This document shows, piece after piece, positions 1-64,000 of a stretch of DNA of 64,000 bases. The stretch spans positions 864,001 to 928,000 of the forward strand of contig CBDFJR010000005.1 in the NCBI GenBank assembly GCA_965248535.1, given 5' to 3'. The notes below the pieces were generated by a model. That model saw nothing but the letters and a program-made list of their open reading frames with translations, was not told where the DNA came from and ran no database searches. The DNA comes from Phormidesmis sp. (GTDB lineage Bacteria > Cyanobacteriota > Cyanobacteriia > Leptolyngbyales > Leptolyngbyaceae). The first letter of the stretch is position 1; each line of letters begins with the position of its first letter. The position numbers and the translations under genes were made by a program.

Positions 1-2162
1 AGCATCTCCTGATATTTGGGCAAAGGCCACAGGTCATCGGCCACATCTCCCTCGATCGCATCCGCCTGTTCACGAACGTGATCCATCATTGGGCGGAGCG
101 TTTTAGCACAGTACTGCATGTGCTCCTCGATCGTGGCAAACTCATGCTTGGCGATCGCACTGTCCAACTTGCTCACGGCATCCATCATCCGCTTCGTCAA
201 ACCAGCGACCGTTTCGGCACTTTCCTGCTCAAACTCAATCCCGATTTGCTTCAGATTGGCAATGCTTGCAGAAAGCTCTGACAAGTAGCGGAACGCCGCA
301 GGATAAATCACCGTTTTCGCTAGACTGATCACGAGCTTGGCTTCCATCTCAATTACCTGGATGTATTGCTCTGCATACACATCAAAGCGGCTTTCGAGTT
401 CAGAAGCAGACAACACTCCCGTTTTTTCAAACAGTTCCTCAATATACTTCTCTTTCAAGACGGGCAACGCATCAGCGGTGGTGGGCAGGTTCAACAGCCC
501 GCGTTCCTCGACCGCCATTTTGTGCCACGCTTCAGAGTAACCATTGCCCCCAAAGACAACGGCGCTATGTTCCTCCATAACTTCTTTTAGCACGGTGAAT
601 GCCGCTGCCTCTAGCGCTGTCCCTTTGGCCAACTCTGCCTCTAGCTCGTCAGCGATCCAAGTGAGCGAATCGGTCAAAATCGTATTCATTGCCACCAGCG
701 GCCCTGACACCGATTGGTTAGACCCCACCGCCCGAAACTCAAAACGGTTGCCCGTAAAGGCAAAGGGTGACGTGCGATTGCGATCGCCCGGATCTTTGGG
801 AAACTCTGGCAGGGTCAAGACCCCTAAACTCATCACACCTGCGTGAGCAGAGCTTTTGACCTCTCCCTGCTTAATTTGGTCAAACACATCTTCAAGCTGG
901 CTGCCCAGATAGACTGAAATGATCGCGGGGGGGGCTTCATTGGCACCGAGTCGATGGTCATTGCTTGCAGTCGCTACAACGGCGCGCAGCAAGGGGCCAT
1001 ATTTGTGAACTCCTCGAATCACCGCTCCGCAAAATAGCAAAAATTGCAGATTAGTGTGGGGGGTGTCACCGGGATCAAGCAGATTGCCCTGAGTCGCATT
1101 GCCCACCGACCAATTGACGTGCTTCCCAGACCCGTTAATGCCTGCAAAAGGCTTTTCGTGCAGCAGACAGATAAAGCCGTGTTTTTTGGCCGTGTTTCTG
1201 AGAATGGTCATCGTCATCTGCTGGTGGTCGCTGGCCACGTTCGCCGCTTCAAAAAATGGAGCTAGCTCAAATTGACCGGGGGCCACTTCGTTATGTCGGG
1301 TTTTTGCCGGAATGCCCAGTCGATACATCCGCTCTTCGACATCTTGCATGAAGACTTGAACCCGCTCTGGAATTGCGCCAAAGTAGTGATCGTCAAACTG
1401 CTGCCCTTTAGCGGCAGGTCGCCCAAACAACGTTCTGCCTGTCAACAAGATATCTGGGCGGCTGTGGGCAAAATGAGCATCTACTAAGAAATATTCTTGC
1501 TCTGCCCCACAGCTAGAGTTGACGGTTGCCACGTCTGAGTGCCCCAACAGTTTCAGCAATCGGGTTGCCGCTTTGCTCATCGCCGCATTGGAGCGAAGCA
1601 AGGGCGTTTTCTTGTCTAGGGCTTCCCCTGTCCACGAAATGAACACGGTGGGAATGCACAACGTCACCCCATTATCGGTTTCCATCACGTAGGCGGGGCT
1701 GGTGACATCCCAAGCGGTGTAGCCACGAGCTTCAAACGTAGAGCGAATGCCGCCATTAGGGAAAGATGAGCCATCGGGTTCGCCTTGCACTAGCACTTTG
1801 CCAGCAAACTCAGTGATGGCCGAGCCGTCGCTTTGCACTGAGATGAAGCCATCGTGCTTTTCAGCGGTGATGTTGGTCATCGGATAGAAAACGTGAGCGT
1901 AATAGAGTGCGCCTTTGGAAATCGCCCAGTCTTTCATGGCTGCGGCGACGATTCCGGCGACAGACACATCTAGCTTTCCGCCTGTCTGAAGGGTGCTCTT
2001 GATTGACTTAAACACGTCTTTGGGCAGACATGCCTGCATCTTGTTGAGGGTGAACACATCAGTTGCCCAGAGTTCTTCTAAGCGACTGGGCGTTTTGGGG
2101 GGAAGCTTTTCGCGATCGGTGACTTGGCAAATTGCCTGAAAGCGAAGTTCATTACCACTCAT
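1..2162 (-). CDS. glnN: Glutamine synthetase type III (3' end runs off the window)
   Basis: Manual translation from ATG 2162: MSGNELRFQAICQVTDREKLPPKTPSRLEELWATDVFTL..., EKHDGF, GEPDGSSFPNGG, RLGANEAPPA, DRNRTSPFAFTGNRFEFR, ending DDLWPLPKYQEML at the window edge. Absent from the ORF track because there is no stop in the window. Confidence 0.93.
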   Translation of the reverse strand, partial: MSGNELRFQAICQVTDREKLPPKTPSRLEELWATDVFTLNKMQACLPKDVFKSIKSTLQTGGKLDVSVAGIVAAAMKDWAISKGALYYAHVFYPMTNITAEKHDGFISVQSDGSAITEFAGKVLVQGEPDGSSFPNGGIRSTFEARGYTAWDVTSPAYVMETDNGVTLCIPTVFISWTGEALDKKTPLLRSNAAMSKAATRLLKLLGHSDVATVNSSCGAEQEYFLVDAHFAHSRPDILLTGRTLFGRPAAKGQQFDDHYFGAIPERVQVFMQDVEERMYRLGIPAKTRHNEVAPGQFELAPFFEAANVASDHQQMTMTILRNTAKKHGFICLLHEKPFAGINGSGKHVNWSVGNATQGNLLDPGDTPHTNLQFLLFCGAVIRGVHKYGPLLRAVVATASNDHRLGANEAPPAIISVYLGSQLEDVFDQIKQGEVKSSAHAGVMSLGVLTLPEFPKDPGDRNRTSPFAFTGNRFEFRAVGSNQSVSGPLVAMNTILTDSLTWIADELEAELAKGTALEAAAFTVLKEVMEEHSAVVFGGNGYSEAWHKMAVEERGLLNLPTTADALPVLKEKYIEELFEKTGVLSASELESRFDVYAEQYIQVIEMEAKLVISLAKTVIYPAAFRYLSELSASIANLKQIGIEFEQESAETVAGLTKRMMDAVSKLDSAIAKHEFATIEEHMQYCAKTLRPMMDHVREQADAIEGDVADDLWPLPKYQEM

Positions 2163-2232
2163 AGTTGTCGTTCCTTTAGAAATAAAATCAAAAACAGGGG
2201 GATGACCAGAACGGTTTCTCGACCGCTTGCTA

Positions 2233-3171
2233 TCAGTAAACGTGGGGGACGAAGAACTGCTCGTTGCGCGGCGGCCTCACATAGTCATGAGCAGACTTTC
2301 GCGGCGGCAGTTCGAGTGGGTCTGGGGTCATATCCACATAGGGAATTTTGCTGATAAAGTGACTGATGCAGTTGAGGCGGGCGCGTTTTTTGTCGTCGGC
2401 TTCAACCGTAAACCAGGGTGCTTCAGGAATGTTGGTGCGAGCAAACATGGTGTCTTTGGCTTGGGAATATTCTACCCAGCGATCGCGAGACTCCAAATCC
2501 ATCGGGCTGAGTTTCCATCGGCGGGCGGGATCGATCGTGCGAGATTGAAACCGCCGCTCTTGCTCGTCATCACTCACTGAGAACCAATACTTCAGCAAAA
2601 TGATCCCAGACCTAACCAACATTCGCTCAAATTCGGGACAGGTTTGCAGGAATTCTAGATACTGTTCGTCGGTGCAAAACCCCATGACATGCTCGACTCC
2701 GGCGCGGTTATACCAACTGCGATCGAAGCAGACAATTTCGCCTGCTGCGGGCAGATGGGGCACATAGCGCTGGAAGTACCACTCGGTTTTTTCACGATCG
2801 CTGGGGGTTCCCAAAGCGACAACTCGACAGCCTCGCGGGTTGAGCGGCTCGGTGATGCGCTTAATCGTGCCACCCTTTCCTGCGGCATCGCGCCCTTCAA
2901 ACAAAATGACAATTCGGGTGCCTGTATGTTTTGCCCAGTACTGCACCTTCACCAGTTCTACTTGCAGTCGGGCGAGTTCTTTCTCGTATTCTTTGTTGGA
3001 GAACTTTGACTTGCTTTCCTGCTTAGAGGCGGGTAGGTAAGTCTCTTGCGATGGGCTATTGTCAGACTTGTGGCGCTTGTGATGCTTCTTCTTTTTTTTC
3101 TTTGCGGTCAAACTAGCTAATGATGGAGTGAGAAGCGCTGCAATGGGGTTTGCAGAATGCTCACCATTCAT
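2233..3171 (-). CDS. ppk2: Polyphosphate kinase 2
   Basis: FEGRDAAGKGG P-loop, FDRSWYNRAGVE, RRWKLSPMD motifs; start taken at ATG 3171 (the ORF extends to 3237). Confidence 0.92.
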   Translation of the reverse strand: MNGEHSANPIAALLTPSLASLTAKKKKKKHHKRHKSDNSPSQETYLPASKQESKSKFSNKEYEKELARLQVELVKVQYWAKHTGTRIVILFEGRDAAGKGGTIKRITEPLNPRGCRVVALGTPSDREKTEWYFQRYVPHLPAAGEIVCFDRSWYNRAGVEHVMGFCTDEQYLEFLQTCPEFERMLVRSGIILLKYWFSVSDDEQERRFQSRTIDPARRWKLSPMDLESRDRWVEYSQAKDTMFARTNIPEAPWFTVEADDKKRARLNCISHFISKIPYVDMTPDPLELPPRKSAHDYVRPPRNEQFFVPHVY

Positions 3172-3320
3172 AGGGTCGGATTCCACAGTGATTCTCCAAT
3201 GACTGAAATGACTACGAGACAGATAACAACAAACCAATCATATTAGAGAAACATCAGCTTTAAGAAAACCCGCTGGGTAGTGACAAGAGGCTGATGGAAG
3301 GCAGTCTGTTGTTCCGACTC

Positions 3321-3362
3321 ATCTTAAGAATAGAGAATCAAGATATTTGTATCAGACAGTAC
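3321..3362 (-). promoter_or_regulatory. Canonical NtcA-activated promoter for ppk2-glnN
   Basis: On the minus strand: GTA-N8-TAC (3362-3349), exactly 22 nt spacer, then TAAGAT (3326-3321), matching GTA-N8-TAC-N22-TAN3T. Confidence 0.8.
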
Positions 3363-3506
3363 AGTAGTCGATAAAAGCTAGAAAACTTGTCCAAAATGTC
3401 CTCAAGATAACTTAACAGAACTCTACTTAAAGTCGAATTGACACGTCTGTCAGCGCTATGTGGGATACCAGTTTCAGCAAAACTGTCTAGAACAGTGGAC
3501 AAAATT

Positions 3507-3522
3507 TGTATCTACAGATACA
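3507..3522. promoter_or_regulatory. NtcA binding site upstream of the APC permease
   Basis: TGTATCTACAGATACA, a palindromic GTA-N8-TAC; the hexamer 22 nt downstream is an imperfect -10 (GAAGAT). Confidence 0.7.
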
Positions 3523-3584
3523 GCCCAATGAATTTTAGTCATTGAAGATATTGTCTAAAATATCGAGAGATGTAGCTGTTAGAC

Positions 3585-5156
3585 ATGACTCAATCAAACA
3601 GTGAACTGAAACCTACGCTTGGGCTAGTAGGGATTACGATCAATGCGATGGCGTTGATTGCACCAGGCGCTTTTTTATGGACAACTTACCAACTACAAGC
3701 TCCTCCCGATTCTGCCAAAAATATGTGGGCAGCGATCGCCCTCGCTACTTGCATTGCTCTGCTGACAGCCAGTTGCTATGCTACGCTCTCTAAGGCTTAC
3801 CCTGAGGCAGGTGCAGGCAGTTCTTACTACTACGCTGAGGCAGCAATCTTAGCAAAAGAAGAGCACAAGCATTTTCGGTTAGCTCGTTTGGCAAAGTTTG
3901 TCACGGGTTGGGCCGCGCACCTCTACTACTGGGTTTACCCCGGCATCATGATTGGCTTCATGGGAACGCTAATCGTTTACATTGGGCAATTGTTCAATCC
4001 TGATTTTGCCTCAGATTGGTTTAGTAAAACCTTGATTTGCTTTGTTTTTGCTGGGCTAGTCGGCAGCATTGCAATGATTGGTGTAACGGGATCGACGCTG
4101 GTTAACATTATTATTAACGTTGTTCAAATCACTTCGCTAGTGTTTCTAGGGCTGTTGATGATTTTGTATCGATTGGGTCATCCTAGCGTTGTCTATGAAC
4201 ATACAAATGCGATCAGCGTTGTGATTCCTCACGATTTGCTGGGGTTGATTTATCAGGCTACGATCGCCATTCTTCTGGTGGTTGGGTTTGAATCTGCAAC
4301 GGCGATGGCAGGAGAGGCAGTCAACCCTCAGCGCGACATTCCGCGAGGTGTGATTCTGTCGCTGTTCATTCAGGCTTGTATCTGCTACTTTTTTGAGTAT
4401 TTCTCAGCCAACTTCTTCATCGGTGATCAATATACAGCGATCGTAGACGGCAAGACCGTGACCGGATTTGCCGCAGCCTTCGCGTCGGGTGCGCCGATCG
4501 GGGATATTGCAAAGATTTTGGGCGACACCCTATTGTTTGGCAACGGCTTTCTATTGCAAATTGTGATCGCTAGCACTGTCGTGATGGCCCTGATTGGAAC
4601 GGCCCTCTCGGCCCTGTCAACCGGAGTGCGGATTAGTTATGCAATGGGCAGCGATCGCGAGTTGCCAGCCGTGTTTGGATTCTTGCATGGTCGCTACAAC
4701 ACTCCTCACATTGGGATCTACTTTCTAACCGGACTGTCGGCTTTGATCGGGGCTTATGCAGTGCAGAGTGTCGATAATGTCACGATTGTCACGCTGGTCT
4801 CTAACATTGGCACGTTTATGCTCTATGGCATTACTTGCGGGGTAACGTTGATTGCAACGCTCAAGCACTTGCTAGACGAAGAGCATAATCCGTTCACCAC
4901 GATCGTCATTCCCATCTTGGGCTTGGGGGCAAATCTATTTATGGTTTGCGGCATCTTTTACTACGGACTCACAGGAGCAGGGAGCGCTAAGACTAATTCG
5001 ATCACCGCGATCGGAGTTTCGGTCGCCTTTTTTGTCGCCGGATTTGCTTATTTAATTGGCGACAGTTTGCTCAAAGGCAAACCTCTGTTTTTGCCGACTG
5101 ATTTGAGCCATCCTTTGCGCGATCGTGCTGTTGCCTCTAAAGTGACTAAACCATAA
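3585..5156 (+). CDS. APC-family amino acid/amine permease
   Basis: 523 aa, many hydrophobic segments, LKPTLG N-terminus, VGFESATAMAGEAVNPQRDIPR motif. Confidence 0.85.
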   Translation: MTQSNSELKPTLGLVGITINAMALIAPGAFLWTTYQLQAPPDSAKNMWAAIALATCIALLTASCYATLSKAYPEAGAGSSYYYAEAAILAKEEHKHFRLARLAKFVTGWAAHLYYWVYPGIMIGFMGTLIVYIGQLFNPDFASDWFSKTLICFVFAGLVGSIAMIGVTGSTLVNIIINVVQITSLVFLGLLMILYRLGHPSVVYEHTNAISVVIPHDLLGLIYQATIAILLVVGFESATAMAGEAVNPQRDIPRGVILSLFIQACICYFFEYFSANFFIGDQYTAIVDGKTVTGFAAAFASGAPIGDIAKILGDTLLFGNGFLLQIVIASTVVMALIGTALSALSTGVRISYAMGSDRELPAVFGFLHGRYNTPHIGIYFLTGLSALIGAYAVQSVDNVTIVTLVSNIGTFMLYGITCGVTLIATLKHLLDEEHNPFTTIVIPILGLGANLFMVCGIFYYGLTGAGSAKTNSITAIGVSVAFFVAGFAYLIGDSLLKGKPLFLPTDLSHPLRDRAVASKVTKP

Positions 5157-5215
5157 TTAGCGTTCAGCCCACTCTTGAAAGACTCTAGACTATCTACCCA
5201 TTGATACCAGTCATC

Positions 5216-5611
5216 ATGAATTTAATTCTTGCCATTATCCAGCCCAATAAACTGGATGCCGTGAAAGAAGCGTTGGTTCACCTTGGAATTCAGGGCATGA
5301 CCGTCACAGGCGCAAAGGGCTTTGGGCGGCAAAAAGGTCGCCCACTAGCGTTCCTCGGACTCATCAATATGGAAGGGAAGCCCTTCACCGTTGATTTTGT
5401 GCCCAAAGTTAGAATTGAAATGGTCGTAAACGATGACATTACCGATGCTGTCGTTGATACGATCGTCAAAGCTGCCCGAACAGACACCGTTGGGGATGGT
5501 AAGTTGTTCGTGATCCCGGTGAGCAGAGCAGTTCGCATTCGGACGGGCGAAGAAAACGAAGCCGCCTTGACGATCGAGGAACCCGCCACTGTTAACGAGA
5601 AATTTCCCTAG
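5216..5611 (+). CDS. PII-family signalling protein (atypical paralog)
   Basis: AIIQPNKLDAVKEAL, GMTV..KGFGRQKG, ARTDTVGDGKLFV, VRIRTGE; divergent T-loop. Confidence 0.88.
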   Translation: MNLILAIIQPNKLDAVKEALVHLGIQGMTVTGAKGFGRQKGRPLAFLGLINMEGKPFTVDFVPKVRIEMVVNDDITDAVVDTIVKAARTDTVGDGKLFVIPVSRAVRIRTGEENEAALTIEEPATVNEKFP

Positions 5612-5617
5612 GAACGA

Positions 5618-5941
5618 ATGGTTCAATCCCTCTTCTTTTTTGTGCTGGCCGGGCTGTGTGAGATCGGCGGGGGCTACTTGTTTTGGCTATGGCTGCGGGA
5701 GGGAAAAAGCGCTTGGCTAGCCCTGATTGGGGTGATTGTGCTAGCCATTTATGGAGTTTTGCCTACGCTGCAACCTGCTAGCTTTAGCCGGGCTTATGCA
5801 GCCTATGGCGGTGTTTTTATCGTCTTGTCGCTGCTGTGGGGCTGGGCCGTCGAGCGAACTGCACCTGACAAATATGATTGGTTGGGGGCATGGCTGGCGC
5901 TTCTGGGCGTTTTAGTCATCATGTATGCCCCTCGACGGTAG
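5618..5941 (+). CDS. YnfA/UPF0060 small membrane protein
   Basis: [28 protein letters not shown]; 107 aa, four TM segments. Confidence 0.85.
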
Positions 5942-6090
5942 CTATCGAACGGTCAAAATTAGCGTTATCAGAGTTTTTGGGTTTACTGCGATCGTGGGTC
6001 AGCTACTCCTTACCTGCGATCGTTTTTTTGTCAGAACTTGCTGACATTTTTTGTGCTGCTCCTTTTTTTGTCTAGCAAATAGGTAAAATA

Positions 6091-6104
6091 GTAGTGAAAG
6101 ATAC
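6091..6104. promoter_or_regulatory. Candidate NtcA site
   Basis: GTAGTGAAAGATAC (GTA-N8-TAC) 30 nt upstream of the ATG at 6135, directly after a TAAAAT hexamer. Confidence 0.5.
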
Positions 6105-6134
6105 AGAAAAATCCTGAGTTTTGAAAGTTGACCC

Positions 6135-6653
6135 ATGCTAAATACCGTTCTGACCCAGCGCCGACAGGTAATCAAGACGTTTTCTAGTCGTGAAGCGGCG
6201 GGACAAGCGTTCGACCACCTCGTTTTTTCAGGTTTGTCGATCGCGCAGATTTTCCTATTGGGTCATGGATTGGACAAAACCTATCCCTATCCCAATCTCC
6301 CTGCCAACCCGCATGGCACAATCACAGGCACCGCAACAGGACTCAAGAAAGGACTTTTGATGGGCAATCTTGCCGGGGGTGCAACCGGGTTGTTGTTGGG
6401 CCTTGGGCTGATCGCCCTGCCGGGGGTGGGTTCACTGCTGCTATCTTCTGCGATCGCCTTTGTCTTAATCAGCGGTGGGATTGGCACAGCAGCGGGTGGC
6501 TTGACAGGTGCATTAATTGGCTTAGGACTCACCTCAGATCAAGCCAAAGCCTACAGTCAGCAGGTTTCTAGCGGCAGTGTTTTGCTGATGGTAGAAGGCA
6601 CCCAGCAGAATATTGATCGGGCTAAACTTTTGCTCAACTCCTTTATTCAGTGA
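6135..6653 (+). CDS. Gly-rich membrane protein (general stress protein/DUF1269-like)
   Basis: Glycine-zipper GGATGLLLGLG...IPG-like...GGLTGALIGLG, followed by AKAYSQQV..G.VL. Confidence 0.6.
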   Translation: MLNTVLTQRRQVIKTFSSREAAGQAFDHLVFSGLSIAQIFLLGHGLDKTYPYPNLPANPHGTITGTATGLKKGLLMGNLAGGATGLLLGLGLIALPGVGSLLLSSAIAFVLISGGIGTAAGGLTGALIGLGLTSDQAKAYSQQVSSGSVLLMVEGTQQNIDRAKLLLNSFIQ

Positions 6654-6657
6654 CGGT

Positions 6658-7242
6658 TTAGACTCTACCCAAGCGATCGAAGGGATAAAATCGCAGCCAG
6701 GCGCGGCCGATAATGTTGGCTTTTGGCAAAAACCCCCAAACGTGAGAATCATTGCTGTTGTTGCGGTTATCGCCCATGACAAAAAACATATCTTCAGGAA
6801 TCACCACTGCATTCATCAAATAGTCCGGCGACTCTGCAATATAAGGTTCTTGAAGAGGCTGATTATCGACGAAAACCTGACTGTTTTTAACGGCGACCGT
6901 TTGCCCAGGTTGCCCAATGATCCGCTTGATGAATGCTTGATCTCTCTTATATCCTTGTTGCTGTAACTGAGGGGGTGGATCAAACACCACAATGTCACCT
7001 AATTTAGGCGCATGAAGATGATAGGAAATCTTTTCAACAACTAAGCGATCGCCAACTTGCAACGTCGGCACCATCGAATCTGAGGGAATAAAGCGGGGTT
7101 CTGCCACATAAGCCCGAACGAGAAGCGCCAAAACCAGCGCCACAGCGAGAATCTGAAGGTTTTCCCACAGCGCATTTGATTTTGATGGGGGTTGGGCAGC
7201 GATCGCAGCAGTCTTGGGTTCCGTTGTGGGGTCAGAGGTCAT
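6658..7242 (-). CDS. lepB: Signal peptidase I
   Basis: IPSDSMVPTL (catalytic Ser), FIKRIIG (Lys), MGDNRNNSNDSH. Confidence 0.93.
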   Translation of the reverse strand: MTSDPTTEPKTAAIAAQPPSKSNALWENLQILAVALVLALLVRAYVAEPRFIPSDSMVPTLQVGDRLVVEKISYHLHAPKLGDIVVFDPPPQLQQQGYKRDQAFIKRIIGQPGQTVAVKNSQVFVDNQPLQEPYIAESPDYLMNAVVIPEDMFFVMGDNRNNSNDSHVWGFLPKANIIGRAWLRFYPFDRLGRV

Positions 7243-7498
7243 GAGTTGAGGTTAAGCGAACGCTTCCTAGTCTATCAAGACCACCGGACAACTGCGACTA
7301 TCAACCGCGAGGAGGTAGGCAACTGGTTAGAATCATGAATATGCCAATTTCTCAGATATCCCCGTATCCGACAAAGAGCCAAGCTAGAGAAGAACTAGAT
7401 AACCTGAAAAGTTCAAAGCTTAAATCCTTCAGAAGTCGGGAACGCTAAATCTAACGATTGATGATCTAACGCCCACCTCTAAAATTAACGGAGGCCCT

Positions 7499-8287
7499 AT
7501 GCCACTGACGCTCAAAATTTTGACTCAAACCGTTTTCAAGAGAAAACCGATTCAGTCATCAGAACTGCCTGAAGACCTTAAGCAGCCTGTTCAAACTGGC
7601 AGAGAGTTTGAGCTTGACTCGTTCGACGTTGAACGCGATCATGCGAGATGCTTCTTGTCTAAAGACACCTTCAAAGACACCAATGTTTGGTATGTCTTCG
7701 GCAAACATGCAGAGATTAGAAGAGAGGGCGATCGTGTCTTTCCCAAATCCATTCCTGCCACCATCAAGCTCGATATTCCTTATAAATCTCAGCGAGATAA
7801 TGAGCTAAACCCCAATGGGGCCTGCAATGTGACCTCCCTCGCCATGTGCTTTGAGTTTCTGGGCATTCAACACAAAACTAGTGTGGGTCAGTTTGAAGAC
7901 GAACTCTATGATTATGCAGAAACCAATGGGTTAAGTCGTCACGATCCTCACGATCTTGCGGTGATTGTTGAACGCTATGGGGCACGCGACGATTTTAGAG
8001 CCGATGCCACGATCGCTCAAGTCAAAGAATGGCTGTCAGATGGCAAACCTGCGGTCATTCACGGATATTTTACTGATTTCGGTCATGTGGTCGTGCTCGC
8101 GGGCTTTGACGAAAACGGTTTCATCGTCAACGATCCCTATGGCGAATGGTATTCGTGGGGCTACGATCGCAACGCCCTTGGTTTAGAAGACAACAAAGGA
8201 AAATTCGTCCACTATTCCTACAGCATGATCACTCAACTGTGCATCCCAGATGGCAACTTCTGGGTCCACTTTATCTCTAAGGCGTGA
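7499..8287 (+). CDS. C39-like cysteine peptidase with cyanobacterial N-terminal domain
   Basis: IPYKSQRDN...CNVTSLAM, GHVVVL.G, VNDPYG. Confidence 0.75.
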   Translation: MPLTLKILTQTVFKRKPIQSSELPEDLKQPVQTGREFELDSFDVERDHARCFLSKDTFKDTNVWYVFGKHAEIRREGDRVFPKSIPATIKLDIPYKSQRDNELNPNGACNVTSLAMCFEFLGIQHKTSVGQFEDELYDYAETNGLSRHDPHDLAVIVERYGARDDFRADATIAQVKEWLSDGKPAVIHGYFTDFGHVVVLAGFDENGFIVNDPYGEWYSWGYDRNALGLEDNKGKFVHYSYSMITQLCIPDGNFWVHFISKA

Positions 8288-9146
8288 CAAATCTCATGCT
8301 TAAGTCTAGCCACGGCGATCGGGTAACTGGAGCACTGCTGGAAATGTAGTCCACTCCAGTTTCGGCGATCGCCCGAATCGTCTCGATTGTCACATTCCCC
8401 GAAGCTTCGATCTTAATCCGCTCATTGCTTTGCCGAATTCTCTGCACCGCAACATGCATCAAATCAAGCGGCATATTATCCAACATAATAATGTCTGCCT
8501 GATGCTGCAACGCTTCTTCAACCTGATCTAAACCTTCTGTCTCAACCTCGATTGATAAAGGATAAGGAATGTGAGATCGGACTTGCGCGATCGCTGCTCC
8601 AATTCCTCCCGCCGCCGCGATGTGATTGTCTTTGATCATGACGGCATCGTCCAACCCCATACGATGATTGACGGCTCCTCCCAATTGAGTCGCATACTTT
8701 TCCAACAGTCGCAACCCCGGTGTTGTCTTTCGAGTATCGACCAGCCGAGCCGGAAGATCTTCAATTTTCTCTACATATTGGCGGGTCATGGTTGCAATGC
8801 CGCTTAATCGCATCGCCAAGTTGAGGGCCACCCGTTCTCCAGTCAGCAAAGCGCCAAACGGGCCGGAGATTTCGGCGATCGGCTGACCTTTCTGACAAGT
8901 GTCTCCTTCTTCCACCAGAGCTTTAAAGCTAACGGTTTGATCTAATAGGTAGAAGACTCTGGCAGCGATCGACAATCCTGCAATAACCCCCCCTTCTTTA
9001 GCACTCCACACTGCGTGATTCTGTCGGGTGCTAGAAAACAGGCTTTGAGTCGTGCGATCCCCCCGTCCAATATCTTCTATGAGCCAGTCTTGGAGAGAGC
9101 GATCAAGAATAATGAAAGCTGGTAACACAGCAGTTGAAGCGTTCAT
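8277..9146 (-). CDS. nadC: Quinolinate phosphoribosyltransferase
   Basis: DTRKTTPGLR, NHRMGLDD, IKDNH, IMLDNM, EASGN. Confidence 0.95.
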   Translation of the reverse strand: MNASTAVLPAFIILDRSLQDWLIEDIGRGDRTTQSLFSSTRQNHAVWSAKEGGVIAGLSIAARVFYLLDQTVSFKALVEEGDTCQKGQPIAEISGPFGALLTGERVALNLAMRLSGIATMTRQYVEKIEDLPARLVDTRKTTPGLRLLEKYATQLGGAVNHRMGLDDAVMIKDNHIAAAGGIGAAIAQVRSHIPYPLSIEVETEGLDQVEEALQHQADIIMLDNMPLDLMHVAVQRIRQSNERIKIEASGNVTIETIRAIAETGVDYISSSAPVTRSPWLDLSMRFVTP

Positions 9147-9399
9147 GGCAGTCCCGATGCTAACGCAGCCCTCTCAATAACCTATAAATTGTCTCTTAGA
9201 TTGTGACTGCCTAGATATATTAAGAGCGCTCATAGCACCACAGCTAAAAGGAGATTCTTGGTTGATTGCAGAGATTACTTTGTGACGATCGATCCAGTAC
9301 AAGCCTACGAACGGCGTTGATTTTTGAAGGCTCAACGCTCTTCAAACCCTGACCAGGTAATTGTTTTAGCCTTTCTTACTTATTTCCCCAATTTTCCCC

Positions 9400-9428
9400 T
9401 TGACAAGTTCAGTTGGGGTTGTTATATT
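9400..9428 (+). promoter_or_regulatory. rrn operon promoter
   Basis: TTGACA-17 nt-TATATT upstream of 16S. Confidence 0.75.
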
Positions 9429-9664
9429 AGTCAAGCGGGTGAGAGGAACGGATGCGAAAGCGGAGGTTCTTCCCGCGTAGAACCAAGACAATTGCATAGT
9501 TTAGAAGTCATAATAGCACTTAAACCTCGTCAAAGCAAATTGATTTAGGGTAGCTACTTCGGTAGTGCTTTAAGGGTTAAAGAGTCGAAGAGGTTTGCTG
9601 GTCAGTTAATTCTGACTAGATAGAATCTTATTTCGTGAGCTGAAACAAGCTCCGTGTATTAAAC

Positions 9665-11157
<1,493 letters not shown>

Positions 11158-11310
11158 TAGGGAGACCTACCCGTTTCGACTTGAAGATTCAAAGTCCAGT
11201 CAATTTCGATTGCTTGGAAGATTGAGTCATTAGAGAAGAGACTGGTCATCCCAAGGTCGTTCGAGGATTAAGTGTTGACTTCTAAGCTATGTGAGATTGG
11301 TTCGGGTTAT

Positions 11311-11384
<74 letters not shown>

Positions 11385-11397
11385 CCTTTTGAAACGA

Positions 11398-11470
11398 GGG
11401 GGTTTAGCTCAGTTGGTAGAGCGCCTGCTTTGCAAGCAGGATGTCAACGGTTCGAGTCCGTTAACCTCCA
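11398..11470 (+). tRNA. tRNA-Ala(TGC)
   Basis: GGGGGTTTAGCTCAG...TTTGCAA...GGTTCGAGTCC...CTCCA in the ITS. Confidence 0.97.
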
Positions 11471-11692
11471 CTGAAAGCTGAGAGCTTTCTCCTGTCGTAG
11501 TCCGAGCCAGATTCAATTTCAGCAACTCGTCTAAATAATTAGAGAGCCTGCTGGACTTGTTCCAGACAGAACCATGAAAACTGCATAGAAACTTGTCAGG
11601 TAGAAAGTAGTGAATAACTAGCGATGAGCTGAAAGGCGAGTTGTTGGTTGTTCCCACAAATATCACAGACACCAATGTTGATTGATTGAAGT

Positions 11693-14580
<2,888 letters not shown>

Positions 14581-14664
14581 TCATCTTCAACACGATAGTG
14601 TCAAAAGCAAGTTTCTATGCAGCCTTCATGGCTCTATCCTCCGATAGGAGAAAGCCCCAAGCTT

Positions 14665-14782
14665 TCCTGGTGTTTCTAGCGTCGTGGACCCACCCTGACC
14701 CATCTCGAACTCAGGTGTGAAACGTGACAGCGGCGAAGATAGTTGGAGGGTAGCCTCCCGCAAAAATAGCTCATCGCCAGGG
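14665..14782 (+). rRNA. rrf: 5S rRNA
   Basis: TCCTGGTG...CCATCTCGAACTCAG.TGTGAAAC...CGCCAGGG. Confidence 0.95.
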
Positions 14783-14795
14783 CAATTGTTAGAAT

Positions 14796-14828
14796 GAAGC
14801 CTCCTTTCTTAGCTGAAGGGAGGCTTTG
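14796..14828 (+). terminator. rrn terminator hairpin
   Basis: GAAGCCTCCTTTC-TTAGCT-GAAGGGAGGCTTT directly after 5S. Confidence 0.7.
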
Positions 14829-14939
14829 TGCTGGCTGATGCTCTCTTCTTACCCTGTGGGTAAATCTTGTAGACCCATTTCACTTAAGTTGTGGTCAGAT
14901 TGTGGTCAGAACATCTGATCTGCAATCTACAATCAAGGC

Positions 14940-17696
14940 ATGGAAATTCTTTCGGTCAGCCTCAAAAACTTTAAATCTCACAGCGATCGCCATTTCCCGT
15001 TTCAGCCGGGCACTAATGCCATCTGTGGTGAAAATGGTGCTGGGAAGACAAGCATTTTAGAAGCGATCGCGTGGGTGCTGTTTGATCACAAGGGCGACTA
15101 TAAAACTGACGATTTGATTCGCAACGGGGCAGCGAGTGCCCAAGTGCGGGTCGCCTTTATTTCCAGTCACGATCAGCGAACTTATGAGGTTCAGCGCTGC
15201 ACCCGATCGGGCTATACGCTTTTTGATCCTCAAATTGGTGAGAAGCTTGCCTATACTCGCATTCGGGAGGAAGTTTTGCCTTGGCTGAGACAGCATCTGG
15301 GCGTAGTAGCGGGGACCGATTTAGCCAAGTTATTTTCTAATACGATCGGTGTGCCTCAGGGCACGTTTACAGCCGACTTTTTGCAGACTTCTGAGAGACG
15401 CAAGCCAATTTTTGATGCGATTCTCAAAGTTGAGGAGTACCGTCAGGCAAACCAGCAAATGCTGACGTTAGAGAAATATGCGAAGTCTGAGTCAGAGAGT
15501 TTAGAACGCACGATCGAGCACTTTGATGAATCGCTTGGAGAATGGGCGATTATCACTGAAAAACAGCAAACGGTGAGTCAAGAAATTGCACAACTCAATG
15601 CTGAGTTAATGCAGTGGCAACAACGGTTTAACCAACTGCAAGCCGAGCAAGCTCAGCTCAGCACTCAAGCGGCTCACATGCAGCAGATCACGAGCGAGTT
15701 AGAGAAGTTAACGTCTCAGATTCAATCTAAAAAACTGGAGGTTGATCGACTCACCCTAGAGTTAGAACAAGCTGAACAATCCGTTGAGATTTGCACGATT
15801 CATCGCACGAGTTACCAGACTTTTTTGCAAACTGAGATAACGCTACAGGCGCTAGAAAAAGATCGTGAGATACAACAGTCTTTGATGCAGCAGCGTCAGG
15901 GATTGACAAAACAGGAAAGCGATCGCCAAACTAAACTCGCCGCGATTAATCAACAGTTAGAGCGGCGTTCACAGATAGAATCAGAAATTCAACGTCTCGA
16001 ACCCATTATTCAACGCCAAATAGGGTTGGAACAGCAGCAGCAAGCATTCAGTCAACAGATTCAAACTTGTCAAAGCTGGCGACAAACGATTAGTCGCGAT
16101 CAAAAACGCCTAACTCAACTCGAAATCCGTCGTAGACAGGTAGGACAGGAGATTGAGGCTTTGGAGGCGTTTGGTGCGATCGTGCAAAAAATTCCGCAAC
16201 TCGAAGAACAACAGCAGCGATATCAGCAACAACTTAGCCGCATTGATGCTGCGACACAGTTTGAAGCTGATTTACGGCAAATTGTCACTCAAGCTCAGAC
16301 TCGCGAAGGCATCTACACTCAGCACATTCAATCTGCGACAGCAACGCTTAAAGAGCTTCAGCAGGCGGCTCCGAAGTGGGCATCTCATTTGACTGATGTG
16401 CTAGCAACTCTTGGCAATGGAGCCAAGCTGCAAGGGCAACTGATGTCTGACCTGGAAAGCATTTTGGCAGATCTGTCTGAGCAGCTACTGGCTGATCGCT
16501 TAAAGCAACACCTTCAACAAGTTCAAACCCAACTCCAAACGGCCCGTCAACAGCAAGGTCAATTTCTCAGCCTCGACACTAAGCTAGATGCCGAAGAAAG
16601 TTTAGCCGCTGAGATTGAGGAAGTGCGATCGCAGATTCTCAAGAGTCAAACTCAACTCACCCACGAGCCAGACCTACAGCAGCAGTTGGTCCATCTCACT
16701 AGACAGCTTCAAGACTTGGATGACCCCCGTGGAAAGACGCGGCTGTTGCAGCAAGAGTTGCAGCAGCAGACCACTTTAGAACAGCAGCCCAAACTTCAGG
16801 GTGCTTTGTTAGAGACTCAGAACGCGATCGCCCAGGTCGATGCTCAACTCGCAGACTTTGCACATTTGGCTGAACAGATTCGTGAACAGCAAACTCTACG
16901 AGACCAACATCGCGCCACTTATCAGCTTTATCTTGAGCATCAGCAGTTGGCAAACAGCTATCGGGGTCGCAAACAGCAGTTAGAAGAGGCGATCGCCCAA
17001 CTGCACGGCCATCAGGAACGGAGCACAGACTTCGCAACTCAGCAGGAACAACTAGCAGAAACCTTCGATCCCGTGCGAGTGACGATCGTGCAAACCGCCT
17101 ATCAAGAAGCAAGAGACAAACAAACTCAACTCACCGCCCAACTGCCCGAAAAAGTCAAACGACTTGAAGACTATGACGGGCAAATATCAAAGCTACAAAT
17201 CATTCAAGAAAAGCGGGATCATGCCCAAACTGAGATAAAGCGCAAACAGAAAGTTGAGCGCTTTATTAAATTCGCACGCAGGGCCTACAAAGACGCGGGC
17301 CCCCGCATCACCGAGCGCTATGTGCAAACTATCTCCCGCGAGGCAGATAAGCTGTTTCGAGAATTGCTCAACCGTCCCAATGTAGCGCTAGAGTGGACGC
17401 GAGACTATGAGATTGTTGTGCAAGAAGGTGCCCATTCTCGTCGATTGATTAATCTCTCTGGTGGTGAGCAAATGTGTGCAGCGCTGGCAGTCCGTCTCGC
17501 GTTGCTCAAGGTGCTAGCAGACATCAATATTGCGTTCTTTGACGAGCCAACAACCAATATGGATAAAGCTAGACGAGAGAGTTTGGCAGAAGCGATCGCC
17601 AATATCAAAACGTTCCGTCAGCTATTTGTGATCAGCCACGATGACACCTTCGAGAAAGTTACTGAAAATGTCATCTTAGTCGAACGCGAAGCTTGA
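14940..17696 (+). CDS. SbcC/Rad50-like SMC-family ATPase
   Basis: GENGAGKTS Walker A, long Q-rich coiled coil, LSGGEQ signature, FFDEPT Walker B, ISHD. Confidence 0.88.
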   Translation: MEILSVSLKNFKSHSDRHFPFQPGTNAICGENGAGKTSILEAIAWVLFDHKGDYKTDDLIRNGAASAQVRVAFISSHDQRTYEVQRCTRSGYTLFDPQIGEKLAYTRIREEVLPWLRQHLGVVAGTDLAKLFSNTIGVPQGTFTADFLQTSERRKPIFDAILKVEEYRQANQQMLTLEKYAKSESESLERTIEHFDESLGEWAIITEKQQTVSQEIAQLNAELMQWQQRFNQLQAEQAQLSTQAAHMQQITSELEKLTSQIQSKKLEVDRLTLELEQAEQSVEICTIHRTSYQTFLQTEITLQALEKDREIQQSLMQQRQGLTKQESDRQTKLAAINQQLERRSQIESEIQRLEPIIQRQIGLEQQQQAFSQQIQTCQSWRQTISRDQKRLTQLEIRRRQVGQEIEALEAFGAIVQKIPQLEEQQQRYQQQLSRIDAATQFEADLRQIVTQAQTREGIYTQHIQSATATLKELQQAAPKWASHLTDVLATLGNGAKLQGQLMSDLESILADLSEQLLADRLKQHLQQVQTQLQTARQQQGQFLSLDTKLDAEESLAAEIEEVRSQILKSQTQLTHEPDLQQQLVHLTRQLQDLDDPRGKTRLLQQELQQQTTLEQQPKLQGALLETQNAIAQVDAQLADFAHLAEQIREQQTLRDQHRATYQLYLEHQQLANSYRGRKQQLEEAIAQLHGHQERSTDFATQQEQLAETFDPVRVTIVQTAYQEARDKQTQLTAQLPEKVKRLEDYDGQISKLQIIQEKRDHAQTEIKRKQKVERFIKFARRAYKDAGPRITERYVQTISREADKLFRELLNRPNVALEWTRDYEIVVQEGAHSRRLINLSGGEQMCAALAVRLALLKVLADINIAFFDEPTTNMDKARRESLAEAIANIKTFRQLFVISHDDTFEKVTENVILVEREA

Positions 17697-17713
17697 TAGA
17701 AATCAGGCTGAAT

Positions 17714-18289
17714 CTACTTCCAGGCTCGTTGCTGATAGGTTTGCTTGCAGACCTTAAGAACTCGTTCATCATTGGCACTCAATTTTGCCAAGGGCTGAAA
17801 CCCTTCTAGGTTAATCTGAGTGACCGCAGGATTTCCACGAGTTGCAACGGCCGCCCCTTTAGCTAGGGCGATCGCATAGGGGTTTTCTGATTTGTCGTAG
17901 CTATCGACCACGGTCAACGCCAGATGATCGGCTTGAAACGAGCCATAAGCGCAGTCAAAGGACGATCGAGGCATGTATAAAGCGCCGAGCACCCTGCCTT
18001 GACGCACTTCAAAAACAAAATAAGCCTGCCCAATATGATCAGGCTCCGCAGACTGTCCATAGAGATAGACCCCATCCGTCAAGCTAGAAGGTTTGGCAGC
18101 CGTGAGGACAGGTTTCTCTAGAGCGTCAACAAGCCGATTTTGAGGAGTAGCTTGAGCAGGGGATGCTGACTGAGCAGGTAACCCGATCGACATCAGCCCG
18201 GCCGTTAGCGACATGCCCGCCGCGAGCCGCGTCAGATTCTTTAGAGGCGCAATGGTCAAAAAAGGTAAAGAGAAAAATTGCGTCTTCAT
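17714..18289 (-). CDS. Exported cyanobacterial hypothetical protein
   Basis: Signal-like N-terminus; DGVYLYGQS..P..IG..YFVFE..G.V.GA.YMP.SSFDC segment. Confidence 0.65.
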   Translation of the reverse strand: MKTQFFSLPFLTIAPLKNLTRLAAGMSLTAGLMSIGLPAQSASPAQATPQNRLVDALEKPVLTAAKPSSLTDGVYLYGQSAEPDHIGQAYFVFEVRQGRVLGALYMPRSSFDCAYGSFQADHLALTVVDSYDKSENPYAIALAKGAAVATRGNPAVTQINLEGFQPLAKLSANDERVLKVCKQTYQQRAWK

Positions 18290-18866
18290 CGGGGTGCCCT
18301 CACATCAAACGATACAAATTGGTGGAAAACGATCCTGAAATCAAGAGACAGCTAGCGAATGATTAAGAGAGAACCGTTGAGGAATTTGCTGACTCAAAAC
18401 GAGTAACTAACCTTCTCAGCGCTACGCCTTATCAAGAGATAAAATCCAGTCTAGAGGCGCTAATGCAAGACTCATTGCGACGTGAGGTTTTGACCTAGCG
18501 AACGTTACCTGGTTTCTATCAAACCACTCTGTCAGGTTTGCATCACTGCTCTTGGTGCCAGTCAGCTTACTGACCACTGTTGGGGGCTTCAACGTCAGTT
18601 TGATAAATTGCTGAAAGTCTTATCAATACTTAACAGTGTCTTTGTCTGAAGTGACATTTGCTCTTAGGCTACCATACAGAAAGTGCCAAGCAAATCACCC
18701 ATTTTGAATAGTAATAAGACGTTAATATTGGCTCACCGATGGCTCGATTCTAGAAAGACCGAGCGGGCTATTACGCAGATTAAAAAAGAGGGGAAGAAGA
18801 ACGATCGCCCCTTTCCCCCTTCTTAAACAGGACTTGAATCCTGTGTCTCTTCACACGGGCGATCGC

Positions 18867-19850
18867 CTAACTAGCGATATACTCGCGCACGTTAGCCTTA
18901 CGGCGACGTAGATGATCCAACGCTTGCCGCTCTAACTGGCGCACCCGTTCACGGCTAAGATTAAGCCGTTCGCCCACTTTTGCCAGCGATAGCTCATAGC
19001 CGTCATCTAGCCCATAGCGCAGAGTCAAGACTTCTCGCTGCTGAGGCGTTAGCTCAGTCAATAGGGTGTTTAGGTCGTTTCGCAGAGACTCTTGAGTCAT
19101 ATAGTTCTCTGGAGACGGGCCATCGTCTTCGAGCAAGTCTTGTAACTCGGTGTCTTGATTGTCACCGACCCGCAAATCAAGCGAGACAGGCTGACGAGAC
19201 AAAATCAGAAACTCACGAATCTGCTCTGGCTCAAGCTCAAGCTCTTGGGCAATCTCAACGGCAGACGGGCTGCGACCGAGCTTTTGAGATAGCTCACGCT
19301 GAACTCGCTTGATCTTATTCAGCTTCTCAGTGATGTGAATCGGCAAGCGAATCGTGCGGGCTTGTTGGGCGATCGCCCGCGTGATCGCCTGACGAATCCA
19401 CCAGTAAGCGTAGGTCGAGAACTTGTAGCCGCGAGTTGGGTCAAACTTCTCAACGCCGCGCTCTAGCCCCAGTGAGCCTTCTTGAATCAGATCTAAAAAC
19501 TCAAGGTTGCGCTTTTGATATTTTTTGGCGATCGACACCACCAACCGCAAGTTCGCCTCGATCATCTTCTGCTTGGCCCGGCGACCGCGATGCAAAATGC
19601 TAGTCAACTCGGTTTCGCTGATCTGAACGTGATCGGCAAACTCTTGGGAGGTTGGCTCGTGATCTAGCTTCTTAGCAAGAGCGTCCTTTTTCTCTTGCAA
19701 CGTCATCATCTGCTGCACTTGCTTGCCTAAAACAATCTCTTGTTCATGGGTCAGCATGGGCACGCGACCAATTTCGTGCAAGTAAGTCCGCACCATATCT
19801 GCCGAGAAGGGGGACTTAGTAGTCTTTTCTTTAGAGTTGGCAGTAGCCAT
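18867..19850 (-). CDS. Group 2 RpoD-family sigma factor (SigB-like)
   Basis: [58 protein letters not shown]. Confidence 0.92.
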
Positions 19851-20690
19851 GGTTGCAGTGAACTCCGTGAATAAAAATCTGTGGGGACGTAGAAATTTGA
19901 AAGAGGCACTGGCTTCCCTCTGAAGGTCAGCCAGGGTATAAAAAACTTATCTCTCGGTATGTGGATGCCGAAGCCTTGAGAGAGCGAATGAAGAACGGCA
20001 CTCAATCAATGGGAAATCAATGAGAACTGGGAATGGGGAAGTAGCAGGTCAGCGATCGAACCGAAGAGCATAGGGACTGCTGTCACCGATCTAGGGAAGG
20101 CGGCTTATCTTGAAGTCAGTCCGAGTTCGATTTCTATATATTATGACAAATAATGTCTGAAGTAAAGGGAAAATAGTCCTCCAATTGGATGGTTTTTGGG
20201 AGATTTAGGTCATGAGATTTTCAAGATCGGCTTCACGTCAAGGAAGGGTGAAATTGAACTGAGAGTAAACCAGGCTCTAGGGTCAGGGTCAAACCGTTAC
20301 TTCACTTATAATCTCTCATTAACTATAGATTTGATAGTGTAATAGATGGAGGATAACCGAACCTGGTCAAGTGGTGAAGTGAGACAACCTGAACAAATTA
20401 TGAAAAAATCATGAAATGACATTAAAAGCTTGTCTGTCATGAGTTGCACTGATTTTATTAGGGCACGAAAGGTATTAGGGCTGATTTGAATGGGTTCTCC
20501 TATGCAAATCGCCTTAGTGAGAATACAAGAAAGATATGACGGGGGTGTGTCGCTCAGTTAGAGAATGAATTACTACAGTCCTTTTGGGACAAATAAGGCT
20601 GAAAATCAATGAATGGTTGGGCAACGCAGACGCGGCTGAGTTGGTGATTGAATAGAACCTAAGAGTTAAGATCAGGACTGATCGGCGATC

Positions 20691-22422
20691 TTAAAACCCT
20701 AAATCAGCCTTTGCTACTTCTGCTGCTTTAAAGACCTGCTCGTTGGGCAATTCTTCCCAGGGAATGTCGCCGATTTCGGTGTAGAACGCTTCATCATAGG
20801 GGCGCGTGCGGATCACGACGGGCATTGGGACAGCATGGCCGAGGATGAGAGCTTGTTGCTTAGAGTCGAGTTTTGAGAGCACCGATCGTAGACTCTGAGC
20901 GCCTGACACCCCGGTAAAAATCGCGTCGATGTCTTTCTCATCATTCAATAGAGCGGTGATGCGAGTCCCGATTTGAGACATGACTTCGTTATCGATGCCA
21001 GACGGACGTTGGTCTACTACGAGCAGCGTGACGAAAGTATTTTCGCATCTCACGGGCGATCGTGCCAAAAATCGTCTGTCCAACGGTGGCAGGGTCGAGA
21101 AAGCGGTGGGCTTCTTCGATCGTGATCACGAGTTGACGAGGACGATCGCTGACATTTTTAGTCTGCAAAAACTTCTCAGCTTTGCGAACATAAGCCTGGT
21201 GAATGCGCCGCGCAATGATGTTGGTTGCCAACATATAAGACAGCAAATTTGACTGCGAGCCAAATTCTACGACGACGTGTTTGCCAGTTTCTAAGCACTC
21301 TAAAACTTGATCGACGTAGTTGTGAGGGCAACTGTTCCGAATGTATTTCAGATCATCAAGTCGATTTAGCTTGCGTTGCAGAGCCATGATCGATGATTTG
21401 CTGCCCATCTTGGTTTCACAAAATTCTTGAATCTCGCCGTTGCTCATGGTCATGAGGCGATTGATCCAGGCTTTGCCAAACTCGTTGCGAAGAATGACCG
21501 CGTTTTCAAGGCTGGCTTCTGAGAGATTAAGCTCTCCGCGCACCAGCATTAGATCCTCGACTTCAAGCTGGTCATAGCCGATGTAGAGTTCTTGAGCGTC
21601 GCGCACGCCTCTGCGCTTGGTCGAGTCGGGGTCGAGAGTGAAGATTTGCACCTGTCCGGGAAAGAGTTGCCGCAGCCCTTTAACGGTGCTGAAGTGTTTG
21701 CCTTCGCGGGTGGCCTCCCAGCCATATTCAGAGTGCATATCAAAGATCAAATTGACGGCTGCTTGTTTGCGAATGATGCCCGACAGCAGCAATCGTGTCA
21801 GAAACGATTTCCCGGTGCCTGACTTGCCGAATACGCCGTTACTGCGTTCGACAAAGCGATCGAGGTCGATGCAAATCGGCACTTCCATATCGATCGGTTG
21901 TCCGATCGCAAAGTTGCGTCGCGTGGGATCATCCTCCCAGCCGAAGACAGCCCGAAAGTCACGATCGCTGGCATCAAACACCTGACTAAAGTGACTGGGA
22001 ATGGTTTTAACGGGCAGCAACTCAATATTGGCGCTGCTGTTTGGCTCGTAAGATGCGGCGGCGGTTTTGGATTTGGATTTCTTTTTTGAAAGGTTGTTGG
22101 CGGCTTGGGCCTCGCTCATCGCCGCTTCGGGCGTAAACATCAGCATGGGCGTGAGGGCGATCGTGCCATAGGTGCCGCTGCCTGCGAGCACTTCTTGCAT
22201 GAAGGTGTTGCTCGGATCAGGAGGATTGGCCACGATGCGGGGGCTGCTGGTGCCGAGAGACACGTCGGTGAGCATACAGAAAAAGCGCGATCGCACACCT
22301 TGGACGACTAAAAATTTGCCGACGCGCATCTCTTCAACTGAGACATCGGGGTGCAGGCGCACTTCTAACCCTTGGCTTAATGAACCTTGGGTTACGGAAC
22401 CTAACGGTTTTTCTGGATTCAT
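20691..22422 (-). pseudogene. HerA-like ATPase (HAS-barrel + DUF87), split by a 1-nt insertion at ~21035
   Basis: GKSGTGKS, FDMHSEYG, IEEAHRF, AREMRKY in one frame and FVTLLVVDQRPS in the next; removing one T from TACTTTCGTC restores REMRKYFVTLLVVDQRPS. Confidence 0.8.
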
Positions 22423-22485
22423 GACGAGCCTCGATCGACCTTCTGGTTTATCGTACCGCGATTTTAGAAGGTCAATACAAGCGTT

Positions 22486-23172
22486 CTATATTTTGAGAAT
22501 GTAAACGATCGCGAAACAAAAGGGAATCAACTCTCCTCTTTGATTTTTGCTTTTGAAAAGTCGCACCATTTCGTCTTCTGTTAGGTCTTCAATCATGAGA
22601 ATGGCGGTGTCGATCGCAGCTTTTCGGAGGTTTTCGAGTTTTTTATTTTTAGTGCCGAGATTGAGTATTGCAATGGTTGCTGAAGCATCTCCCGAGTGGT
22701 CAAAATCCTCTTTTGCCCAGATTGCTCCACTAGAAGCGTCATATCTGAAGAATGCCTCACAGTCAAACTGTAGGGGTGAGATTGGAAGTGGGCGATCGCC
22801 TCGTTTAATTCCGCAGCGATCTGAACAAGAAAGTAGATTCTCAAATCTTTCTTCTGCCCATTCTTTCTGATATTTTTCTTTGCGCCACTGTTCAGAAATA
22901 CCACAAGAAGCTAGAAGATATTGGTAGTTGATTGTCTCTGATGGATCGGTGAAAGAACTCTGAGACGGAAGATGTTCGATATGGCTATTTTCTAACCTGA
23001 CCTCTACTCCGCAATAGCAGCAAATGTAACCTTGATCAGCCAACAGCGCGTTATGTAAATCTGTTCTCTCTGAACCTCTTAAGTCACTATAACTAGCTGA
23101 CCAGTTTTCGTCGCCTAATGCTTTCCATGCTGTAAGGCTAGACGGTTCTTGACCCTTTTGAATATACTTCAT
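22486..23172 (-). CDS. HNH endonuclease, TIGR02646/PtuB-like
   Basis: MKYIQKGQEP, DQGYICCYC, HIEH, YLLASC, CG.KRG; overlaps the ATPase stop by 4 nt. Confidence 0.8.
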   Translation of the reverse strand: MKYIQKGQEPSSLTAWKALGDENWSASYSDLRGSERTDLHNALLADQGYICCYCGVEVRLENSHIEHLPSQSSFTDPSETINYQYLLASCGISEQWRKEKYQKEWAEERFENLLSCSDRCGIKRGDRPLPISPLQFDCEAFFRYDASSGAIWAKEDFDHSGDASATIAILNLGTKNKKLENLRKAAIDTAILMIEDLTEDEMVRLFKSKNQRGELIPFCFAIVYILKI

Positions 23173-24491
23173 CGACCAATGACTTCATGACGACGGATTA
23201 AAATTTCAGCTTTGACAAATTCTGATTCATCATCGCCGATTTTCTCTGCCATTTCTTTTTTGAGTGCTCTTGCTGCTTCAAGATCGCCGTCTTCAATCAA
23301 TCGAAAAAGTTTTCTTAGCTGTTCTTTAATTTCGATCGATCGACTATCTGCTTCCATTTCATCTTCCAGAATTTCGGCGCTATCTCTTCCGTAGGTTTGT
23401 AGAGATTCAGCAATGATTCCATCAGAAGTTGACTTGAGCCGATAAACTTTACCTTTGACTTCTCCTAAAACTTGAGGCGAATGAGTGGTAACGATAAATT
23501 GACAGTTTGGAAAGGTTCGGGTGAGGGCAGGAACGATATCACGCTGCCACTTTGGATGAAGATGTAACTCGATTTCATCAATCAGGACAACGCCTTCGCC
23601 TTGAAGAGGATCAGGTAGACCGGGGTTAGCGATCGCCAGTCTTCGCGCCAAATCTCCCACCATCGCTAATAGACATTTCTCACCGTCTGAAAGCTGATTG
23701 ATAATCAGTTCTTGACCCTGTTTTTGAACGGTCATGCGGAGGGGCGATCGCCGCACTCGCAGATTTGAAAACCCAGGAAGAAACTCAGTAATTGCTTTTC
23801 GGATCGCTTCTAACTTACGATCAAGATAGACAAAATCATCTCGTCTTTCTTCATTTTCTAGATCTTCTAAAACCCTGAACCATTTAAAGAACTGCTGAAA
23901 TGTAACCTCTTTCTCTCCTAAAGCTTGATTGTAGGCACGTAGCTGGAAGATGGAGTTAAAGCGGTCTAAATCTGCTTGAAAGAAGAATTCATCTGAAGGT
24001 TCCAAATCAACGTTAAGAGTTGTTCTATTCACAGAATAGTGAACCACTAAAGGTATGTTACCTTCCGGACTGTCTTGCCATTTAGTTATTAACTCTTTAG
24101 TAGTTCGTTTCAAACCTTCATCATAAATGTATTCAGCTTGAACGTGCATCATTTTTCTAATTGACCAACTTATATTTTCAGAGTTGAAGTCAATAAGAAT
24201 ATTTAAATCTGCTTGACCTCGGTTATTGTTAATGTCTTGATCGCTTAATGAAGAGTAAAGAGGAGATTGTTGTTTTCTTGCATTAAATATACGAGAGATA
24301 GAATCAGAATCGTCATAGTTATCTCCTAGAACTAGCGAAGCAAAGAGGGAAAATAAAATACCAAGGCAATCCAGGAGCGTAGATTTACCAGCGCCATTGT
24401 TGCCGATCAGCACAGTGATATTTGAATCGAAATCTAGCGTCAGATTATCGATGCCCCGAAATGATTGCACTATCAGACGTTTAACTTTCAT
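23169..24491 (-). CDS. ABC-type/AAA ATPase, PtuA-like
   Basis: GNNGAGKST, QLSDGEK, VLIDEIELHLHPKWQ, QFIVTTHSPQV. Confidence 0.85.
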   Translation of the reverse strand: MKVKRLIVQSFRGIDNLTLDFDSNITVLIGNNGAGKSTLLDCLGILFSLFASLVLGDNYDDSDSISRIFNARKQQSPLYSSLSDQDINNNRGQADLNILIDFNSENISWSIRKMMHVQAEYIYDEGLKRTTKELITKWQDSPEGNIPLVVHYSVNRTTLNVDLEPSDEFFFQADLDRFNSIFQLRAYNQALGEKEVTFQQFFKWFRVLEDLENEERRDDFVYLDRKLEAIRKAITEFLPGFSNLRVRRSPLRMTVQKQGQELIINQLSDGEKCLLAMVGDLARRLAIANPGLPDPLQGEGVVLIDEIELHLHPKWQRDIVPALTRTFPNCQFIVTTHSPQVLGEVKGKVYRLKSTSDGIIAESLQTYGRDSAEILEDEMEADSRSIEIKEQLRKLFRLIEDGDLEAARALKKEMAEKIGDDESEFVKAEILIRRHEVIGR

Positions 24492-24541
24492 GCTTCTCCA
24501 TCAGTGGGACAGGCAAGACACCCATCCCACAGAATAACGGA

Positions 24542-25336
24542 TTAATCGATGTCGATCGAGGTCGGTGAAGAACCCGACGCAGCCGACGCAAACGGCGAAG
24601 ACTTACGGAAGTCAGCATAGAGCTTGTCGCGCCAGTTAAAGAATGGTGCAAACGTGCCAATATCTGCGATGCCAGAAACGCCCTGACCTTTGAGCGACTC
24701 AGGAATGTTCAAATAGGGGCCCGTGGGGAATTTGACATACATCGTCAACCCCGCCACAGCAAAATCTGCCAGCGTGGGTGTGTCTCCTAGCAGATAAGGT
24801 TGCTCCATCAAAATGAAACAGAGGGCGGTTAAGTCACGCTTGAGGGCTGCTTGGGCATCTTTGACAGCTTCGGGGCCCATGCCCACGCCCATGCCCAAAA
24901 AGCCAAATAGCTCGTGAGGAATGGCACCCACCAGATTTTTAAACACATCGGGAACTGAGTTGGGCAACAATGCCGTTCTAAAGGCTTGATTAGAGCCGAT
25001 CGTGCCAATTAACCCTTTGCGCGCATTCAGCCCGATCGATTCATCTGCCCATTGTTCCATCAATAAACACAGACCTTTTTGCTTGGGATCAGACGGAATG
25101 AGCGGCTTATCGGGATATTTCTTGTCTAGATATTCAGCGATCGCGGTTGAGTCTGCAATGATCTCGCTGCCATCTTTGAGGACAGGCACCTGTCGTTGCC
25201 CAGAGAGTTGATAAAGCTCAATTTGTCCAACGCCGGGAGTCACCTCAATCTTGCGATAGTCTAAGCCCTTATAGTCTAAAATCAGACGAATTTTCTCAGC
25301 ATAGTGAGACATCTCAAATTGATATAGCTCCAGCAT
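24542..25336 (-). CDS. Glutathione S-transferase family protein
   Basis: LYQFEMSHYAEKIRL, QVPVL, DSTAIAEYL, TLADFAV. Confidence 0.88.
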   Translation of the reverse strand: MLELYQFEMSHYAEKIRLILDYKGLDYRKIEVTPGVGQIELYQLSGQRQVPVLKDGSEIIADSTAIAEYLDKKYPDKPLIPSDPKQKGLCLLMEQWADESIGLNARKGLIGTIGSNQAFRTALLPNSVPDVFKNLVGAIPHELFGFLGMGVGMGPEAVKDAQAALKRDLTALCFILMEQPYLLGDTPTLADFAVAGLTMYVKFPTGPYLNIPESLKGQGVSGIADIGTFAPFFNWRDKLYADFRKSSPFASAASGSSPTSIDID

Positions 25337-25605
25337 AGTCAGCCTCCAGTTTAGGGTTAAGAAAGTCGCGCCGATTTGTATCTGATCAACGCTTCTAGAG
25401 CAATCTCAGTATGGTTGCAAAAATCATACTCTATCGTTAAAAAGCCCATTGCGTATCTAGCGTGGGAGCGAATTTCAAAATTTACACGTTTTTTAAGGAA
25501 GCGGTTATCGGGCGGCGTTTTAGCGCTCTCGATCAGGTTAATAAGTCCGATTCTAACTACTATAGAGTTCAAACTGCTCACACTCCACCCAACCTGCTCA
25601 ACTGT

Positions 25606-26250
25606 ATGTGGCAATCGCTGATTTCTTATACCTTGGGGACATTAATCGCCCTGTTTCCGATCGCGAACCCGATCGGGGCCGTGCCGATTTTTTATAGCTT
25701 TACGGCCGATGACACGCCCCGCTATCGCCTCAAACAAGCTCGTAAAACAGCATTCAATGTGGTTGGAGTGCTGGTGACATTTTTGCTGGTAGGCAAACTG
25801 GTGCTCGGCTTTTTTGGAATTTCGCTAGGCGTGCTGCGAATTGCGGGTGGGCTGATTGTCGGGCACACCGCTTGGGAAATGGTCACAGCACGGCGGCGGC
25901 TGACAACTGACGAACACCAAGCAGCCGTTGATCAAGAAGATATCTCGTTTACGCCGATGGCGGTGCCGATGATTGGCGGGCCGGGCGCGATCGGGGTCGT
26001 GATCGGTCAAGCAACTCAGGCAACCGCCTGGATCGATTATCTAGGCTGTGTGCTGGGAATTGGGTTGCTAGGTGGATTGATCTACCTGTTTCTGAGATTG
26101 GGTGAACCTTTGATTGAGAAGATGGGGAAGACAGGCATGGGAGCGCTGAATCGAATTTTGGGCTTTTTGATTTTGGCGATCGCCGTTCAACTCGTCGCCA
26201 ATGGTCTATTGGAATTGATCAAAACAGCCGCGCCTCATTTGTTGAGATAA
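25606..26250 (+). CDS. MarC-family membrane protein
   Basis: IANPIGAVP, FFGIS....RIAGG, PMAVPMIGGPGAI, RILGFLILAIAVQ; start at ATG 25606. Confidence 0.88.
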   Translation: MWQSLISYTLGTLIALFPIANPIGAVPIFYSFTADDTPRYRLKQARKTAFNVVGVLVTFLLVGKLVLGFFGISLGVLRIAGGLIVGHTAWEMVTARRRLTTDEHQAAVDQEDISFTPMAVPMIGGPGAIGVVIGQATQATAWIDYLGCVLGIGLLGGLIYLFLRLGEPLIEKMGKTGMGALNRILGFLILAIAVQLVANGLLELIKTAAPHLLR

Positions 26251-26989
26251 CGTTAGAAGGTGCAACCTTTGACACCAACCGCAGCAAATTGTTGCCGAGC
26301 ACTAAACTCTCTTCGGCAGGAGATAACCCCAACAAACGAATCTTGTGGAGTTCAAGCGCCGGATGTAACCACGGGCCATCGGTGCCGAACAATACCTTAT
26401 GTGCGCCGCCTCTGCGGACTGCTTTGAGCAAATAATCAAACCGACGCACCCCAGAGCTATCGGTATAAACATTAGGCAGCCGGGCAATTTGATCAACGAC
26501 TCGAATGTGGGCTGACCAGTCATCTGCAAAGCTGCCCAAGTGGGGAACAATAAAGTTCACATCGGGATACTGAGGAGCCAGCAGATCAATGATTTCAGGT
26601 TTGCCAACCGGATCGTAGAGGACGGGTAGCCGGAACCTTTGAGCGACCTCGCAAACTTCGCGAGTGACTGGTGCATCGAGTCGATGGGCTTTGATGCCGC
26701 AAAACTTCCATTCAGTCACAGCTTGTTGAACGATCGCATGAATATGTCCCCGATCGCGCTGGGCATGAACAAATGCAAATCCCCAAAATCGCCCTGGATA
26801 CCTGGCAACAATGCGAGCAGTGTTAGCATTTGCTTCTGCATAGTTGCTGTGAAATGGAGAAAAGATCACCGTTTTGTGAATGCCTGCGTCCTGTGCTCGT
26901 TTCAGATAGGTCTCGATCGGGGCATCTGTGTTCCACGGCCCCGTTAACAAGTCGCCTTTTCCGGCATGACAATGACAATCGATAATCAT
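26219..26989 (-). CDS. Amidohydrolase_2-family metallohydrolase
   Basis: IIDCHCH, GIKAH, PHLG, VLFGTDGP, LGNN. Confidence 0.85.
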   Translation of the reverse strand: MIIDCHCHAGKGDLLTGPWNTDAPIETYLKRAQDAGIHKTVIFSPFHSNYAEANANTARIVARYPGRFWGFAFVHAQRDRGHIHAIVQQAVTEWKFCGIKAHRLDAPVTREVCEVAQRFRLPVLYDPVGKPEIIDLLAPQYPDVNFIVPHLGSFADDWSAHIRVVDQIARLPNVYTDSSGVRRFDYLLKAVRRGGAHKVLFGTDGPWLHPALELHKIRLLGLSPAEESLVLGNNLLRLVSKVAPSNVISTNEARLF

Positions 26990-28380
26990 GATCCATACTC
27001 CGCAAAGAATCGAATCACGGTTTCAATACCCCGGAAGACGTTAGATAAACTAATTTTCTCGTTGGGTGCGTGGATATCGTCATCGGGCAAGCCAAACCCT
27101 AGCAGCACGATCGGGACGCGCAACCGCCGATAGAGTTGTTCGACCAGAGGAATCGATCCGCCGCTCCGGGTGAACACGGGTAGAACACCCCAAGTTTGTT
27201 CAACAGCGCGAACCGCCGCCCGCATTACAGGACTGTCTTTAGGCAACAAAACTGGACGCGATCCGCTGGTTATTTTCAGCCGACTGTGAATGGCAGGATG
27301 ACTCAAAGTGTTCAGATAACGTTCCAACAGTTGAGCAATTTCTGTGGGTTCTTGATCAGGAACCAATCGCAAACTAAATCGAGCCATTCCTCGACTCGGA
27401 ATCACCGATTTTGCACCCGCTCCTGTGTAGCCGCCTGTCAGTCCGTTAATAGTCAGTGCGGGGCGAATTGTCATCCGCTCAACTAGGTTATAGCCAGGTT
27501 CACCCCAGCCCATCGGCACGTCAAGGTCAGCCAAGATTTGTTGGTTGCGTTTGCAGGCGCAGCGTAGTTGTTGCCGTTCTGTTGGGTGGAGATTTCTGAC
27601 TCGGTGATAAAAGCCAGGAATCGCCACTTTTCCGGTACGATCGTGCAATCCCGCTACCATTTCGCTCAACGCTTGTAATGGATTCAACACAGCGCCGCCA
27701 TAACGCCCCGAATGCAGATCATGTTTGGGGCCGCGCACTTCTAGCTCACCGTTGAGATTGCCCCGTAACCCATAGACAATCGAAGGTCTGCCGCGCCCTA
27801 GCATCTCGGTGTCTGAGACTAAGACAGCATTGGCTTGCAGTCGGTTGGCTTCGCGATCGAGAAACGCCGACAGATTGGGACTGCTAATTTCTTCTTCCCC
27901 TTCTAACCAAATTTTGAGATTTAACGGCAATCGTCCGGTGGTTCTCAAATAGCTTTCGATCGCTTTTAGGTGAACAAAGAACTGTCCTTTGTCGTCGCTG
28001 GCTCCTCTTGCAAATAAGTTGTCTCCAACAATAGTGGCTTTAAAAGGTGGAGTGCGCCATTCCTTTATAGGATCAACAGGCTGTACATCATAATGTCCAT
28101 ACAGCAATAACGTTGGCTTTGCCTCTGCCATTAACCAATCTGCATAGACACTGGGTGCGCCACCATTTACGCCAGCAATCACTTGCACATGATGTAATCC
28201 GATCTCCGATAGGTGTCGCGCTAACCAATGAGCACAGGCTTTAATATCTTTTCGGTGTTGCGGCAGAGCCGAAATAGTAGGAAAAGCGATCAGGTCAGAC
28301 AACTGGGAGAGCCAGCGCGATCGCTGCTCTGATTGCTGACTATAGCGGATCGGGTTGACCGTAATCGGTGAAGTCATCAT
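26986..28380 (-). CDS. M20-family dipeptidase/deacylase
   Basis: YGHYDVQP, RGASDDKG, EGEEE, DLHSG, HAPNE. Confidence 0.9.
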   Translation of the reverse strand: MMTSPITVNPIRYSQQSEQRSRWLSQLSDLIAFPTISALPQHRKDIKACAHWLARHLSEIGLHHVQVIAGVNGGAPSVYADWLMAEAKPTLLLYGHYDVQPVDPIKEWRTPPFKATIVGDNLFARGASDDKGQFFVHLKAIESYLRTTGRLPLNLKIWLEGEEEISSPNLSAFLDREANRLQANAVLVSDTEMLGRGRPSIVYGLRGNLNGELEVRGPKHDLHSGRYGGAVLNPLQALSEMVAGLHDRTGKVAIPGFYHRVRNLHPTERQQLRCACKRNQQILADLDVPMGWGEPGYNLVERMTIRPALTINGLTGGYTGAGAKSVIPSRGMARFSLRLVPDQEPTEIAQLLERYLNTLSHPAIHSRLKITSGSRPVLLPKDSPVMRAAVRAVEQTWGVLPVFTRSGGSIPLVEQLYRRLRVPIVLLGFGLPDDDIHAPNEKISLSNVFRGIETVIRFFAEYGS

Positions 28381-28381
28381 C

Positions 28382-29527
28382 TCAGGTCAGCAAACTTAAG
28401 GGAACAATGGTATCGCCTACCATCCAATAATCGGCAGCACCAGAAGATTTGAGTTCCACCATTGCAGCGTGAACACAGTTGGTTCCACGCGGAGTGTCAT
28501 CTGGGAATTTTTTATAGCCAAAGCCAACCGGATGCCATTCATATCGATCCATAAACCATAAATGCACCTGTCCCGATGCCCGATCGACTTCAAAATCAAG
28601 ACGGTCGATCGCGCCAAACGCAAATTCAAAATCTTTGACTGCATAATCGCCCCGGCTACCCTGGTGAAGCTTCGTAAACCCCGTGCGATGTTTTTTGATC
28701 AATGCTTTTAACTTGCTGCGAACCTTTGCATCTCGGCGAATCACCGCTTCTAGATCCACGGTCAGCGTCTTTCCGCCCCCTGTTAGATAATGGTCGAAAT
28801 GCTTTTTTGCCAGAGGCAGACCTGCGAGGACAGTTGCACCCGCAATTTGAGCAACTCGTGCAGGTTCAAAGAGCGCACAAGCACACTGCGAAGCGACTGC
28901 GGGCGGAAGACTGGTAATCTTTTTAGGATCTAAAAGCATCTGTTTGGCAGTGTCGCCACACTTTTTCCGGGAGTCTCGCTGAACTTCACTCCAGCGGCCC
29001 GTCGGCAAGTGATTGTGGTTCACTCCAGGAGTAAATTTTGTAACAAATGTTGTACCAGGTGGGCGCGTTTTGGGAGCTACTGGAGCAGGCTTTTTTCCAG
29101 AACGGCGGCGGTCAGCCAGAAAATTTGCAGCATCGCGAACCTGACCCGTAGCCTGTAGATCTCCCACGGGTTTGGGTAACACTCCCGTCATCACAACCGT
29201 CTTGGCATAATTGAGCCGAAGCCAATTGACCATTCCTGCATAGGAAGCAGCACGGCTCCATAGCTCGTTTAACTTAGCTGACCCTAAACTATCTAAGGCC
29301 CGCAGCAGTTCAGCCATGTTCAGCCCATTCAGGTTAAGAAAGGCACCTCTCCAATCTCCTGCGCTAACTGCATTCTCGAAGGCTCGGCGAACAGAACTAG
29401 GAACCGATTCATACTCCAGTTCAAAGGCTGCCTCATCTTCTGTTTGCCACTGAGAATAGGCATTGTTAGAACCAGATTGCTCTGAAATGAGCGGTGCCTC
29501 AAACAACCACTGACCTGTTTTGTTCAT
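28382..29527 (-). CDS. Hypothetical protein with WLFEAP/acidic leader
   Basis: 381-aa ORF with AGGAG RBS; N-terminus MNKTGQWLFEAP...NNAY...EDEAAFELEYE; body not recognised. Confidence 0.8.
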   Translation of the reverse strand: MNKTGQWLFEAPLISEQSGSNNAYSQWQTEDEAAFELEYESVPSSVRRAFENAVSAGDWRGAFLNLNGLNMAELLRALDSLGSAKLNELWSRAASYAGMVNWLRLNYAKTVVMTGVLPKPVGDLQATGQVRDAANFLADRRRSGKKPAPVAPKTRPPGTTFVTKFTPGVNHNHLPTGRWSEVQRDSRKKCGDTAKQMLLDPKKITSLPPAVASQCACALFEPARVAQIAGATVLAGLPLAKKHFDHYLTGGGKTLTVDLEAVIRRDAKVRSKLKALIKKHRTGFTKLHQGSRGDYAVKDFEFAFGAIDRLDFEVDRASGQVHLWFMDRYEWHPVGFGYKKFPDDTPRGTNCVHAAMVELKSSGAADYWMVGDTIVPLSLLT

Positions 29528-29580
29528 GATTTAACTCCTGATTGCTTTGGGTAACTCCAAAAGAATCGCAATGTTGTCCC

Positions 29581-30567
29581 TTAGCGATTCTGCAAAAATG
29601 AAGCAGCCCTGATGCGCGGCTGCCAATATCGAATCGGAACTTCGTTGTGAGACCCCGTTGCCGATCGGGTCACAAATACGTTGAGAAGCTTTTGGCGTTT
29701 TGCTTTGGCTTGCAGACTAACCGCCTGAGCTTTGGTGCTGCACGACGGTCTTTTGGGAGGCGGACAATCGATATTGATGTAATAAATGTAGAGGTTACTG
29801 GAGGGGTTTGTGGCGGCCCACCTTGCCCATCCGCTATCGTCGCCGCCATTGTAGGTGCAGTCAAATCCCCAACACTCCCGAATATTAGCGGCATACTTTT
29901 CCTTTGATAAAGCAATCTGCCGCATCGGTAGCCCACCGCCTGAATGACAGGCCAGAATAATCTTACCCACCCTCGGCGTTTGTCGCCCTTGGTGGGGCCC
30001 ATAAGCGCTGAGAGATGCGAGTATCTGATCGAGGTAAGCATCGAACCCGCCCGGTTGAACAAGCGTTCCGGCTTGCGATCGCGACCCCAAGGTCGGCGCA
30101 ACTAAAATGACATTTTTCCCACTGGCATTCAATTCTTCCCGCAGCCCAAAGAAGGGGTAAGCGGTGCGATTCCAGTACTGATTAATCGTCAAGTTAGAGG
30201 GGAAATAGCCCCGACCTGGCGCTTTTCCTCGAATCACGTTGTCTCTGTGATGACCCTGTAGATAGAGAATTAAATCCACGCTGTCGGTCGCTGAATAATT
30301 CTCAGGAATAAAAATTCCCGTCATGGGTCTGGGGCAGACGGGCGGAGCCTTCGGGCTGCTGGTCGTACAGCCGAGGTTGATGTCAACATAGAGGGTCGAG
30401 TTGAGCGGCGTTGATTCGGTGCTGATCAGGGTGGGAAGGGCGGGCAAGAGTGGGGGAGCTTCAAACAGCCATTCCTGTTCAGCCTCAAGGGTTCCATAAG
30501 GGTTGCTGTTGTGAATCGCTTCTGACGAGAACGGTGCCTCAAATAGCCAGGGGTGAAGAGTCTTCAT
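29581..30567 (-). CDS. Alpha/beta-hydrolase-like protein with doubled WLFEAP leader
   Basis: ILYLQGH, ILACHSGGG nucleophile elbow, GFD, late His (SHNEVP); WLFEAP occurs twice in the first 38 aa. Confidence 0.7.
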   Translation of the reverse strand: MKTLHPWLFEAPFSSEAIHNSNPYGTLEAEQEWLFEAPPLLPALPTLISTESTPLNSTLYVDINLGCTTSSPKAPPVCPRPMTGIFIPENYSATDSVDLILYLQGHHRDNVIRGKAPGRGYFPSNLTINQYWNRTAYPFFGLREELNASGKNVILVAPTLGSRSQAGTLVQPGGFDAYLDQILASLSAYGPHQGRQTPRVGKIILACHSGGGLPMRQIALSKEKYAANIRECWGFDCTYNGGDDSGWARWAATNPSSNLYIYYINIDCPPPKRPSCSTKAQAVSLQAKAKRQKLLNVFVTRSATGSHNEVPIRYWQPRIRAASFLQNR

Positions 30568-30576
30568 AGTTTTGCG

Positions 30577-31737
30577 CTAGGTCGGTGGATTATATTCCCA
30601 GTGCCAAGGTTCACGATCGTAGGGATAAAACCCAAAGGAGGCGGCATTTTGCACCAGCCATTGATAGGCAGAGGTTGCCCGCATCTTCTTCACGTTTTTA
30701 GAGCTAATGCCAAACCCTAGCCAGAGATCGATCGCTCGACCCGTCTGGTGCACACTTTTGCCGGGAGGTGCCACCCACTTGCGGGCTTCCGCTTCAGAGC
30801 CATAGCGCTTCAGCGCCGCGTCCCAAAGTTGCTTCTGATGGGCGACGCTGCGAAACCCTGAGACCAGTTCTAGAGTCGGGGCCGCTAATCCAGCGCTACG
30901 GGCTGCCTCCACTAGCAAAAGATAGGACTGAGCCGCCTGATCCAGCAGCAGAACTTTTTTGCCTCTGTAGCCCCGGACTTTGACGAGTCTCGATTCAGGA
31001 GGAATGGTAATCACCTTGACTCGACCACCGCCCGTTTCAGTCGTTTCTCTATTGCTGGAGTCGGATTGCTCAGACAACACCCCAACTTGGCGCAAATGGC
31101 GATCGATTTGGCGGCGATTTGCAACGGGCACTCGCTCCCACGCGGCTAAAAATTGATGCTGCCGCCCATCTTTGAGATAGCGAAGATAGCCAGTAGGGGT
31201 GATATGCCAGAGCCGGATGCCGCGGGCAGCATCCAGTTCTGTGCCGCCTGCCGCCCGCACTTCTGCAAAGAGTTCTGCATATTTTTGAATGGGGCGGGCA
31301 ATTTCTTCATGGGGAGTGCTGTCCCAAGGAGAGGCGGTTGAGGCCACCCCGCGCAGCGATCGCCAAGCTGCCCGATTAAACTGAAAGACTCCCCAAGCGC
31401 TGATAAACGGCTTTCCCTGCCGTTGGGCACTCGGTAAAGCATTGAAGATATTTGCCGGACGACCGAACATTGCCCCACTTTCAGTCTGGGCTAGATGTTT
31501 AACCGTCGTGACAAAGATTTCGCCTTGACCGTGCGATCGGGCCAGTCGATCAATAGGGAGTAATGCCGCATTGCTGCGACTGGTCAGCCGAGCATTGTTG
31601 GGTAATCCTGGCGGACGGCGTGATTTCCATTTCGGCCCATACTCTTTTCCAGGAACAACGGGATATGGACTGTTGTTTTTTTCAACAGGGGGCGAGACAA
31701 CGGGTGCTTCAAAGAGCCACTGGCTTTGCGTCTTCAT
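30577..31737 (-). CDS. WLFEAP leader + lysozyme/transglycosylase-like domain + M15B (VanY-like) peptidase
   Basis: C-terminal SGFRS..HQ..LW, APPGKSVHQTGRAIDL, EPWHWEY (M15B); N-terminal half has AQTES and WGVFQF, resembling transglycosylase ES/GLMQ motifs. Confidence 0.8.
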   Translation of the reverse strand: MKTQSQWLFEAPVVSPPVEKNNSPYPVVPGKEYGPKWKSRRPPGLPNNARLTSRSNAALLPIDRLARSHGQGEIFVTTVKHLAQTESGAMFGRPANIFNALPSAQRQGKPFISAWGVFQFNRAAWRSLRGVASTASPWDSTPHEEIARPIQKYAELFAEVRAAGGTELDAARGIRLWHITPTGYLRYLKDGRQHQFLAAWERVPVANRRQIDRHLRQVGVLSEQSDSSNRETTETGGGRVKVITIPPESRLVKVRGYRGKKVLLLDQAAQSYLLLVEAARSAGLAAPTLELVSGFRSVAHQKQLWDAALKRYGSEAEARKWVAPPGKSVHQTGRAIDLWLGFGISSKNVKKMRATSAYQWLVQNAASFGFYPYDREPWHWEYNPPT

Positions 31738-31799
31738 CGTTCAAACTCTCTCGTTGAAAGGGTGAGCCGTTTGCATTAAGCGGTGGATCAATCATTTAG

Positions 31800-32957
31800 T
31801 TACCCCACAACTCGCGGTGCAGGCATTAAGCCATTCGATCGGGCAAACACGGGATCTCGTCGAGCACCACTGGGCGGCGGGCCGGGCTGATAGACGTTCC
31901 GGGGTGGCGGAGTTGGGCGGCTGATCCGCATTCCTTCTTCACTAGAGAGCCATTCTTCAGAATATTCAGCAATGCGGTAGAGTAACGCCTCAAAATCTGT
32001 GCGGTTTTTCTTGAGCACAAACGGCTCGGCTAGCCAGCGAATAATCTCTCGTCCAGCTACGGCCATGCGGTTCATGGTGCTGGCGTGAACCGATTGACCA
32101 AAATATTGCCACAGCACGAGTTCAATCATTTCCCAGGCGTTGGCTGCCCCAAACTGAGCGCGCACATCGGGAGCTTCTAGAACCTTAAAGGCTTCGGCGA
32201 GAGATTGGCTAGTTTCGACTCGCAAGACGTTGATATAGCCATAGGAAGAGTTCTTTAAATTGTTGCGTAAATCTAACCCGGCTCGACGCACGATCGCCAT
32301 AGAGCCAAAGGTCGGATCAGTCGCATTTTGCCGAATCACTTCACTGATCCGTTTGTCGCGCCAAAACTTAGCGGTTTCCCCAATAAAGTGAGAAAAAAGC
32401 CCATGAAACTCAGGATTGAGCCGAGCACCCGGGCCCGGATCGCGCCCATAGCCCAAGACGCGGGCATAGGCTCGACGACGATCGCGCTGGTGGTAGCGCA
32501 AAATATTGTGCCGATCGAAGCGATAGAGTCCATAAGCGCCTTCGCCGTTAGAAATCCGCAGGGTTCCGGCTCGAAATAGCTCTTGCAGCTTGTGCATCAC
32601 TTTAAACACCCCCAACAGTTCATGAATAGCGAGGTAGTAAAGGTCGGCTGTAGCCAGGATACGATCGCTGGTCACGGTGTCGTCATAATCAGCCACCCCG
32701 GCCGAGACTTGGGTTTGTCCCAGATCAACAGGGGCATTGCTTCCCAAGCCAATCAGATCGGCGAGTCCGCCATCGGTCGGGGTTCCCTTGCCGTTTTGGG
32801 CGGCATCAAATTTGTTCACCTGGTCATCGACCATGCGGTTGAGAACTTCGGCCAGTTGGGGGTTGGCGACGAGTTCCGGGCCTAGGGCCTCAATGGTGTT
32901 TTGCAATAGTGCGGCAACGCGATCGTTGCGCTGATCATAATCTCGTGTGTTAGGCAT
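31800..32957 (-). CDS. Hypothetical protein (385 aa)
   Basis: Long ORF co-oriented within the operon; no family recognised; Pro-rich C-tail. Confidence 0.8.
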   Translation of the reverse strand: MPNTRDYDQRNDRVAALLQNTIEALGPELVANPQLAEVLNRMVDDQVNKFDAAQNGKGTPTDGGLADLIGLGSNAPVDLGQTQVSAGVADYDDTVTSDRILATADLYYLAIHELLGVFKVMHKLQELFRAGTLRISNGEGAYGLYRFDRHNILRYHQRDRRRAYARVLGYGRDPGPGARLNPEFHGLFSHFIGETAKFWRDKRISEVIRQNATDPTFGSMAIVRRAGLDLRNNLKNSSYGYINVLRVETSQSLAEAFKVLEAPDVRAQFGAANAWEMIELVLWQYFGQSVHASTMNRMAVAGREIIRWLAEPFVLKKNRTDFEALLYRIAEYSEEWLSSEEGMRISRPTPPPRNVYQPGPPPSGARRDPVFARSNGLMPAPRVVG

Positions 32958-33008
32958 AGCTCAATTTCTATCCTTCTAAAATCTCGATCGGTCAGAGGCT
33001 GTCAGTAG

Positions 33009-34418
33009 TTACTTAAAAGAATTAGAGAGTCCGGGGGATAGATCCGCCAGCACCTTGAGTTGGGAGAGTAACTCCCTGAGCGTTTGGTTGACCCGCTCAT
33101 AAGACAAGAGTTGCTTCAGTAATGGATTCCGCTCAAGTTGACTTCCTTCCCTCACATCGGCAGGGATACCAAACTGGATATAGTCCAAAATTAGACCAAT
33201 GACCCAAAACAGCGTGTCGGCTTGATCTGCAACAAACTCCAGCCCATATCGACCTGACGTTGCGAGGATATCAGGAGCCTCGATACTACTGAAGCGATCT
33301 ATCCAGTCAGTGAGGTCATTGACTGTGATTCTGGGCAGCACAAATTGAAGAGATAAGTCTTGACCCAAACCCAAGAACAGAGACTGATCTGGGAAATCCG
33401 ATAGGGTTGAAAATCGAGCCGACTCAGTTCGCCGTTCAGATTCGCTGAACCCGATCGAATCCATTGCTGCCATAAAGCTGGCATTGCTATCGGCAATCAC
33501 AGGCAACAAGACACTGGAACGAGAGAGCTTATCGCTGTAACTCCCTGACTCTTGCTCAGACACACTTGCTCCGAGATATTTCGTCCAAAAGCCGTTTAGC
33601 GTATCTACATAATTCTGAATCAACTCAAAAGCGGCAACTTGAGCTTCATCCTTGGTTGTCACGAGATTATCGACTAACCCAGTTCTAGTTAAAGAGCTTG
33701 TCCCTGGTTGCGATAGAGAAGCCAGCTTTGCTAGTTTGCCAAACTCTACAAGGTTTCTTTTTAGAGTGCTGAAGTAGATATCGACTCGACTGCGGCGGGG
33801 TTCATCCAATCGCCCAAACTCTTCAACTAGGCTCGTCATCTGGCTACGAACTAAAGCCCGTAGCGCTTCTACTGCATCTTGGTCAGCCGTTGGGTCAAAG
33901 GGAGCGATGCCTTCTAGCACTTGCAGAGCATCTGCCGTGATCAGGCTGGCTTGACGGTATAGATTTGCCTGTTCAACAGAGAGTTGCCCAATCAAGTCTG
34001 TACTATTGTTTCCATTGCCAGAGGTGGGAGCGTACATAGAAACAACGCTGCGGCTAGGCACGGTCACAATTTTGCCATCGGTTGCGCTGGGAAATGCGGT
34101 GTTTAGCGCACTCATGAATCCGTCAGAACCTCTTCCCGGTGACCGCCCTAATACTTGAGTCAAGGCGCGCTCCACCTGCCGTACTAGCAAATTTGTATTG
34201 CTTGTTGCACCCGTGCGAGCAATACCTTCCTCATAAGCAGTTGGCTCATTGTTTGCCTGTTGTCCCAAAAATTGAGCAATTTCAGCCAATTGTTGAGCCA
34301 CCTGATTGTCGGTATCTGGCAGCTTTTTTTGATAGAGCTTGTTAAGAAGGCGATTACGGAAGTCTTGAAGCTGTTGAAGTGTAAAGTCTTTTTGTTCTAG
34401 AAAAACTGGAAAAGCCAT
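33009..34418 (-). CDS. Hypothetical, largely helical protein
   Basis: Long ORF; start at ATG 34418 after a GAGG RBS; no family recognised. Confidence 0.78.
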   Translation of the reverse strand: MAFPVFLEQKDFTLQQLQDFRNRLLNKLYQKKLPDTDNQVAQQLAEIAQFLGQQANNEPTAYEEGIARTGATSNTNLLVRQVERALTQVLGRSPGRGSDGFMSALNTAFPSATDGKIVTVPSRSVVSMYAPTSGNGNNSTDLIGQLSVEQANLYRQASLITADALQVLEGIAPFDPTADQDAVEALRALVRSQMTSLVEEFGRLDEPRRSRVDIYFSTLKRNLVEFGKLAKLASLSQPGTSSLTRTGLVDNLVTTKDEAQVAAFELIQNYVDTLNGFWTKYLGASVSEQESGSYSDKLSRSSVLLPVIADSNASFMAAMDSIGFSESERRTESARFSTLSDFPDQSLFLGLGQDLSLQFVLPRITVNDLTDWIDRFSSIEAPDILATSGRYGLEFVADQADTLFWVIGLILDYIQFGIPADVREGSQLERNPLLKQLLSYERVNQTLRELLSQLKVLADLSPGLSNSFK

Positions 34419-34505
34419 TGTTATTAACCTCATCTACAGCATTAATCATTCACGAGTTGATTGGACTTATCCTACTCATTAGCCAGTCCGATCTTGGTGG
34501 TGTAC

Positions 34506-35855
34506 CTATCGCCTCCCTAAAATGCGATAGAAATTGTCGGTAATGGTTTGGGGGGTTGCAAGTTGACGGTCTAAGGCAAACCGAGCCGCACTGATCATGA
34601 ACCGAACCGGAACAGTGCCGGGATCTTGTCCGGCGGCCAGCCGTTGCCCCGCTAACTCCACCATTGCCATTTGCTTGGGCCCAAACTGCATCGCTTGAGC
34701 CAGAGATTGATTTCCAAACTGGCGGTAAGGCTGAAAAACCATTGTATCCACGACCATCTCAGCCGCCGGATAAAAGGTCTTCATAAACTCGGCAGGAATG
34801 TCGTTGGGCGTGACTTTAGGATAGAGCCGTTGCCAGACTCGCGTCAGATCCGCCGCCATTTTTTCAAACCCCATGCGGCGCAGCAAAATCAGGTTGATCA
34901 ACGTTCGCAGATAGGGAGTGGGATGCACAGACATGGCGCTAAAGCGAACGGTGCTGGACGGCGATCGCCCCACCACATCCATCAGTGATTCCACCGCAGC
35001 CGGGCCACCCAGAACCAAGGCAAACATATCAGCCATTGTTTCTTTGTGCCACAGCGCCCAGACTTGCGCCACATTGGTTGGAATGTTGCCCTCGGTGGTT
35101 AAACGCTGATAGATTCGAGCCGGAATTTCTTCCCACAAGCCTAAATCTGCCTGAAGATTGTGCGAGACTTCGTGCAAAATGCTCGACAGGGCCCACACAT
35201 TATCTAGCCGATGCTGAGGCAGCATAATCAGGGGAAAGGGATTGGGATTGCGCCGCAGCCGCATGATCGGCACCCCCCGTCGAAATGTGGCCGGACTGAA
35301 ACCACTGTTGGCATAGCTAAAGGGCAGCAAACTCGGAGTAGGTTGAGCAGTTCCTAGACCGACGTAGAGATCTTCATAGCAGTTGGCACAGATGCGATCG
35401 ACGGCCCGCAATCGTTCACCAAAGTTAGAAAGTCGCTGAATAAATAGATCGAAGTAAAAATCCCAAATGCCCTCGACATAAAGCACTCGGTTGCCGACCA
35501 CCTGCTTGCGCTCTAACAACACTTGAATGCGGCTAGAGGTTGGCTCACGGCGGGCTGCTGCTGCCGCTGCCTCGACCCAGCGCGATCGCTCAATCAACTG
35601 ACTGCGAAATTGGTCAATAAACCGATTCACCGCGTCAATATGGGCCTCACTCGGAGCCGCAACGCCTGTGCCAAACTCATCTTTGATGAATGGCCGCAGC
35701 GATTTTGCGTGACGGGTGAGATTAATCGACTGGATGTTGAGCCAGTTATCGAGCAAAAGATGTTCACCTGCGGTGGTTGCCCCTTTCATAACCTGAGCCG
35801 CAGATTTGGCATCGGCAGCAGGATGTTGCTTGGGTGGAGCAGAAGAATTTGCCAT
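34506..35855 (-). CDS. Putative zinc metallopeptidase (gluzincin-like)
   Basis: LHEVSH (HExxH) followed ~40 aa later by ETMAD (ExxAD), then HP. Confidence 0.65.
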   Translation of the reverse strand: MANSSAPPKQHPAADAKSAAQVMKGATTAGEHLLLDNWLNIQSINLTRHAKSLRPFIKDEFGTGVAAPSEAHIDAVNRFIDQFRSQLIERSRWVEAAAAAARREPTSSRIQVLLERKQVVGNRVLYVEGIWDFYFDLFIQRLSNFGERLRAVDRICANCYEDLYVGLGTAQPTPSLLPFSYANSGFSPATFRRGVPIMRLRRNPNPFPLIMLPQHRLDNVWALSSILHEVSHNLQADLGLWEEIPARIYQRLTTEGNIPTNVAQVWALWHKETMADMFALVLGGPAAVESLMDVVGRSPSSTVRFSAMSVHPTPYLRTLINLILLRRMGFEKMAADLTRVWQRLYPKVTPNDIPAEFMKTFYPAAEMVVDTMVFQPYRQFGNQSLAQAMQFGPKQMAMVELAGQRLAAGQDPGTVPVRFMISAARFALDRQLATPQTITDNFYRILGRR

Positions 35856-35905
35856 CGTCACAGCTTCCTAGTGAGGTGGGTGAAGCACAGCGGCCCTGAG
35901 AACGC

Positions 35906-37105
35906 TCAACGAAGGGCGGTAGCCCGGCTAGCACAGACGGGACACCGAGCATTAGTGGCTGCTGCTGCTCGACGGGGACTGGGCGGTGCAGTGCGCTGAC
36001 GTAGAACGGCATTTCGCACGATCGCTTGCTGCACGAGTTGCGGGTTACTCAACACTCGACGACTGGCCGATGCCATGGCTTTGACGGCCAGCGCGCCGTT
36101 GATCGGTTGACCTGCTTTAGAAGCCGCTTTGAGAGTTGCAACCGTGCGCCGTTGAATCGTGGGCACCGTTCGCAGCAGTTGCCGCCCGACGGGGCCTTGC
36201 TGGCGTAGCGTCTTCACGAGTTGACTGTTGGCTTGAGCCAAAATCGGCATCACCGGACGCAAGGCCCGCCGTCCGCCCATGATCGAAATTGTGATCGGTA
36301 AGGCTGCACCTAGCGTCGTTTCTGACTCAGCTTCGGTGGCGGCTTCTGCCGATTGCGCGGCTAGAAACTCTGTCAGGGCTGCTTCTTGAGCCGATTCAGT
36401 CTGACCCACTTCGGCTTCAGCTTCGTTGGTGCCAAAAAATTCTGCTTCCATCTGTCCGGCTTCCATTTCGCCTTCTTGCACGAGCGCGCTGGTGAGTTTG
36501 GCGGCTAGGGGTCCCGCGATCGGGCCAATGCCTGGAATCAAAGCAGCCAGTTTGCCCGCCACGATCGGAGCAAATCGCTTGGCCAAGGGAGCCGCTAGTT
36601 TGGCAACTTTGCCAATGCCTCGTTTAACCGCCCGAAACGCTTTCTTAAAGAAATATTCTCCCTCGTCTTCAGGATTGGAGTATGGATTGGAGTAGGGATT
36701 AGAGTACGAATTGCTGTAATGAGCAGCTTCGTGGCTAGTTTCCCACTCATCCTCAAACTCAGGATTGGAGTATGGATTGGAGTAATGAGCGGCTTCGTGA
36801 TTAGTCTCCCACTCATCCTCAAACTCATGGCTGGCTTGGGGATTGGAGTAATGAGCAGCTTCGTGGCTAGTTTCCCACTCATCTTCAAACTCAGGATTAG
36901 AGTAGGGATTGGAGTAATGAGCGGCTTCGTGATTAGTCTCCCACTCATCCTCAAATTCAGGATTGGCTTGGGGATTGGAGTAATGGGCAGCTTCGTGATT
37001 TGTTTCCCATTCATCCTCAAACTCAGGGTTAGAGTAGGGATTGCTGTAGTGGGCGGCTTCGTGAGAAACCGGGGCCTCAAACATTGCTTGGTGTTGCGTT
37101 GCCAT
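35906..37105 (-). CDS. Acidic-repeat protein with MFEAP leader and cationic amphipathic segment
   Basis: Start MATQHQAMFEAP at ATG 37105 after a GGAGAG RBS; tandem HEAAHYSNPYSNPEFEDEWET repeats, then FFKKAFRAVKRGIGKVAK...; C-terminal CPVC. Confidence 0.85.
   Translation of the reverse strand: MATQHQAMFEAPVSHEAAHYSNPYSNPEFEDEWETNHEAAHYSNPQANPEFEDEWETNHEAAHYSNPYSNPEFEDEWETSHEAAHYSNPQASHEFEDEWETNHEAAHYSNPYSNPEFEDEWETSHEAAHYSNSYSNPYSNPYSNPEDEGEYFFKKAFRAVKRGIGKVAKLAAPLAKRFAPIVAGKLAALIPGIGPIAGPLAAKLTSALVQEGEMEAGQMEAEFFGTNEAEAEVGQTESAQEAALTEFLAAQSAEAATEAESETTLGAALPITISIMGGRRALRPVMPILAQANSQLVKTLRQQGPVGRQLLRTVPTIQRRTVATLKAASKAGQPINGALAVKAMASASRRVLSNPQLVQQAIVRNAVLRQRTAPPSPRRAAAATNARCPVCASRATALR
36656..37063 (-). 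repeat. Coding tandem repeat: five 66-bp units plus a degenerate sixth
   Basis: Units encode HEAAHYSNP(YS/QA)(NP/SH)EFEDEWET(N/S); the sixth has an expanded YSNP tract. Confidence 0.95.
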
Positions 37106-37903
37106 TTGTAAAACTCTCCGTATGAATTTAGGGGCGCAAATTGTTGAACTACGATCGTCGAAAGGTTCCAAGAAGCGTTTGGGCAACGATCGGGGCGAGA
37201 CGCTTGGCAAAGGGTGCAGTCATGGCGACTTATCGGATGGTTTGAAGGACTTTTTGAACGGAGTCCAACTCCCACTCACGCGCCATTGTGAAATGAGTGT
37301 AATGCGACGCTTGCGGGATTTCCAGTTTGAATTTATGCCCCGGATGGGAATCAGGTCTAAAACTATGGGTTGCTCTGAACGTCTCCCGCTCATCTGAACG
37401 TTGCGGATAGGAATAGTGAATTGCTTCAACCGTTGCGCTTCCGATATTTACACCTTTTTTCTTACCATTCGCGTATCCGTTCATTCGGATATTCTTCCAA
37501 CATAGGCGATCGAACTAATAGACTGTTCGTTCTCTATATAACCACTGCTATCTCTCAGAGTGCAGTCCCTTTTTTAAGGGTCGCTTATGTTTAGTAGCGC
37601 AAACGAGTGTCGTTCAAATAAGGGACGGGCGATCGGGCAGTTCCATGATTTCATTGAAACCAGAGGCAGGCTCAAAAAGTCAGCGTTTTTAGCCCATTTT
37701 GATTCTGACCGCCACTGCAAAGTACCCGTTCGGGCGATTGTCTTTTGGTCTTATTCATTGCACAATACAGGGTTTAGTATCAACTGAGTTCAGCTATCAG
37801 CATTCACCGAACACGGGTATCGCTAGTTTCTCTGCTCGCGCCATATTGTCTTCTTTCAGTTCGCTCTCGAAGCTTTCCGCTCCAGTAGCTTAAGGAGATA
37901 CTA

Positions 37904-38326
37904 ATGGATCTTGATAATAAAAAACCAACTCCAGAAATTCAGAATTCTGTGTCGTTAGAGCAAGAAGTTTTGCTGAACTGTTTAGTTAGAAAAGTGTCTC
38001 ATGTCGCCCCTCTAAAGCGTCTTCAAACGACTGAAGAGACGGTCAACGAAGTGATCATTGAATCAGATATTGATGGCACCCATTATTATCTAGTTCGCTG
38101 CACACCAAAGTTAGCCTGCTCGGTTAGTTTAAGTCCGCGAGAGTTAGCGATCGCTCGTCTGGTTTCTCAAGGGTTTCCCAACAAGTGTGTTGGCAGTCAA
38201 CTCAACATTAGCCCCTGGACGGTTGCAACTCATCTGCGCCGCATCTTTGGTAAGCTAAACGTCAACTCAAGAACTGCGATGGTGTCAAAACTTATGGAAA
38301 TAGGAATTCTATTGCAAAAAAGTTGA
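37904..38326 (+). CDS. LuxR-family HTH regulator without a receiver domain
   Basis: LSPRELAIARLVSQGFPNK.....L.ISPWTVATHLRRIFGKLNVNSR; AAGGAG RBS; divergent from the operon. Confidence 0.88.
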   Translation: MDLDNKKPTPEIQNSVSLEQEVLLNCLVRKVSHVAPLKRLQTTEETVNEVIIESDIDGTHYYLVRCTPKLACSVSLSPRELAIARLVSQGFPNKCVGSQLNISPWTVATHLRRIFGKLNVNSRTAMVSKLMEIGILLQKS

Positions 38327-38427
38327 GCTATGTCAGCAAGTTAACTCGGTCAAGCGATCGAATAGTTTCGGACTCTTGCCCGTAGAATGGAGGAGCAAAC
38401 ACCAGCACTGCCAATTGAGCAAGCATT

Positions 38428-39027
38428 ATGGCGTATAGCGATTTCACTGTTGGTAAGGTAAAGCAAACCTTCGGAATCCAGACAATCGAAGGGAAACCTT
38501 TCTTTCCGACGATCGTCCCCGTTGCGCCTAGTTCTACTTTGATCGAAATCTTAGATGAAACCCTGCCGCTTGCGGTTGCACTGCCTAGTGAAAAGGCAAA
38601 ATCTGAACTCATTATTAGCCCAATTTTGGTTGAAGTGCGGAAATACCTTAAGCACCAAGTGAGCCTATTTTCAGGACAGGATTTTACGGTTGATGTGAAT
38701 GTAGGACTCTCTGGAATTTGTGATTTTCTGATTAGCCAATCGCCAGAGCAGTTAGAAATTGAGTCTCCGGTAGTCGTCTTAGTAGAAGCGAAGAGAGCAG
38801 ATATCAATAGCGGTATGGGGCAGTGTATGGCTGAAATGGTCGCTGCACAGCAGTTTAATCAGCAAGCTGGACAGCCACCGAAACCCGTTTATGGCTGTGT
38901 CACTAGTGGACTGTTATGGCGCTTTCTCAAGCTCGAAGGGAATCAGATGACGGTGGATCTGAGAGATTATTCCTTAGAGCCACTCTCAGACTTGCTGGGT
39001 AAACTGGTTTGGATGTGCGGCGTATAG
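38428..39027 (+). CDS. Cyanobacterial hypothetical protein, PD-(D/E)xK-like
   Basis: SEKAKSELII.PIL, G.CDFLIS, VLVEAK, GQC.AEMVAA, YGCVTSG..W.F. Confidence 0.65.
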   Translation: MAYSDFTVGKVKQTFGIQTIEGKPFFPTIVPVAPSSTLIEILDETLPLAVALPSEKAKSELIISPILVEVRKYLKHQVSLFSGQDFTVDVNVGLSGICDFLISQSPEQLEIESPVVVLVEAKRADINSGMGQCMAEMVAAQQFNQQAGQPPKPVYGCVTSGLLWRFLKLEGNQMTVDLRDYSLEPLSDLLGKLVWMCGV

Positions 39028-39083
39028 GAGAAGAGATACGATCGTGGTCACAAGCCTACCCAAATTGACAGCTTTAGTCTGGG

Positions 39084-39470
39084 TTAGGCAGGCTGATTTA
39101 GCTTCTCAGCAGGTTGTGTCAAGGCGATTAGTAGGAGAGCGATCGTAGCGGGCAATGCTTGCACAAACAGAATCGACAGCTTGACGGTAATGGCTCCATA
39201 TACGCCAGCGATGACTACGCAAAGTAGGAAAAACACGCTAATAGAAACATCTTCTCGTTTGGCAAATCGTGCCCAGAGCAATCCAATTGCGAGAAACCCG
39301 TTGTAAAACCCTTGATTTGCAGCTAAAGGTGCCGTGAAAATCGCCTGTTGTGGGGTGAGATTGAAGAGCGTGCTAATCGTTGGCGTTGTCCATAAGAACA
39401 TCTCCATGACCAGAAAGGTGAGATGTAATAGGATCACTAACCCGATCGCTGCATTGGTAATTTTATTCAT
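39084..39470 (-). CDS. DUF1304-like membrane protein
   Basis: H..FL.MEMFLW, AANQGFYNGFLA.GL, YGA.T...IL.VQALPA. Confidence 0.8.
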   Translation of the reverse strand: MNKITNAAIGLVILLHLTFLVMEMFLWTTPTISTLFNLTPQQAIFTAPLAANQGFYNGFLAIGLLWARFAKREDVSISVFFLLCVVIAGVYGAITVKLSILFVQALPATIALLLIALTQPAEKLNQPA

Positions 39471-39491
39471 GATGAAAGCTCCTTTAGTTTG

Positions 39492-40469
39492 TTACGATTT
39501 TCTAATTATTTTGAGGCGAGTTGGAGCACCATTCTTAGCACCATCAAAGACAATCAGAACTTCGTAGTGGACTTCATTGCCTGACGTACTTTCCGCTAGT
39601 AGAGCAAGTCCCTCAGCCTTAGTATTCTCATACACGGGAATCTCTCCCAGAAGCTTGATTTGCCCAACCTTACCCGATGTGCGAGTACCCGGCAAACAGT
39701 CTTCACCATCCCAGAAATAAGCTTGGTATGAACCCGGCCCATCCCCCATTGGGCCAGCCAGAATCAAAAACCCCTCGCTAACTCGTGTAATATCCCGAAC
39801 GCCTCGCCCATCTAAGTTTATAAAAACTAAATCTGCTCCAGCTATTGGTTTGGAAAACTTGCACTTCAAGATCGGTACCCAGTTTTCCCGGAGCACTGGC
39901 CCACGGAAACCAATGTATAGCTGTTCATCACGAACTGCGATTCCTTCGATATCAACGCCGTTCTCCTTACTTGGAATGTGGCTGAAGCGATTTAGCAACG
40001 GATTGGTATCGATGATGGAACGTAAGTTAGTCTCCTCAAGTGCTGAGACATTGCCACCAGCATCTAACTGAAAGCGAAACAAACAATCGCGATCCGGTTC
40101 TGATTCTACTGCCCCCGCAGAGAACATAGTTTCCTGATTAGCTTGGTAAGACTTTTTTGGATCAATCTTCTTTCTTTTCCACGAGTGAGAACCTACCACA
40201 TAGACCGTATTATTCTCACGGGCGATCCCCTCGATATCTATCTCTTCTTTTGCGATATCTAGCTCGATACCACTGCCTACAGTTTGGTAGCTGCTGCCAT
40301 TAAGCTTTAGGATTTTCACCTTGTTCCCCTCATCAGCCCCAATGATCAGGAGCTTATCCATCACTTCAATGGCACTGATGTTCTCATTCTGATTCTTTTT
40401 ATTGTCGTCACCGTCATAAATGTTTCTGATGATGTTGACAGTCCCTAAAAATGAGATTGATGATGTCAT
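39492..40469 (-). CDS. DUF3616-like beta-propeller protein
   Basis: EIDIEGIA, VVGSHS.KRKK, PSKENGVDIEGIA, IGFRGPVLR, LDGRGVRD, KAEGL. Confidence 0.75.
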   Translation of the reverse strand: MTSSISFLGTVNIIRNIYDGDDNKKNQNENISAIEVMDKLLIIGADEGNKVKILKLNGSSYQTVGSGIELDIAKEEIDIEGIARENNTVYVVGSHSWKRKKIDPKKSYQANQETMFSAGAVESEPDRDCLFRFQLDAGGNVSALEETNLRSIIDTNPLLNRFSHIPSKENGVDIEGIAVRDEQLYIGFRGPVLRENWVPILKCKFSKPIAGADLVFINLDGRGVRDITRVSEGFLILAGPMGDGPGSYQAYFWDGEDCLPGTRTSGKVGQIKLLGEIPVYENTKAEGLALLAESTSGNEVHYEVLIVFDGAKNGAPTRLKIIRKS

Positions 40470-40630
40470 AATTTTTCCTGTTTTTCAAGGATTGCAGTTT
40501 TTCAAGGATTGCAGATCTTCTGTAGGTTGGGTTTACGTAGGGAAATCCAACCTACGGTGAGAAGCGATCGCCCTCAGCCCATAGCAAAGGGGCGATCGCG
40601 CTCAACAAGTGCTACAAGTTTACAGTGTGA

Positions 40631-41212
40631 TTAAACACGGAAGCGAATATATGGCTGATAGGTATTTGGCATAGAAACACACTTTTCGCGGGTGTGACCA
40701 GGATTTTTCCATGTGGGGGCCGGAACTTGCAAACATTCTGCCCGATTGTAGGTTGCTCGCCCTGCTTCAAGCGTAGTTCCTGCTATGGACAACCCAACCT
40801 GCTTACCGTTGAACGATGCACGGATAGCAGAGAGAAGTTTGTTGACTGTCAACTCCCGCCGTAGATTGGTTGCCATTTGTGGAGATTTCACGGCTGCTCC
40901 GCTAATCACTCTCTCCAGCGAACCACTTGCAAAGTTCTTAAAGTAGGCCGATGTTGCACCTCCTTTAGAAACGGCAACATCAGTAGCGATAACGGCTGCA
41001 AGTTTCATGTACTCAGCATGACTAAATTCTGTCGAGTAGACGACCGTCCAACCGTTATTAGCAAGGCTCTGTTCCACCTCTGGTCGATTGGTCTTGTGAT
41101 AAGCGGAAGCCTTGTCCGAGAAGCCTAAAGCTCCAGTCAATGAGACTCCAGTGATTAGAGATAGGGAAGCAAGTTTTGCAACAATTGATCGGGATTGAAA
41201 AATCGTTTTCAT
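40631..41212 (-). CDS. Secreted hypothetical protein
   Basis: Sec-type signal ending in ASA; Cys pair near the C-terminus. Confidence 0.65.
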   Translation of the reverse strand: MKTIFQSRSIVAKLASLSLITGVSLTGALGFSDKASAYHKTNRPEVEQSLANNGWTVVYSTEFSHAEYMKLAAVIATDVAVSKGGATSAYFKNFASGSLERVISGAAVKSPQMATNLRRELTVNKLLSAIRASFNGKQVGLSIAGTTLEAGRATYNRAECLQVPAPTWKNPGHTREKCVSMPNTYQPYIRFRV

Positions 41213-41298
41213 CCTGTTACCTCAGCGCGAGATGTAGTAGTGAACGCACCAAATTTAACCGCTCTAGATAAATCTTGGCGGTCGGTGAAAGGTCAGAT

Positions 41299-41510
41299 AA
41301 AAGTCAGATGACCTCTGTAAAGTTACTGAAAGTCTCTCCGAGCTTTATCTAGAGATGAGAATTCTTGGGTAAATATAATCGCTAGCCTTTGCCACTCGTC
41401 TCAACGATGACGATCGCCGAAACCATCCAAACGATCGCTCGCCTACTCCCGCAGGGACACCTGACCAAGATTCAGAAAATTGTGTCCTGGCAATCCTGAG
41501 ACAGGCGATC
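41299..41510 (+). repeat. Diverged copy of the promoter and 5' end of the NB-ARC/WD40 gene (partner at ~43959-44172)
   Basis: Both copies contain AAAGTCAGATGA.CTCTGTAAAGTTACTG...TTTATCTAGAGATGAGAATT...ATGACGATCGCC.AAACCATCCAAACGATCG; this copy encodes MTIAETIQTIARLLPQGHLTKIQKIVSWQS* (41407-41499). Confidence 0.9.
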
Positions 41511-41611
41511 GCAAGCAAGGAAATTGAATGGGTGCCTTATTGCTATAAACGCACTCTACTGAAGCGACGATCGCAACGTGCGATTGGGTAAATCAGGGGG
41601 AGTCGATCGCG

Positions 41612-42719
41612 ATGATTTTGATTATTCAAGAACGTGCAACACCAGAGCAAATGCGGCAAATGCTTCTGGAGTTGGGGATTTATATTAAAATTGGGCGTTG
41701 CATAATGAGGGTATGAATTAGGGTGAATTGGCATGGAATGTCCCGAATGCAACTCAACTCATATCCGTAAAAATGGAATCAAGAAAAGTAAGCAAAATCA
41801 CATTTGCGTCGATTGTGGTCGGCAATTTATTAATGTTTACGCCCCGCCCCAAGGCTATAGTGATGCGATGAAACGGGAATGTCTCAAAATGTATGTCAAC
41901 GGCATGGGTTTTCGGGGGATTGAGCGGGTTAAAGGCGTGCATCATACCACCCTGATTACTTGGGTCAGACAAGTCGGCGAACGCCTGCCGAATGCTTACT
42001 CTCCTGACAAAATACCCGAAGTCGGTGAGTTGGATGAATTGGAAACCTTCATTGGTCAAAAAAAACAAAATCTGGATCTGGACGGCCGTTGACCACTTCA
42101 GCCAAGGCATTTTAGGTTGGGTCTTAGGCGACCATAGTGCGGATACGTTCCGTCCGTTATGGACTATTGTGGCAACTTGGCAGTGCTATTTCTATGTCAC
42201 AGATGGTTGGTCAGTCTATCCCGGTTTCATTCCCGACGGTGACCAAATTATTTGCAAGACCTACATGACCCGCGTAGAAGGCGAAAATACGAGATTGAGA
42301 CACTATCTAGCTCGATTACATCGCCAGACACTTTGTTATTCCAAGTCAGCAGAAATGCTAGCATACTCGATTCGATTGTTACTTCACTACCTAAAATTTG
42401 GAGATGTCCCCGTAGCCCCGCTTGATTCATACCTTTATTCAGCAACGCCAAAATTGCAGTGGATGTTCAGCGAAAGATTTTGGCCGGAGGCGGGGAACTT
42501 CATGCAGATTGTGAGCGTGTTTTACTTAAGCATGGCAGCCACCAAGCGGCGCTTTGGGGGGCAGACTGGTATCCACTGAAGCAGGCGATCGGCTACGAAT
42601 CGATTATCAATATCCGGTCTGGTGATCACAACTGTTCCATGGAAGTCCAAGATCCTAAGTTGCGATCGCAAATGCATCAAATTATTCATGCACTGATGGG
42701 AGGTGTCGCATGGCAATAA
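41612..42719 (+). pseudogene. DUF5674-like gene interrupted by IS1
   Basis: Removing the IS and one target copy gives MILIIQERATPEQMRQMLLELGIYIKIAVDVQRKILAGGGELHADCE...LWGADWYP...INIR. Confidence 0.85.
41694..42449 (+). mobile_element. IS1-family insertion sequence (756 bp)
   Basis: Imperfect terminal IRs GGCGTTGCATAATGAGGGTATGAAT / ATTCATACCTTTATTCAGCAACGCC; AAAATTG duplicated on both flanks; InsA (CPECNS...CVDCGRQF, from 41733) and InsB (WIWTAVD, TDGW.VY, RVEGENTRLRHYLARL) joined by an A8C slippery run at 42058-42066. Confidence 0.95.
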
Positions 42720-43081
42720 ATTGGGAAATGCTGAAGACACGTTATTTACGAGCCGACCTAAGGGTGCAGCTAGAGAGTTTGGTGCTTAATCTCACGCGGA
42801 TTCAAACACTGGCAGAGAATCATGACGGGGAAGCGGTTGCAAAGCATTTGGTGCGGGAGAGTCAGTTTTTCATTGAATGGACAGTTTCGAGCTTGGATTT
42901 GGAACAGAACATCATCATGGCAACGGATCTGGTAGATCTTCAACGTCAGCTTAGTGGATGGAAGTTGGATTGGTCAGAGTGTTGGAAAAATCTTCAGCAA
43001 CGGCAACAAATTGCACAACTGTCGCAGCAGTGGTGCGATCGCCTGGGAAATCTCCCTATGCCGTTGATCCAAGCGTTGTAA
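42710..43081 (+). CDS. Hypothetical protein coupled to the DUF5674-like gene
   Basis: Overlaps the upstream stop; RYLR...L..L..NL.RI, ESQFFIEWT, LV.LQRQL..W. Confidence 0.7.
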   Translation: MAINWEMLKTRYLRADLRVQLESLVLNLTRIQTLAENHDGEAVAKHLVRESQFFIEWTVSSLDLEQNIIMATDLVDLQRQLSGWKLDWSECWKNLQQRQQIAQLSQQWCDRLGNLPMPLIQAL

Positions 43082-43280
43082 AGATAATTACGGGAAGGAA
43101 CGAAGCGATCGCGCTTCTAGCCATCAAAAAGCGATCGCCCTCTGGATGGGAAAGGGCGATCGTCAGACGGCCCAATCGACAATTACTTCGGCAAACGGAT
43201 CGTTACTGAATAGGGTGCGTTTGCAGCAACAAGGCATCCTACAAGATCGGCGATCGCAACGTGCGATTGGCAAGATGGTT

Positions 43281-43631
43281 TCATCCATAGCCTAGTGTCA
43301 GCAAAACAGTTTCTTCGAGTTGGGCGATCGTAAATGGAGAAAGCTGTCCGAGTGGTTTGATGAGGCGAGTTTTATCCAAGACACGAAGTTGGAAGCAGAG
43401 AGCAACAGATGCTTGGGTGAGTCCGCCTTCGCCTTTAGGAATTGCTAAACAGATCGGGAGGGAGGCTCGACGCTGGTTGATGGTAAGTGGGATGGTAAGG
43501 ATGGTGCTGGAATATTGGGAAACGAGATCATTTTGGAAAATGATGACAGGTCTGATGCCTGACTGTTCTGAGCCTTGGGTAGGGTTCAGATCGGCGATCC
43601 AAATTTCACCCCGAAGTATCCGTTGACTCAT
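43281..43631 (-). CDS. PemK/MazF-family toxin
   Basis: RGEIWIADLNPTQGSEQSGIRPVII.QND, IPLT, QLRVLDKTRL. Confidence 0.9.
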   Translation of the reverse strand: MSQRILRGEIWIADLNPTQGSEQSGIRPVIIFQNDLVSQYSSTILTIPLTINQRRASLPICLAIPKGEGGLTQASVALCFQLRVLDKTRLIKPLGQLSPFTIAQLEETVLLTLGYG

Positions 43632-43858
43632 GATTCGTCTTCGTGAGCGAGGAGGATGGCGTAGTCACTCATGCCCGCTTCAGACATGGCTCGATCGTCG
43701 TCGGCAAATTCAGCCAGGGCAGCGAATTGATTTGGCTCGATCGATCGCGTAGCATGATCGCGAAATTGGAGGAAGGCGATGAAATCGGCAACTTGTTGAA
43801 GTTGATGGCTGTTGAGACGATCGATATCTTGTTTGAGGTGTTCGCGAGTGAGTTGCAT
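43628..43858 (-). CDS. Putative antitoxin
   Basis: 76 aa, acidic C-terminus, ATGA overlap directly upstream of the MazF-like gene. Confidence 0.7.
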   Translation of the reverse strand: MQLTREHLKQDIDRLNSHQLQQVADFIAFLQFRDHATRSIEPNQFAALAEFADDDRAMSEAGMSDYAILLAHEDES

Positions 43859-44068
43859 AGCGATCGACGTGCGGATAGTAGCTCAATTTTATCGCATCGA
43901 TTGCTGGGCTTATGCCCAAAAAAACGATCGCTCTGAATAGTTAATGTGGCGATCTCTAAAAAAGTCAGATGATCTCTGTAAAGTTACTGGAAATTTCTCC
44001 AGGATTTATCTAGAGATGAGAATTATTCGGTGAATATAATTACCAATACCTTGTCATTCACCTCAGTC

Positions 44069-47000
44069 ATGACGATCGCCCAAACCATCCAAACGATCGA
44101 GCGCCTGCTTCCTCAAGGACATCTGACTAAAATTCAAACCCTTATATTGCAACAGTCCTGGGAAGGGCGATCCTACCTGGAAATTGCTAGAGAATTTGGC
44201 TACGATCCCGGCTACATCAAAGATACGGGTGCCAAACTGTGGCAGCAGATCTCTGGTGCTCTGGGTGAAAAAGTCACTAAGCAAAACTTAAAGGGGGTTG
44301 TGAATCGAGCCGTTTGGCGGCAGGGCAGCACTCAAACCTCACAGTCTTGGCTTGACTGGGGTGACGCGAAAACTTCGTGGGGAGACGCGATCGACGTTTC
44401 TATCTTCTACGATCGCACTCAAGAACTCGCCACCCTGCAAACCTGGGCTGTTCACGATCGTTGTCGGTTGGTGGCGCTGCTCGGCATGGGCGGCGTGGGC
44501 AAAACGTCGCTCTCCGTCAAGCTGGCAGAAGACATCCAGAGCGAGTTTGAGTATTTGATCTGGCGATCGCTGCGAGAGGCACCCCCGATCGACGAACTCC
44601 TGACCACCCTGATTCAGTTTCTCTCTCAACCGCAAGACACCGACTTACCCAAAAGTGTAGGGGACAAACTCTCTTGCCTGATCCGACTGTTGAAGCGATC
44701 GCGCTGTCTGCTCATTCTCGACAACTTTGAGACGGTGCTGCAAAGTGGCACCTATACAGGAACCTATCGGGATGGGTATGAGATGTATGGTGAACTGCTG
44801 AAGCGAGTCGGCGAGATCGCCCATCAGAGTTGCTTGGTGTTTACTAGCCGAGAGAAGCCCCAAGAAGTCTGTATCATGGAGGGCGATCGCGGCCCCATCC
44901 GGTCACTGCCCCTAGCTGGTTTGGATGTCACAGCAGGACAACACATTCTCAATGCTAAAGGTTTGGGTGGAGCAATAGACGATCGAGAACAGTTGATTGC
45001 TCACTATCGAGGAAATCCTCTGGCGCTGAAAATGGCAGCGACTTCGATTCAAGACTTGTTTTCAGGCAACATTGCTCAATTTTTAGAGCAGGGAACCGTT
45101 GCCTTTAATGGCATTGGTCACTTGATTAAACAACAGTGCGATCGCCTCACAACGTCAGAACAAACCGTGATGAACTGGCTGGCGATTAATCGGGAACCTG
45201 TGACGATCGAAGACCTTCAAACCGATCTAGTGACTAAACTGTCTCAGCCCAAGCTGATTACAGTGTTGGAGTCTTTGCGCTGGCGGAGTTTGATTGAAAG
45301 CAGCGCGAGCGGCTTTACCCAGCAGCCTGTCGTGATGGAATCTGTGACTGAATCGTTGATTGAGCAAATCGCCCATGAAATTGTTGCACAACAGCCGCAG
45401 GTCTTTCTCAGTCATGCGCTGATTAAAGCTCAGGTCAAAGACTATATTCGAGATAGTCAGATTCGGGTGATTTTGCAACCGTTGCTCGATCGTCTGCTGA
45501 CACAACTCGGCTCACCCAAACAACTAGAACACACGCTGCATCGTCTGTTGGCGCATTTGAGAGACAACATTGCTCCTTCACCTAACTATGGTGCAGGTAA
45601 TCTGCTCAATTTGTTTCGTCAATTAGAAACCGATGTGACAGGCTACAATTTCTCTGGCTTGAGTATTCGGCAGGCCTATCTGCAAGATGTCAATCTGCAT
45701 CAGGTAAATTTTACGGCGGCTGAGTTTATCAACTGTGCCTTTGCTTCTACTTTTGGCGGGGTCACGTCAGTTGCCTTCAGCCCCGACGGCCACCAACTAG
45801 CCACCAGCGATACCAACGGCAGCATTCAGATCTGGAGCGTGAAGGATGGTGAACAACTGGTTCTTTGCACTGGGCATAACAGTTGGGTGTGGAGTGTTGC
45901 CTACAGTCCCTCGCGGCCGATGCTTGCTAGTGGTGGTCAAGATCATCAGGTGCGGCTGTGGGATAGTCACACTGGACAATGCCTTCAACTGCTAGAAGGG
46001 CACACGGGAATTGTTACCTCGATCGCGTTTAGCGCCGATGGTCAGTGGCTTGCTAGCACGAGCGGCGATCAAACCATTCGACTCTGGAACGTTGGGACTG
46101 GGCAGTGTGTACAGACGCTCCAGGGTCATGCAGCCTGTGTCTGGAATGCAGTGTTTCATCCCGATGGCAAGACTCTTTTCAGTGCAGGAGAAGACAATAT
46201 TATTCGACATTGGGATCTTGAAAGTGGACAATGTGTGCAAACCCTAATAGGACATCAGAATTGGGTGAGAGCGATCGCCATCAGTCCCGATGGGCAACAA
46301 TTGGTTAGCGGCAGCTTTGATCACACCCTAAAACTCTGGGATGTCTCTAGGGGCAATTGTTTAGCGACTTTGAGCGGTCATCATAAACCCGTAACCTGCG
46401 TCACCTTTAGCACTGATGGCAGAACCCTAGCGAGCAGCAGCTATGACCAGTCTGTGAAACTCTGGTGCGTTGCTTCTCAACAATGTGTGCAAACGCTTAC
46501 AAGCCATCGGAACATTGTTTGGTCGGTTGCCGTTCATCCTACTCAGCGGCTGCTGGCTAGTGGGGGTGAAGACTATACCGCTCGTCTCTGGGATCTTCAG
46601 ACTAGACGATGCACCAAAACGCTGCAAGGACACAGCAACTCAATTTATACGATTTGCTTGGCAAGCCCTAACGGGAACGCTCTCAGCCCTCACCATCACC
46701 TACTGGCTAGTGGACACGAAGATCAAACCCTTAAACTCTGGGACTTCAATCAACAAACGCTGTCTCATTCCTCTCTGCCTCTCCCGTTTCGCACTCTGCG
46801 CGGGCATAGCGGACGAGTATTATCCGTGGCATTTAGTCCCGATGCTCAAATTCTGGCCAGTGCTAGCTCCGATCGCACCATCAAACTCTGGAACCCGCAT
46901 ACTGGGAAGTGTTTAAAGACGTTGCAGGATCACACTAGTTGGGTCTGGGCGATCGCATTCCATCCCAACAGCAAGCTGATTGCTAGTGCCAGCTATGACC

Positions 47001-47653
47001 ACACGGTTAGACTCTGGGACGTTGAGACGGGCGATTGTTTACACACGCTCAAGGAACATACCAGTTCAGTTTTGTCGGTTGCCTTTAGCCCTGATGGACA
47101 GTGGTTAGTCAGTGGTGGATATGAGCGAATGATTAAACTGTGGCACCCTAAAACTGGGCAGTGTCTCCAGACCTTGCAAGCCCATCTGAATCGCATTTGG
47201 GCAGTGACCTTTAGCCCAGATAGTCGGTGGCTAGCAACTGGGGGCGACGATCGTACCCTCAAACTCTGGGATGTGGCAACAGGGCGCTGCATCAGAACCT
47301 TTGAAGGCCATACAAGCCAGGTTTTATCACTGCTGTTTAGTAGCGATGGCGAAAATCTGATCAGCAGCAGTGCCGACCAAACGATCCGCATCTGGGATGT
47401 GGCAACAGGCCACTGCACAGCGATTCTGCAACACCACCAAAACTGGGTGTGGTCACTTACTCAGTCTTATGACGATGGCATTCTCTTGAGCAGCAGTCAG
47501 GATGAAACGGTCACAGCTTGGAATCTTGAGACGGGAACACACTTAAAAACCCTGCGCTGTCTTCGCCCCTATGAAGGAACCACGATCGCTAAAGCAGCAG
47601 GTTTGACAGCAGCCCAGAAAGCAACGCTGCAAGCATTAGGCGCGTCGCACTAA
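44069..47653 (+). CDS. STAND protein: N-terminal HTH + NB-ARC + pentapeptide + WD40 repeats
   Basis: SY.EIA...GY...YIK..G.KLW HTH, GMGGVGKT, LLILDNFE, GNPLAL, about 14 GH...WD repeats; start at ATG 44069. Confidence 0.9.
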   Translation: MTIAQTIQTIERLLPQGHLTKIQTLILQQSWEGRSYLEIAREFGYDPGYIKDTGAKLWQQISGALGEKVTKQNLKGVVNRAVWRQGSTQTSQSWLDWGDAKTSWGDAIDVSIFYDRTQELATLQTWAVHDRCRLVALLGMGGVGKTSLSVKLAEDIQSEFEYLIWRSLREAPPIDELLTTLIQFLSQPQDTDLPKSVGDKLSCLIRLLKRSRCLLILDNFETVLQSGTYTGTYRDGYEMYGELLKRVGEIAHQSCLVFTSREKPQEVCIMEGDRGPIRSLPLAGLDVTAGQHILNAKGLGGAIDDREQLIAHYRGNPLALKMAATSIQDLFSGNIAQFLEQGTVAFNGIGHLIKQQCDRLTTSEQTVMNWLAINREPVTIEDLQTDLVTKLSQPKLITVLESLRWRSLIESSASGFTQQPVVMESVTESLIEQIAHEIVAQQPQVFLSHALIKAQVKDYIRDSQIRVILQPLLDRLLTQLGSPKQLEHTLHRLLAHLRDNIAPSPNYGAGNLLNLFRQLETDVTGYNFSGLSIRQAYLQDVNLHQVNFTAAEFINCAFASTFGGVTSVAFSPDGHQLATSDTNGSIQIWSVKDGEQLVLCTGHNSWVWSVAYSPSRPMLASGGQDHQVRLWDSHTGQCLQLLEGHTGIVTSIAFSADGQWLASTSGDQTIRLWNVGTGQCVQTLQGHAACVWNAVFHPDGKTLFSAGEDNIIRHWDLESGQCVQTLIGHQNWVRAIAISPDGQQLVSGSFDHTLKLWDVSRGNCLATLSGHHKPVTCVTFSTDGRTLASSSYDQSVKLWCVASQQCVQTLTSHRNIVWSVAVHPTQRLLASGGEDYTARLWDLQTRRCTKTLQGHSNSIYTICLASPNGNALSPHHHLLASGHEDQTLKLWDFNQQTLSHSSLPLPFRTLRGHSGRVLSVAFSPDAQILASASSDRTIKLWNPHTGKCLKTLQDHTSWVWAIAFHPNSKLIASASYDHTVRLWDVETGDCLHTLKEHTSSVLSVAFSPDGQWLVSGGYERMIKLWHPKTGQCLQTLQAHLNRIWAVTFSPDSRWLATGGDDRTLKLWDVATGRCIRTFEGHTSQVLSLLFSSDGENLISSSADQTIRIWDVATGHCTAILQHHQNWVWSLTQSYDDGILLSSSQDETVTAWNLETGTHLKTLRCLRPYEGTTIAKAAGLTAAQKATLQALGASH

Positions 47654-47669
47654 TCTTTCATTAATCTCT

Positions 47670-48830
47670 TTAAAGCGCCGTTTCCATCCGGGCTTTCATG
47701 GCTTTGGCTGCTAGGGCATAGCCTCCATCAGCACCATCGACGAAGTGCACTTGTCGCCCATTGCGATCGAACACCAAACACGTTAGTAGGGCCCGATCGC
47801 TGACGTGCAGACCATAGACCAGCTTACCCGATCGATATTTCTGCTCTAAATAGCTGGTCAGTTTCTCTCGCTGGTGGGCATCTCCAGCGATCACCATTCG
47901 CAGCATGTCATCAAATTTGCGGTAATCAGTGGCGGCTGCCACCACGTCTTGATATTCACCCCAATCTGTTCCGCCAATGTTGAGTTTAAATCTCATGAAG
48001 AGCCAGCCGAGCAGATTTTCAAACTGAATTTTGATCAGATAGATGAGTTTGCTGAACCAGTGTTTGCTGGGGGCACGAATTTTAGTTTCTTTAATGAGTT
48101 TGTTGGGGCTAAAGGACAAAGAAAGACGATCGCGGGTGATGGGGTTGTGACTGTCGCCTGCTCCATAGATTTGTTGAATTTGTTCGATCACGTCTCGATA
48201 TTGTTCATTTTGAGTTGCCAACACTAATAAACTAATGGTTTCTCCATAGCGGCTGGGGATGTCTTGCCAACGACACTCTAAGCCCGAAAAGTTGGCTGGA
48301 GAATTGACCTTCATCAGATTTAGCGTGTAGAGGTGCGCCGTTGCCTGATCTTTGACTAAATCAGTGGCGTAGGTCAATCCGCCGCCCATAAAAACGGCCT
48401 GACTGTAGTTTTTAGAAATCTCTAGTTTGGCAATGTCAACAGGGTGCCCCGCTTGAGTCGCCACCCAGACCGGAACGATGCCCACTCGCAGGCTGAGAGC
48501 AAATTCATCTTTGGCGAGGGTTTGAATGGCGCGCAGCGATCGGGTGGTTTCTTCGAGCAACGTGGGCGGAATCAGCAGCGAAGCCCCATCGCCCCCAAAC
48601 ACAAAGGGAACATCAATTTCGTCGGCGACATTGAGAACCGAGACGATCGAGCAAGCCCCCAACAAATTGACATCTTTATAGCGCCCCTGCTCAATGGCAC
48701 GAGTTGAGCCGATAATATCAGTAATCACAATCAGCCAATCCTCCGGGACGGCCACAAAATTGTCATGATCAGTGATTTGCACAAAGTCGGTCAAGACAGG
48801 TAAATCGGAATAGAAATACCGAGTAGGCAT
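47670..48830 (-). CDS. DUF3095-like protein
   Basis: ITDIIGST.AI..GRYKDVN, PFVFGGDGA, GLECRW, DYRKFDD.LRMV, VHFVDGADGGYA.AA. Confidence 0.8.
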   Translation of the reverse strand: MPTRYFYSDLPVLTDFVQITDHDNFVAVPEDWLIVITDIIGSTRAIEQGRYKDVNLLGACSIVSVLNVADEIDVPFVFGGDGASLLIPPTLLEETTRSLRAIQTLAKDEFALSLRVGIVPVWVATQAGHPVDIAKLEISKNYSQAVFMGGGLTYATDLVKDQATAHLYTLNLMKVNSPANFSGLECRWQDIPSRYGETISLLVLATQNEQYRDVIEQIQQIYGAGDSHNPITRDRLSLSFSPNKLIKETKIRAPSKHWFSKLIYLIKIQFENLLGWLFMRFKLNIGGTDWGEYQDVVAAATDYRKFDDMLRMVIAGDAHQREKLTSYLEQKYRSGKLVYGLHVSDRALLTCLVFDRNGRQVHFVDGADGGYALAAKAMKARMETAL

Positions 48831-48898
48831 GGGGTTGGCTCACCGTAGGCTTTGTATACTTTAATACTGTTACGGAATTATCTCTGGACTGGATTTAG

Positions 48899-49291
48899 TT
48901 GTTTGATGTGAGTTTAATGAACCTTTTGCAAAGTCTTCAAGATGACTATCAGCGCTTCCCAGACGATCAAACCTATGGTCTCTACGCTGAAGATGTTTAC
49001 TTTAAAGACCCGTTGAGTGAGTTTCGGGGGCGCGATCGCTATCAGCAAACGATCGGCTTTATTAAAACCTGGTTTCTCAACGTCAAGATGGATCTTCATA
49101 CTATTCAACGCACGGGCGATCTGATCCGAACGGACTGGACGTTGAGTTGGAACACCCCCCTACCCTGGAAGCCTCGCATCTCGATTAGCGGATGGAGTGA
49201 GTTAACGGTGAACGCAGATGATCTCATCGTGTCACACCTTGATTATTGGCATTGTTCACGATTAGACGTGCTGAAACAACACTTTTGGTAG
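48899..49291 (+). CDS. DUF2358/NTF2-like protein
   Basis: DYQRFP.DQTY.LYAEDVYFKDP, WNTPLPWKPRI...GWSEL, SH.DYW; start uncertain. Confidence 0.75.
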   Translation: MFDVSLMNLLQSLQDDYQRFPDDQTYGLYAEDVYFKDPLSEFRGRDRYQQTIGFIKTWFLNVKMDLHTIQRTGDLIRTDWTLSWNTPLPWKPRISISGWSELTVNADDLIVSHLDYWHCSRLDVLKQHFW

Positions 49292-49382
49292 AGATGCCCC
49301 ATCCCCAAAGCCTGTTTCCTATGGGAGAATGAAGTTAGGTAAAAGAATGTAAACAATTCTCAGGTAAGGACTTCGATCGACC

Positions 49383-50573
49383 ATGCGTGTAATCTTAATG
49401 ACCGGGAAGGGCGGCGTTGGCAAAACTTCTGTGGCCGCTGCGACTGGGCTGCGCTGTGCAGAGCTTGGCTATCGAACCCTTGTCTTGAGCACTGACCCCG
49501 CTCACTCGCTGGCGGATAGTTTTGATCTAGAGTTAGGCCACGAGCCAAAGCTAGTTCGTCCCAATCTGTGGGGTGCCGAACTGGATGCTCTAATGGAGCT
49601 AGAAGGCAACTGGGGTGCGGTCAAGCGCTATATCACCCAAGTTTTGCAGGCGCGAGGGTTAGACGGCATTCAAGCCGAAGAACTGGCGATTTTGCCAGGG
49701 ATGGATGAGATTTTTGGGCTGGTGCGAATGAAGCGCCACTACGACGAGGGCACCTATGACGTGCTGATCATCGATTCTGCACCCACGGGAACGGCGCTGC
49801 GATTGCTCAGTCTGCCCGAAGTCGGCGGCTGGTATATGCGGAAATTTTATAAGCCATTTCAAGGCATCTCGGTGGCGTTGCGTCCTTTAGTGGAACCGAT
49901 TTTTCGCCCGATCGCGGGCTTTTCTCTGCCCAACAAAGAGGTGATGGATGCACCCTTTGAGTTTTATGAGCAGATCGAAGCGCTGCAAAAAGTCTTGATC
50001 GACAACACTCAAACCTCGGTGCGGCTCGTCACCAATCCTGAAAAGATGGTGATCAAAGAGTCGCTGCGCGCTCATGCTTACCTGAGTTTGTATAACGTTT
50101 CAACCGATTTAATTATCGCCAATCGGATCATTCCTGAATCGGTCACCGATCCATTCTTCAAACGCTGGAAAGAAAATCAGGCGCAATATCGTCAAGAAAT
50201 TCACGACAACTTTGCGCCGTTGCCCGTCAAAGAAGTGCCGCTCTATTCAGAAGAAATGTGTGGGTTAGAGGCGCTCGATCGCTTAAAAGAAACTCTCTAC
50301 CCCAACAACGAAGATCCGGCACAGGTCTACTACAAAGAAACAACGCTGCGAGTGGTGCAAGATCAAGGTCAATACAGTCTCGAAATTTATCTACCAGGCA
50401 TCGAAAAAAGTCAGGTCGAACTCAGCAAAACGGGCGACGAGTTAAACGTCAGAATTGGAAATCACCGCCGCAATTTAGTCTTGCCTCAAGCGTTGGCGGC
50501 TCTAAACCCGGCTGGGGCAAAGATGGAAGATGACTATCTCAAAATCCGGTTTGCCTCTCCAGCACAGGTTTAG
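49383..50573 (+). CDS. GET3/ArsA-family ATPase with C-terminal HSP20-like domain
   Basis: [23 protein letters not shown]. Confidence 0.9.
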
Positions 50574-50576
50574 AGG

Positions 50577-51884
50577 CTATTCAGCTTCGACGGATAGGGC
50601 TTCTTCAAACGCGGGTTCGATCGTTGATTTGGGGTGTTTGCCATCTAGGAGACAGCTTACGGTCATGTCGCCCATGACATTGATGGCGGTGCGACAGCGA
50701 TCGAGAAACCAATCGACCGTCACCAAAATCGCAATATATTGAGTGGGCAACCCCACCGACGAAAACACCAGCGTCATCGTCACCAAGCCCGCGTTGGGAA
50801 TTCCGGCTGCGCCCACCGAGGCAAAAATCGAGGTCAAAATGACGATGATCTGCTGGGGGAAGGGCAGATTTTGGCCAATCACCTGAGCAATAAACAGCGC
50901 AGCCATCGCTTCATAAAGCGCGGTGCCGTCATTGTTGAAGTTGCTGCCGACTAAGGCACCTAGCGATGCAGAAGACTCTCGCAATCCCACTTTGGTTTGC
51001 AGCGCCTCAAAGGTGACGGGCATGGCCACCGTTGAAGAAGATGTCGAAAAAGCCGTGAAGAATGCATCTGATCCGCCCGATAAAAATCTTGCAGGACTGA
51101 CCCACGAGCCGAGCTTGACGCGAGTTAGATAGTAGCAGGCTTGCAAAAACAGAGCCAGCAACACGGCTAAAATAAATGCCGCAAGCGACTGAAACGGCGC
51201 AAAGCCTTCTAGAGCGATCGTTCTAGCCACGATGCCAAACACCGCTAATGGAATCAAAACAATCACCCAGGTGAGCACGCGAATAATCGCTTCATATAAA
51301 AACGTGATCACTTGCTCTAGCGGCTTATAGTCAGCTTTACCTGCCTTGGTCTGCTCTGATTTGAGGGCGCGCAGGGCAATGCCAAAGGTCAGCGCGATTA
51401 CGATTAGCTGAATCACGTTATTATCAACCAAGGGTTTGAGCACTGCATCAGGAACGCTGCTTTGCACCAGCGACCAGGGATCGACCGTTACACTGCCCGT
51501 GCTGCCTCCGGCGGGTTTGTTGATCTGCCCCCAGGTGCCGGGTCGGACGATATTGGCGACGAGCAAGCCAATCACGATCGCCACCGTTGTGTTGGTCAAC
51601 AGCAGCGCCGTTAATTTGCGCCCCGATCGACCGGGAATATTAGCGGTCATAAAGGTGTGCAGCACGGCCATCAAAATCAATGGAGTCGCCAAAGCACGGA
51701 GGGCTTTGAGAATCAAATCGCAGGGAACCGCCAGATTATTAATAATCGCTTTGTTATTGGGATCGGGATTTCCAGCACCGAAGAAAATGCCCACGACGAT
51801 CGCTAAAATCAGCGCCACTAAAATTTGCACATAAAGCGGAATTGATTTGCCAAACAAACGAATGCCCGATTCAGCGTCACTCAT
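50577..51884 (-). CDS. Dicarboxylate/amino acid:cation symporter (DAACS)
   Basis: AFSTSSS, NNDGTALYE, GAAGIP, DWFLDRCRT.INV.GD. Confidence 0.9.
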   Translation of the reverse strand: MSDAESGIRLFGKSIPLYVQILVALILAIVVGIFFGAGNPDPNNKAIINNLAVPCDLILKALRALATPLILMAVLHTFMTANIPGRSGRKLTALLLTNTTVAIVIGLLVANIVRPGTWGQINKPAGGSTGSVTVDPWSLVQSSVPDAVLKPLVDNNVIQLIVIALTFGIALRALKSEQTKAGKADYKPLEQVITFLYEAIIRVLTWVIVLIPLAVFGIVARTIALEGFAPFQSLAAFILAVLLALFLQACYYLTRVKLGSWVSPARFLSGGSDAFFTAFSTSSSTVAMPVTFEALQTKVGLRESSASLGALVGSNFNNDGTALYEAMAALFIAQVIGQNLPFPQQIIVILTSIFASVGAAGIPNAGLVTMTLVFSSVGLPTQYIAILVTVDWFLDRCRTAINVMGDMTVSCLLDGKHPKSTIEPAFEEALSVEAE

Positions 51885-52029
51885 ACCTTCGCCCCGATAG
51901 TGTAATCAATGGTGCATTCACAGTACTCTTAGAATCTTCCCCATGATTGGATTCTTTAGGATTTGAGAAAGTGTCCTGCAATCCCGTTTCTAAAGGATTA
52001 GGATCGGTTTTCTAAGAGAATTTTAGATT

Positions 52030-52419
52030 ATGCCTCAGTGGAAACTCACAACCGAATTCACATTTAATGCGGCTCACTCAATTCGTGACTATGACGGCCC
52101 CTGTGGGCGACTGCACGGGCACACCTACACCGTGCGGATGGAAGCGACGAGCGATCGCCTGCACGCTTCAGACTATTGCCCTCACGCGGTCATGGTGGCA
52201 GACTTTAGAACGCTCAAATGGGCCAAGCGCGACGTGCTCAAAGGCGGACTCGATCACTGCAATCTCAATGACGTGCTGCCAGATGGCTATGAGTCAACGT
52301 CAGAAATGATTGCTCAATATATCTACGATAAAACTAAAAAAACTTTACCTGCGGGCATCAAGCTCAAAGTCGCCGTGTCAGAATCTCCCCACTCGTGGGC
52401 GGAATATGAAGATGATTAA
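52030..52419 (+). CDS. queD: 6-carboxytetrahydropterin synthase
   Basis: F.FNAAH, GPCGRLHGHTY, LDH..LND, T.E.IA; adjacent to queE. Confidence 0.85.
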   Translation: MPQWKLTTEFTFNAAHSIRDYDGPCGRLHGHTYTVRMEATSDRLHASDYCPHAVMVADFRTLKWAKRDVLKGGLDHCNLNDVLPDGYESTSEMIAQYIYDKTKKTLPAGIKLKVAVSESPHSWAEYEDD

Positions 52420-53047
52420 CGTTAAATCTAGCGATCGCATCTCCATCGGCCAGACCACCCTGCCGATCGTCGAAACCTTTCACTCGGTTCAAGGCGAAGG
52501 TGCTTGGGTGGGAACCAATGCCTTCTTTATCCGGCTAGGAGGCTGTGATGTGGGCTGCTGGTTTTGCGACACTAAAGAATCTTGGAATCTGCGCCGACAC
52601 CCGCAGCGAGAAATTGCAGACTTAGTGGCAGCGGCGATCGCGGCCAATCCGGCGATCGTGGTGATCACAGGCGGCGAACCGTTGATGCACGATTTAACAG
52701 AGTTGAGCGACTTGCTGCACAACGCAGGTCTACGAGTCCATTTAGAAACGTCGGGTGCCCACCCTTTTAGTGGTCAGTTCGATTGGGTCACGCTGTCTCC
52801 TAAAGTCTCTAAGCCCCCTCACCAAAGCGTTTATGCCCACGCTAGCGAACTCAAAATCGTGGTTGCAAACCCTGATGATTTGACCTGGGCAGAACAGCAA
52901 TCGGTCAAGGTGTCAGCCGCCGTGATTCGCTATCTGCAAGCAGAATGGACTACGCCAGACAGTCGCGACCTGATTTTTGACTATGTGTTGCACCACCCCC
53001 AATGGCGAGTGAGTGTGCAAACTCACAAGCTGCTAGGAGTCCGATAG
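52412..53047 (+). CDS. queE: 7-carboxy-7-deazaguanine synthase (radical SAM)
   Basis: FHSVQGEG, FIRLGGCDVGCWFCDT, ITGGEP, LETSG, SVQTHK. Confidence 0.9.
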   Translation: MINVKSSDRISIGQTTLPIVETFHSVQGEGAWVGTNAFFIRLGGCDVGCWFCDTKESWNLRRHPQREIADLVAAAIAANPAIVVITGGEPLMHDLTELSDLLHNAGLRVHLETSGAHPFSGQFDWVTLSPKVSKPPHQSVYAHASELKIVVANPDDLTWAEQQSVKVSAAVIRYLQAEWTTPDSRDLIFDYVLHHPQWRVSVQTHKLLGVR

Positions 53048-53692
53048 AGCGGCGATTTGCTCTCTGACCCACTTCCGAAATGCTTTGAGTGCAGCCCCTC
53101 TGCCTTCAGATTTGCTTTGCCCAATAAAGCGGGATATTGCTTCTATGATCAAAAAGTTTGGAAACGTCGGGCTAATTTGAGATTGAACATATTGATTGTC
53201 TTGAAGACGATCGATTCTCAAGATTCCGGCTTCATATCGCCAGAGTTCTGCGACACCTAGGGCTTGATAGGCATCTAATTGGGTTTTAGAGGTGACATCG
53301 ATCTCGATCGCTAAATCGGGTGGAGGGTCGATCGACAAATCGATTCTAGATTTTCCTCGCATCTGTTCAGGGTGCTGGATGTAAAAGCAGTTATCTGGCT
53401 CAATTCCTTGCCGCATCTCTGGTCGCTTAAAGGTGGTCGAGCCGAAACATTCACAGTCAATATCTAACTCTTCAAGCAATATTTTTACCAAATCTCCGAT
53501 GATTTCTTTGCTGACTTCATGCTCTGGCAGGGGAGCCATAATTTCTAACGTTCCTTTGCTGTAGGCCAATCGCGTGTTGCGGCGATCGCCCAGTTCTTCT
53601 AAAATCGCCTCAAACTCTGGCCAACTGACCTCTTCTAGCACCACTCGCTGCCCTGGCAAGACTCGAATTTGTCTCAGTTGAAGGGTGACCAT
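53033..53692 (-). CDS. Uma2-family endonuclease-fold protein
   Basis: LEIMAPLPEHE, GSTTF, EPDNCFY, PPDLAIEIDVTS, YQALGVAELWRY. Confidence 0.88.
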   Translation of the reverse strand: MVTLQLRQIRVLPGQRVVLEEVSWPEFEAILEELGDRRNTRLAYSKGTLEIMAPLPEHEVSKEIIGDLVKILLEELDIDCECFGSTTFKRPEMRQGIEPDNCFYIQHPEQMRGKSRIDLSIDPPPDLAIEIDVTSKTQLDAYQALGVAELWRYEAGILRIDRLQDNQYVQSQISPTFPNFLIIEAISRFIGQSKSEGRGAALKAFRKWVREQIAALSDS

Positions 53693-53864
53693 TTTGGCTG
53701 CTTTGTCCTTACTTTCAACAGAACCTGAGTTTAGTTTGACACTCTCACCCTGCGCCCTTCCCGTCAAAGATTACGTTTTGTCAAGACAAATGAGAAATTA
53801 CTCTTCCTTTAAGACCCCGAAACTCGGTACACTACAAGATGAATTCTGAGATACCGCAATAAAT

Positions 53865-54350
53865 ATGAGCGTAGTTAGCCAAGTTATCCTTCAAGCCGAC
53901 GACGAACTCCGTTATCCCACGACTGGCGAGTTGAAAGGCATAAAAGAATTTTTTCAAACCGGGGTGCAGCGCACTCGCATCGTCGAAACTCTCTCATCTA
54001 ACGAGAAGAAGATCGTCGAGCAAGCTAGCAAAAGCCTTTGGAAAAAGCGCCCCGACTTTATCGCCCCTGGTGGCAACGCCTACGGCAACCGTGAACGCGC
54101 CCTCTGTCTGCGTGACTATGGCTGGTATCTCCGCCTGGTCACCTACGGTGTGTTAGCGGGTGACAAAGACCCGATCGAGAAAATTGGTTTGATCGGGGCC
54201 CGTGAGATGTATAACGCTTTGGGCGTTCCTGTTCCGGGCATGGCAGAGGCGATGCGCTGCCTTAGAGATGCGTCTCTGGCACTGTTGAGCAGTGAAGATG
54301 GGTTAGCAGTGGCTCCTTATTTTGACTACCTGATTCAGGGGATGTCTTAG
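53865..54350 (+). CDS. apcD: Allophycocyanin alpha-B subunit
   Basis: [55 protein letters not shown]. Confidence 0.93.
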
Positions 54351-54616
54351 GGCTGAGTCGCAAAAACTGAATAGGTTTGACTTCCCCACGATCGTGAGAA
54401 GTTTCTGGCTTGCTTTTGTCAGGATTTCTTGGATTGTGGGGTAATTTTTTATCGGTGCGGTTCCGAAACGAAGAGAGTCGAGGCTGATTCTTAAAGGGCG
54501 ATGACGCAATTGGCGGGATTTTCCCATTGCCACCTGCTTTTCGGAGGCAGCGCTCTGCCAGAAGACGCTAAATTTCTCACGCAGCTAGGGCCATCTTTGT
54601 TAAGGACTCACTATTG

Positions 54617-55792
54617 ATGAACACTCCACTCTCTGTTGCCCCGACGCTCGATCAGATTGCTCAGACTAAGCAAGCGATCGACGCTTATATTCAGACCGTT
54701 GCTGCCAACCCCGATCGCCGAGAGGGGGCTTATCCCTACTATCTGTTTCACGGGCCGGGTGAAGTGATTCGGGGTACGGTGATGCTATTTCATGGCTTCA
54801 GCGCTAAACCGCATCAGATGTGGAGATTGGCAGATTATCTCTTTCACAATGGGTTTAATGTTTATCAACCCTCGATCGCGGGTCACACGCTGATTAACCC
54901 GGCTAAAAACTGGTGTCAGGTTGATCTCAAGCCTGAATATGCCGATCCGCTTAAAAAAAGAGTTCAAGAAGACTCTGTTTTAAGCAACTACTTTAAGAAT
55001 TTGGCCGAGAATCCGACGGGCTTTTCTCGCCCTAATCGCTTGCAGCAAATGGCGCTGATGGCGCGTCTGCTGGTGCTTGAGCCGCGCTTGCCCGATATTG
55101 TCAAGTCTCTAGAAGTGCCTGACGATCCCGATTTTGACAAATATTTCATCTCGTCTCACGATCGCTATCTCACCGAAGCTCAAGCGCGACTCGCCGAACT
55201 GGATGCCATGCCCGGTGAGGTCTACACTGTGGGGCTGTCGGTTGGGGGCGCGGTGGCTTTGGGGTTGGCGGCGGCGCGACCCGATCGGGTGCGGCGGGTG
55301 GTGGCTTATGCGCCGCTGCTCAAGATCTATGGGCAAGAGCGCAGACAATATGTGAATCTAGCGGGGCCTTTGGATATTAGCGAATCGGGTTGGGATGCAA
55401 ATCTCCGGTTCCCGATCGGGGCCTTAACGGCCGCCGATCGCTTTGGCAGCAGCGTGGTTTTGGGAGATCAATCTATGCGATCGCTACAAAAAATGCCCAC
55501 GTTTTTGGTGTTGACCGAAAACGAAGATGCGGCAGATATTGACACCAACAAGGATTTCTACCAAAAAATTGGCGGTGAAGCTAACGGCAATGCTTTCTGT
55601 CTCTATGAAGCAAAAGACATGGTGCCTCACCCGATGGTTGACCCGACCGAGGTTAGCCAAAATATGAGCAACCGCTATTGGCAAAGTCTCTATCAAGAGA
55701 CGCTGCGCTTTTTAACCCAGGGTAAAGTGAGCGTGACGAATCTCAGCAGCGTCGAGCAGGATGCCGATCTGCCGATTGTGCCGCCTGTTTAG
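54617..55792 (+). CDS. Alpha/beta hydrolase
   Basis: FHGFSA, GLSVGG nucleophile elbow, VPHPM. Confidence 0.75.
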   Translation: MNTPLSVAPTLDQIAQTKQAIDAYIQTVAANPDRREGAYPYYLFHGPGEVIRGTVMLFHGFSAKPHQMWRLADYLFHNGFNVYQPSIAGHTLINPAKNWCQVDLKPEYADPLKKRVQEDSVLSNYFKNLAENPTGFSRPNRLQQMALMARLLVLEPRLPDIVKSLEVPDDPDFDKYFISSHDRYLTEAQARLAELDAMPGEVYTVGLSVGGAVALGLAAARPDRVRRVVAYAPLLKIYGQERRQYVNLAGPLDISESGWDANLRFPIGALTAADRFGSSVVLGDQSMRSLQKMPTFLVLTENEDAADIDTNKDFYQKIGGEANGNAFCLYEAKDMVPHPMVDPTEVSQNMSNRYWQSLYQETLRFLTQGKVSVTNLSSVEQDADLPIVPPV

Positions 55793-56066
55793 AGGGCGTT
55801 TGGCAGAGGCGCAAGGGTTGCGCCTCTGGGTCGCAGCCGGATTTTTTTAACGTCAGTTCGGCAGAGGTAGTTCGCTCCGGTTATAAATCTAGTGGGGGAT
55901 TTGGGGGACTTTGAAGGGGAAGTCTTGGCTCAAAGTCCCTCACTCGTGGGGGATTTGGGGGGCAGAATTTGCTGAGAACGAAGCGAAAAAACTCGTCGAA
56001 TTCACGTTTCTCTATAGCCCTGATTTGTTGGCAAAGGATTCTTTGTAGAAACAATTCCACCCATCA

Positions 56067-56837
56067 TCAAGCTGTTTTAAAGAAGCGAATGATCTCGCGC
56101 ACATGGTCGAGAAACTGTCCGTCTGTCGTGAGTTGGGCGATCGCTTGTTGGGCCTCGCGAGATAAGCGATCGTGGTCGGCTTGATTGGTCGATCTCAACG
56201 TCTCTTGACTCGCCGCCACGCTAGTTAAATCATGACGAAGCGCCTCTGACTGACGCTGCTGACTAGAGACCCAAGAACTTGGATCTTCGGGATCGAGTTG
56301 GGAGGCTAACCGCTCTACCGTTGCTTCTAATTGCTGAAATCGGCTCCGCAGTTCCATCACATCTTCGCGGGGGTAGTGAAACTGCTGTCTCAGCATCGCA
56401 ATGCGAGCGGCAAAATATTGGTAAGTTCTCACCGCCGGGCGCAGCACCGTCAACAGCAGCGCCGCTCCAGAACTGACGTAGCCCACTTGACTGATCCCCG
56501 CAGCCGCCAGCCCATACAGTCCGATCGCTGAAAATAGGTGCAGCGCAATGATCACCCAGCCCGATCGCTGGGCAACAACTCGAATATAGGCAACTTGCCG
56601 CTGATCAACCGGAATGCCGTTTTCTTCTGAGAGAGCAGCTTCTGAGAGAGCTTCTTTGGCATCAAAATAAATGTTCCAGGGAATGGTGACGATCGCCAGC
56701 AGCCAGCCAAAACTTGCGGCAGCGATCGCCCAATCTACAAAACTCCCCGTCGGAATCTGCAACCAGTGCAGCCCCCCAAACAGCAGCAGCAAAAGGGTCA
56801 CAAATCCAAAACTCAAGCTCAAATAGCTAGAATACAT
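56067..56837 (-). CDS. Membrane protein with C-terminal coiled coil (hypothetical)
   Basis: Four hydrophobic segments, TIPWNIYF, heptad-rich tail. Confidence 0.7.
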   Translation of the reverse strand: MYSSYLSLSFGFVTLLLLLFGGLHWLQIPTGSFVDWAIAAASFGWLLAIVTIPWNIYFDAKEALSEAALSEENGIPVDQRQVAYIRVVAQRSGWVIIALHLFSAIGLYGLAAAGISQVGYVSSGAALLLTVLRPAVRTYQYFAARIAMLRQQFHYPREDVMELRSRFQQLEATVERLASQLDPEDPSSWVSSQQRQSEALRHDLTSVAASQETLRSTNQADHDRLSREAQQAIAQLTTDGQFLDHVREIIRFFKTA

Positions 56838-56920
56838 CGCGGTCTCCCGAAGATCGTTGTCTCGATCGTGATCAGAAAAACCGGGATAGTTAAAGATTTT
56901 GTGCCACTTCTGAGAGTTTC

Positions 56921-57148
56921 CTAGTCAATGGAAATTGACTGAGGCCCGTTGCCGTTGCCGCTGTGAGCACCACTGCCCGACGCGGAATAAGACGCTGTGC
57001 CTGTCTGCTCGTCTAGCCAACCTTTTACTGGGTCATCAGCCAGACTCAGGCGCAACAGCCCTGACACCAGCCCGCCAAAGAAGGCAACTGGCTGCTGAGT
57101 GATCTCTTTGATCAGGGGTGAGAGTTCATCAAAGAACATAAGCGACAT
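56921..57148 (-). CDS. Small cyanobacterial hypothetical protein
   Basis: FFDELSP..KE..QQPVAFFGG.VSG.LRL.L.DDPVK.WL...GPQSISID. Confidence 0.7.
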   Translation of the reverse strand: MSLMFFDELSPLIKEITQQPVAFFGGLVSGLLRLSLADDPVKGWLDEQTGTASYSASGSGAHSGNGNGPQSISID

Positions 57149-57273
57149 TCCTTTAGGGTTGACCTTGAGATTCTTTCTGGATGGTAGCGCGTCTGCTAGC
57201 TGAGTGGGCGATCGATCAATTGGCTAGCTTTTCAAACAGTTGGTCAAAGCACTCGGCAGACAAACCAAGCGAG

Positions 57274-58661
57274 TTGACACTCCTCGGCGTGAACGCAGGA
57301 GGATTCTTCTCTCTACGATTCAACTTGCCCAAGCAGGATTGCTCCAGCTAGAGTAGCGGTCAAATCTCCAGAAGCGTTGCTTGCATCGAGTGCAAAGGTT
57401 CCAGTGTGCCCCACCGTACCCAATCCTGAGTGAAGGATGTTTATTCCAGCGTTGTGATCTCGGTCTAGAACGCAGCCACACTGACAAGCGTGAGTGCGAG
57501 TAGACAAAGACTTCTTCACGATTGCGCCACAGTCAAAGCATTCTTGAGACGTGTAGGCAGGATTCACCGCAATGGTGATTCTGCCAAACACTTTCCCGAA
57601 ATACTCTAACCAAACTCTGAACTGATACCATCCCGCGTCATTGATTGACTTTGCGAGACAGTGGTTCTTGACCATGTTCTTGATCCTCAAGTCTTCGTAG
57701 ACGACTACATCGTTAGATGTGATGACGCACCTTGCCAACTTCACGGCATGGTCTTTACGCTGTCTACTTATCTTGAGGTGAACTTTTCCAAGCAGGGTTC
57801 TCGCTTTCCGTCTGTTGCTAGACCCTTTCGCCTTGCGAGAAACGAGACGCTGTGAGCGCTTCAGCTTAATTGCACCGTTCGGTAGAATCGAGGATTCGGG
57901 GCTTTGTTGCCCAGGGAATCGGTGTAGAAGCTCTCTAGCCCAACATCTAACCCAATGGTTTGATGGCTGGGTGCAATCACTTCTACTCGGTCAACCGACA
58001 CGCAGAATTGAACATACACGCCATCGGCTCTCTTTACCAATCTGACCCGTTTAATTTGGTCAGACTGATAGAAATGCAGGTCACGAGTACCTTTCAGCTT
58101 GAGGGTTCCAATCCCTTTTTTATCGGTGAATGTGATGGCTTTCCGGTTCTCAGCCAGCTTCCAGCCTGACGACTTGTACTCAATGGAACGGTTGTCTTTC
58201 TGGAATTTGGGAAACGCTTTTTTGCCAGGAATCTGCTTCTTGCAGTTGTTGTAAAACCGAGCAATGGCTGACCAAGCTCGTTCTGCACTGGCTTGTCTTG
58301 CCATTGAGTTGAGTTCATCGGCAAAGGGAAACTCTTTTGCCAGGACAGCACAATATTTGTTGAGGTCGTACTGAGTCTTGCCCAACCCATCCATCCAAAA
58401 GCGCAGGGCTTTGTTGCGAATGAATTGAACGGTTCTTAACGCCTCGTCAATGGCGCTGAACTGCTGTGATTTTCCGTAAGCTTTGAACTCCAAAACGAGC
58501 ATGATTGGTTCCTGTTTCAACCTGGTTTTATGTTATCACGGCTGACATAAAACGTATTGAGCATCTTTCTGTGGGAATCATTGAGAGATGGGGCGCTGGA
58601 TTGAGCGCCCACGGCTTATATCCCTGCCCTAAAGGGATCAGGGTTTTACGCCTGCTTTTCG
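57274..58661 (-). mobile_element. tnpB-only IS200/IS605-family element
   Basis: Right end hairpin GAATCCTCCTGCGTTCACGCCGAGGAGTG ending in TCAA; left end TTAT|CGAAAAGCAGGCGTAAAACCCTGATCCCTTTAGGGCAGGGAT; no tnpA ORF. Boundaries inferred. Confidence 0.7.
57313..58502 (-). pseudogene. tnpB: TnpB RNA-guided nuclease with a 1-nt deletion at ~57877
   Basis: IGLDVG in one frame; KLKRSQRLVSRKAKGSSNRRKA, YEDL, TSQECFDCG, CQCG.VLDRDHNA in the other. Confidence 0.85.
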
Positions 58662-58704
58662 ATAAGATAGAAACTGGTCTATCGTGCCACAAGGGGTGTC
58701 ACCT

Positions 58705-59496
58705 GTGCTGAAAGCGCTGACTGCTGACTTTAGAATCATCTTCGATCGTGACCCTGCCGCCCGCAATTGGCTAGAAGTCTTGTTTTGCTATCCGGGTTTG
58801 CAAGCGTTAGTTCTGCATCGTTTTGCCCACTGGCTTTATTTATCAGGATTGCCGTTTGTGCCCCGGTTTATCTCTCATCTGGCTCGATTTTTTACAGGAA
58901 TTGAGATCCACCCTGGCGCGACGATCGGGACGGGTGTTTTCATCGATCACGGCATGGGGGTTGTGATTGGCGAAACGGCGATCGTGGGTGACTATGCGCT
59001 GATCTATCAAGGCGTAACTCTGGGCGGCACCGGAAAGGAAAGCGGCAAACGCCATCCCACTTTGGGCGAAAACGTTATCGTCGGCGCAGGAGCCAAAGTT
59101 TTAGGAAATCTGCAAATCGGCGACAATGTGCGAATCGGGGCTGGGTCGGTGGTGCTGCGAGATGTGCCCTCTGATTGCACCGTGGTTGGCGTTCCGGGTC
59201 GGATTGTCTTTCGCTCAGGTGAGCGCGTCGAGCCGCTAGAGCACGGGCGACTCCCCGATTCTGAAGCTCAGGTAATTCGCGCTCTGGTTGATCGCATTGA
59301 GTCGTTAGAGCAAACCCTGCAACTGGTGCAAACTCGCCAATCACTGGCAGATTGCTATGCAATGGCGGCAGTGAGATCTCCAGAAGCCTCTCAAAGTTTG
59401 ATCTCTCCTCCCCCCGCAGCCGGGACGGATGCACCGTCAACCTGTCGATTGAGCAACCGGGCGATCGAAGAATTTCTAGACGGCTCAGGGATCTAG
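58705..59496 (+). CDS. cysE: Serine O-acetyltransferase
   Basis: [42 protein letters not shown] start. Confidence 0.95.
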
Positions 59497-59498
59497 TG

Positions 59499-59531
59499 AG
59501 ATCTCCGGCTTCTCACAGAAGCCGGAGATCT
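59499..59531. repeat. Palindromic repeat/bidirectional terminator; related copy at 62773-62805
   Basis: AGATCTCCGGCTTC-TCACA-GAAGCCGGAGATCT between convergent genes; second copy AGATCCCCGACTTC-TCCAG-GAAGTCGGGGATCT. Confidence 0.75.
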
Positions 59532-59535
59532 TAAT

Positions 59536-60111
59536 TCAAGGGTTTACTTCTTGCTTGCTCCAGCTACGATCGTTTGCCTGGTGATAGAGAAACCGATTTT
59601 GCGGGTTTCCTCTCAGTTCTAAATGGTCAACCTGAGTGGGATCTAATAGCAGCAAACAAAAGTGCGGTAATGGTTCGGTTTGGCTTGGGGTCGGAGGTGA
59701 CAACGCTTCGGTTTTGGGTTTGCCAGGGTGCGCCCAATCAAACTGCACCCGCGCACTGTCAGACAAGGTTTGCCACATCGATCGCCGCGCCTGCTGTAGC
59801 GCCTCGTCGGGAGTGTCATGTTTGGCGATCGTCAACGTTCCTAATAATCGAAACTGCTCACGAGTGTTAGGAAAATACCAGCAGACTTCTGCCCAAGGAG
59901 AGTGAGCGATCTGCTCAATTTTTTCGCTGCGATCGTCGGCAATAAACTTCAGTTGATTGGTGTCGTCTTGAAAGCCTCGAAACACAACGGTGCGGTTGGC
60001 AGGTTTGCCGTCAAGACGCACTGTGGCAAGCTGTAGATAACGGGCATAGACGAGAGAACGATTGCGGTGAAGAGCACGAGCGATCGGCGATCGCCAGGGG
60101 GCAAGAGACAT
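59536..60111 (-). CDS. Pyridoxamine 5'-phosphate oxidase-like FMN-binding protein
   Basis: YLQLATV...G.PANRTVVFRGF, D.RSEK, CWYF..TREQFR, VDHLEL. Confidence 0.85.
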   Translation of the reverse strand: MSLAPWRSPIARALHRNRSLVYARYLQLATVRLDGKPANRTVVFRGFQDDTNQLKFIADDRSEKIEQIAHSPWAEVCWYFPNTREQFRLLGTLTIAKHDTPDEALQQARRSMWQTLSDSARVQFDWAHPGKPKTEALSPPTPSQTEPLPHFCLLLLDPTQVDHLELRGNPQNRFLYHQANDRSWSKQEVNP

Positions 60112-60289
60112 TGACGCTAAACCTTAAGAGAACAGGAACGGTTCACAAAAAACCGTGGGCATTAGCGTCATTATAGAAGTCTTAAAAAATGATTTTAGGG
60201 GTCTCGATCAAGGATTAAATTGCGTCTGTGCTCCTGTCGATCTCTGGATAATTTATTTGTACTATAAAAAGATTGATTGTCAAAATCAG

Positions 60290-60304
60290 ATACTAGATGT
60301 AGAG
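60290..60304. promoter_or_regulatory. Candidate NrdR box
   Basis: ATACTAGATGTAGAG resembles acaCwAtATaTwGtg, upstream of nrdJ. Confidence 0.5.
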
Positions 60305-60387
60305 TGTATGAACTTATTTTTATCATAACCACGCAGCGTATAGCGTTAAGTCATTTCAGCGATCACCCCTGACACACGGAGTCACTC

Positions 60388-62712
60388 ATGGTTCGAGACA
60401 TTATCAGACCCAAAGATATTTCTGACTCAAATCGTCAAGATATCGGTCAGTTCGATGGGCAATTTCCGGTTTCTGCTCCGGCTGCCAATCCGGTTTTTTA
60501 TCGCACTTATAGCCGCAAGCTGAGTGACGATCGCCGCGAATCATGGCAGCAAGTCAGTCACCGCACCATTCAGGGTATGACTGAGCTAGGGCAATTTACC
60601 CCAGACGAGCGGGCACTGGTCGAAAAAATGCAGCAGACCATGCGCTGTTTGCCGTCGGGTCGCTGGCTGTGGGTCGGCGGCACAGGCTGGATCGAGAAGC
60701 CCGAAAACTTCTCAGGGGCCTATAACTGCACCAGCACCAACGTCATCGACTGGAAAGCCTTTGGGCTGATGATGGATCTGGCTATGATGGGCTGCGGCAC
60801 CGGAGCCGTGCTTGAGGCGAAGTATACCCATCAGTTGCCTGCCATCCGCCATTGCCTAGTGGTCAAGCACGTTAGCGATATTGGCACCACGCCCGTTGAG
60901 CAGCGTCAAGAAAAAACGCAGGTGACAGTGGATGGGCACCAAGTCACTATTCGCGTCGGTGACAGTCGTCAGGGCTGGGTCGCGTCTTATCAAAGCCTGT
61001 TAGAACTCTGCACCGACGATCGCTTCACAGGTGAGGTCGAGGTGACGATCGATCTGAGTCATGTTCGCCCGGCCGGAGAGCGGCTTAAAGGCTTTGGCGG
61101 CATGGCAAATCCCGTTCGCCTACCGGGGCTGTATGAACGCTGCACCAAAATTCTCAACCGGGCGATCGGGCGGCAACTCACCTCGATCGAGACCTGTTTG
61201 CTGATCGATGAAGCGGCTGCCTGCGTTGTTGCTGGAAACATTCGCCGATCGGCAGGGATGCGTCAGGGCGGCAGCGAAGACACCGAGTTTGCAGGCGCTA
61301 AAGAGAATCTGTGGCAGCAAGACGCTAAGGGCAATTGGCGCATCGACCCCGATCGTGATGCCCTGAGAATGGCTAATCACACCCGCGTTTATCACCATCA
61401 GCCCACGGCTCAAGAATGTGTCGATGCCGTGCGTAAGCAGTTTTATTCAGGGGAAGGGGCGATTCAATATGCGCCGGAAGCGATTGCCCGATCGAATGCA
61501 GACATTCTTACCACCCCTGAGTTGAAAACCGAGTTTCTACGAACTTACAACGTGGGTCAAGGGCAACAATGGATACAAGAGAGACATCCAGAAATGTCTA
61601 CTCAAGAATTGGAGCATCGGTTAGGACGCTATGGTCTAAACCCTTGTGGAGAAATAATCGGCGAAAACTTCCACTGTAATTTGTCTGAAGTTCACCTTAA
61701 TCAACTTGATCCGTTTGACCACAAAGAGCAAGAAGAAGCATTTACCGCCGGGGCGCTGTCGGTTGCGGCACTGCTCAACCACACCTTTCAAGAGCCGCGC
61801 TATCAATATTCTCGTGAGCTTGACCCGATCGTGGGAGTCTCCTTCACGGGGCTGTTTGACTTTTTTGTCAATGCCTTTGGCGTAGAGTGGCTGCACTGGT
61901 GGGAAGCGGGCAGACCCGATACGGTCAATGGCCTGGAGTTTCGGCAAAAAGAGCAAGATTATCTGACTCGCTGGCGCACGATCGTGCATCAAGTGGTGTG
62001 GGAGTATTGCGATCGCCACGGCATCAAGCGTCCTAATCGCTGCACGACGGTGCAACCTGCGGGCACAAAGTCGCTGCTGACGGGCGCAAGTCCGGGGTGG
62101 CATCCCCCTAAGGCCCAGCGCTTCATTCGGCGCATTACATTCCGCAAAAACGATCCGGTGGCGATGGCTTGTTTAGATTATGGTTACAGCATTGTGCCGT
62201 CGCAGTCTGACAAAGACGAGACGGGCAGTTTGCTCAATGACCCGTTTGACCCGCGCTGCACTGAGTGGCTGGTCGAGATTCCGGTGGAGGTGCCTTGGGC
62301 GGTGTTGCCCGGAGCCGATCAGGTAGAGATTGAAAAATTCTCTGCGGTGGCTCAAATGGATTTTTATATGCAGGTGCAGCGGTTTTACACCACCCATAAC
62401 ACGAGTGCGACGATCGAGCTTCGAGAAGACGAGATCGATGCGCTGGCGGCAAAAATCTATCACGCGATCGAGCATCACGAAGGCTACATCAGTGCTGCTT
62501 TGTTGGCCCGATTTGATGCGCCGTTTCCACGGTTGCCCTTTGAAAAGATCGATCGTGAAACCTATGAGCAGCTTCAGCAAGCCGTCAAGGATCGGCAAAA
62601 GACCGCAGATTTTTATGGGGCGCTGACTCGCTATGATTCGGGTGAGGTGGCGGCTGAAGGCCCGGCGGGTTGCGATAGCGACAAATGCATGATGCCTGAA
62701 AAGCAAGGATAA
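60388..62712 (+). CDS. nrdJ: Class II (B12-dependent) ribonucleotide reductase, monomeric type, no intein
   Basis: FYRTYSR, PSGRWLW, YNCTS, GNIRRSA, GLNPCGEI, HCNL, TVQPAGT, C-terminal GCDSDKC. Confidence 0.93.
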   Translation: MVRDIIRPKDISDSNRQDIGQFDGQFPVSAPAANPVFYRTYSRKLSDDRRESWQQVSHRTIQGMTELGQFTPDERALVEKMQQTMRCLPSGRWLWVGGTGWIEKPENFSGAYNCTSTNVIDWKAFGLMMDLAMMGCGTGAVLEAKYTHQLPAIRHCLVVKHVSDIGTTPVEQRQEKTQVTVDGHQVTIRVGDSRQGWVASYQSLLELCTDDRFTGEVEVTIDLSHVRPAGERLKGFGGMANPVRLPGLYERCTKILNRAIGRQLTSIETCLLIDEAAACVVAGNIRRSAGMRQGGSEDTEFAGAKENLWQQDAKGNWRIDPDRDALRMANHTRVYHHQPTAQECVDAVRKQFYSGEGAIQYAPEAIARSNADILTTPELKTEFLRTYNVGQGQQWIQERHPEMSTQELEHRLGRYGLNPCGEIIGENFHCNLSEVHLNQLDPFDHKEQEEAFTAGALSVAALLNHTFQEPRYQYSRELDPIVGVSFTGLFDFFVNAFGVEWLHWWEAGRPDTVNGLEFRQKEQDYLTRWRTIVHQVVWEYCDRHGIKRPNRCTTVQPAGTKSLLTGASPGWHPPKAQRFIRRITFRKNDPVAMACLDYGYSIVPSQSDKDETGSLLNDPFDPRCTEWLVEIPVEVPWAVLPGADQVEIEKFSAVAQMDFYMQVQRFYTTHNTSATIELREDEIDALAAKIYHAIEHHEGYISAALLARFDAPFPRLPFEKIDRETYEQLQQAVKDRQKTADFYGALTRYDSGEVAAEGPAGCDSDKCMMPEKQG

Positions 62713-63001
62713 CTTGATTGCGCCCCTTCAATACCGTCTCTGTGTCGCCCTTCTAACCCCCACGAAAGGCTAAGATCCCCGACTTCTCCAGGAAGTCGGG
62801 GATCTGGTTTTCTTACTTCTTGATCTGGGATTAATAAAACCACGATCTGTGCGATCGTAGAGGACTGCCCAAGATTTTCGTAAGGGCATGGCGTTGTTGT
62901 GCCCTTTGCCTGGGCTAGTCATCGATATTGGTTAACTCACAATCCCAATCTGATTCCAGGTTTGTCTCAACCGCTCCGTCACAGTCAATCTACAAAAATT
63001 T

Positions 63002-64000
63002 ATGACCGCTACTCCTGCCGAACGCTTGATTACGCAAGCAGAATACGCAAAGCAATTGCGCCCCCTGCTGCCGCCAGAAGCGTTTCTCCCTGACCCCAAC
63101 AAAGTCTTGATTTTGTTGATTAACGCCGCCATTTTAATCTTAGGCTGGGGAATTGCCGATCGCTTACCTGAATGGAACTGGTATTTTTTGTGGCTCTATT
63201 TGCCCCTAACATTAGTGATGGGAAATAGTGTAATTGTGTTGTTATTTAGCACTCACGATCTGCTGCACAGCCGCACCATTAGAAACCCGTTTTTGAGGCG
63301 TGTGATTAGTCTATTAGGGCTGACATTATTGTGGACTCCTCCCACGTTTTGGAAAGCAGTTCACAACCGAGAGCATCACAACAAAACCAACTCGCTGCAC
63401 GACCCCGATCGCAACTATCTATCTGAGCAACCCAAAACCTGGGGCAAATGGATTCAAAATCTCTTCGTTCCGTCGGCAGAGGTGCACCTACTCTGGTTAG
63501 TGGTTGGAACAGGCTATGCCTGGGGGGTTCACACCTTTCGCAATTTGACTTCGGTGCTGTTGTTTAATCACGGTCAGACAGAATATCCGGCGACTTCCTT
63601 TAGGGTCAACTCCAAAGAACGTAGAGCGATCGTGCTTGAGTTCCTCATTATCTTAGGCATTCATCTGAGCATTTTAAGTTATTTGGGGCTTCATCCCATA
63701 AAGCTGATTCTCAGTTATTTTTTGCCTATTTGGATTGGCTATGGCGGCATCATGTTTTATGTTTACACTAACCATATGCTGTGCCAAATGACGAACGTTA
63801 ACGATCCGTTAATCAATAGTGTCTCAGTTCGGGTTCCTAAGCTGTTCAATCTGCTACATTTTAACTTTTCCTATCACACAGAGCACCACGTTTTTCCGGG
63901 TGTCAACTCAGACTATTATCCAGCCGTGCAAAAACTGTTGAAGGATCAATATCCTGAGCGGTTTAATTTGTTGAATGTTGGAGAAGTGTGGCGGTTAATG
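63002..64000 (+). CDS. Fatty acid desaturase-family protein (partial, runs off the window)
   Basis: Manual translation MTATPAERLITQAEYAKQLRPLLP...; histidine boxes HDLLH, HNREHH, HTEHH. Confidence 0.85.
   Translation, partial: MTATPAERLITQAEYAKQLRPLLPPEAFLPDPNKVLILLINAAILILGWGIADRLPEWNWYFLWLYLPLTLVMGNSVIVLLFSTHDLLHSRTIRNPFLRRVISLLGLTLLWTPPTFWKAVHNREHHNKTNSLHDPDRNYLSEQPKTWGKWIQNLFVPSAEVHLLWLVVGTGYAWGVHTFRNLTSVLLFNHGQTEYPATSFRVNSKERRAIVLEFLIILGIHLSILSYLGLHPIKLILSYFLPIWIGYGGIMFYVYTNHMLCQMTNVNDPLINSVSVRVPKLFNLLHFNFSYHTEHHVFPGVNSDYYPAVQKLLKDQYPERFNLLNVGEVWRLM

Follow-up and report, generated by a model that had tools for sequence, protein, structure and literature searches.

Most of the products of nine closely spaced genes found in a 64,000 nt stretch of DNA from Phormidesmis sp. 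(the window) belong to no family in the collections searched, raising the question of whether these genes form a system of their own and, if so, what that system does. All nine ORFs were found on the minus strand in the order given in the preliminary description. From the gene for an acidic-repeat protein, A, through to an amidohydrolase gene, the intergenic gaps are 50, 72, 51, 62, 9, 53, 1 and -4 nt, the last an ATGA overlap, and a gene for a LuxR/GerE-type HTH regulator (37904..38326, plus strand; PF00196, E 7e-17) is divergent from them. Hence, the ORF check and gap measurements confirmed the packed, co-oriented arrangement reported there.

A conserved core in a variable locus

Upstream of A on the minus strand lies a broken gene (37152..37484), a first paralogue of the acidic gene, and the unit thus begins further upstream than had been described. 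It has an in-frame stop at 37232-37230, the remainder of the gene is lost, and its product shares 54 % identity over 113 aa with an intact protein (L035:4757). A contig from run X1 differs at four positions across this gene, none of them at the stop. Contig cover extends across the locus in runs X1 and X2; one weak joint that omits the cargo trio, at depth 3 and with 30 letters on its short side, was not counted as evidence. The scan for sigma-70 promoters and terminators gave results at or below chance, and Rfam returned no match.

The fixed core consists of A (399 aa, 35906..37105, ATG at 37105), the HExxH protein H (449 aa, 34506..35855), B (474 aa, 33009..34433) and C (385 aa, 31800..32957), all on the minus strand. 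The order A-H-B-C is invariant across about nine phyla and, among loci with enough flanking sequence upstream of C, A is present in 61/61, H in 65/65 and B, directly upstream of C, in 72/72. H and the short form of C mark the same seven of 401 genomes, and C is encoded in 293 stretches of GTDB genomes. The system is widespread among environmental bacteria, in those with one membrane and in those with two, and every core protein for which a name was given is annotated as hypothetical. Some carriers are in culture, namely Scytonema hofmannii PCC 7110, which has H, and Nostoc sp. TCL26-01, Kutzneria sp. CA-103260 and Paraburkholderia sp. PGU19, which have C, making the claims below directly testable.

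The expectation of a conserved core accompanied by variable, leader-bearing cargo was borne out by this gene-neighbourhood comparison. Core genes without leader-bearing neighbours, a pattern that the preliminary description had held against its own proposal, occur in part: 27 of the 60 loci lack enzymatic cargo, but a tagged A is always present. The nine genes are part of a conserved system of which no description was found in the literature searched.

The acidic tag, protein A and the cargo

The leader reads M-x-x-Q-x-Q-WLFEAP and is followed by acidic/aromatic repeats. When 36,812 six-frame segments of the genome were searched with a leader HMM, four matches were obtained (E 7e-15 to 1e-5), namely A and the three cargo genes, the next match being at E 1.2; the leader was thus found only on genes of the locus. 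It had been assigned to three cargo proteins, and all three do carry it, but it is not exclusive to cargo as A bears it also. Because A is itself leader-bearing and an invariant part of the core, it probably serves as the system's main substrate or structural component.

In A, the leader is followed by five NP-E-F-E-D-E-W-E repeats, a cationic amphipathic helix (residues 152-169) with a Gly-Pro hairpin, a second acidic block and a basic helical C-terminal domain. The net charge is about -36 over residues 1-150 and +10 over residues 151-200, and the hydrophobic moment of the helix, which we take to resemble antimicrobial peptides, is 0.81, where the 99th percentile lies at 0.55. The junction between the acidic and amphipathic parts is conserved (picked in 62 of 76 rows, median moment 0.63). 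A is homologous to a second paralogue family (hhalign 99.9 %), and the two paralogues share a conserved C-terminal domain some 150 aa long. In acidic-propiece antimicrobial precursors and bacterial gasdermins, an inhibitory segment shields the part that acts on membranes, and A could likewise be activated by the product of a neighbouring protease gene. It differs from these precursors and pore formers in having no sequence or fold link to them, a large conserved C-terminal domain and a tag shared with enzymes.

The same tandem repeats and the acidic pro-region before the helix would also suit a particle-free peptide-precursor pathway, RiPP- or bacteriocin-like, in which H would excise or modify short stretches of A while B and C serve in tailoring or self-protection, and pairs of HExxH proteins and precursor peptides are described in PMC7159879. 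Such a pathway is very unlikely here, since A is a 399 aa protein with a conserved, folded-type C-terminal domain rather than a small precursor, the same leader stands on folded enzymes, and neither a transporter nor a radical SAM, aKG-HExxH or other tailoring family was found among the window proteins using Pfam and NCBIfam.

The first cargo protein (30577..31737, minus strand) joins the leader to a middle domain that has no family assignment, presumably lysozyme-like judging by eye from a motif, and a VanY/M15 peptidase (PF02557, E 3e-23) with YodJ, LdcB and VanXY among its solved relatives (E 3e-8 to 3e-6). The second (29581..30567, minus strand) has a doubled leader and a probable serine hydrolase domain in which HSGGG, D236 and H307 are invariant in an alignment of six in-locus relatives. 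We assume this to be an alpha/beta-hydrolase; it matched no family or structure. The third (28382..29527, minus strand) consists of the leader, a small module of helices and, at its C-terminus, a conserved domain that also occurs in predicted eCIS cargo. There it stands behind PF13699 (eCIS_core, DUF4157), as in 13 of 16 longer homologues, the other three being peptidoglycan-binding or OmpA-type proteins.

Across loci, the number of tagged enzymes ranges from zero to six and cargo content varies even among close relatives. Wall-cutting or wall-binding domains were found in 22 of the 58 slot genes scanned, and the cargo of other loci includes Het-C, OmpA, M35 and trypsin domains; support for nuclease-type cargo is weak (GIY-YIG, E 0.01). 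The claim that at least one cargo protein targets peptidoglycan agrees with the abundance of peptidoglycan enzymes among the cargo generally. For 16 genomes with cargo-less loci, the leader profile found no tagged enzyme elsewhere in the genome. No small untagged ORF lies between the cargo genes of the window (gaps of 9-62 nt) and an immunity gene is not evident; B, C or the tag itself might be protective instead.

Cargo dominated by wall enzymes and wall-binding domains raises the question of whether the producer is its own target. The locus might encode a programmed switch for self-lysis or wall remodelling, serving cell death, dispersal or exit from dormancy, in which H activates A as an auto-inhibited, holin- or gasdermin-like disruptor and the tagged hydrolases attack the producer's wall in the manner of endolysins. 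The absence of a transporter, ATPase, signal peptide or evident immunity gene and the presence of a dedicated regulator are consistent with this, and in cargo-less loci A alone would suffice. However, the cargo is far too diverse for self-lysis, with as many as six tagged genes in one locus and with Het-C, M35, trypsin and a DUF4157-linked domain among the types found, and the large conserved B and C would be superfluous in a simple holin-endolysin pair, so that we consider a self-lysis switch somewhat unlikely. Holin-endolysin and type 10-like export also combine a membrane-active protein with signal-less wall hydrolases, but here there is no holin with a membrane span, and a shared tag and a putative protease are present.

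The nine window proteins include none with an export signal or membrane span (highest N-terminal hydropathy 0.79, highest 19-residue mean 1.58). Acidic tags were also found at the C-termini of 7 of 72 C proteins and 9 of 38 amidohydrolases, mostly from related Acidobacteriota, and in none of 3,125 background frames, using a pattern that was defined after the data had been seen. As other components carry it at their C-termini, the acidic tag may be a partitioning tag and not solely a cleaved export signal.

The candidate protease, the remaining core proteins and the accessory enzymes

H has an N-terminal helical hairpin and a putative gluzincin-type zinc peptidase domain. Among 72 family members, HExxH is retained in 71, ExxAD in 68 and HPxxxxR in 71, and the order of these motifs is that of M48-type gluzincins such as HtpX and BepA, including four M48 peptidases of the same genome. 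Nevertheless, comparison with M48 using hhalign gave E 0.008 with a probability of only 5 %, and H is unlike M48 gluzincins in its shorter motif spacing, its N-terminal coiled hairpin and its lack of a Pfam match, fold match or membrane span. The model (pLDDT 85) is almost all-helical, and the fold-search lists were filled by matches to the hairpin (best Z 8.7, rmsd 3.4, 88 residues aligned), with no significant fold or profile match to any peptidase.

The role of dedicated leader protease had previously been given to the leaderless M20 enzyme (26986..28380, minus strand), and this we reject as unlikely, as the enzyme belongs to a dipeptidase family (NCBIfam NF006053, 519 bits where the cut-off is 441) and is missing from five 20 kb core loci. 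Since M20 is a dipeptidase-family accessory, H is the likelier candidate for the processing protease. The M20 gene, found in 41 of 55 loci, and the Amidohydrolase_2 gene (26219..26989, minus strand; PF04909), found in 38 of 55, are frequent but optional. The latter represents a system-specific clade, matches at E up to 1e-30 being confined to 2 of 401 genomes and lying within the system locus in both. One or other is present in 51 of 55 loci. A PLP decarboxylase gene, presumably glutamate decarboxylase-like, adjoins 11 loci, mostly from related Acidobacteriota. The LuxR/GerE regulator has a short N-terminal domain and no receiver domain, and is a usual companion, with a homologue in 35 of the 41 loci that have at least 8 kb on both sides.

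The frequency of M20 or the amidohydrolase would be accounted for if the locus made an intracellular granule or condensate, the charge blocks of A self-assembling into a storage or stress body that captures tagged proteins and is degraded by H, M20 and the amidohydrolase with release of glutamate, the lytic enzymes being stored passengers. The charge-block character of A, the tags at C-termini, the decarboxylase neighbours and the many cargo-less loci point in the same direction. We nonetheless regard a granule as improbable, given that the conserved cationic amphipathic helix and the toxin-like cargo are left unexplained, that related Acidobacteriota account for most of the C-terminal tags and decarboxylase neighbours, and that the tag pattern is post hoc. 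A position-flexible tag on unrelated cargo beside putative scaffold genes also recalls encapsulins and microcompartments, where a short motif of this kind occurs on unrelated cargo; the differences are that no HK97 or BMC shell family was matched in Pfam, NCBIfam or PHROGs, C is all-helical and the cargo is lytic, not metabolic.

B has no family and no solved relative in Pfam, NCBIfam, PDB or ESM Atlas. Its relatives often have N-terminal extensions and, in some loci, a gene with MBG or carboxypeptidase-regulatory-like domains is inserted immediately before it. C is arginine-rich, with 18 Arg among the positions that are at least 85 % conserved, and its model is all-helical (pLDDT 81). Foldseek at E <=0.001 found no match to C in PDB or BFVD, and the best fold-search match had Z 5.7 over 57 residues, a blank that does not prove a new fold; the same holds for H, whose matches were confined to the coiled hairpin. 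ESM Atlas gave no usable match for B or C. B, C, H and a small accessory family share no profile homology with one another. A complex prediction for B, A and C scored 0.00 and was counted neither way.

The same layout, with a protease, an amphipathic precursor and tagged cargo, recurs in two sister systems, and C is the sole component common to the system described here and the sister with an S8 peptidase. A bolder reading, less likely than not, is a new class of bacterial delivery particle that did not arise from phage tails or capsids, in which A, B and C would co-assemble via acidic-aromatic tags, load any tagged enzyme and be armed by their own protease. C would then be the organiser common to at least two, and perhaps three, sister systems that differ in their proteases and membrane-active subunits.

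Relationship to known systems and a proposed mechanism

The preliminary description recognised no known machine, and the family scans and fold searches agree with it. A, H, B, C and the second and third cargo proteins have no family in Pfam, NCBIfam, PHROGs or PADLOC, and PDB sequence and profile searches with the family-less operon proteins returned nothing significant. Among the seven non-enzyme proteins, only the first cargo protein matched PHROGs, via its M15 stretch, and none of the seven scanned against the 2023 PADLOC library of anti-phage defence systems matched a family. A search of 50,697 phage records and of viral contigs gave no homologue of C, and a prophage origin was rejected.

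The closest parallels are with eCIS, including PVCs, in which cargo has a non-Sec N-terminal loading signal and often no adjacent immunity gene, according to PMC3482391 and PMC11297309. Here too an N-terminal tag stands on interchangeable cargo, and the domain of the third cargo protein, Het-C and OmpA are common to both, the last two appearing among the PVC toxin domains listed in PMC3482391. As the Phormidesmis genome has two eCIS-like loci, tube and sheath being present in the genome, and 28 of the 56 system-bearing genomes have an eCIS-type tube gene, the locus might be a satellite supplying tagged effectors to an eCIS encoded elsewhere. This is highly improbable, and as a general rule largely refuted. 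The remaining 28 genomes, among them five of the six that are at least 99 % complete, yielded no tube gene. Three genomes (G017, a single contig that is 100 % complete, G284 and G194), in which neither tube nor sheath was found, nonetheless have a tagged gene after C. Pfam and NCBIfam found no tube, sheath, baseplate, AAA ATPase or DUF4157 among the nine proteins of the locus, and the tag is acidic with a conserved motif, whereas the eCIS signals reported in PMC11297309 have no conserved sequence and are slightly positive.

A constant N-terminal trafficking part with variable C-terminal domains, as seen here, is also typical of polymorphic toxin systems, among them S8-PTS, in which a linked peptidase lies beside variable toxin-like domains (PMC9424270). 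Unlike S8-PTS, the system described here has an invariant helical core and an amphipathic precursor; no signal peptide, BetaH or immunity gene was seen, and an HExxH protein replaces the S8 peptidase, for which Pfam gave no match in the window.

We favour, at a probability a little below one half (about 45 %), a cytoplasmic lytic assembly that would be loaded via the tag, activated by protease, released without a transporter and aimed at other bacteria. The operon encodes A, in which acidic E-x-E-aromatic repeats come before the cationic amphipathic helix, and zero to six enzymes with the same tag, without signal peptide or membrane span. The tag would mask the membrane-active helix of A and bring A and the tagged enzymes together on B and C within the cytoplasm, with the arginine-rich C as the likeliest reader. 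H would then cut at the acidic/aromatic junction (E-G-E|F-F in A), freeing helix and enzymes, and release would follow from lysis or from the membrane activity of A itself. The freed helix may let wall-cutting and other toxic cargo reach neighbouring bacteria, and M20 and the amidohydrolase would be optional helpers that either recycle the cleaved peptides or synthesise or degrade a small signal for the LuxR regulator.

Several findings argue for the lytic assembly. The core order is invariant across phyla, with H and short-form C in the same genomes; the leader is confined to the locus; the junction in A is conserved and the zinc-peptidase motif triad nearly invariant; so many slot genes are wall-active although the window proteins have no export signals; cargo varies between close relatives and overlaps, through the DUF4157 fusion and the Het-C and OmpA domains listed in PMC3482391, with that of eCIS; and two sister systems follow the same plan. 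Against it, H has no significant peptidase fold or profile match, almost half of the loci are without enzymatic cargo and nuclease-type cargo is weakly supported. An immunity gene is not evident and wall hydrolases suit self-lysis equally well, C-terminal tags on C and the amidohydrolase fit poorly with a cleaved N-terminal export signal, and an attack role explains the link to M20 and the amidohydrolase poorly.

Because a precursor resembling a membrane peptide and swappable wall-cutting enzymes share one acidic tag, this conserved cluster, which matched no known family, may represent a new way to package and release lytic proteins. If the tag loads a particle or crosses a membrane without an ATPase or channel, it would define a new route of protein export or antagonism, with the tag as a programmable address of 12-45 residues. 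Even if the locus encodes a self-lysis switch or a granule, it would add four new protein families, at least one fold unmatched among solved structures, and a pathway of regulated lysis or storage.

Conserved core of the operon

All nine genes of the minus-strand operon are present in the order reported in the preliminary description, namely A (acidic-repeat protein, 35906-37105), H (HExxH protein, 34506-35855), B (33009-34433), C (31800-32957), three leader-tagged cargo genes (cargo 1-3; 30577-31737, 29581-30567 and 28382-29527), an M20 peptidase (26986-28380) and an amidohydrolase (26219-26989). They are separated by 50, 72, 51, 62, 9, 53, 1 and -4 nt, and a LuxR-type gene (37904-38326) lies on the opposite strand. 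A family could be assigned to three of the nine products (VanY in cargo 1, M20 dipeptidase and Amidohydro_2; Pfam, NCBIfam), the M20 product scoring above the NF006053 cut-off, and A, H, B, C, cargo 2 and cargo 3 matched no family in Pfam, NCBIfam, PHROGs or PADLOC. The operon's products include neither an ATPase nor a transporter family and, judged by hydropathy, none has a signal peptide or membrane span. A broken A paralogue between A and the LuxR-type gene shares 54 % identity over 113 aa with the intact gene in locus L035.

C is encoded by 293 stretches among GTDB genomes, and the locus sample was limited to the best 80 of these and is, hence, biased toward nearer relatives. Within this sample the conserved core that had been claimed was borne out, as the genes upstream of C include B, H and A in 72 of 72, 65 of 65 and 61 of 61 loci with enough flank, respectively, counted using profiles built from the very same loci. 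Downstream, 51 of 55 of the sampled loci have an M20 or amidohydrolase gene, 28 of them having both. LuxR homologues are nearby in 35 of 41. Two further genes are common outside the cyanobacterial clade. One is a second paralogue of A (37 of the 80 loci; hhalign 99.9 % against A), the other a gene of ~185 aa between H and B (41 of the 80, L050-L097), whose small helical product includes invariant Trp residues and has no family or structure match.

When an even sample of 401 genomes from the host's phylum was searched, C matched nine (seven short form, two long form), H strongly matched the same seven short-form genomes, with one further distant and one marginal match, and the amidohydrolase (E 1e-30) was found in two, both copies inside the system locus. 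The window's genome is 99.8 % complete and the closest C relatives are cyanobacterial. The 83 C proteins in a quick tree represent 11 NCBI groups from about nine phyla, and two from Ktedonobacteraceae are nested in a cyanobacterial set (SH-aLRT 95), a placement that hints at transfer. A full cargo-less gene set is found on a 2.4-Mb Paraburkholderia plasmid, and the phage and viral collections searched did not include the system.

Other genes were seen nearby. A conserved companion gene (~285 aa, no Pfam family; L010, L014, L015, L018-L020, L029, L033, L055) is found in several cyanobacterial loci and is absent from the window, and a PLP-dependent decarboxylase gene (PF00282), presumably glutamate decarboxylase-like, lies next to the operon in 11 loci, most of them acidobacterial (L065, L071, L072, L075, L078, L080, L082, L084, L089, L096, L097). 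In the window, the 3' end of a MarC/NAAT transporter gene (25462-26250, plus strand), which is not a conserved neighbour, overlaps the convergent amidohydrolase gene by 32 nt. Minus-strand genes at 22486-24491 encode an AAA_21-type ATPase (440 aa) and then a protein of 228 aa, which has the motifs CxYC and EH, looks HNH-like and gave no Pfam match; they are a possible Septu/PARIS/retron-type defence pair. A HerA-like gene (HAS-barrel plus DUF87; 20691-22422, minus strand) is split between two overlapping ORFs in different frames, of 477 and 130 aa, suggesting a frameshift. The segments at 39492-41212 (minus strand) and 41733-42579 (plus strand) hold a DUF3616 protein, an uncharacterised protein of 193 aa that begins much like a signal peptide and, by eye, an IS1-like two-ORF element.

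The leader and the cargo

Of the 39 ORFs that occupy the slot behind C in loci L018-L046, 26 have an aromatic-L-F-E-x-P start, the hallmark of the N-terminal leader (tag). So do six of 350 other ORFs in these loci, each of the six being additional co-oriented cargo within those operons. In the window's genome, a leader profile built without the window's sequences matched A and the three cargoes and nothing else. A second profile, which included them, matched three of 401 genomes, namely the window's, G306 and one marginally, and the matches in the first two were confined to the system locus. Among metagenomes, the leader DNA pattern occurs at 16 distinct loci, 13 of them on a contig that also carries a system gene and three on pieces under 2.6 kb. 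At the level of sequence, the tag is exclusive to loci of the system. Outside the cyanobacterial clade it takes the form of an (E-x)n run that includes L, F, Y or W. An E-Y-E-L-like C-terminal ending, a pattern picked after the fact and carried by loci related to each other, is present in seven of 72 C proteins and nine of 38 amidohydrolases, versus none of 3,125 long frames of the window's genome.

Domains were sought in 58 of 66 slot ORFs, a set that includes some untagged bystanders, and 22 ORFs were found to encode wall-cutting or wall-binding domains (GH25, SLT, amidase_2, CHAP, M23, M74, DUF2272, extensin-like C, OmpA, PG_binding_1), five trypsin, one Het-C and one M35. In 13 of 16 longer homologues, the C-terminal domain of cargo 3 is placed behind eCIS_core. 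A core with variable, leader-bearing cargo had been proposed, and comparison of the loci upholds the exchange of tagged cargo between them, but not its constant presence next to the core, as 27 of 60 loci (from the best 80 of 293) have no space for cargo between C and the M20/amidohydrolase genes. Nor was dispersed cargo found by a leader profile in 16 genomes with cargo-less loci, and together these results count against a cargo-centred view. Programmed self-lysis or wall remodelling, as an alternative role for the system, is somewhat unlikely.

A dedicated protease had been proposed, and the M20 enzyme is an unlikely leader cutter because it belongs to a dipeptidase family, for which internal cleavage is not expected, and is absent from five core loci.

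Anatomy of A, H and C and a possible mode of action

Residues 1-150 of A have a net charge of about -36, and a helix with a hydrophobic moment of 0.81 (reached by 1 in 20,000 random windows) comes next, at the junction between E-G-E-Y and F-F. A Gly-Pro hairpin follows the helix, and beyond it lie another acidic block and then a C-domain of basic character. An acidic-to-amphipathic junction was found in 62 of 76 A family rows, with a median moment of 0.63 versus a background 99th percentile of 0.55, using a heuristic that favours non-acidic segments, with a few picks off target. Members of the H family contain HExxH (71/72), ExxAD (68/72) and HPxxxxR (71/72) motifs, in the order seen in four M48 peptidases in the window's genome, though profile support is weak and the confident model of H found no peptidase fold match in fold searches. 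The model of C is all-helical, also with no fold match in the searches, and 18 Arg are among its conserved positions.

Gene linkage, tag exclusivity, cargo exchange, the charge and amphipathic layout of A, the motifs of H and the absence of export signals are the observed base. From these we infer a chain of events in which the tag would mask the amphipathic helix of A and gather A and the cargo onto B and C, H would cut at the acidic/aromatic junction, release would occur through lysis or the membrane activity of A, and the targets would be other bacteria. The probability of this whole chain is tentatively put at about 0.45. That the locus instead forms a storage or stress granule is unlikely, and a peptide-precursor pathway is quite improbable.

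Related and known systems

In four loci examined (L016, L017, L133, L134), long-form C occurs with an S8 peptidase and is accompanied by hairpin proteins rich in Ser and Thr or by an amphipathic F-L-G-G protein; the L133 and L134 operons also include an amidase or wall-binding gene. The genes of these sister operons are mostly hypothetical, and the Ser/Thr-rich hairpin V-D-F-P proteins, with up to several paralogues in L133, are pore-former-like by eye. A third variant (L154:6276-14426, genome G162) has a distant H (E 3e-25). It is flanked on one side by an 833-aa acidic-leader protein, in which there is also a cationic amphipathic helix of great length, and on the other by a tagged trypsin protein that shows an F-E-S-P-F-like motif. 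C, too, has a possible relative here, a 407-aa neighbour with a weak alignment to it (E 0.001, probability 19 %). Thus, one plan, in which tagged cargo is combined with a protease and a masked amphipathic protein, recurs with different parts.

The system is not dependent on eCIS. The window's genome does hold two eCIS-like loci (sheath, tube, eCIS_core; contig C2, ~520-545 kb, and contig C5, ~2.23-2.25 Mb), though these are far from the operon, and no leader match was found at either. However, the tube family was found in 28 of the 56 genomes that carry the system and in one of six that are at least 99 % complete, and neither tube nor sheath was found in G017, G284 and G194, making an eCIS satellite very improbable.

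Antimicrobial-peptide precursors, gasdermins, encapsulins and holins offer broader points of comparison. The proposed tag-dependent working would most resemble eCIS cargo loading plus acidic-propiece activation, but on the features tested the system does not qualify as an eCIS, S8-PTS, holin-endolysin or FxSxx-type system. As to shell-type compartments, the fold comparison covered C and H as single models and gave no match. The eCIS, S8-PTS and FxSxx-type comparisons draw on PMC3482391, PMC7159879, PMC11297309 and PMC9424270. No published description was found by word-matching in main texts, and the gene-neighbourhood supplements of PMC3482391 and PMC7159879 could list these loci. As far as sequence, structure and literature searches reach, the system is new. 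Its four core families have no assigned fold or function, its tag is specific to the locus, and the system itself is real and conserved across several phyla.

Follow-up and report, generated by a model that had tools for sequence, protein, structure and literature searches.

The locus analysed here raises a simple question: why should four proteins with unrelated bodies, all encoded on the minus strand of one operon, open with the same M-x7-FEAP leader? They lie in a window of 64,000 nucleotides (the whole stretch of DNA examined) from a contig of the cyanobacterium Phormidesmis sp. An earlier note on this DNA had placed the four starts at 37105, 31737, 30567 and 29527, and these, with the N-termini quoted there, are as claimed; FEAP begins with its F at residue 9 in each, an E-rich tract follows in three, and no FE occurs in the first 40 residues of the other five operon genes (A, B, C, the M20 peptidase and the amidohydrolase). 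The bodies are indeed unrelated, the best pairwise BLASTP E value past residue 45 being 5.1. The lack of a Sec-type signal was likewise borne out, since the top 11-residue stretch within the first 40 residues has a mean Kyte-Doolittle value of 0.15–1.08, a proxy that is not equivalent to SignalP. Two points are revised. The N/S-P/A-Y element is present as described in the window's four proteins, but among 48 distinct leaders of homologous cargo just 4 have it, and it is not a general part of the leader; and the protein starting at 37105 belongs to the conserved core, as protein S, rather than to the cargo (Table 1). The reading that we favour, with moderate confidence, is that the leader acts both as address tag and as pro-peptide in an undescribed system that processes and delivers effectors.

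Table 1. Features of the operon and its surroundings (window coordinates).
Feature	Length (aa)	Position	Strand	Remarks
Amidohydro_2 enzyme	 	26219..26989	-	conserved accessory, without leader; PF04909 E 3e-15
M20 dipeptidase	 	26986..28380	-	conserved accessory, without leader; PF01546 and NF006053 over cut-off
Cargo 3	381	28382..29527	-	FEAP leader and acidic tract; C-terminal domain common to eCIS DUF4157 proteins
Cargo 2	328	29581..30567	-	doubled FEAP leader; putative alpha/beta-hydrolase; no Pfam match
Cargo 1	386	30577..31737	-	FEAP leader, middle domain without match, C-terminal VanY/M15 D,D-carboxypeptidase; PF02557 E 3e-23
Core protein C	385	31800..32957	-	all-helical; most conserved gene; model pLDDT 70
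Core protein B	474	33009..34433	-	all-helical; model pLDDT 80
Core protein A	449	34506..35855	-	putative gluzincin zinc metalloprotease; invariant HEVxH, E, D
Core protein S	399	35906..37105	-	FEAP leader; no Pfam or NCBIfam match
S1	 	37152..37484	-	broken remnant of a first S paralog; 84-aa ORF at 37230-37484
LuxR-type (GerE) HTH regulator	140	37904..38326	+	divergent; PF00196 E 7e-17

Sequence comparison gives good support to the earlier proposal of a dedicated signal at the protein level, because the leader has a fixed position, varies synonymously in its codons, is confined to one operon type and is found on about 30 different cargo architectures. That proposal had been made to depend on conservation in homologous loci, where the leader is in fact conserved. 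Its F is at residue 9 in 44 of 56 cargo proteins and at residues 10–11 in the other 12. Over 48 homologous leaders all six Leu, four Ala and four Pro codons are used, the third codon positions and the upstream DNA being free to vary while the protein sequence is kept. None of the 56 cargo leaders has an 11-residue stretch reaching a mean Kyte-Doolittle value of 2.0 (maximum 1.63; again a proxy only). In the window's clade, FE-x-P is present in 31 of 45 slot ORFs and LFE in 5 more, against a background of 15 of 2807 ORFs of at least 200 aa for a looser leader pattern in the first 80 residues, a set that includes the window's own genes. Across six-frame open stretches of the whole 5.03 Mb genome, [LM]FE[AST]P occurs 11 times, five of them within these four genes, and none of the remaining six stands 12 residues or less from a start Met in the sequence context shown. 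The leader is found in Cyanobacteria and Chloroflexota. Cargo leaders resemble the N-terminus of S, a resemblance that fades after about residue 15, and the latter is probably their source. As an acidic leader, FEAP is specific to one clade, other clades of the system having acidic leaders of their own.

The operon comprises the acidic S, the gluzincin-type protease A, helical B and C, a variable cargo slot, and the M20 and amidohydrolase genes. The order S-A-B-C holds in every one of the 53 loci that have 6.5 kb of flank upstream of C, which come from several phyla (loci picked by similarity to C, some being near-duplicates). Downstream of C, the M20 gene is found in 28 of 40 loci and the amidohydrolase gene in 33, and these recycling-type genes in 36. 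Of 28 loci with full flanks, 15 have a BLAST relative of the LuxR-type gene nearby, and the LuxR-type protein probably regulates the operon; a promoter and terminator scan gave results at or below chance. No family in Pfam, NCBIfam or PADLOC matches S, A, B or C, none of seven proteins matches a PADLOC anti-phage profile, PDB sequence searches were empty or non-significant, and PHROGs returned a single weak match, to the S repeats. No relatives of C were found in viral contigs or phage records. By Pfam, NCBIfam and hydrophobicity the core lacks an ATPase, an outer-membrane pore and any clear transmembrane protein, and no secretion machine represented in the libraries searched matches it. The operon and leader are nowhere described in the literature surveyed, although subscription journals and supplements, notably of Aravind-group papers, could hold a description.

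The leader of S is followed by 5.6 tandem acidic units of 22 aa (36696-37064), an E-x-E-x/F-F boundary before residue 152 (the slash marks the boundary), a cationic amphipathic helix, a Gly/Pro hairpin, an acidic linker, and a large, conserved C-terminal domain that is basic and helical. The family has 1232 representatives at 50% identity. Of 150 S proteins, 110 contain E-x-[ED]-x/F-[FLIW], a motif that arises in 2.7% of shuffles; the hydrophobic moment is 0.57 vs 0.27, and the net charge is -8.4 before the boundary and +4.2 after it, the latter figure being biased upwards by the choice of the most basic site in each protein. Spacer-plus-helix units are repeated up to four times in S proteins. 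Some precursors of animal antimicrobial peptides have an acidic propeptide, and S resembles them in its acidic spacer followed by a cationic amphipathic helix that starts with Phe; a single weak match to Pardaxin among 33 S proteins (E 7e-4, under cut-off) does not establish homology. In the ESM Atlas, S matches unnamed clusters only. The similarity of S1 to its intact counterparts runs past the stop of its ORF and is then lost (tblastn with the S1 protein of locus L007 as query: 54% identity over residues 1-113, E 1e-29).

A carries the gluzincin signature, HEXXH plus a downstream Glu as third ligand, and residues H228, E229, H232, E272, A275, D276 and H311 are invariant in 22 of 22 sequences. 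It has no noteworthy Pfam or PDB sequence match; one family member weakly matches Zn_peptidase (PF04228, E 0.32). It is the candidate leader-processing enzyme. B, whose true start may be at residue 6 judging by its homologs, includes a four-helix bundle and has no helix that is hydrophobic at transmembrane level; its fold has no match at E<=0.001 in PDB or viral libraries, the best (Z 13.2 over 126 residues) being to generic bundles. C has no clear structural match either (best Z 6.3), and nothing usable in the ESM Atlas. Among 8000 candidates it has 3064 homologs, and among the 120 matches listed all named ones are 'hypothetical'. The presence of several long helical proteins in one operon recalls the ClyA-type tripartite alpha-pore-forming toxins (Nhe/Hbl, Ahl, Mak), but neither B nor C has a hydrophobic tongue, and their Foldseek matches to these toxins are non-significant (E 0.5-2, Z<=8.7) and lie among generic bundles.

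The cargo slot is polymorphic, with 30 architectures among 48 leader-bearing cargo proteins, the enzymes among them spanning 150-700 aa. Peptidoglycan- or lipid-directed domains were detected in 21 of 31 cargo scanned (18 over cut-off), and the domains found include GH25, VanY/M15, M23, M74, SLT, Amidase_2, CHAP, PLD, OmpA, PG_binding, extensin-like and DUF4056. Nine of the 31 have no Pfam match, and ten have no envelope-related domain, which counts against delivery. In cargo 2, a C-H-S-G-G motif is presumably the alpha/beta-hydrolase elbow, and its domain is elsewhere fused to DUF2272, peptidoglycan-binding, VanY, glucosaminidase and OmpA domains. Residues 150-381 of cargo 3 have 119 homologs, of which 43 carry PF13699 (DUF4157) and none of these a FEAP-type leader; among the other 76, 24 start with FEAP-, MYLxEAP- or NPEPF-type sequences. 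S1 proteases usually begin at I-I-G after activation, and in two trypsin cargo the acidic leader stops just before I-I-G. Cargo 1, without an acidic tract, has no obvious cut site, which counts against processing. No obvious immunity genes lie beside cargo, the gaps between cargo genes in the window being 9 and 53 bp and the ORFs considered at other loci being those of at least 90 aa. No cargo occupies the slot in 11 of 38 clade I loci and 19 of 33 clade II loci. The earlier note had suggested scanning with a leader profile for orphan cargo; no match at E<0.1 was found outside these operons in 61 genomes. A search with cargo 2, run without a positive control, gave none in 18 genomes, and DUF2272, present in 1 of 5 and 2 of 61 genomes, had no leader seen on it. 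Empty slots together with the lack of orphan cargo were counted against delivery.

By sequence comparison the operon is a fixed S-A-B-C core followed by a swappable slot for predicted enzymes and binding domains whose targets are largely peptidoglycan and lipids, and which have no Sec-like signals but a leader resembling the N-terminus of S. In the scheme that we propose, the M-x5-W-L-F-E-A-P box and acidic tract would be bound by a core protein, gathering cargo with S, probably by the pairing of acidic tracts with the basic S domain or with B/C; a complex prediction of a 36-aa leader with A, C and the S C-terminal domain scored 0.00, which speaks neither way on binding. Protease A would cut at the acidic/hydrophobic boundary (E-x-E-x/F), freeing on S a cationic amphipathic helix and hairpin able to breach a membrane and activating the cargo. 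The assembly might then exit as a particle, or via a breach made by S, and attack the envelope of competing or prey bacteria, while the M20 and amidohydrolase enzymes would recycle the released peptides. Export is the weakest step because the operon has neither an ATPase nor an integral membrane protein.

Parallels exist among known systems. Polymorphic toxin systems, in the available text of PMC3482391, combine a constant trafficking N-terminus, a variable effector and a processing peptidase (PVC-metallopeptidase, PrsW and others), and the constant leader and variable effectors found here are similar; however, none of the signature domains in Table 1 of that text matches, the putative protease is in trans, and no immunity genes were seen. 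The broken-hairpin trafficking domain, as presented in the accessible part of 10.1101/2025.01.14.632903, is also a short element shared by signal-less, immunity-less effectors that target the envelope, but it is a C-terminal beta-hairpin without a core operon, whereas here an N-terminal linear leader accompanies a four-gene core. That preprint counts DUF4056, one of the cargo domains here, among the Lipocone families.

Several other readings were weighed. Holin-endolysin cassettes employ signal-less wall hydrolases, as in the cargo here, and it could be imagined that the system is turned on its own cell: A would release S helices that breach the cell's own membrane, signal-less hydrolases would reach its own peptidoglycan, and the leader would keep them latent and timed, leading to programmed death, filament breakage, or spore or vesicle release. 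The absence of ATPase and immunity genes, the dedicated LuxR regulator and the common recycling-type genes all suit this. On the other hand, there is no holin-like transmembrane protein, phage link or phage copy found, the core is retained with the slot empty, and the rapid turnover of cargo between close relatives, like the domain common to cargo and eCIS DUF4157 proteins, suits conflict with other cells, so that we consider self-directed lysis or remodelling unlikely. Distinctly less probable is intracellular storage, in which acidic leaders and the basic S domain would condense cargo into a cytoplasmic body or a shell of B/C, holding harmful enzymes inactive until cell death, with the leader a loading signal like an encapsulin cargo peptide and no active export. 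The strongly acidic repeats and basic segments of S, the soluble helical B and C and the lack of a transporter are consistent with it, but B and C match no capsid, encapsulin or microcompartment family (Pfam, NCBIfam, PHROG), their models gave no clear fold match to one, and a conserved amphipathic helix behind a cut-like boundary is left unexplained.

We regard as very unlikely a RiPP-like pathway, in which S would be the precursor of membrane-active peptides, the FEAP box would be what the modifying enzymes recognise (A, B, C, M20 and amidohydrolase, plus, in the Rhizobium type, a PLP enzyme), and cargo would have borrowed the leader for processing only. Repeated helix units in S and conserved neighbours of small-molecule enzyme type would fit, but no known modifying family, RRE or peptide transporter was detected (12 proteins, Pfam and NCBIfam), and neither the large S C-terminal domain nor leaders on enzymes of such size is expected.

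Loading of cargo into an extracellular contractile injection system (eCIS) encoded elsewhere in the genome is less likely still. As in PVC and Afp, the effectors vary, are encoded next to the core and bear a non-Sec signal at the N-terminus; cargo 3 shares its domain with DUF4157 proteins, and the genome has two sheath genes (C2:520053, C5:2231585) and three DUF4157 genes. In the part of PMC11297309 that is available, a HEXXH domain is associated with eCIS, as with this operon, and the signals are slightly basic and have no conserved sequence, whereas the leader here is a conserved box plus acidic tract. Against such loading, no operon protein scanned matches a sheath, tube, baseplate or AAA ATPase (Pfam, NCBIfam, PHROG), the DUF4157 proteins of this genome lack FEAP at their start, and the tube family PF06841 was detected in just 7 of the 26 genomes that carry the operon (in 4 of 13 when those rated at least 90% complete are taken alone), and was not found in G012 (99% complete, with FEAP cargo) or G051 (one contig). 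Finally, we give almost no credence to the leader as a passive relic of gene capture, with new genes recombining behind the 5' end of S and keeping its first codons, a reading that fits the decay of the resemblance to S but is largely refuted by the constancy of the protein sequence over varying third codon positions and upstream DNA, and is opposed by the fixed spacing and the spread over two phyla.

If the leader does serve processing and delivery, the known secretion and delivery routes of bacteria would be joined by one that occurs in monoderms and diderms alike, and a large group of signal-less wall hydrolases with Glu-rich leaders, now annotated as hypothetical, DUF2272, OmpA or FlgJ-like, would be accounted for. 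The operon is widespread in bacteria, with interchangeable cargo that appears to consist mostly of cell-wall-attacking enzymes. More tentatively, it could represent a new class of ATPase-free delivery machine across many phyla, in which S proteins are protease-activated membrane-penetration proteins, B/C is the carrier, and some 12-40 residues of leader suffice for the loading of any protein. The short leader might serve as a protein-loading tag, and the slot as a pointer to unknown antibacterial enzyme domains. At the margins of the family, a 684-aa Rhizobium gene gave only marginal matches to C (E 0.04-0.27) and shows no homology to B; B in turn has no detectable relation to partner proteins of Burkholderia or clade III loci. 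The modules also recur in variant forms: Proteobacteria have S and A together with leaders of NPEPF type, and on Burkholderia and Tolypothrix plasmids C is accompanied by an S8 protease and multi-domain cargo.

Four proteins of the operon, among them the three cargo proteins, begin with the FEAP leader (M-x7-FEAP), and on most points the earlier note held up: the N-termini it quoted are correct and lie on the minus strand, the Phe of FEAP is residue 9 in all four, the bodies behind the leaders are unrelated (best pairwise E 5.1), and the motif is absent from the other five operon genes. Genome-wide, [LM]FE[AST]P gave 11 matches, five of them within the four FEAP genes, and the background of a looser leader pattern was 15 of 2807 ORFs (first 80 residues). 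Across homologous loci, Phe occupies residue 9 in 44 of 56 cargo ORFs selected by the motif itself, and residues 10–11 in the other 12, most of which have a second Met that restores position 9. A count made without motif selection, covering 45 distinct ORFs lying between C and M20/amidohydrolase (the cargo slot) in the window's clade, gave 31 with FE-x-P, five with LFE, one acidic leader and eight with none; by eye, the last nine include two near variants and several fragments or inserted genes. Exact FEAP is found in 35 of 48 distinct leaders, a Trp before it in 32 and a later E-aromatic/Leu-E in 22. The downstream NPY element (N/S-P/A-Y), proposed as the other half of the signal, is not general, since only 4/48 carry anything like it. 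Leader codons range over all synonyms and the only common feature of the upstream DNA is a ribosome-binding site, indicating selection on the peptide. When 61 genomes were scanned for orphan cargo with a profile from 38 leaders, no match at E<0.1 lay outside these operons; matches inside them arise partly by construction.

The transcription order is a broken S paralog, S (acidic), A (putative protease), B, C, three cargo genes, M20 dipeptidase and amidohydrolase, with gaps of <90 bp between intact genes and a divergent LuxR gene. Pfam and NCBIfam scans of S, A, B, C, cargo 2 and cargo 3 gave no match of note. The window corresponds to G000:C5:864001-928000 and has cyanobacteria as its closest named relatives. 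The system is patchy, occurring in 9/61 relatives and 7/401 genomes of the phylum (own genome counted). A search with C retrieved 31 genome loci, with titles including Cyanobacteria, Chloroflexota, Actinomycetota, Acidobacteriota, Planctomycetota and Melainabacteria, and a full operon copy is found on a Paraburkholderia plasmid. In metagenomes, 552 of 600 stretches examined were confirmed and 80 kept, while searches of viral contigs and phages did not find the system. In 53 of the 53 loci that have 6.5 kb or more of flanking sequence, S, A and B precede C, and M20 or amidohydrolase lies downstream in 36/40; these loci were chosen by C similarity, include near-duplicates and so are not independent.

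FEAP is one dialect of an acidic leader common to S and cargo, as other types of start indicate. In the second clade, slot ORFs have FE-x-P in 0/18 cases and Glu-rich leaders in eight, and S proteins frequently start with E-A-x-P. A Proteobacterial variant combines S, a distant A (E 7e-24), a 684-aa gene, a PLP enzyme and cargo with an NPEPF-type acidic leader, which also begins 51/119 long cargo 2 homologs. In another architecture, distant C homologs stand beside an S8 protease and amidase cargo of several domains.

Clustering by architecture divides the 48 cargo that bear a leader into 30 groups. From the first loci, 31 slot proteins were chosen by eye; 21 of these have peptidoglycan hydrolase, peptidoglycan-binding, OmpA, phospholipase D, extensin-like or DUF4056 domains, in 18 cases above cut-off, nine have no match and one has a weak, unrelated match. 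The substrates of these domains lie outside the cytoplasm, yet a Sec-like hydrophobic stretch was found in 0/56 leaders, in line with what the earlier note had stated for its four proteins. In two trypsin cargo the acidic leader stops directly before I-I-G which, interpreted by the activation rule for trypsin-type proteases, would fit leader removal. Published work treats DUF4056 as a Lipocone family (10.1101/2025.01.14.632903), links the papain-like family DUF2272 to wall degradation (PMC10318531) and shows that DUF4157 marks eCIS effectors (PMC11297309). Among the 119 homologs listed for the cargo 3 C-terminal domain, 43 have it joined to DUF4157, and no FEAP-type start occurs in these 43; of the remaining 76, 24 begin with one of three leader types, so this domain moves between two delivery tags.

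In A, HEVxH and downstream E-x-x-A-D and H-P are kept in 22/22 sequences, which is a gluzincin pattern. The S family has 1232 representatives at 50% identity, and 110 of the best 150 show an acidic tract that ends E-x-[ED]-x and runs into F-[FLIW] (2.7% in shuffles). The hydrophobic moment of the 18 residues after this boundary is 0.57, versus 0.27 when shuffled, and 0.81 in the window's S. The unit of spacer and helix is repeated in some S proteins. Modelling gives all-helical structures for B (pLDDT 80) and C (pLDDT 70). Fold searches gave no significant match for either in PDB, nor for B in viral models, a result that is not proof of new folds. A clear transmembrane helix is seen in no core protein: KD 1.9 over 19 residues is reached by 0/98 B, 0/115 C, 0/124 S and 6/85 A homologs.

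What sequence comparison shows is conservation, the kind of cargo, missing Sec-like signals, the protease motif and the S boundary. From these we infer every step of binding, cleavage and transport, and the target, somewhat favouring the following course: the leader would bring S and cargo together on an assembly of B and C, A would take off the acidic portion, the S helix exposed in this way would open a breach in a membrane, and the cargo enzymes would act on the envelope of other bacteria. Against this course count an operon with no ATPase or pore and no obvious immunity gene, the many empty cargo slots (30/71 loci), and cargo 1, which lacks an acidic tract. Self-lysis or envelope remodelling is the main rival, which we consider unlikely, and intracellular storage comes next, with a slimmer chance still.

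The eCIS (PMC11297309) and polymorphic toxin systems (PMC3482391) follow a similar logic, but their defining parts, where tested, were not found here. The eCIS tube family was found in only 7/26 carrier genomes, and the operon is therefore independent of eCIS. A search of the openly accessible literature found no description of operon or leader. Variant loci and other genes are listed below.

Coordinates of features in the window, elsewhere in the same genome (G000) and in homologous loci (L handles)
Feature	Coordinates	Strand	Observation
Broken S paralog	37484-37152		First in transcription order
HerA-like gene	20989-22422		Adjoins the next pair; C-terminus carries on in another frame, 20691-21083
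Gene pair	22486-24491	-	Resembles AAA_21-type ATPase and HNH nuclease; presumably retron/Septu-like defence, from motifs
DUF3616 protein	39492-40469	-	Near LuxR gene
193-aa protein	40631-41212	-	Near LuxR gene; signal-peptide-like, no Pfam match
Two-ORF transposase	41733-42579	+	IS1-like by sequence appearance
1207-aa protein	44030-47653	+	NB-ARC/WD40-like by sequence appearance
Two eCIS-like loci	G000:C2:520053-546476; G000:C5:2231585-2240592		Sheath and DUF4157 genes
Optional 130-320 aa gene	L001:7642-8520		Between A and B, same place in many loci; absent from window
Two genes, presumably Uma2-like	L065:12325-13669		Inserted in cargo slot, no leader
Rhizobium, Ensifer, Paraburkholderia variant	L177:5706-16266; L181:8654-16206; L182:8891-12954		S-like genes, distant A, unnamed 550-720 aa gene; PLP aminotransferase-class enzyme and cargo gene in two
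Second operon type, Burkholderia pyrrocinia plasmid NZ_CP091309.1 and Tolypothrix plasmid NZ_CP063787.1	L167:5269-21426; L168:9468-20686		Distant C (E 2e-26, 1e-31); S8 protease; several paralogs of unnamed 'FPxFV' family; weak Trypco2-like gene; cargo with Amidase_2, C70 and C92 domains, short repeated motifs in between
Third clade, cyanobacteria	L046:2217-12916; L172:5740-17423; L173:3369-14538		Asp/Glu-rich S, A, 640-660 aa gene (no detectable relation to B), C; cargo replaced by DUF4438 and LuxR
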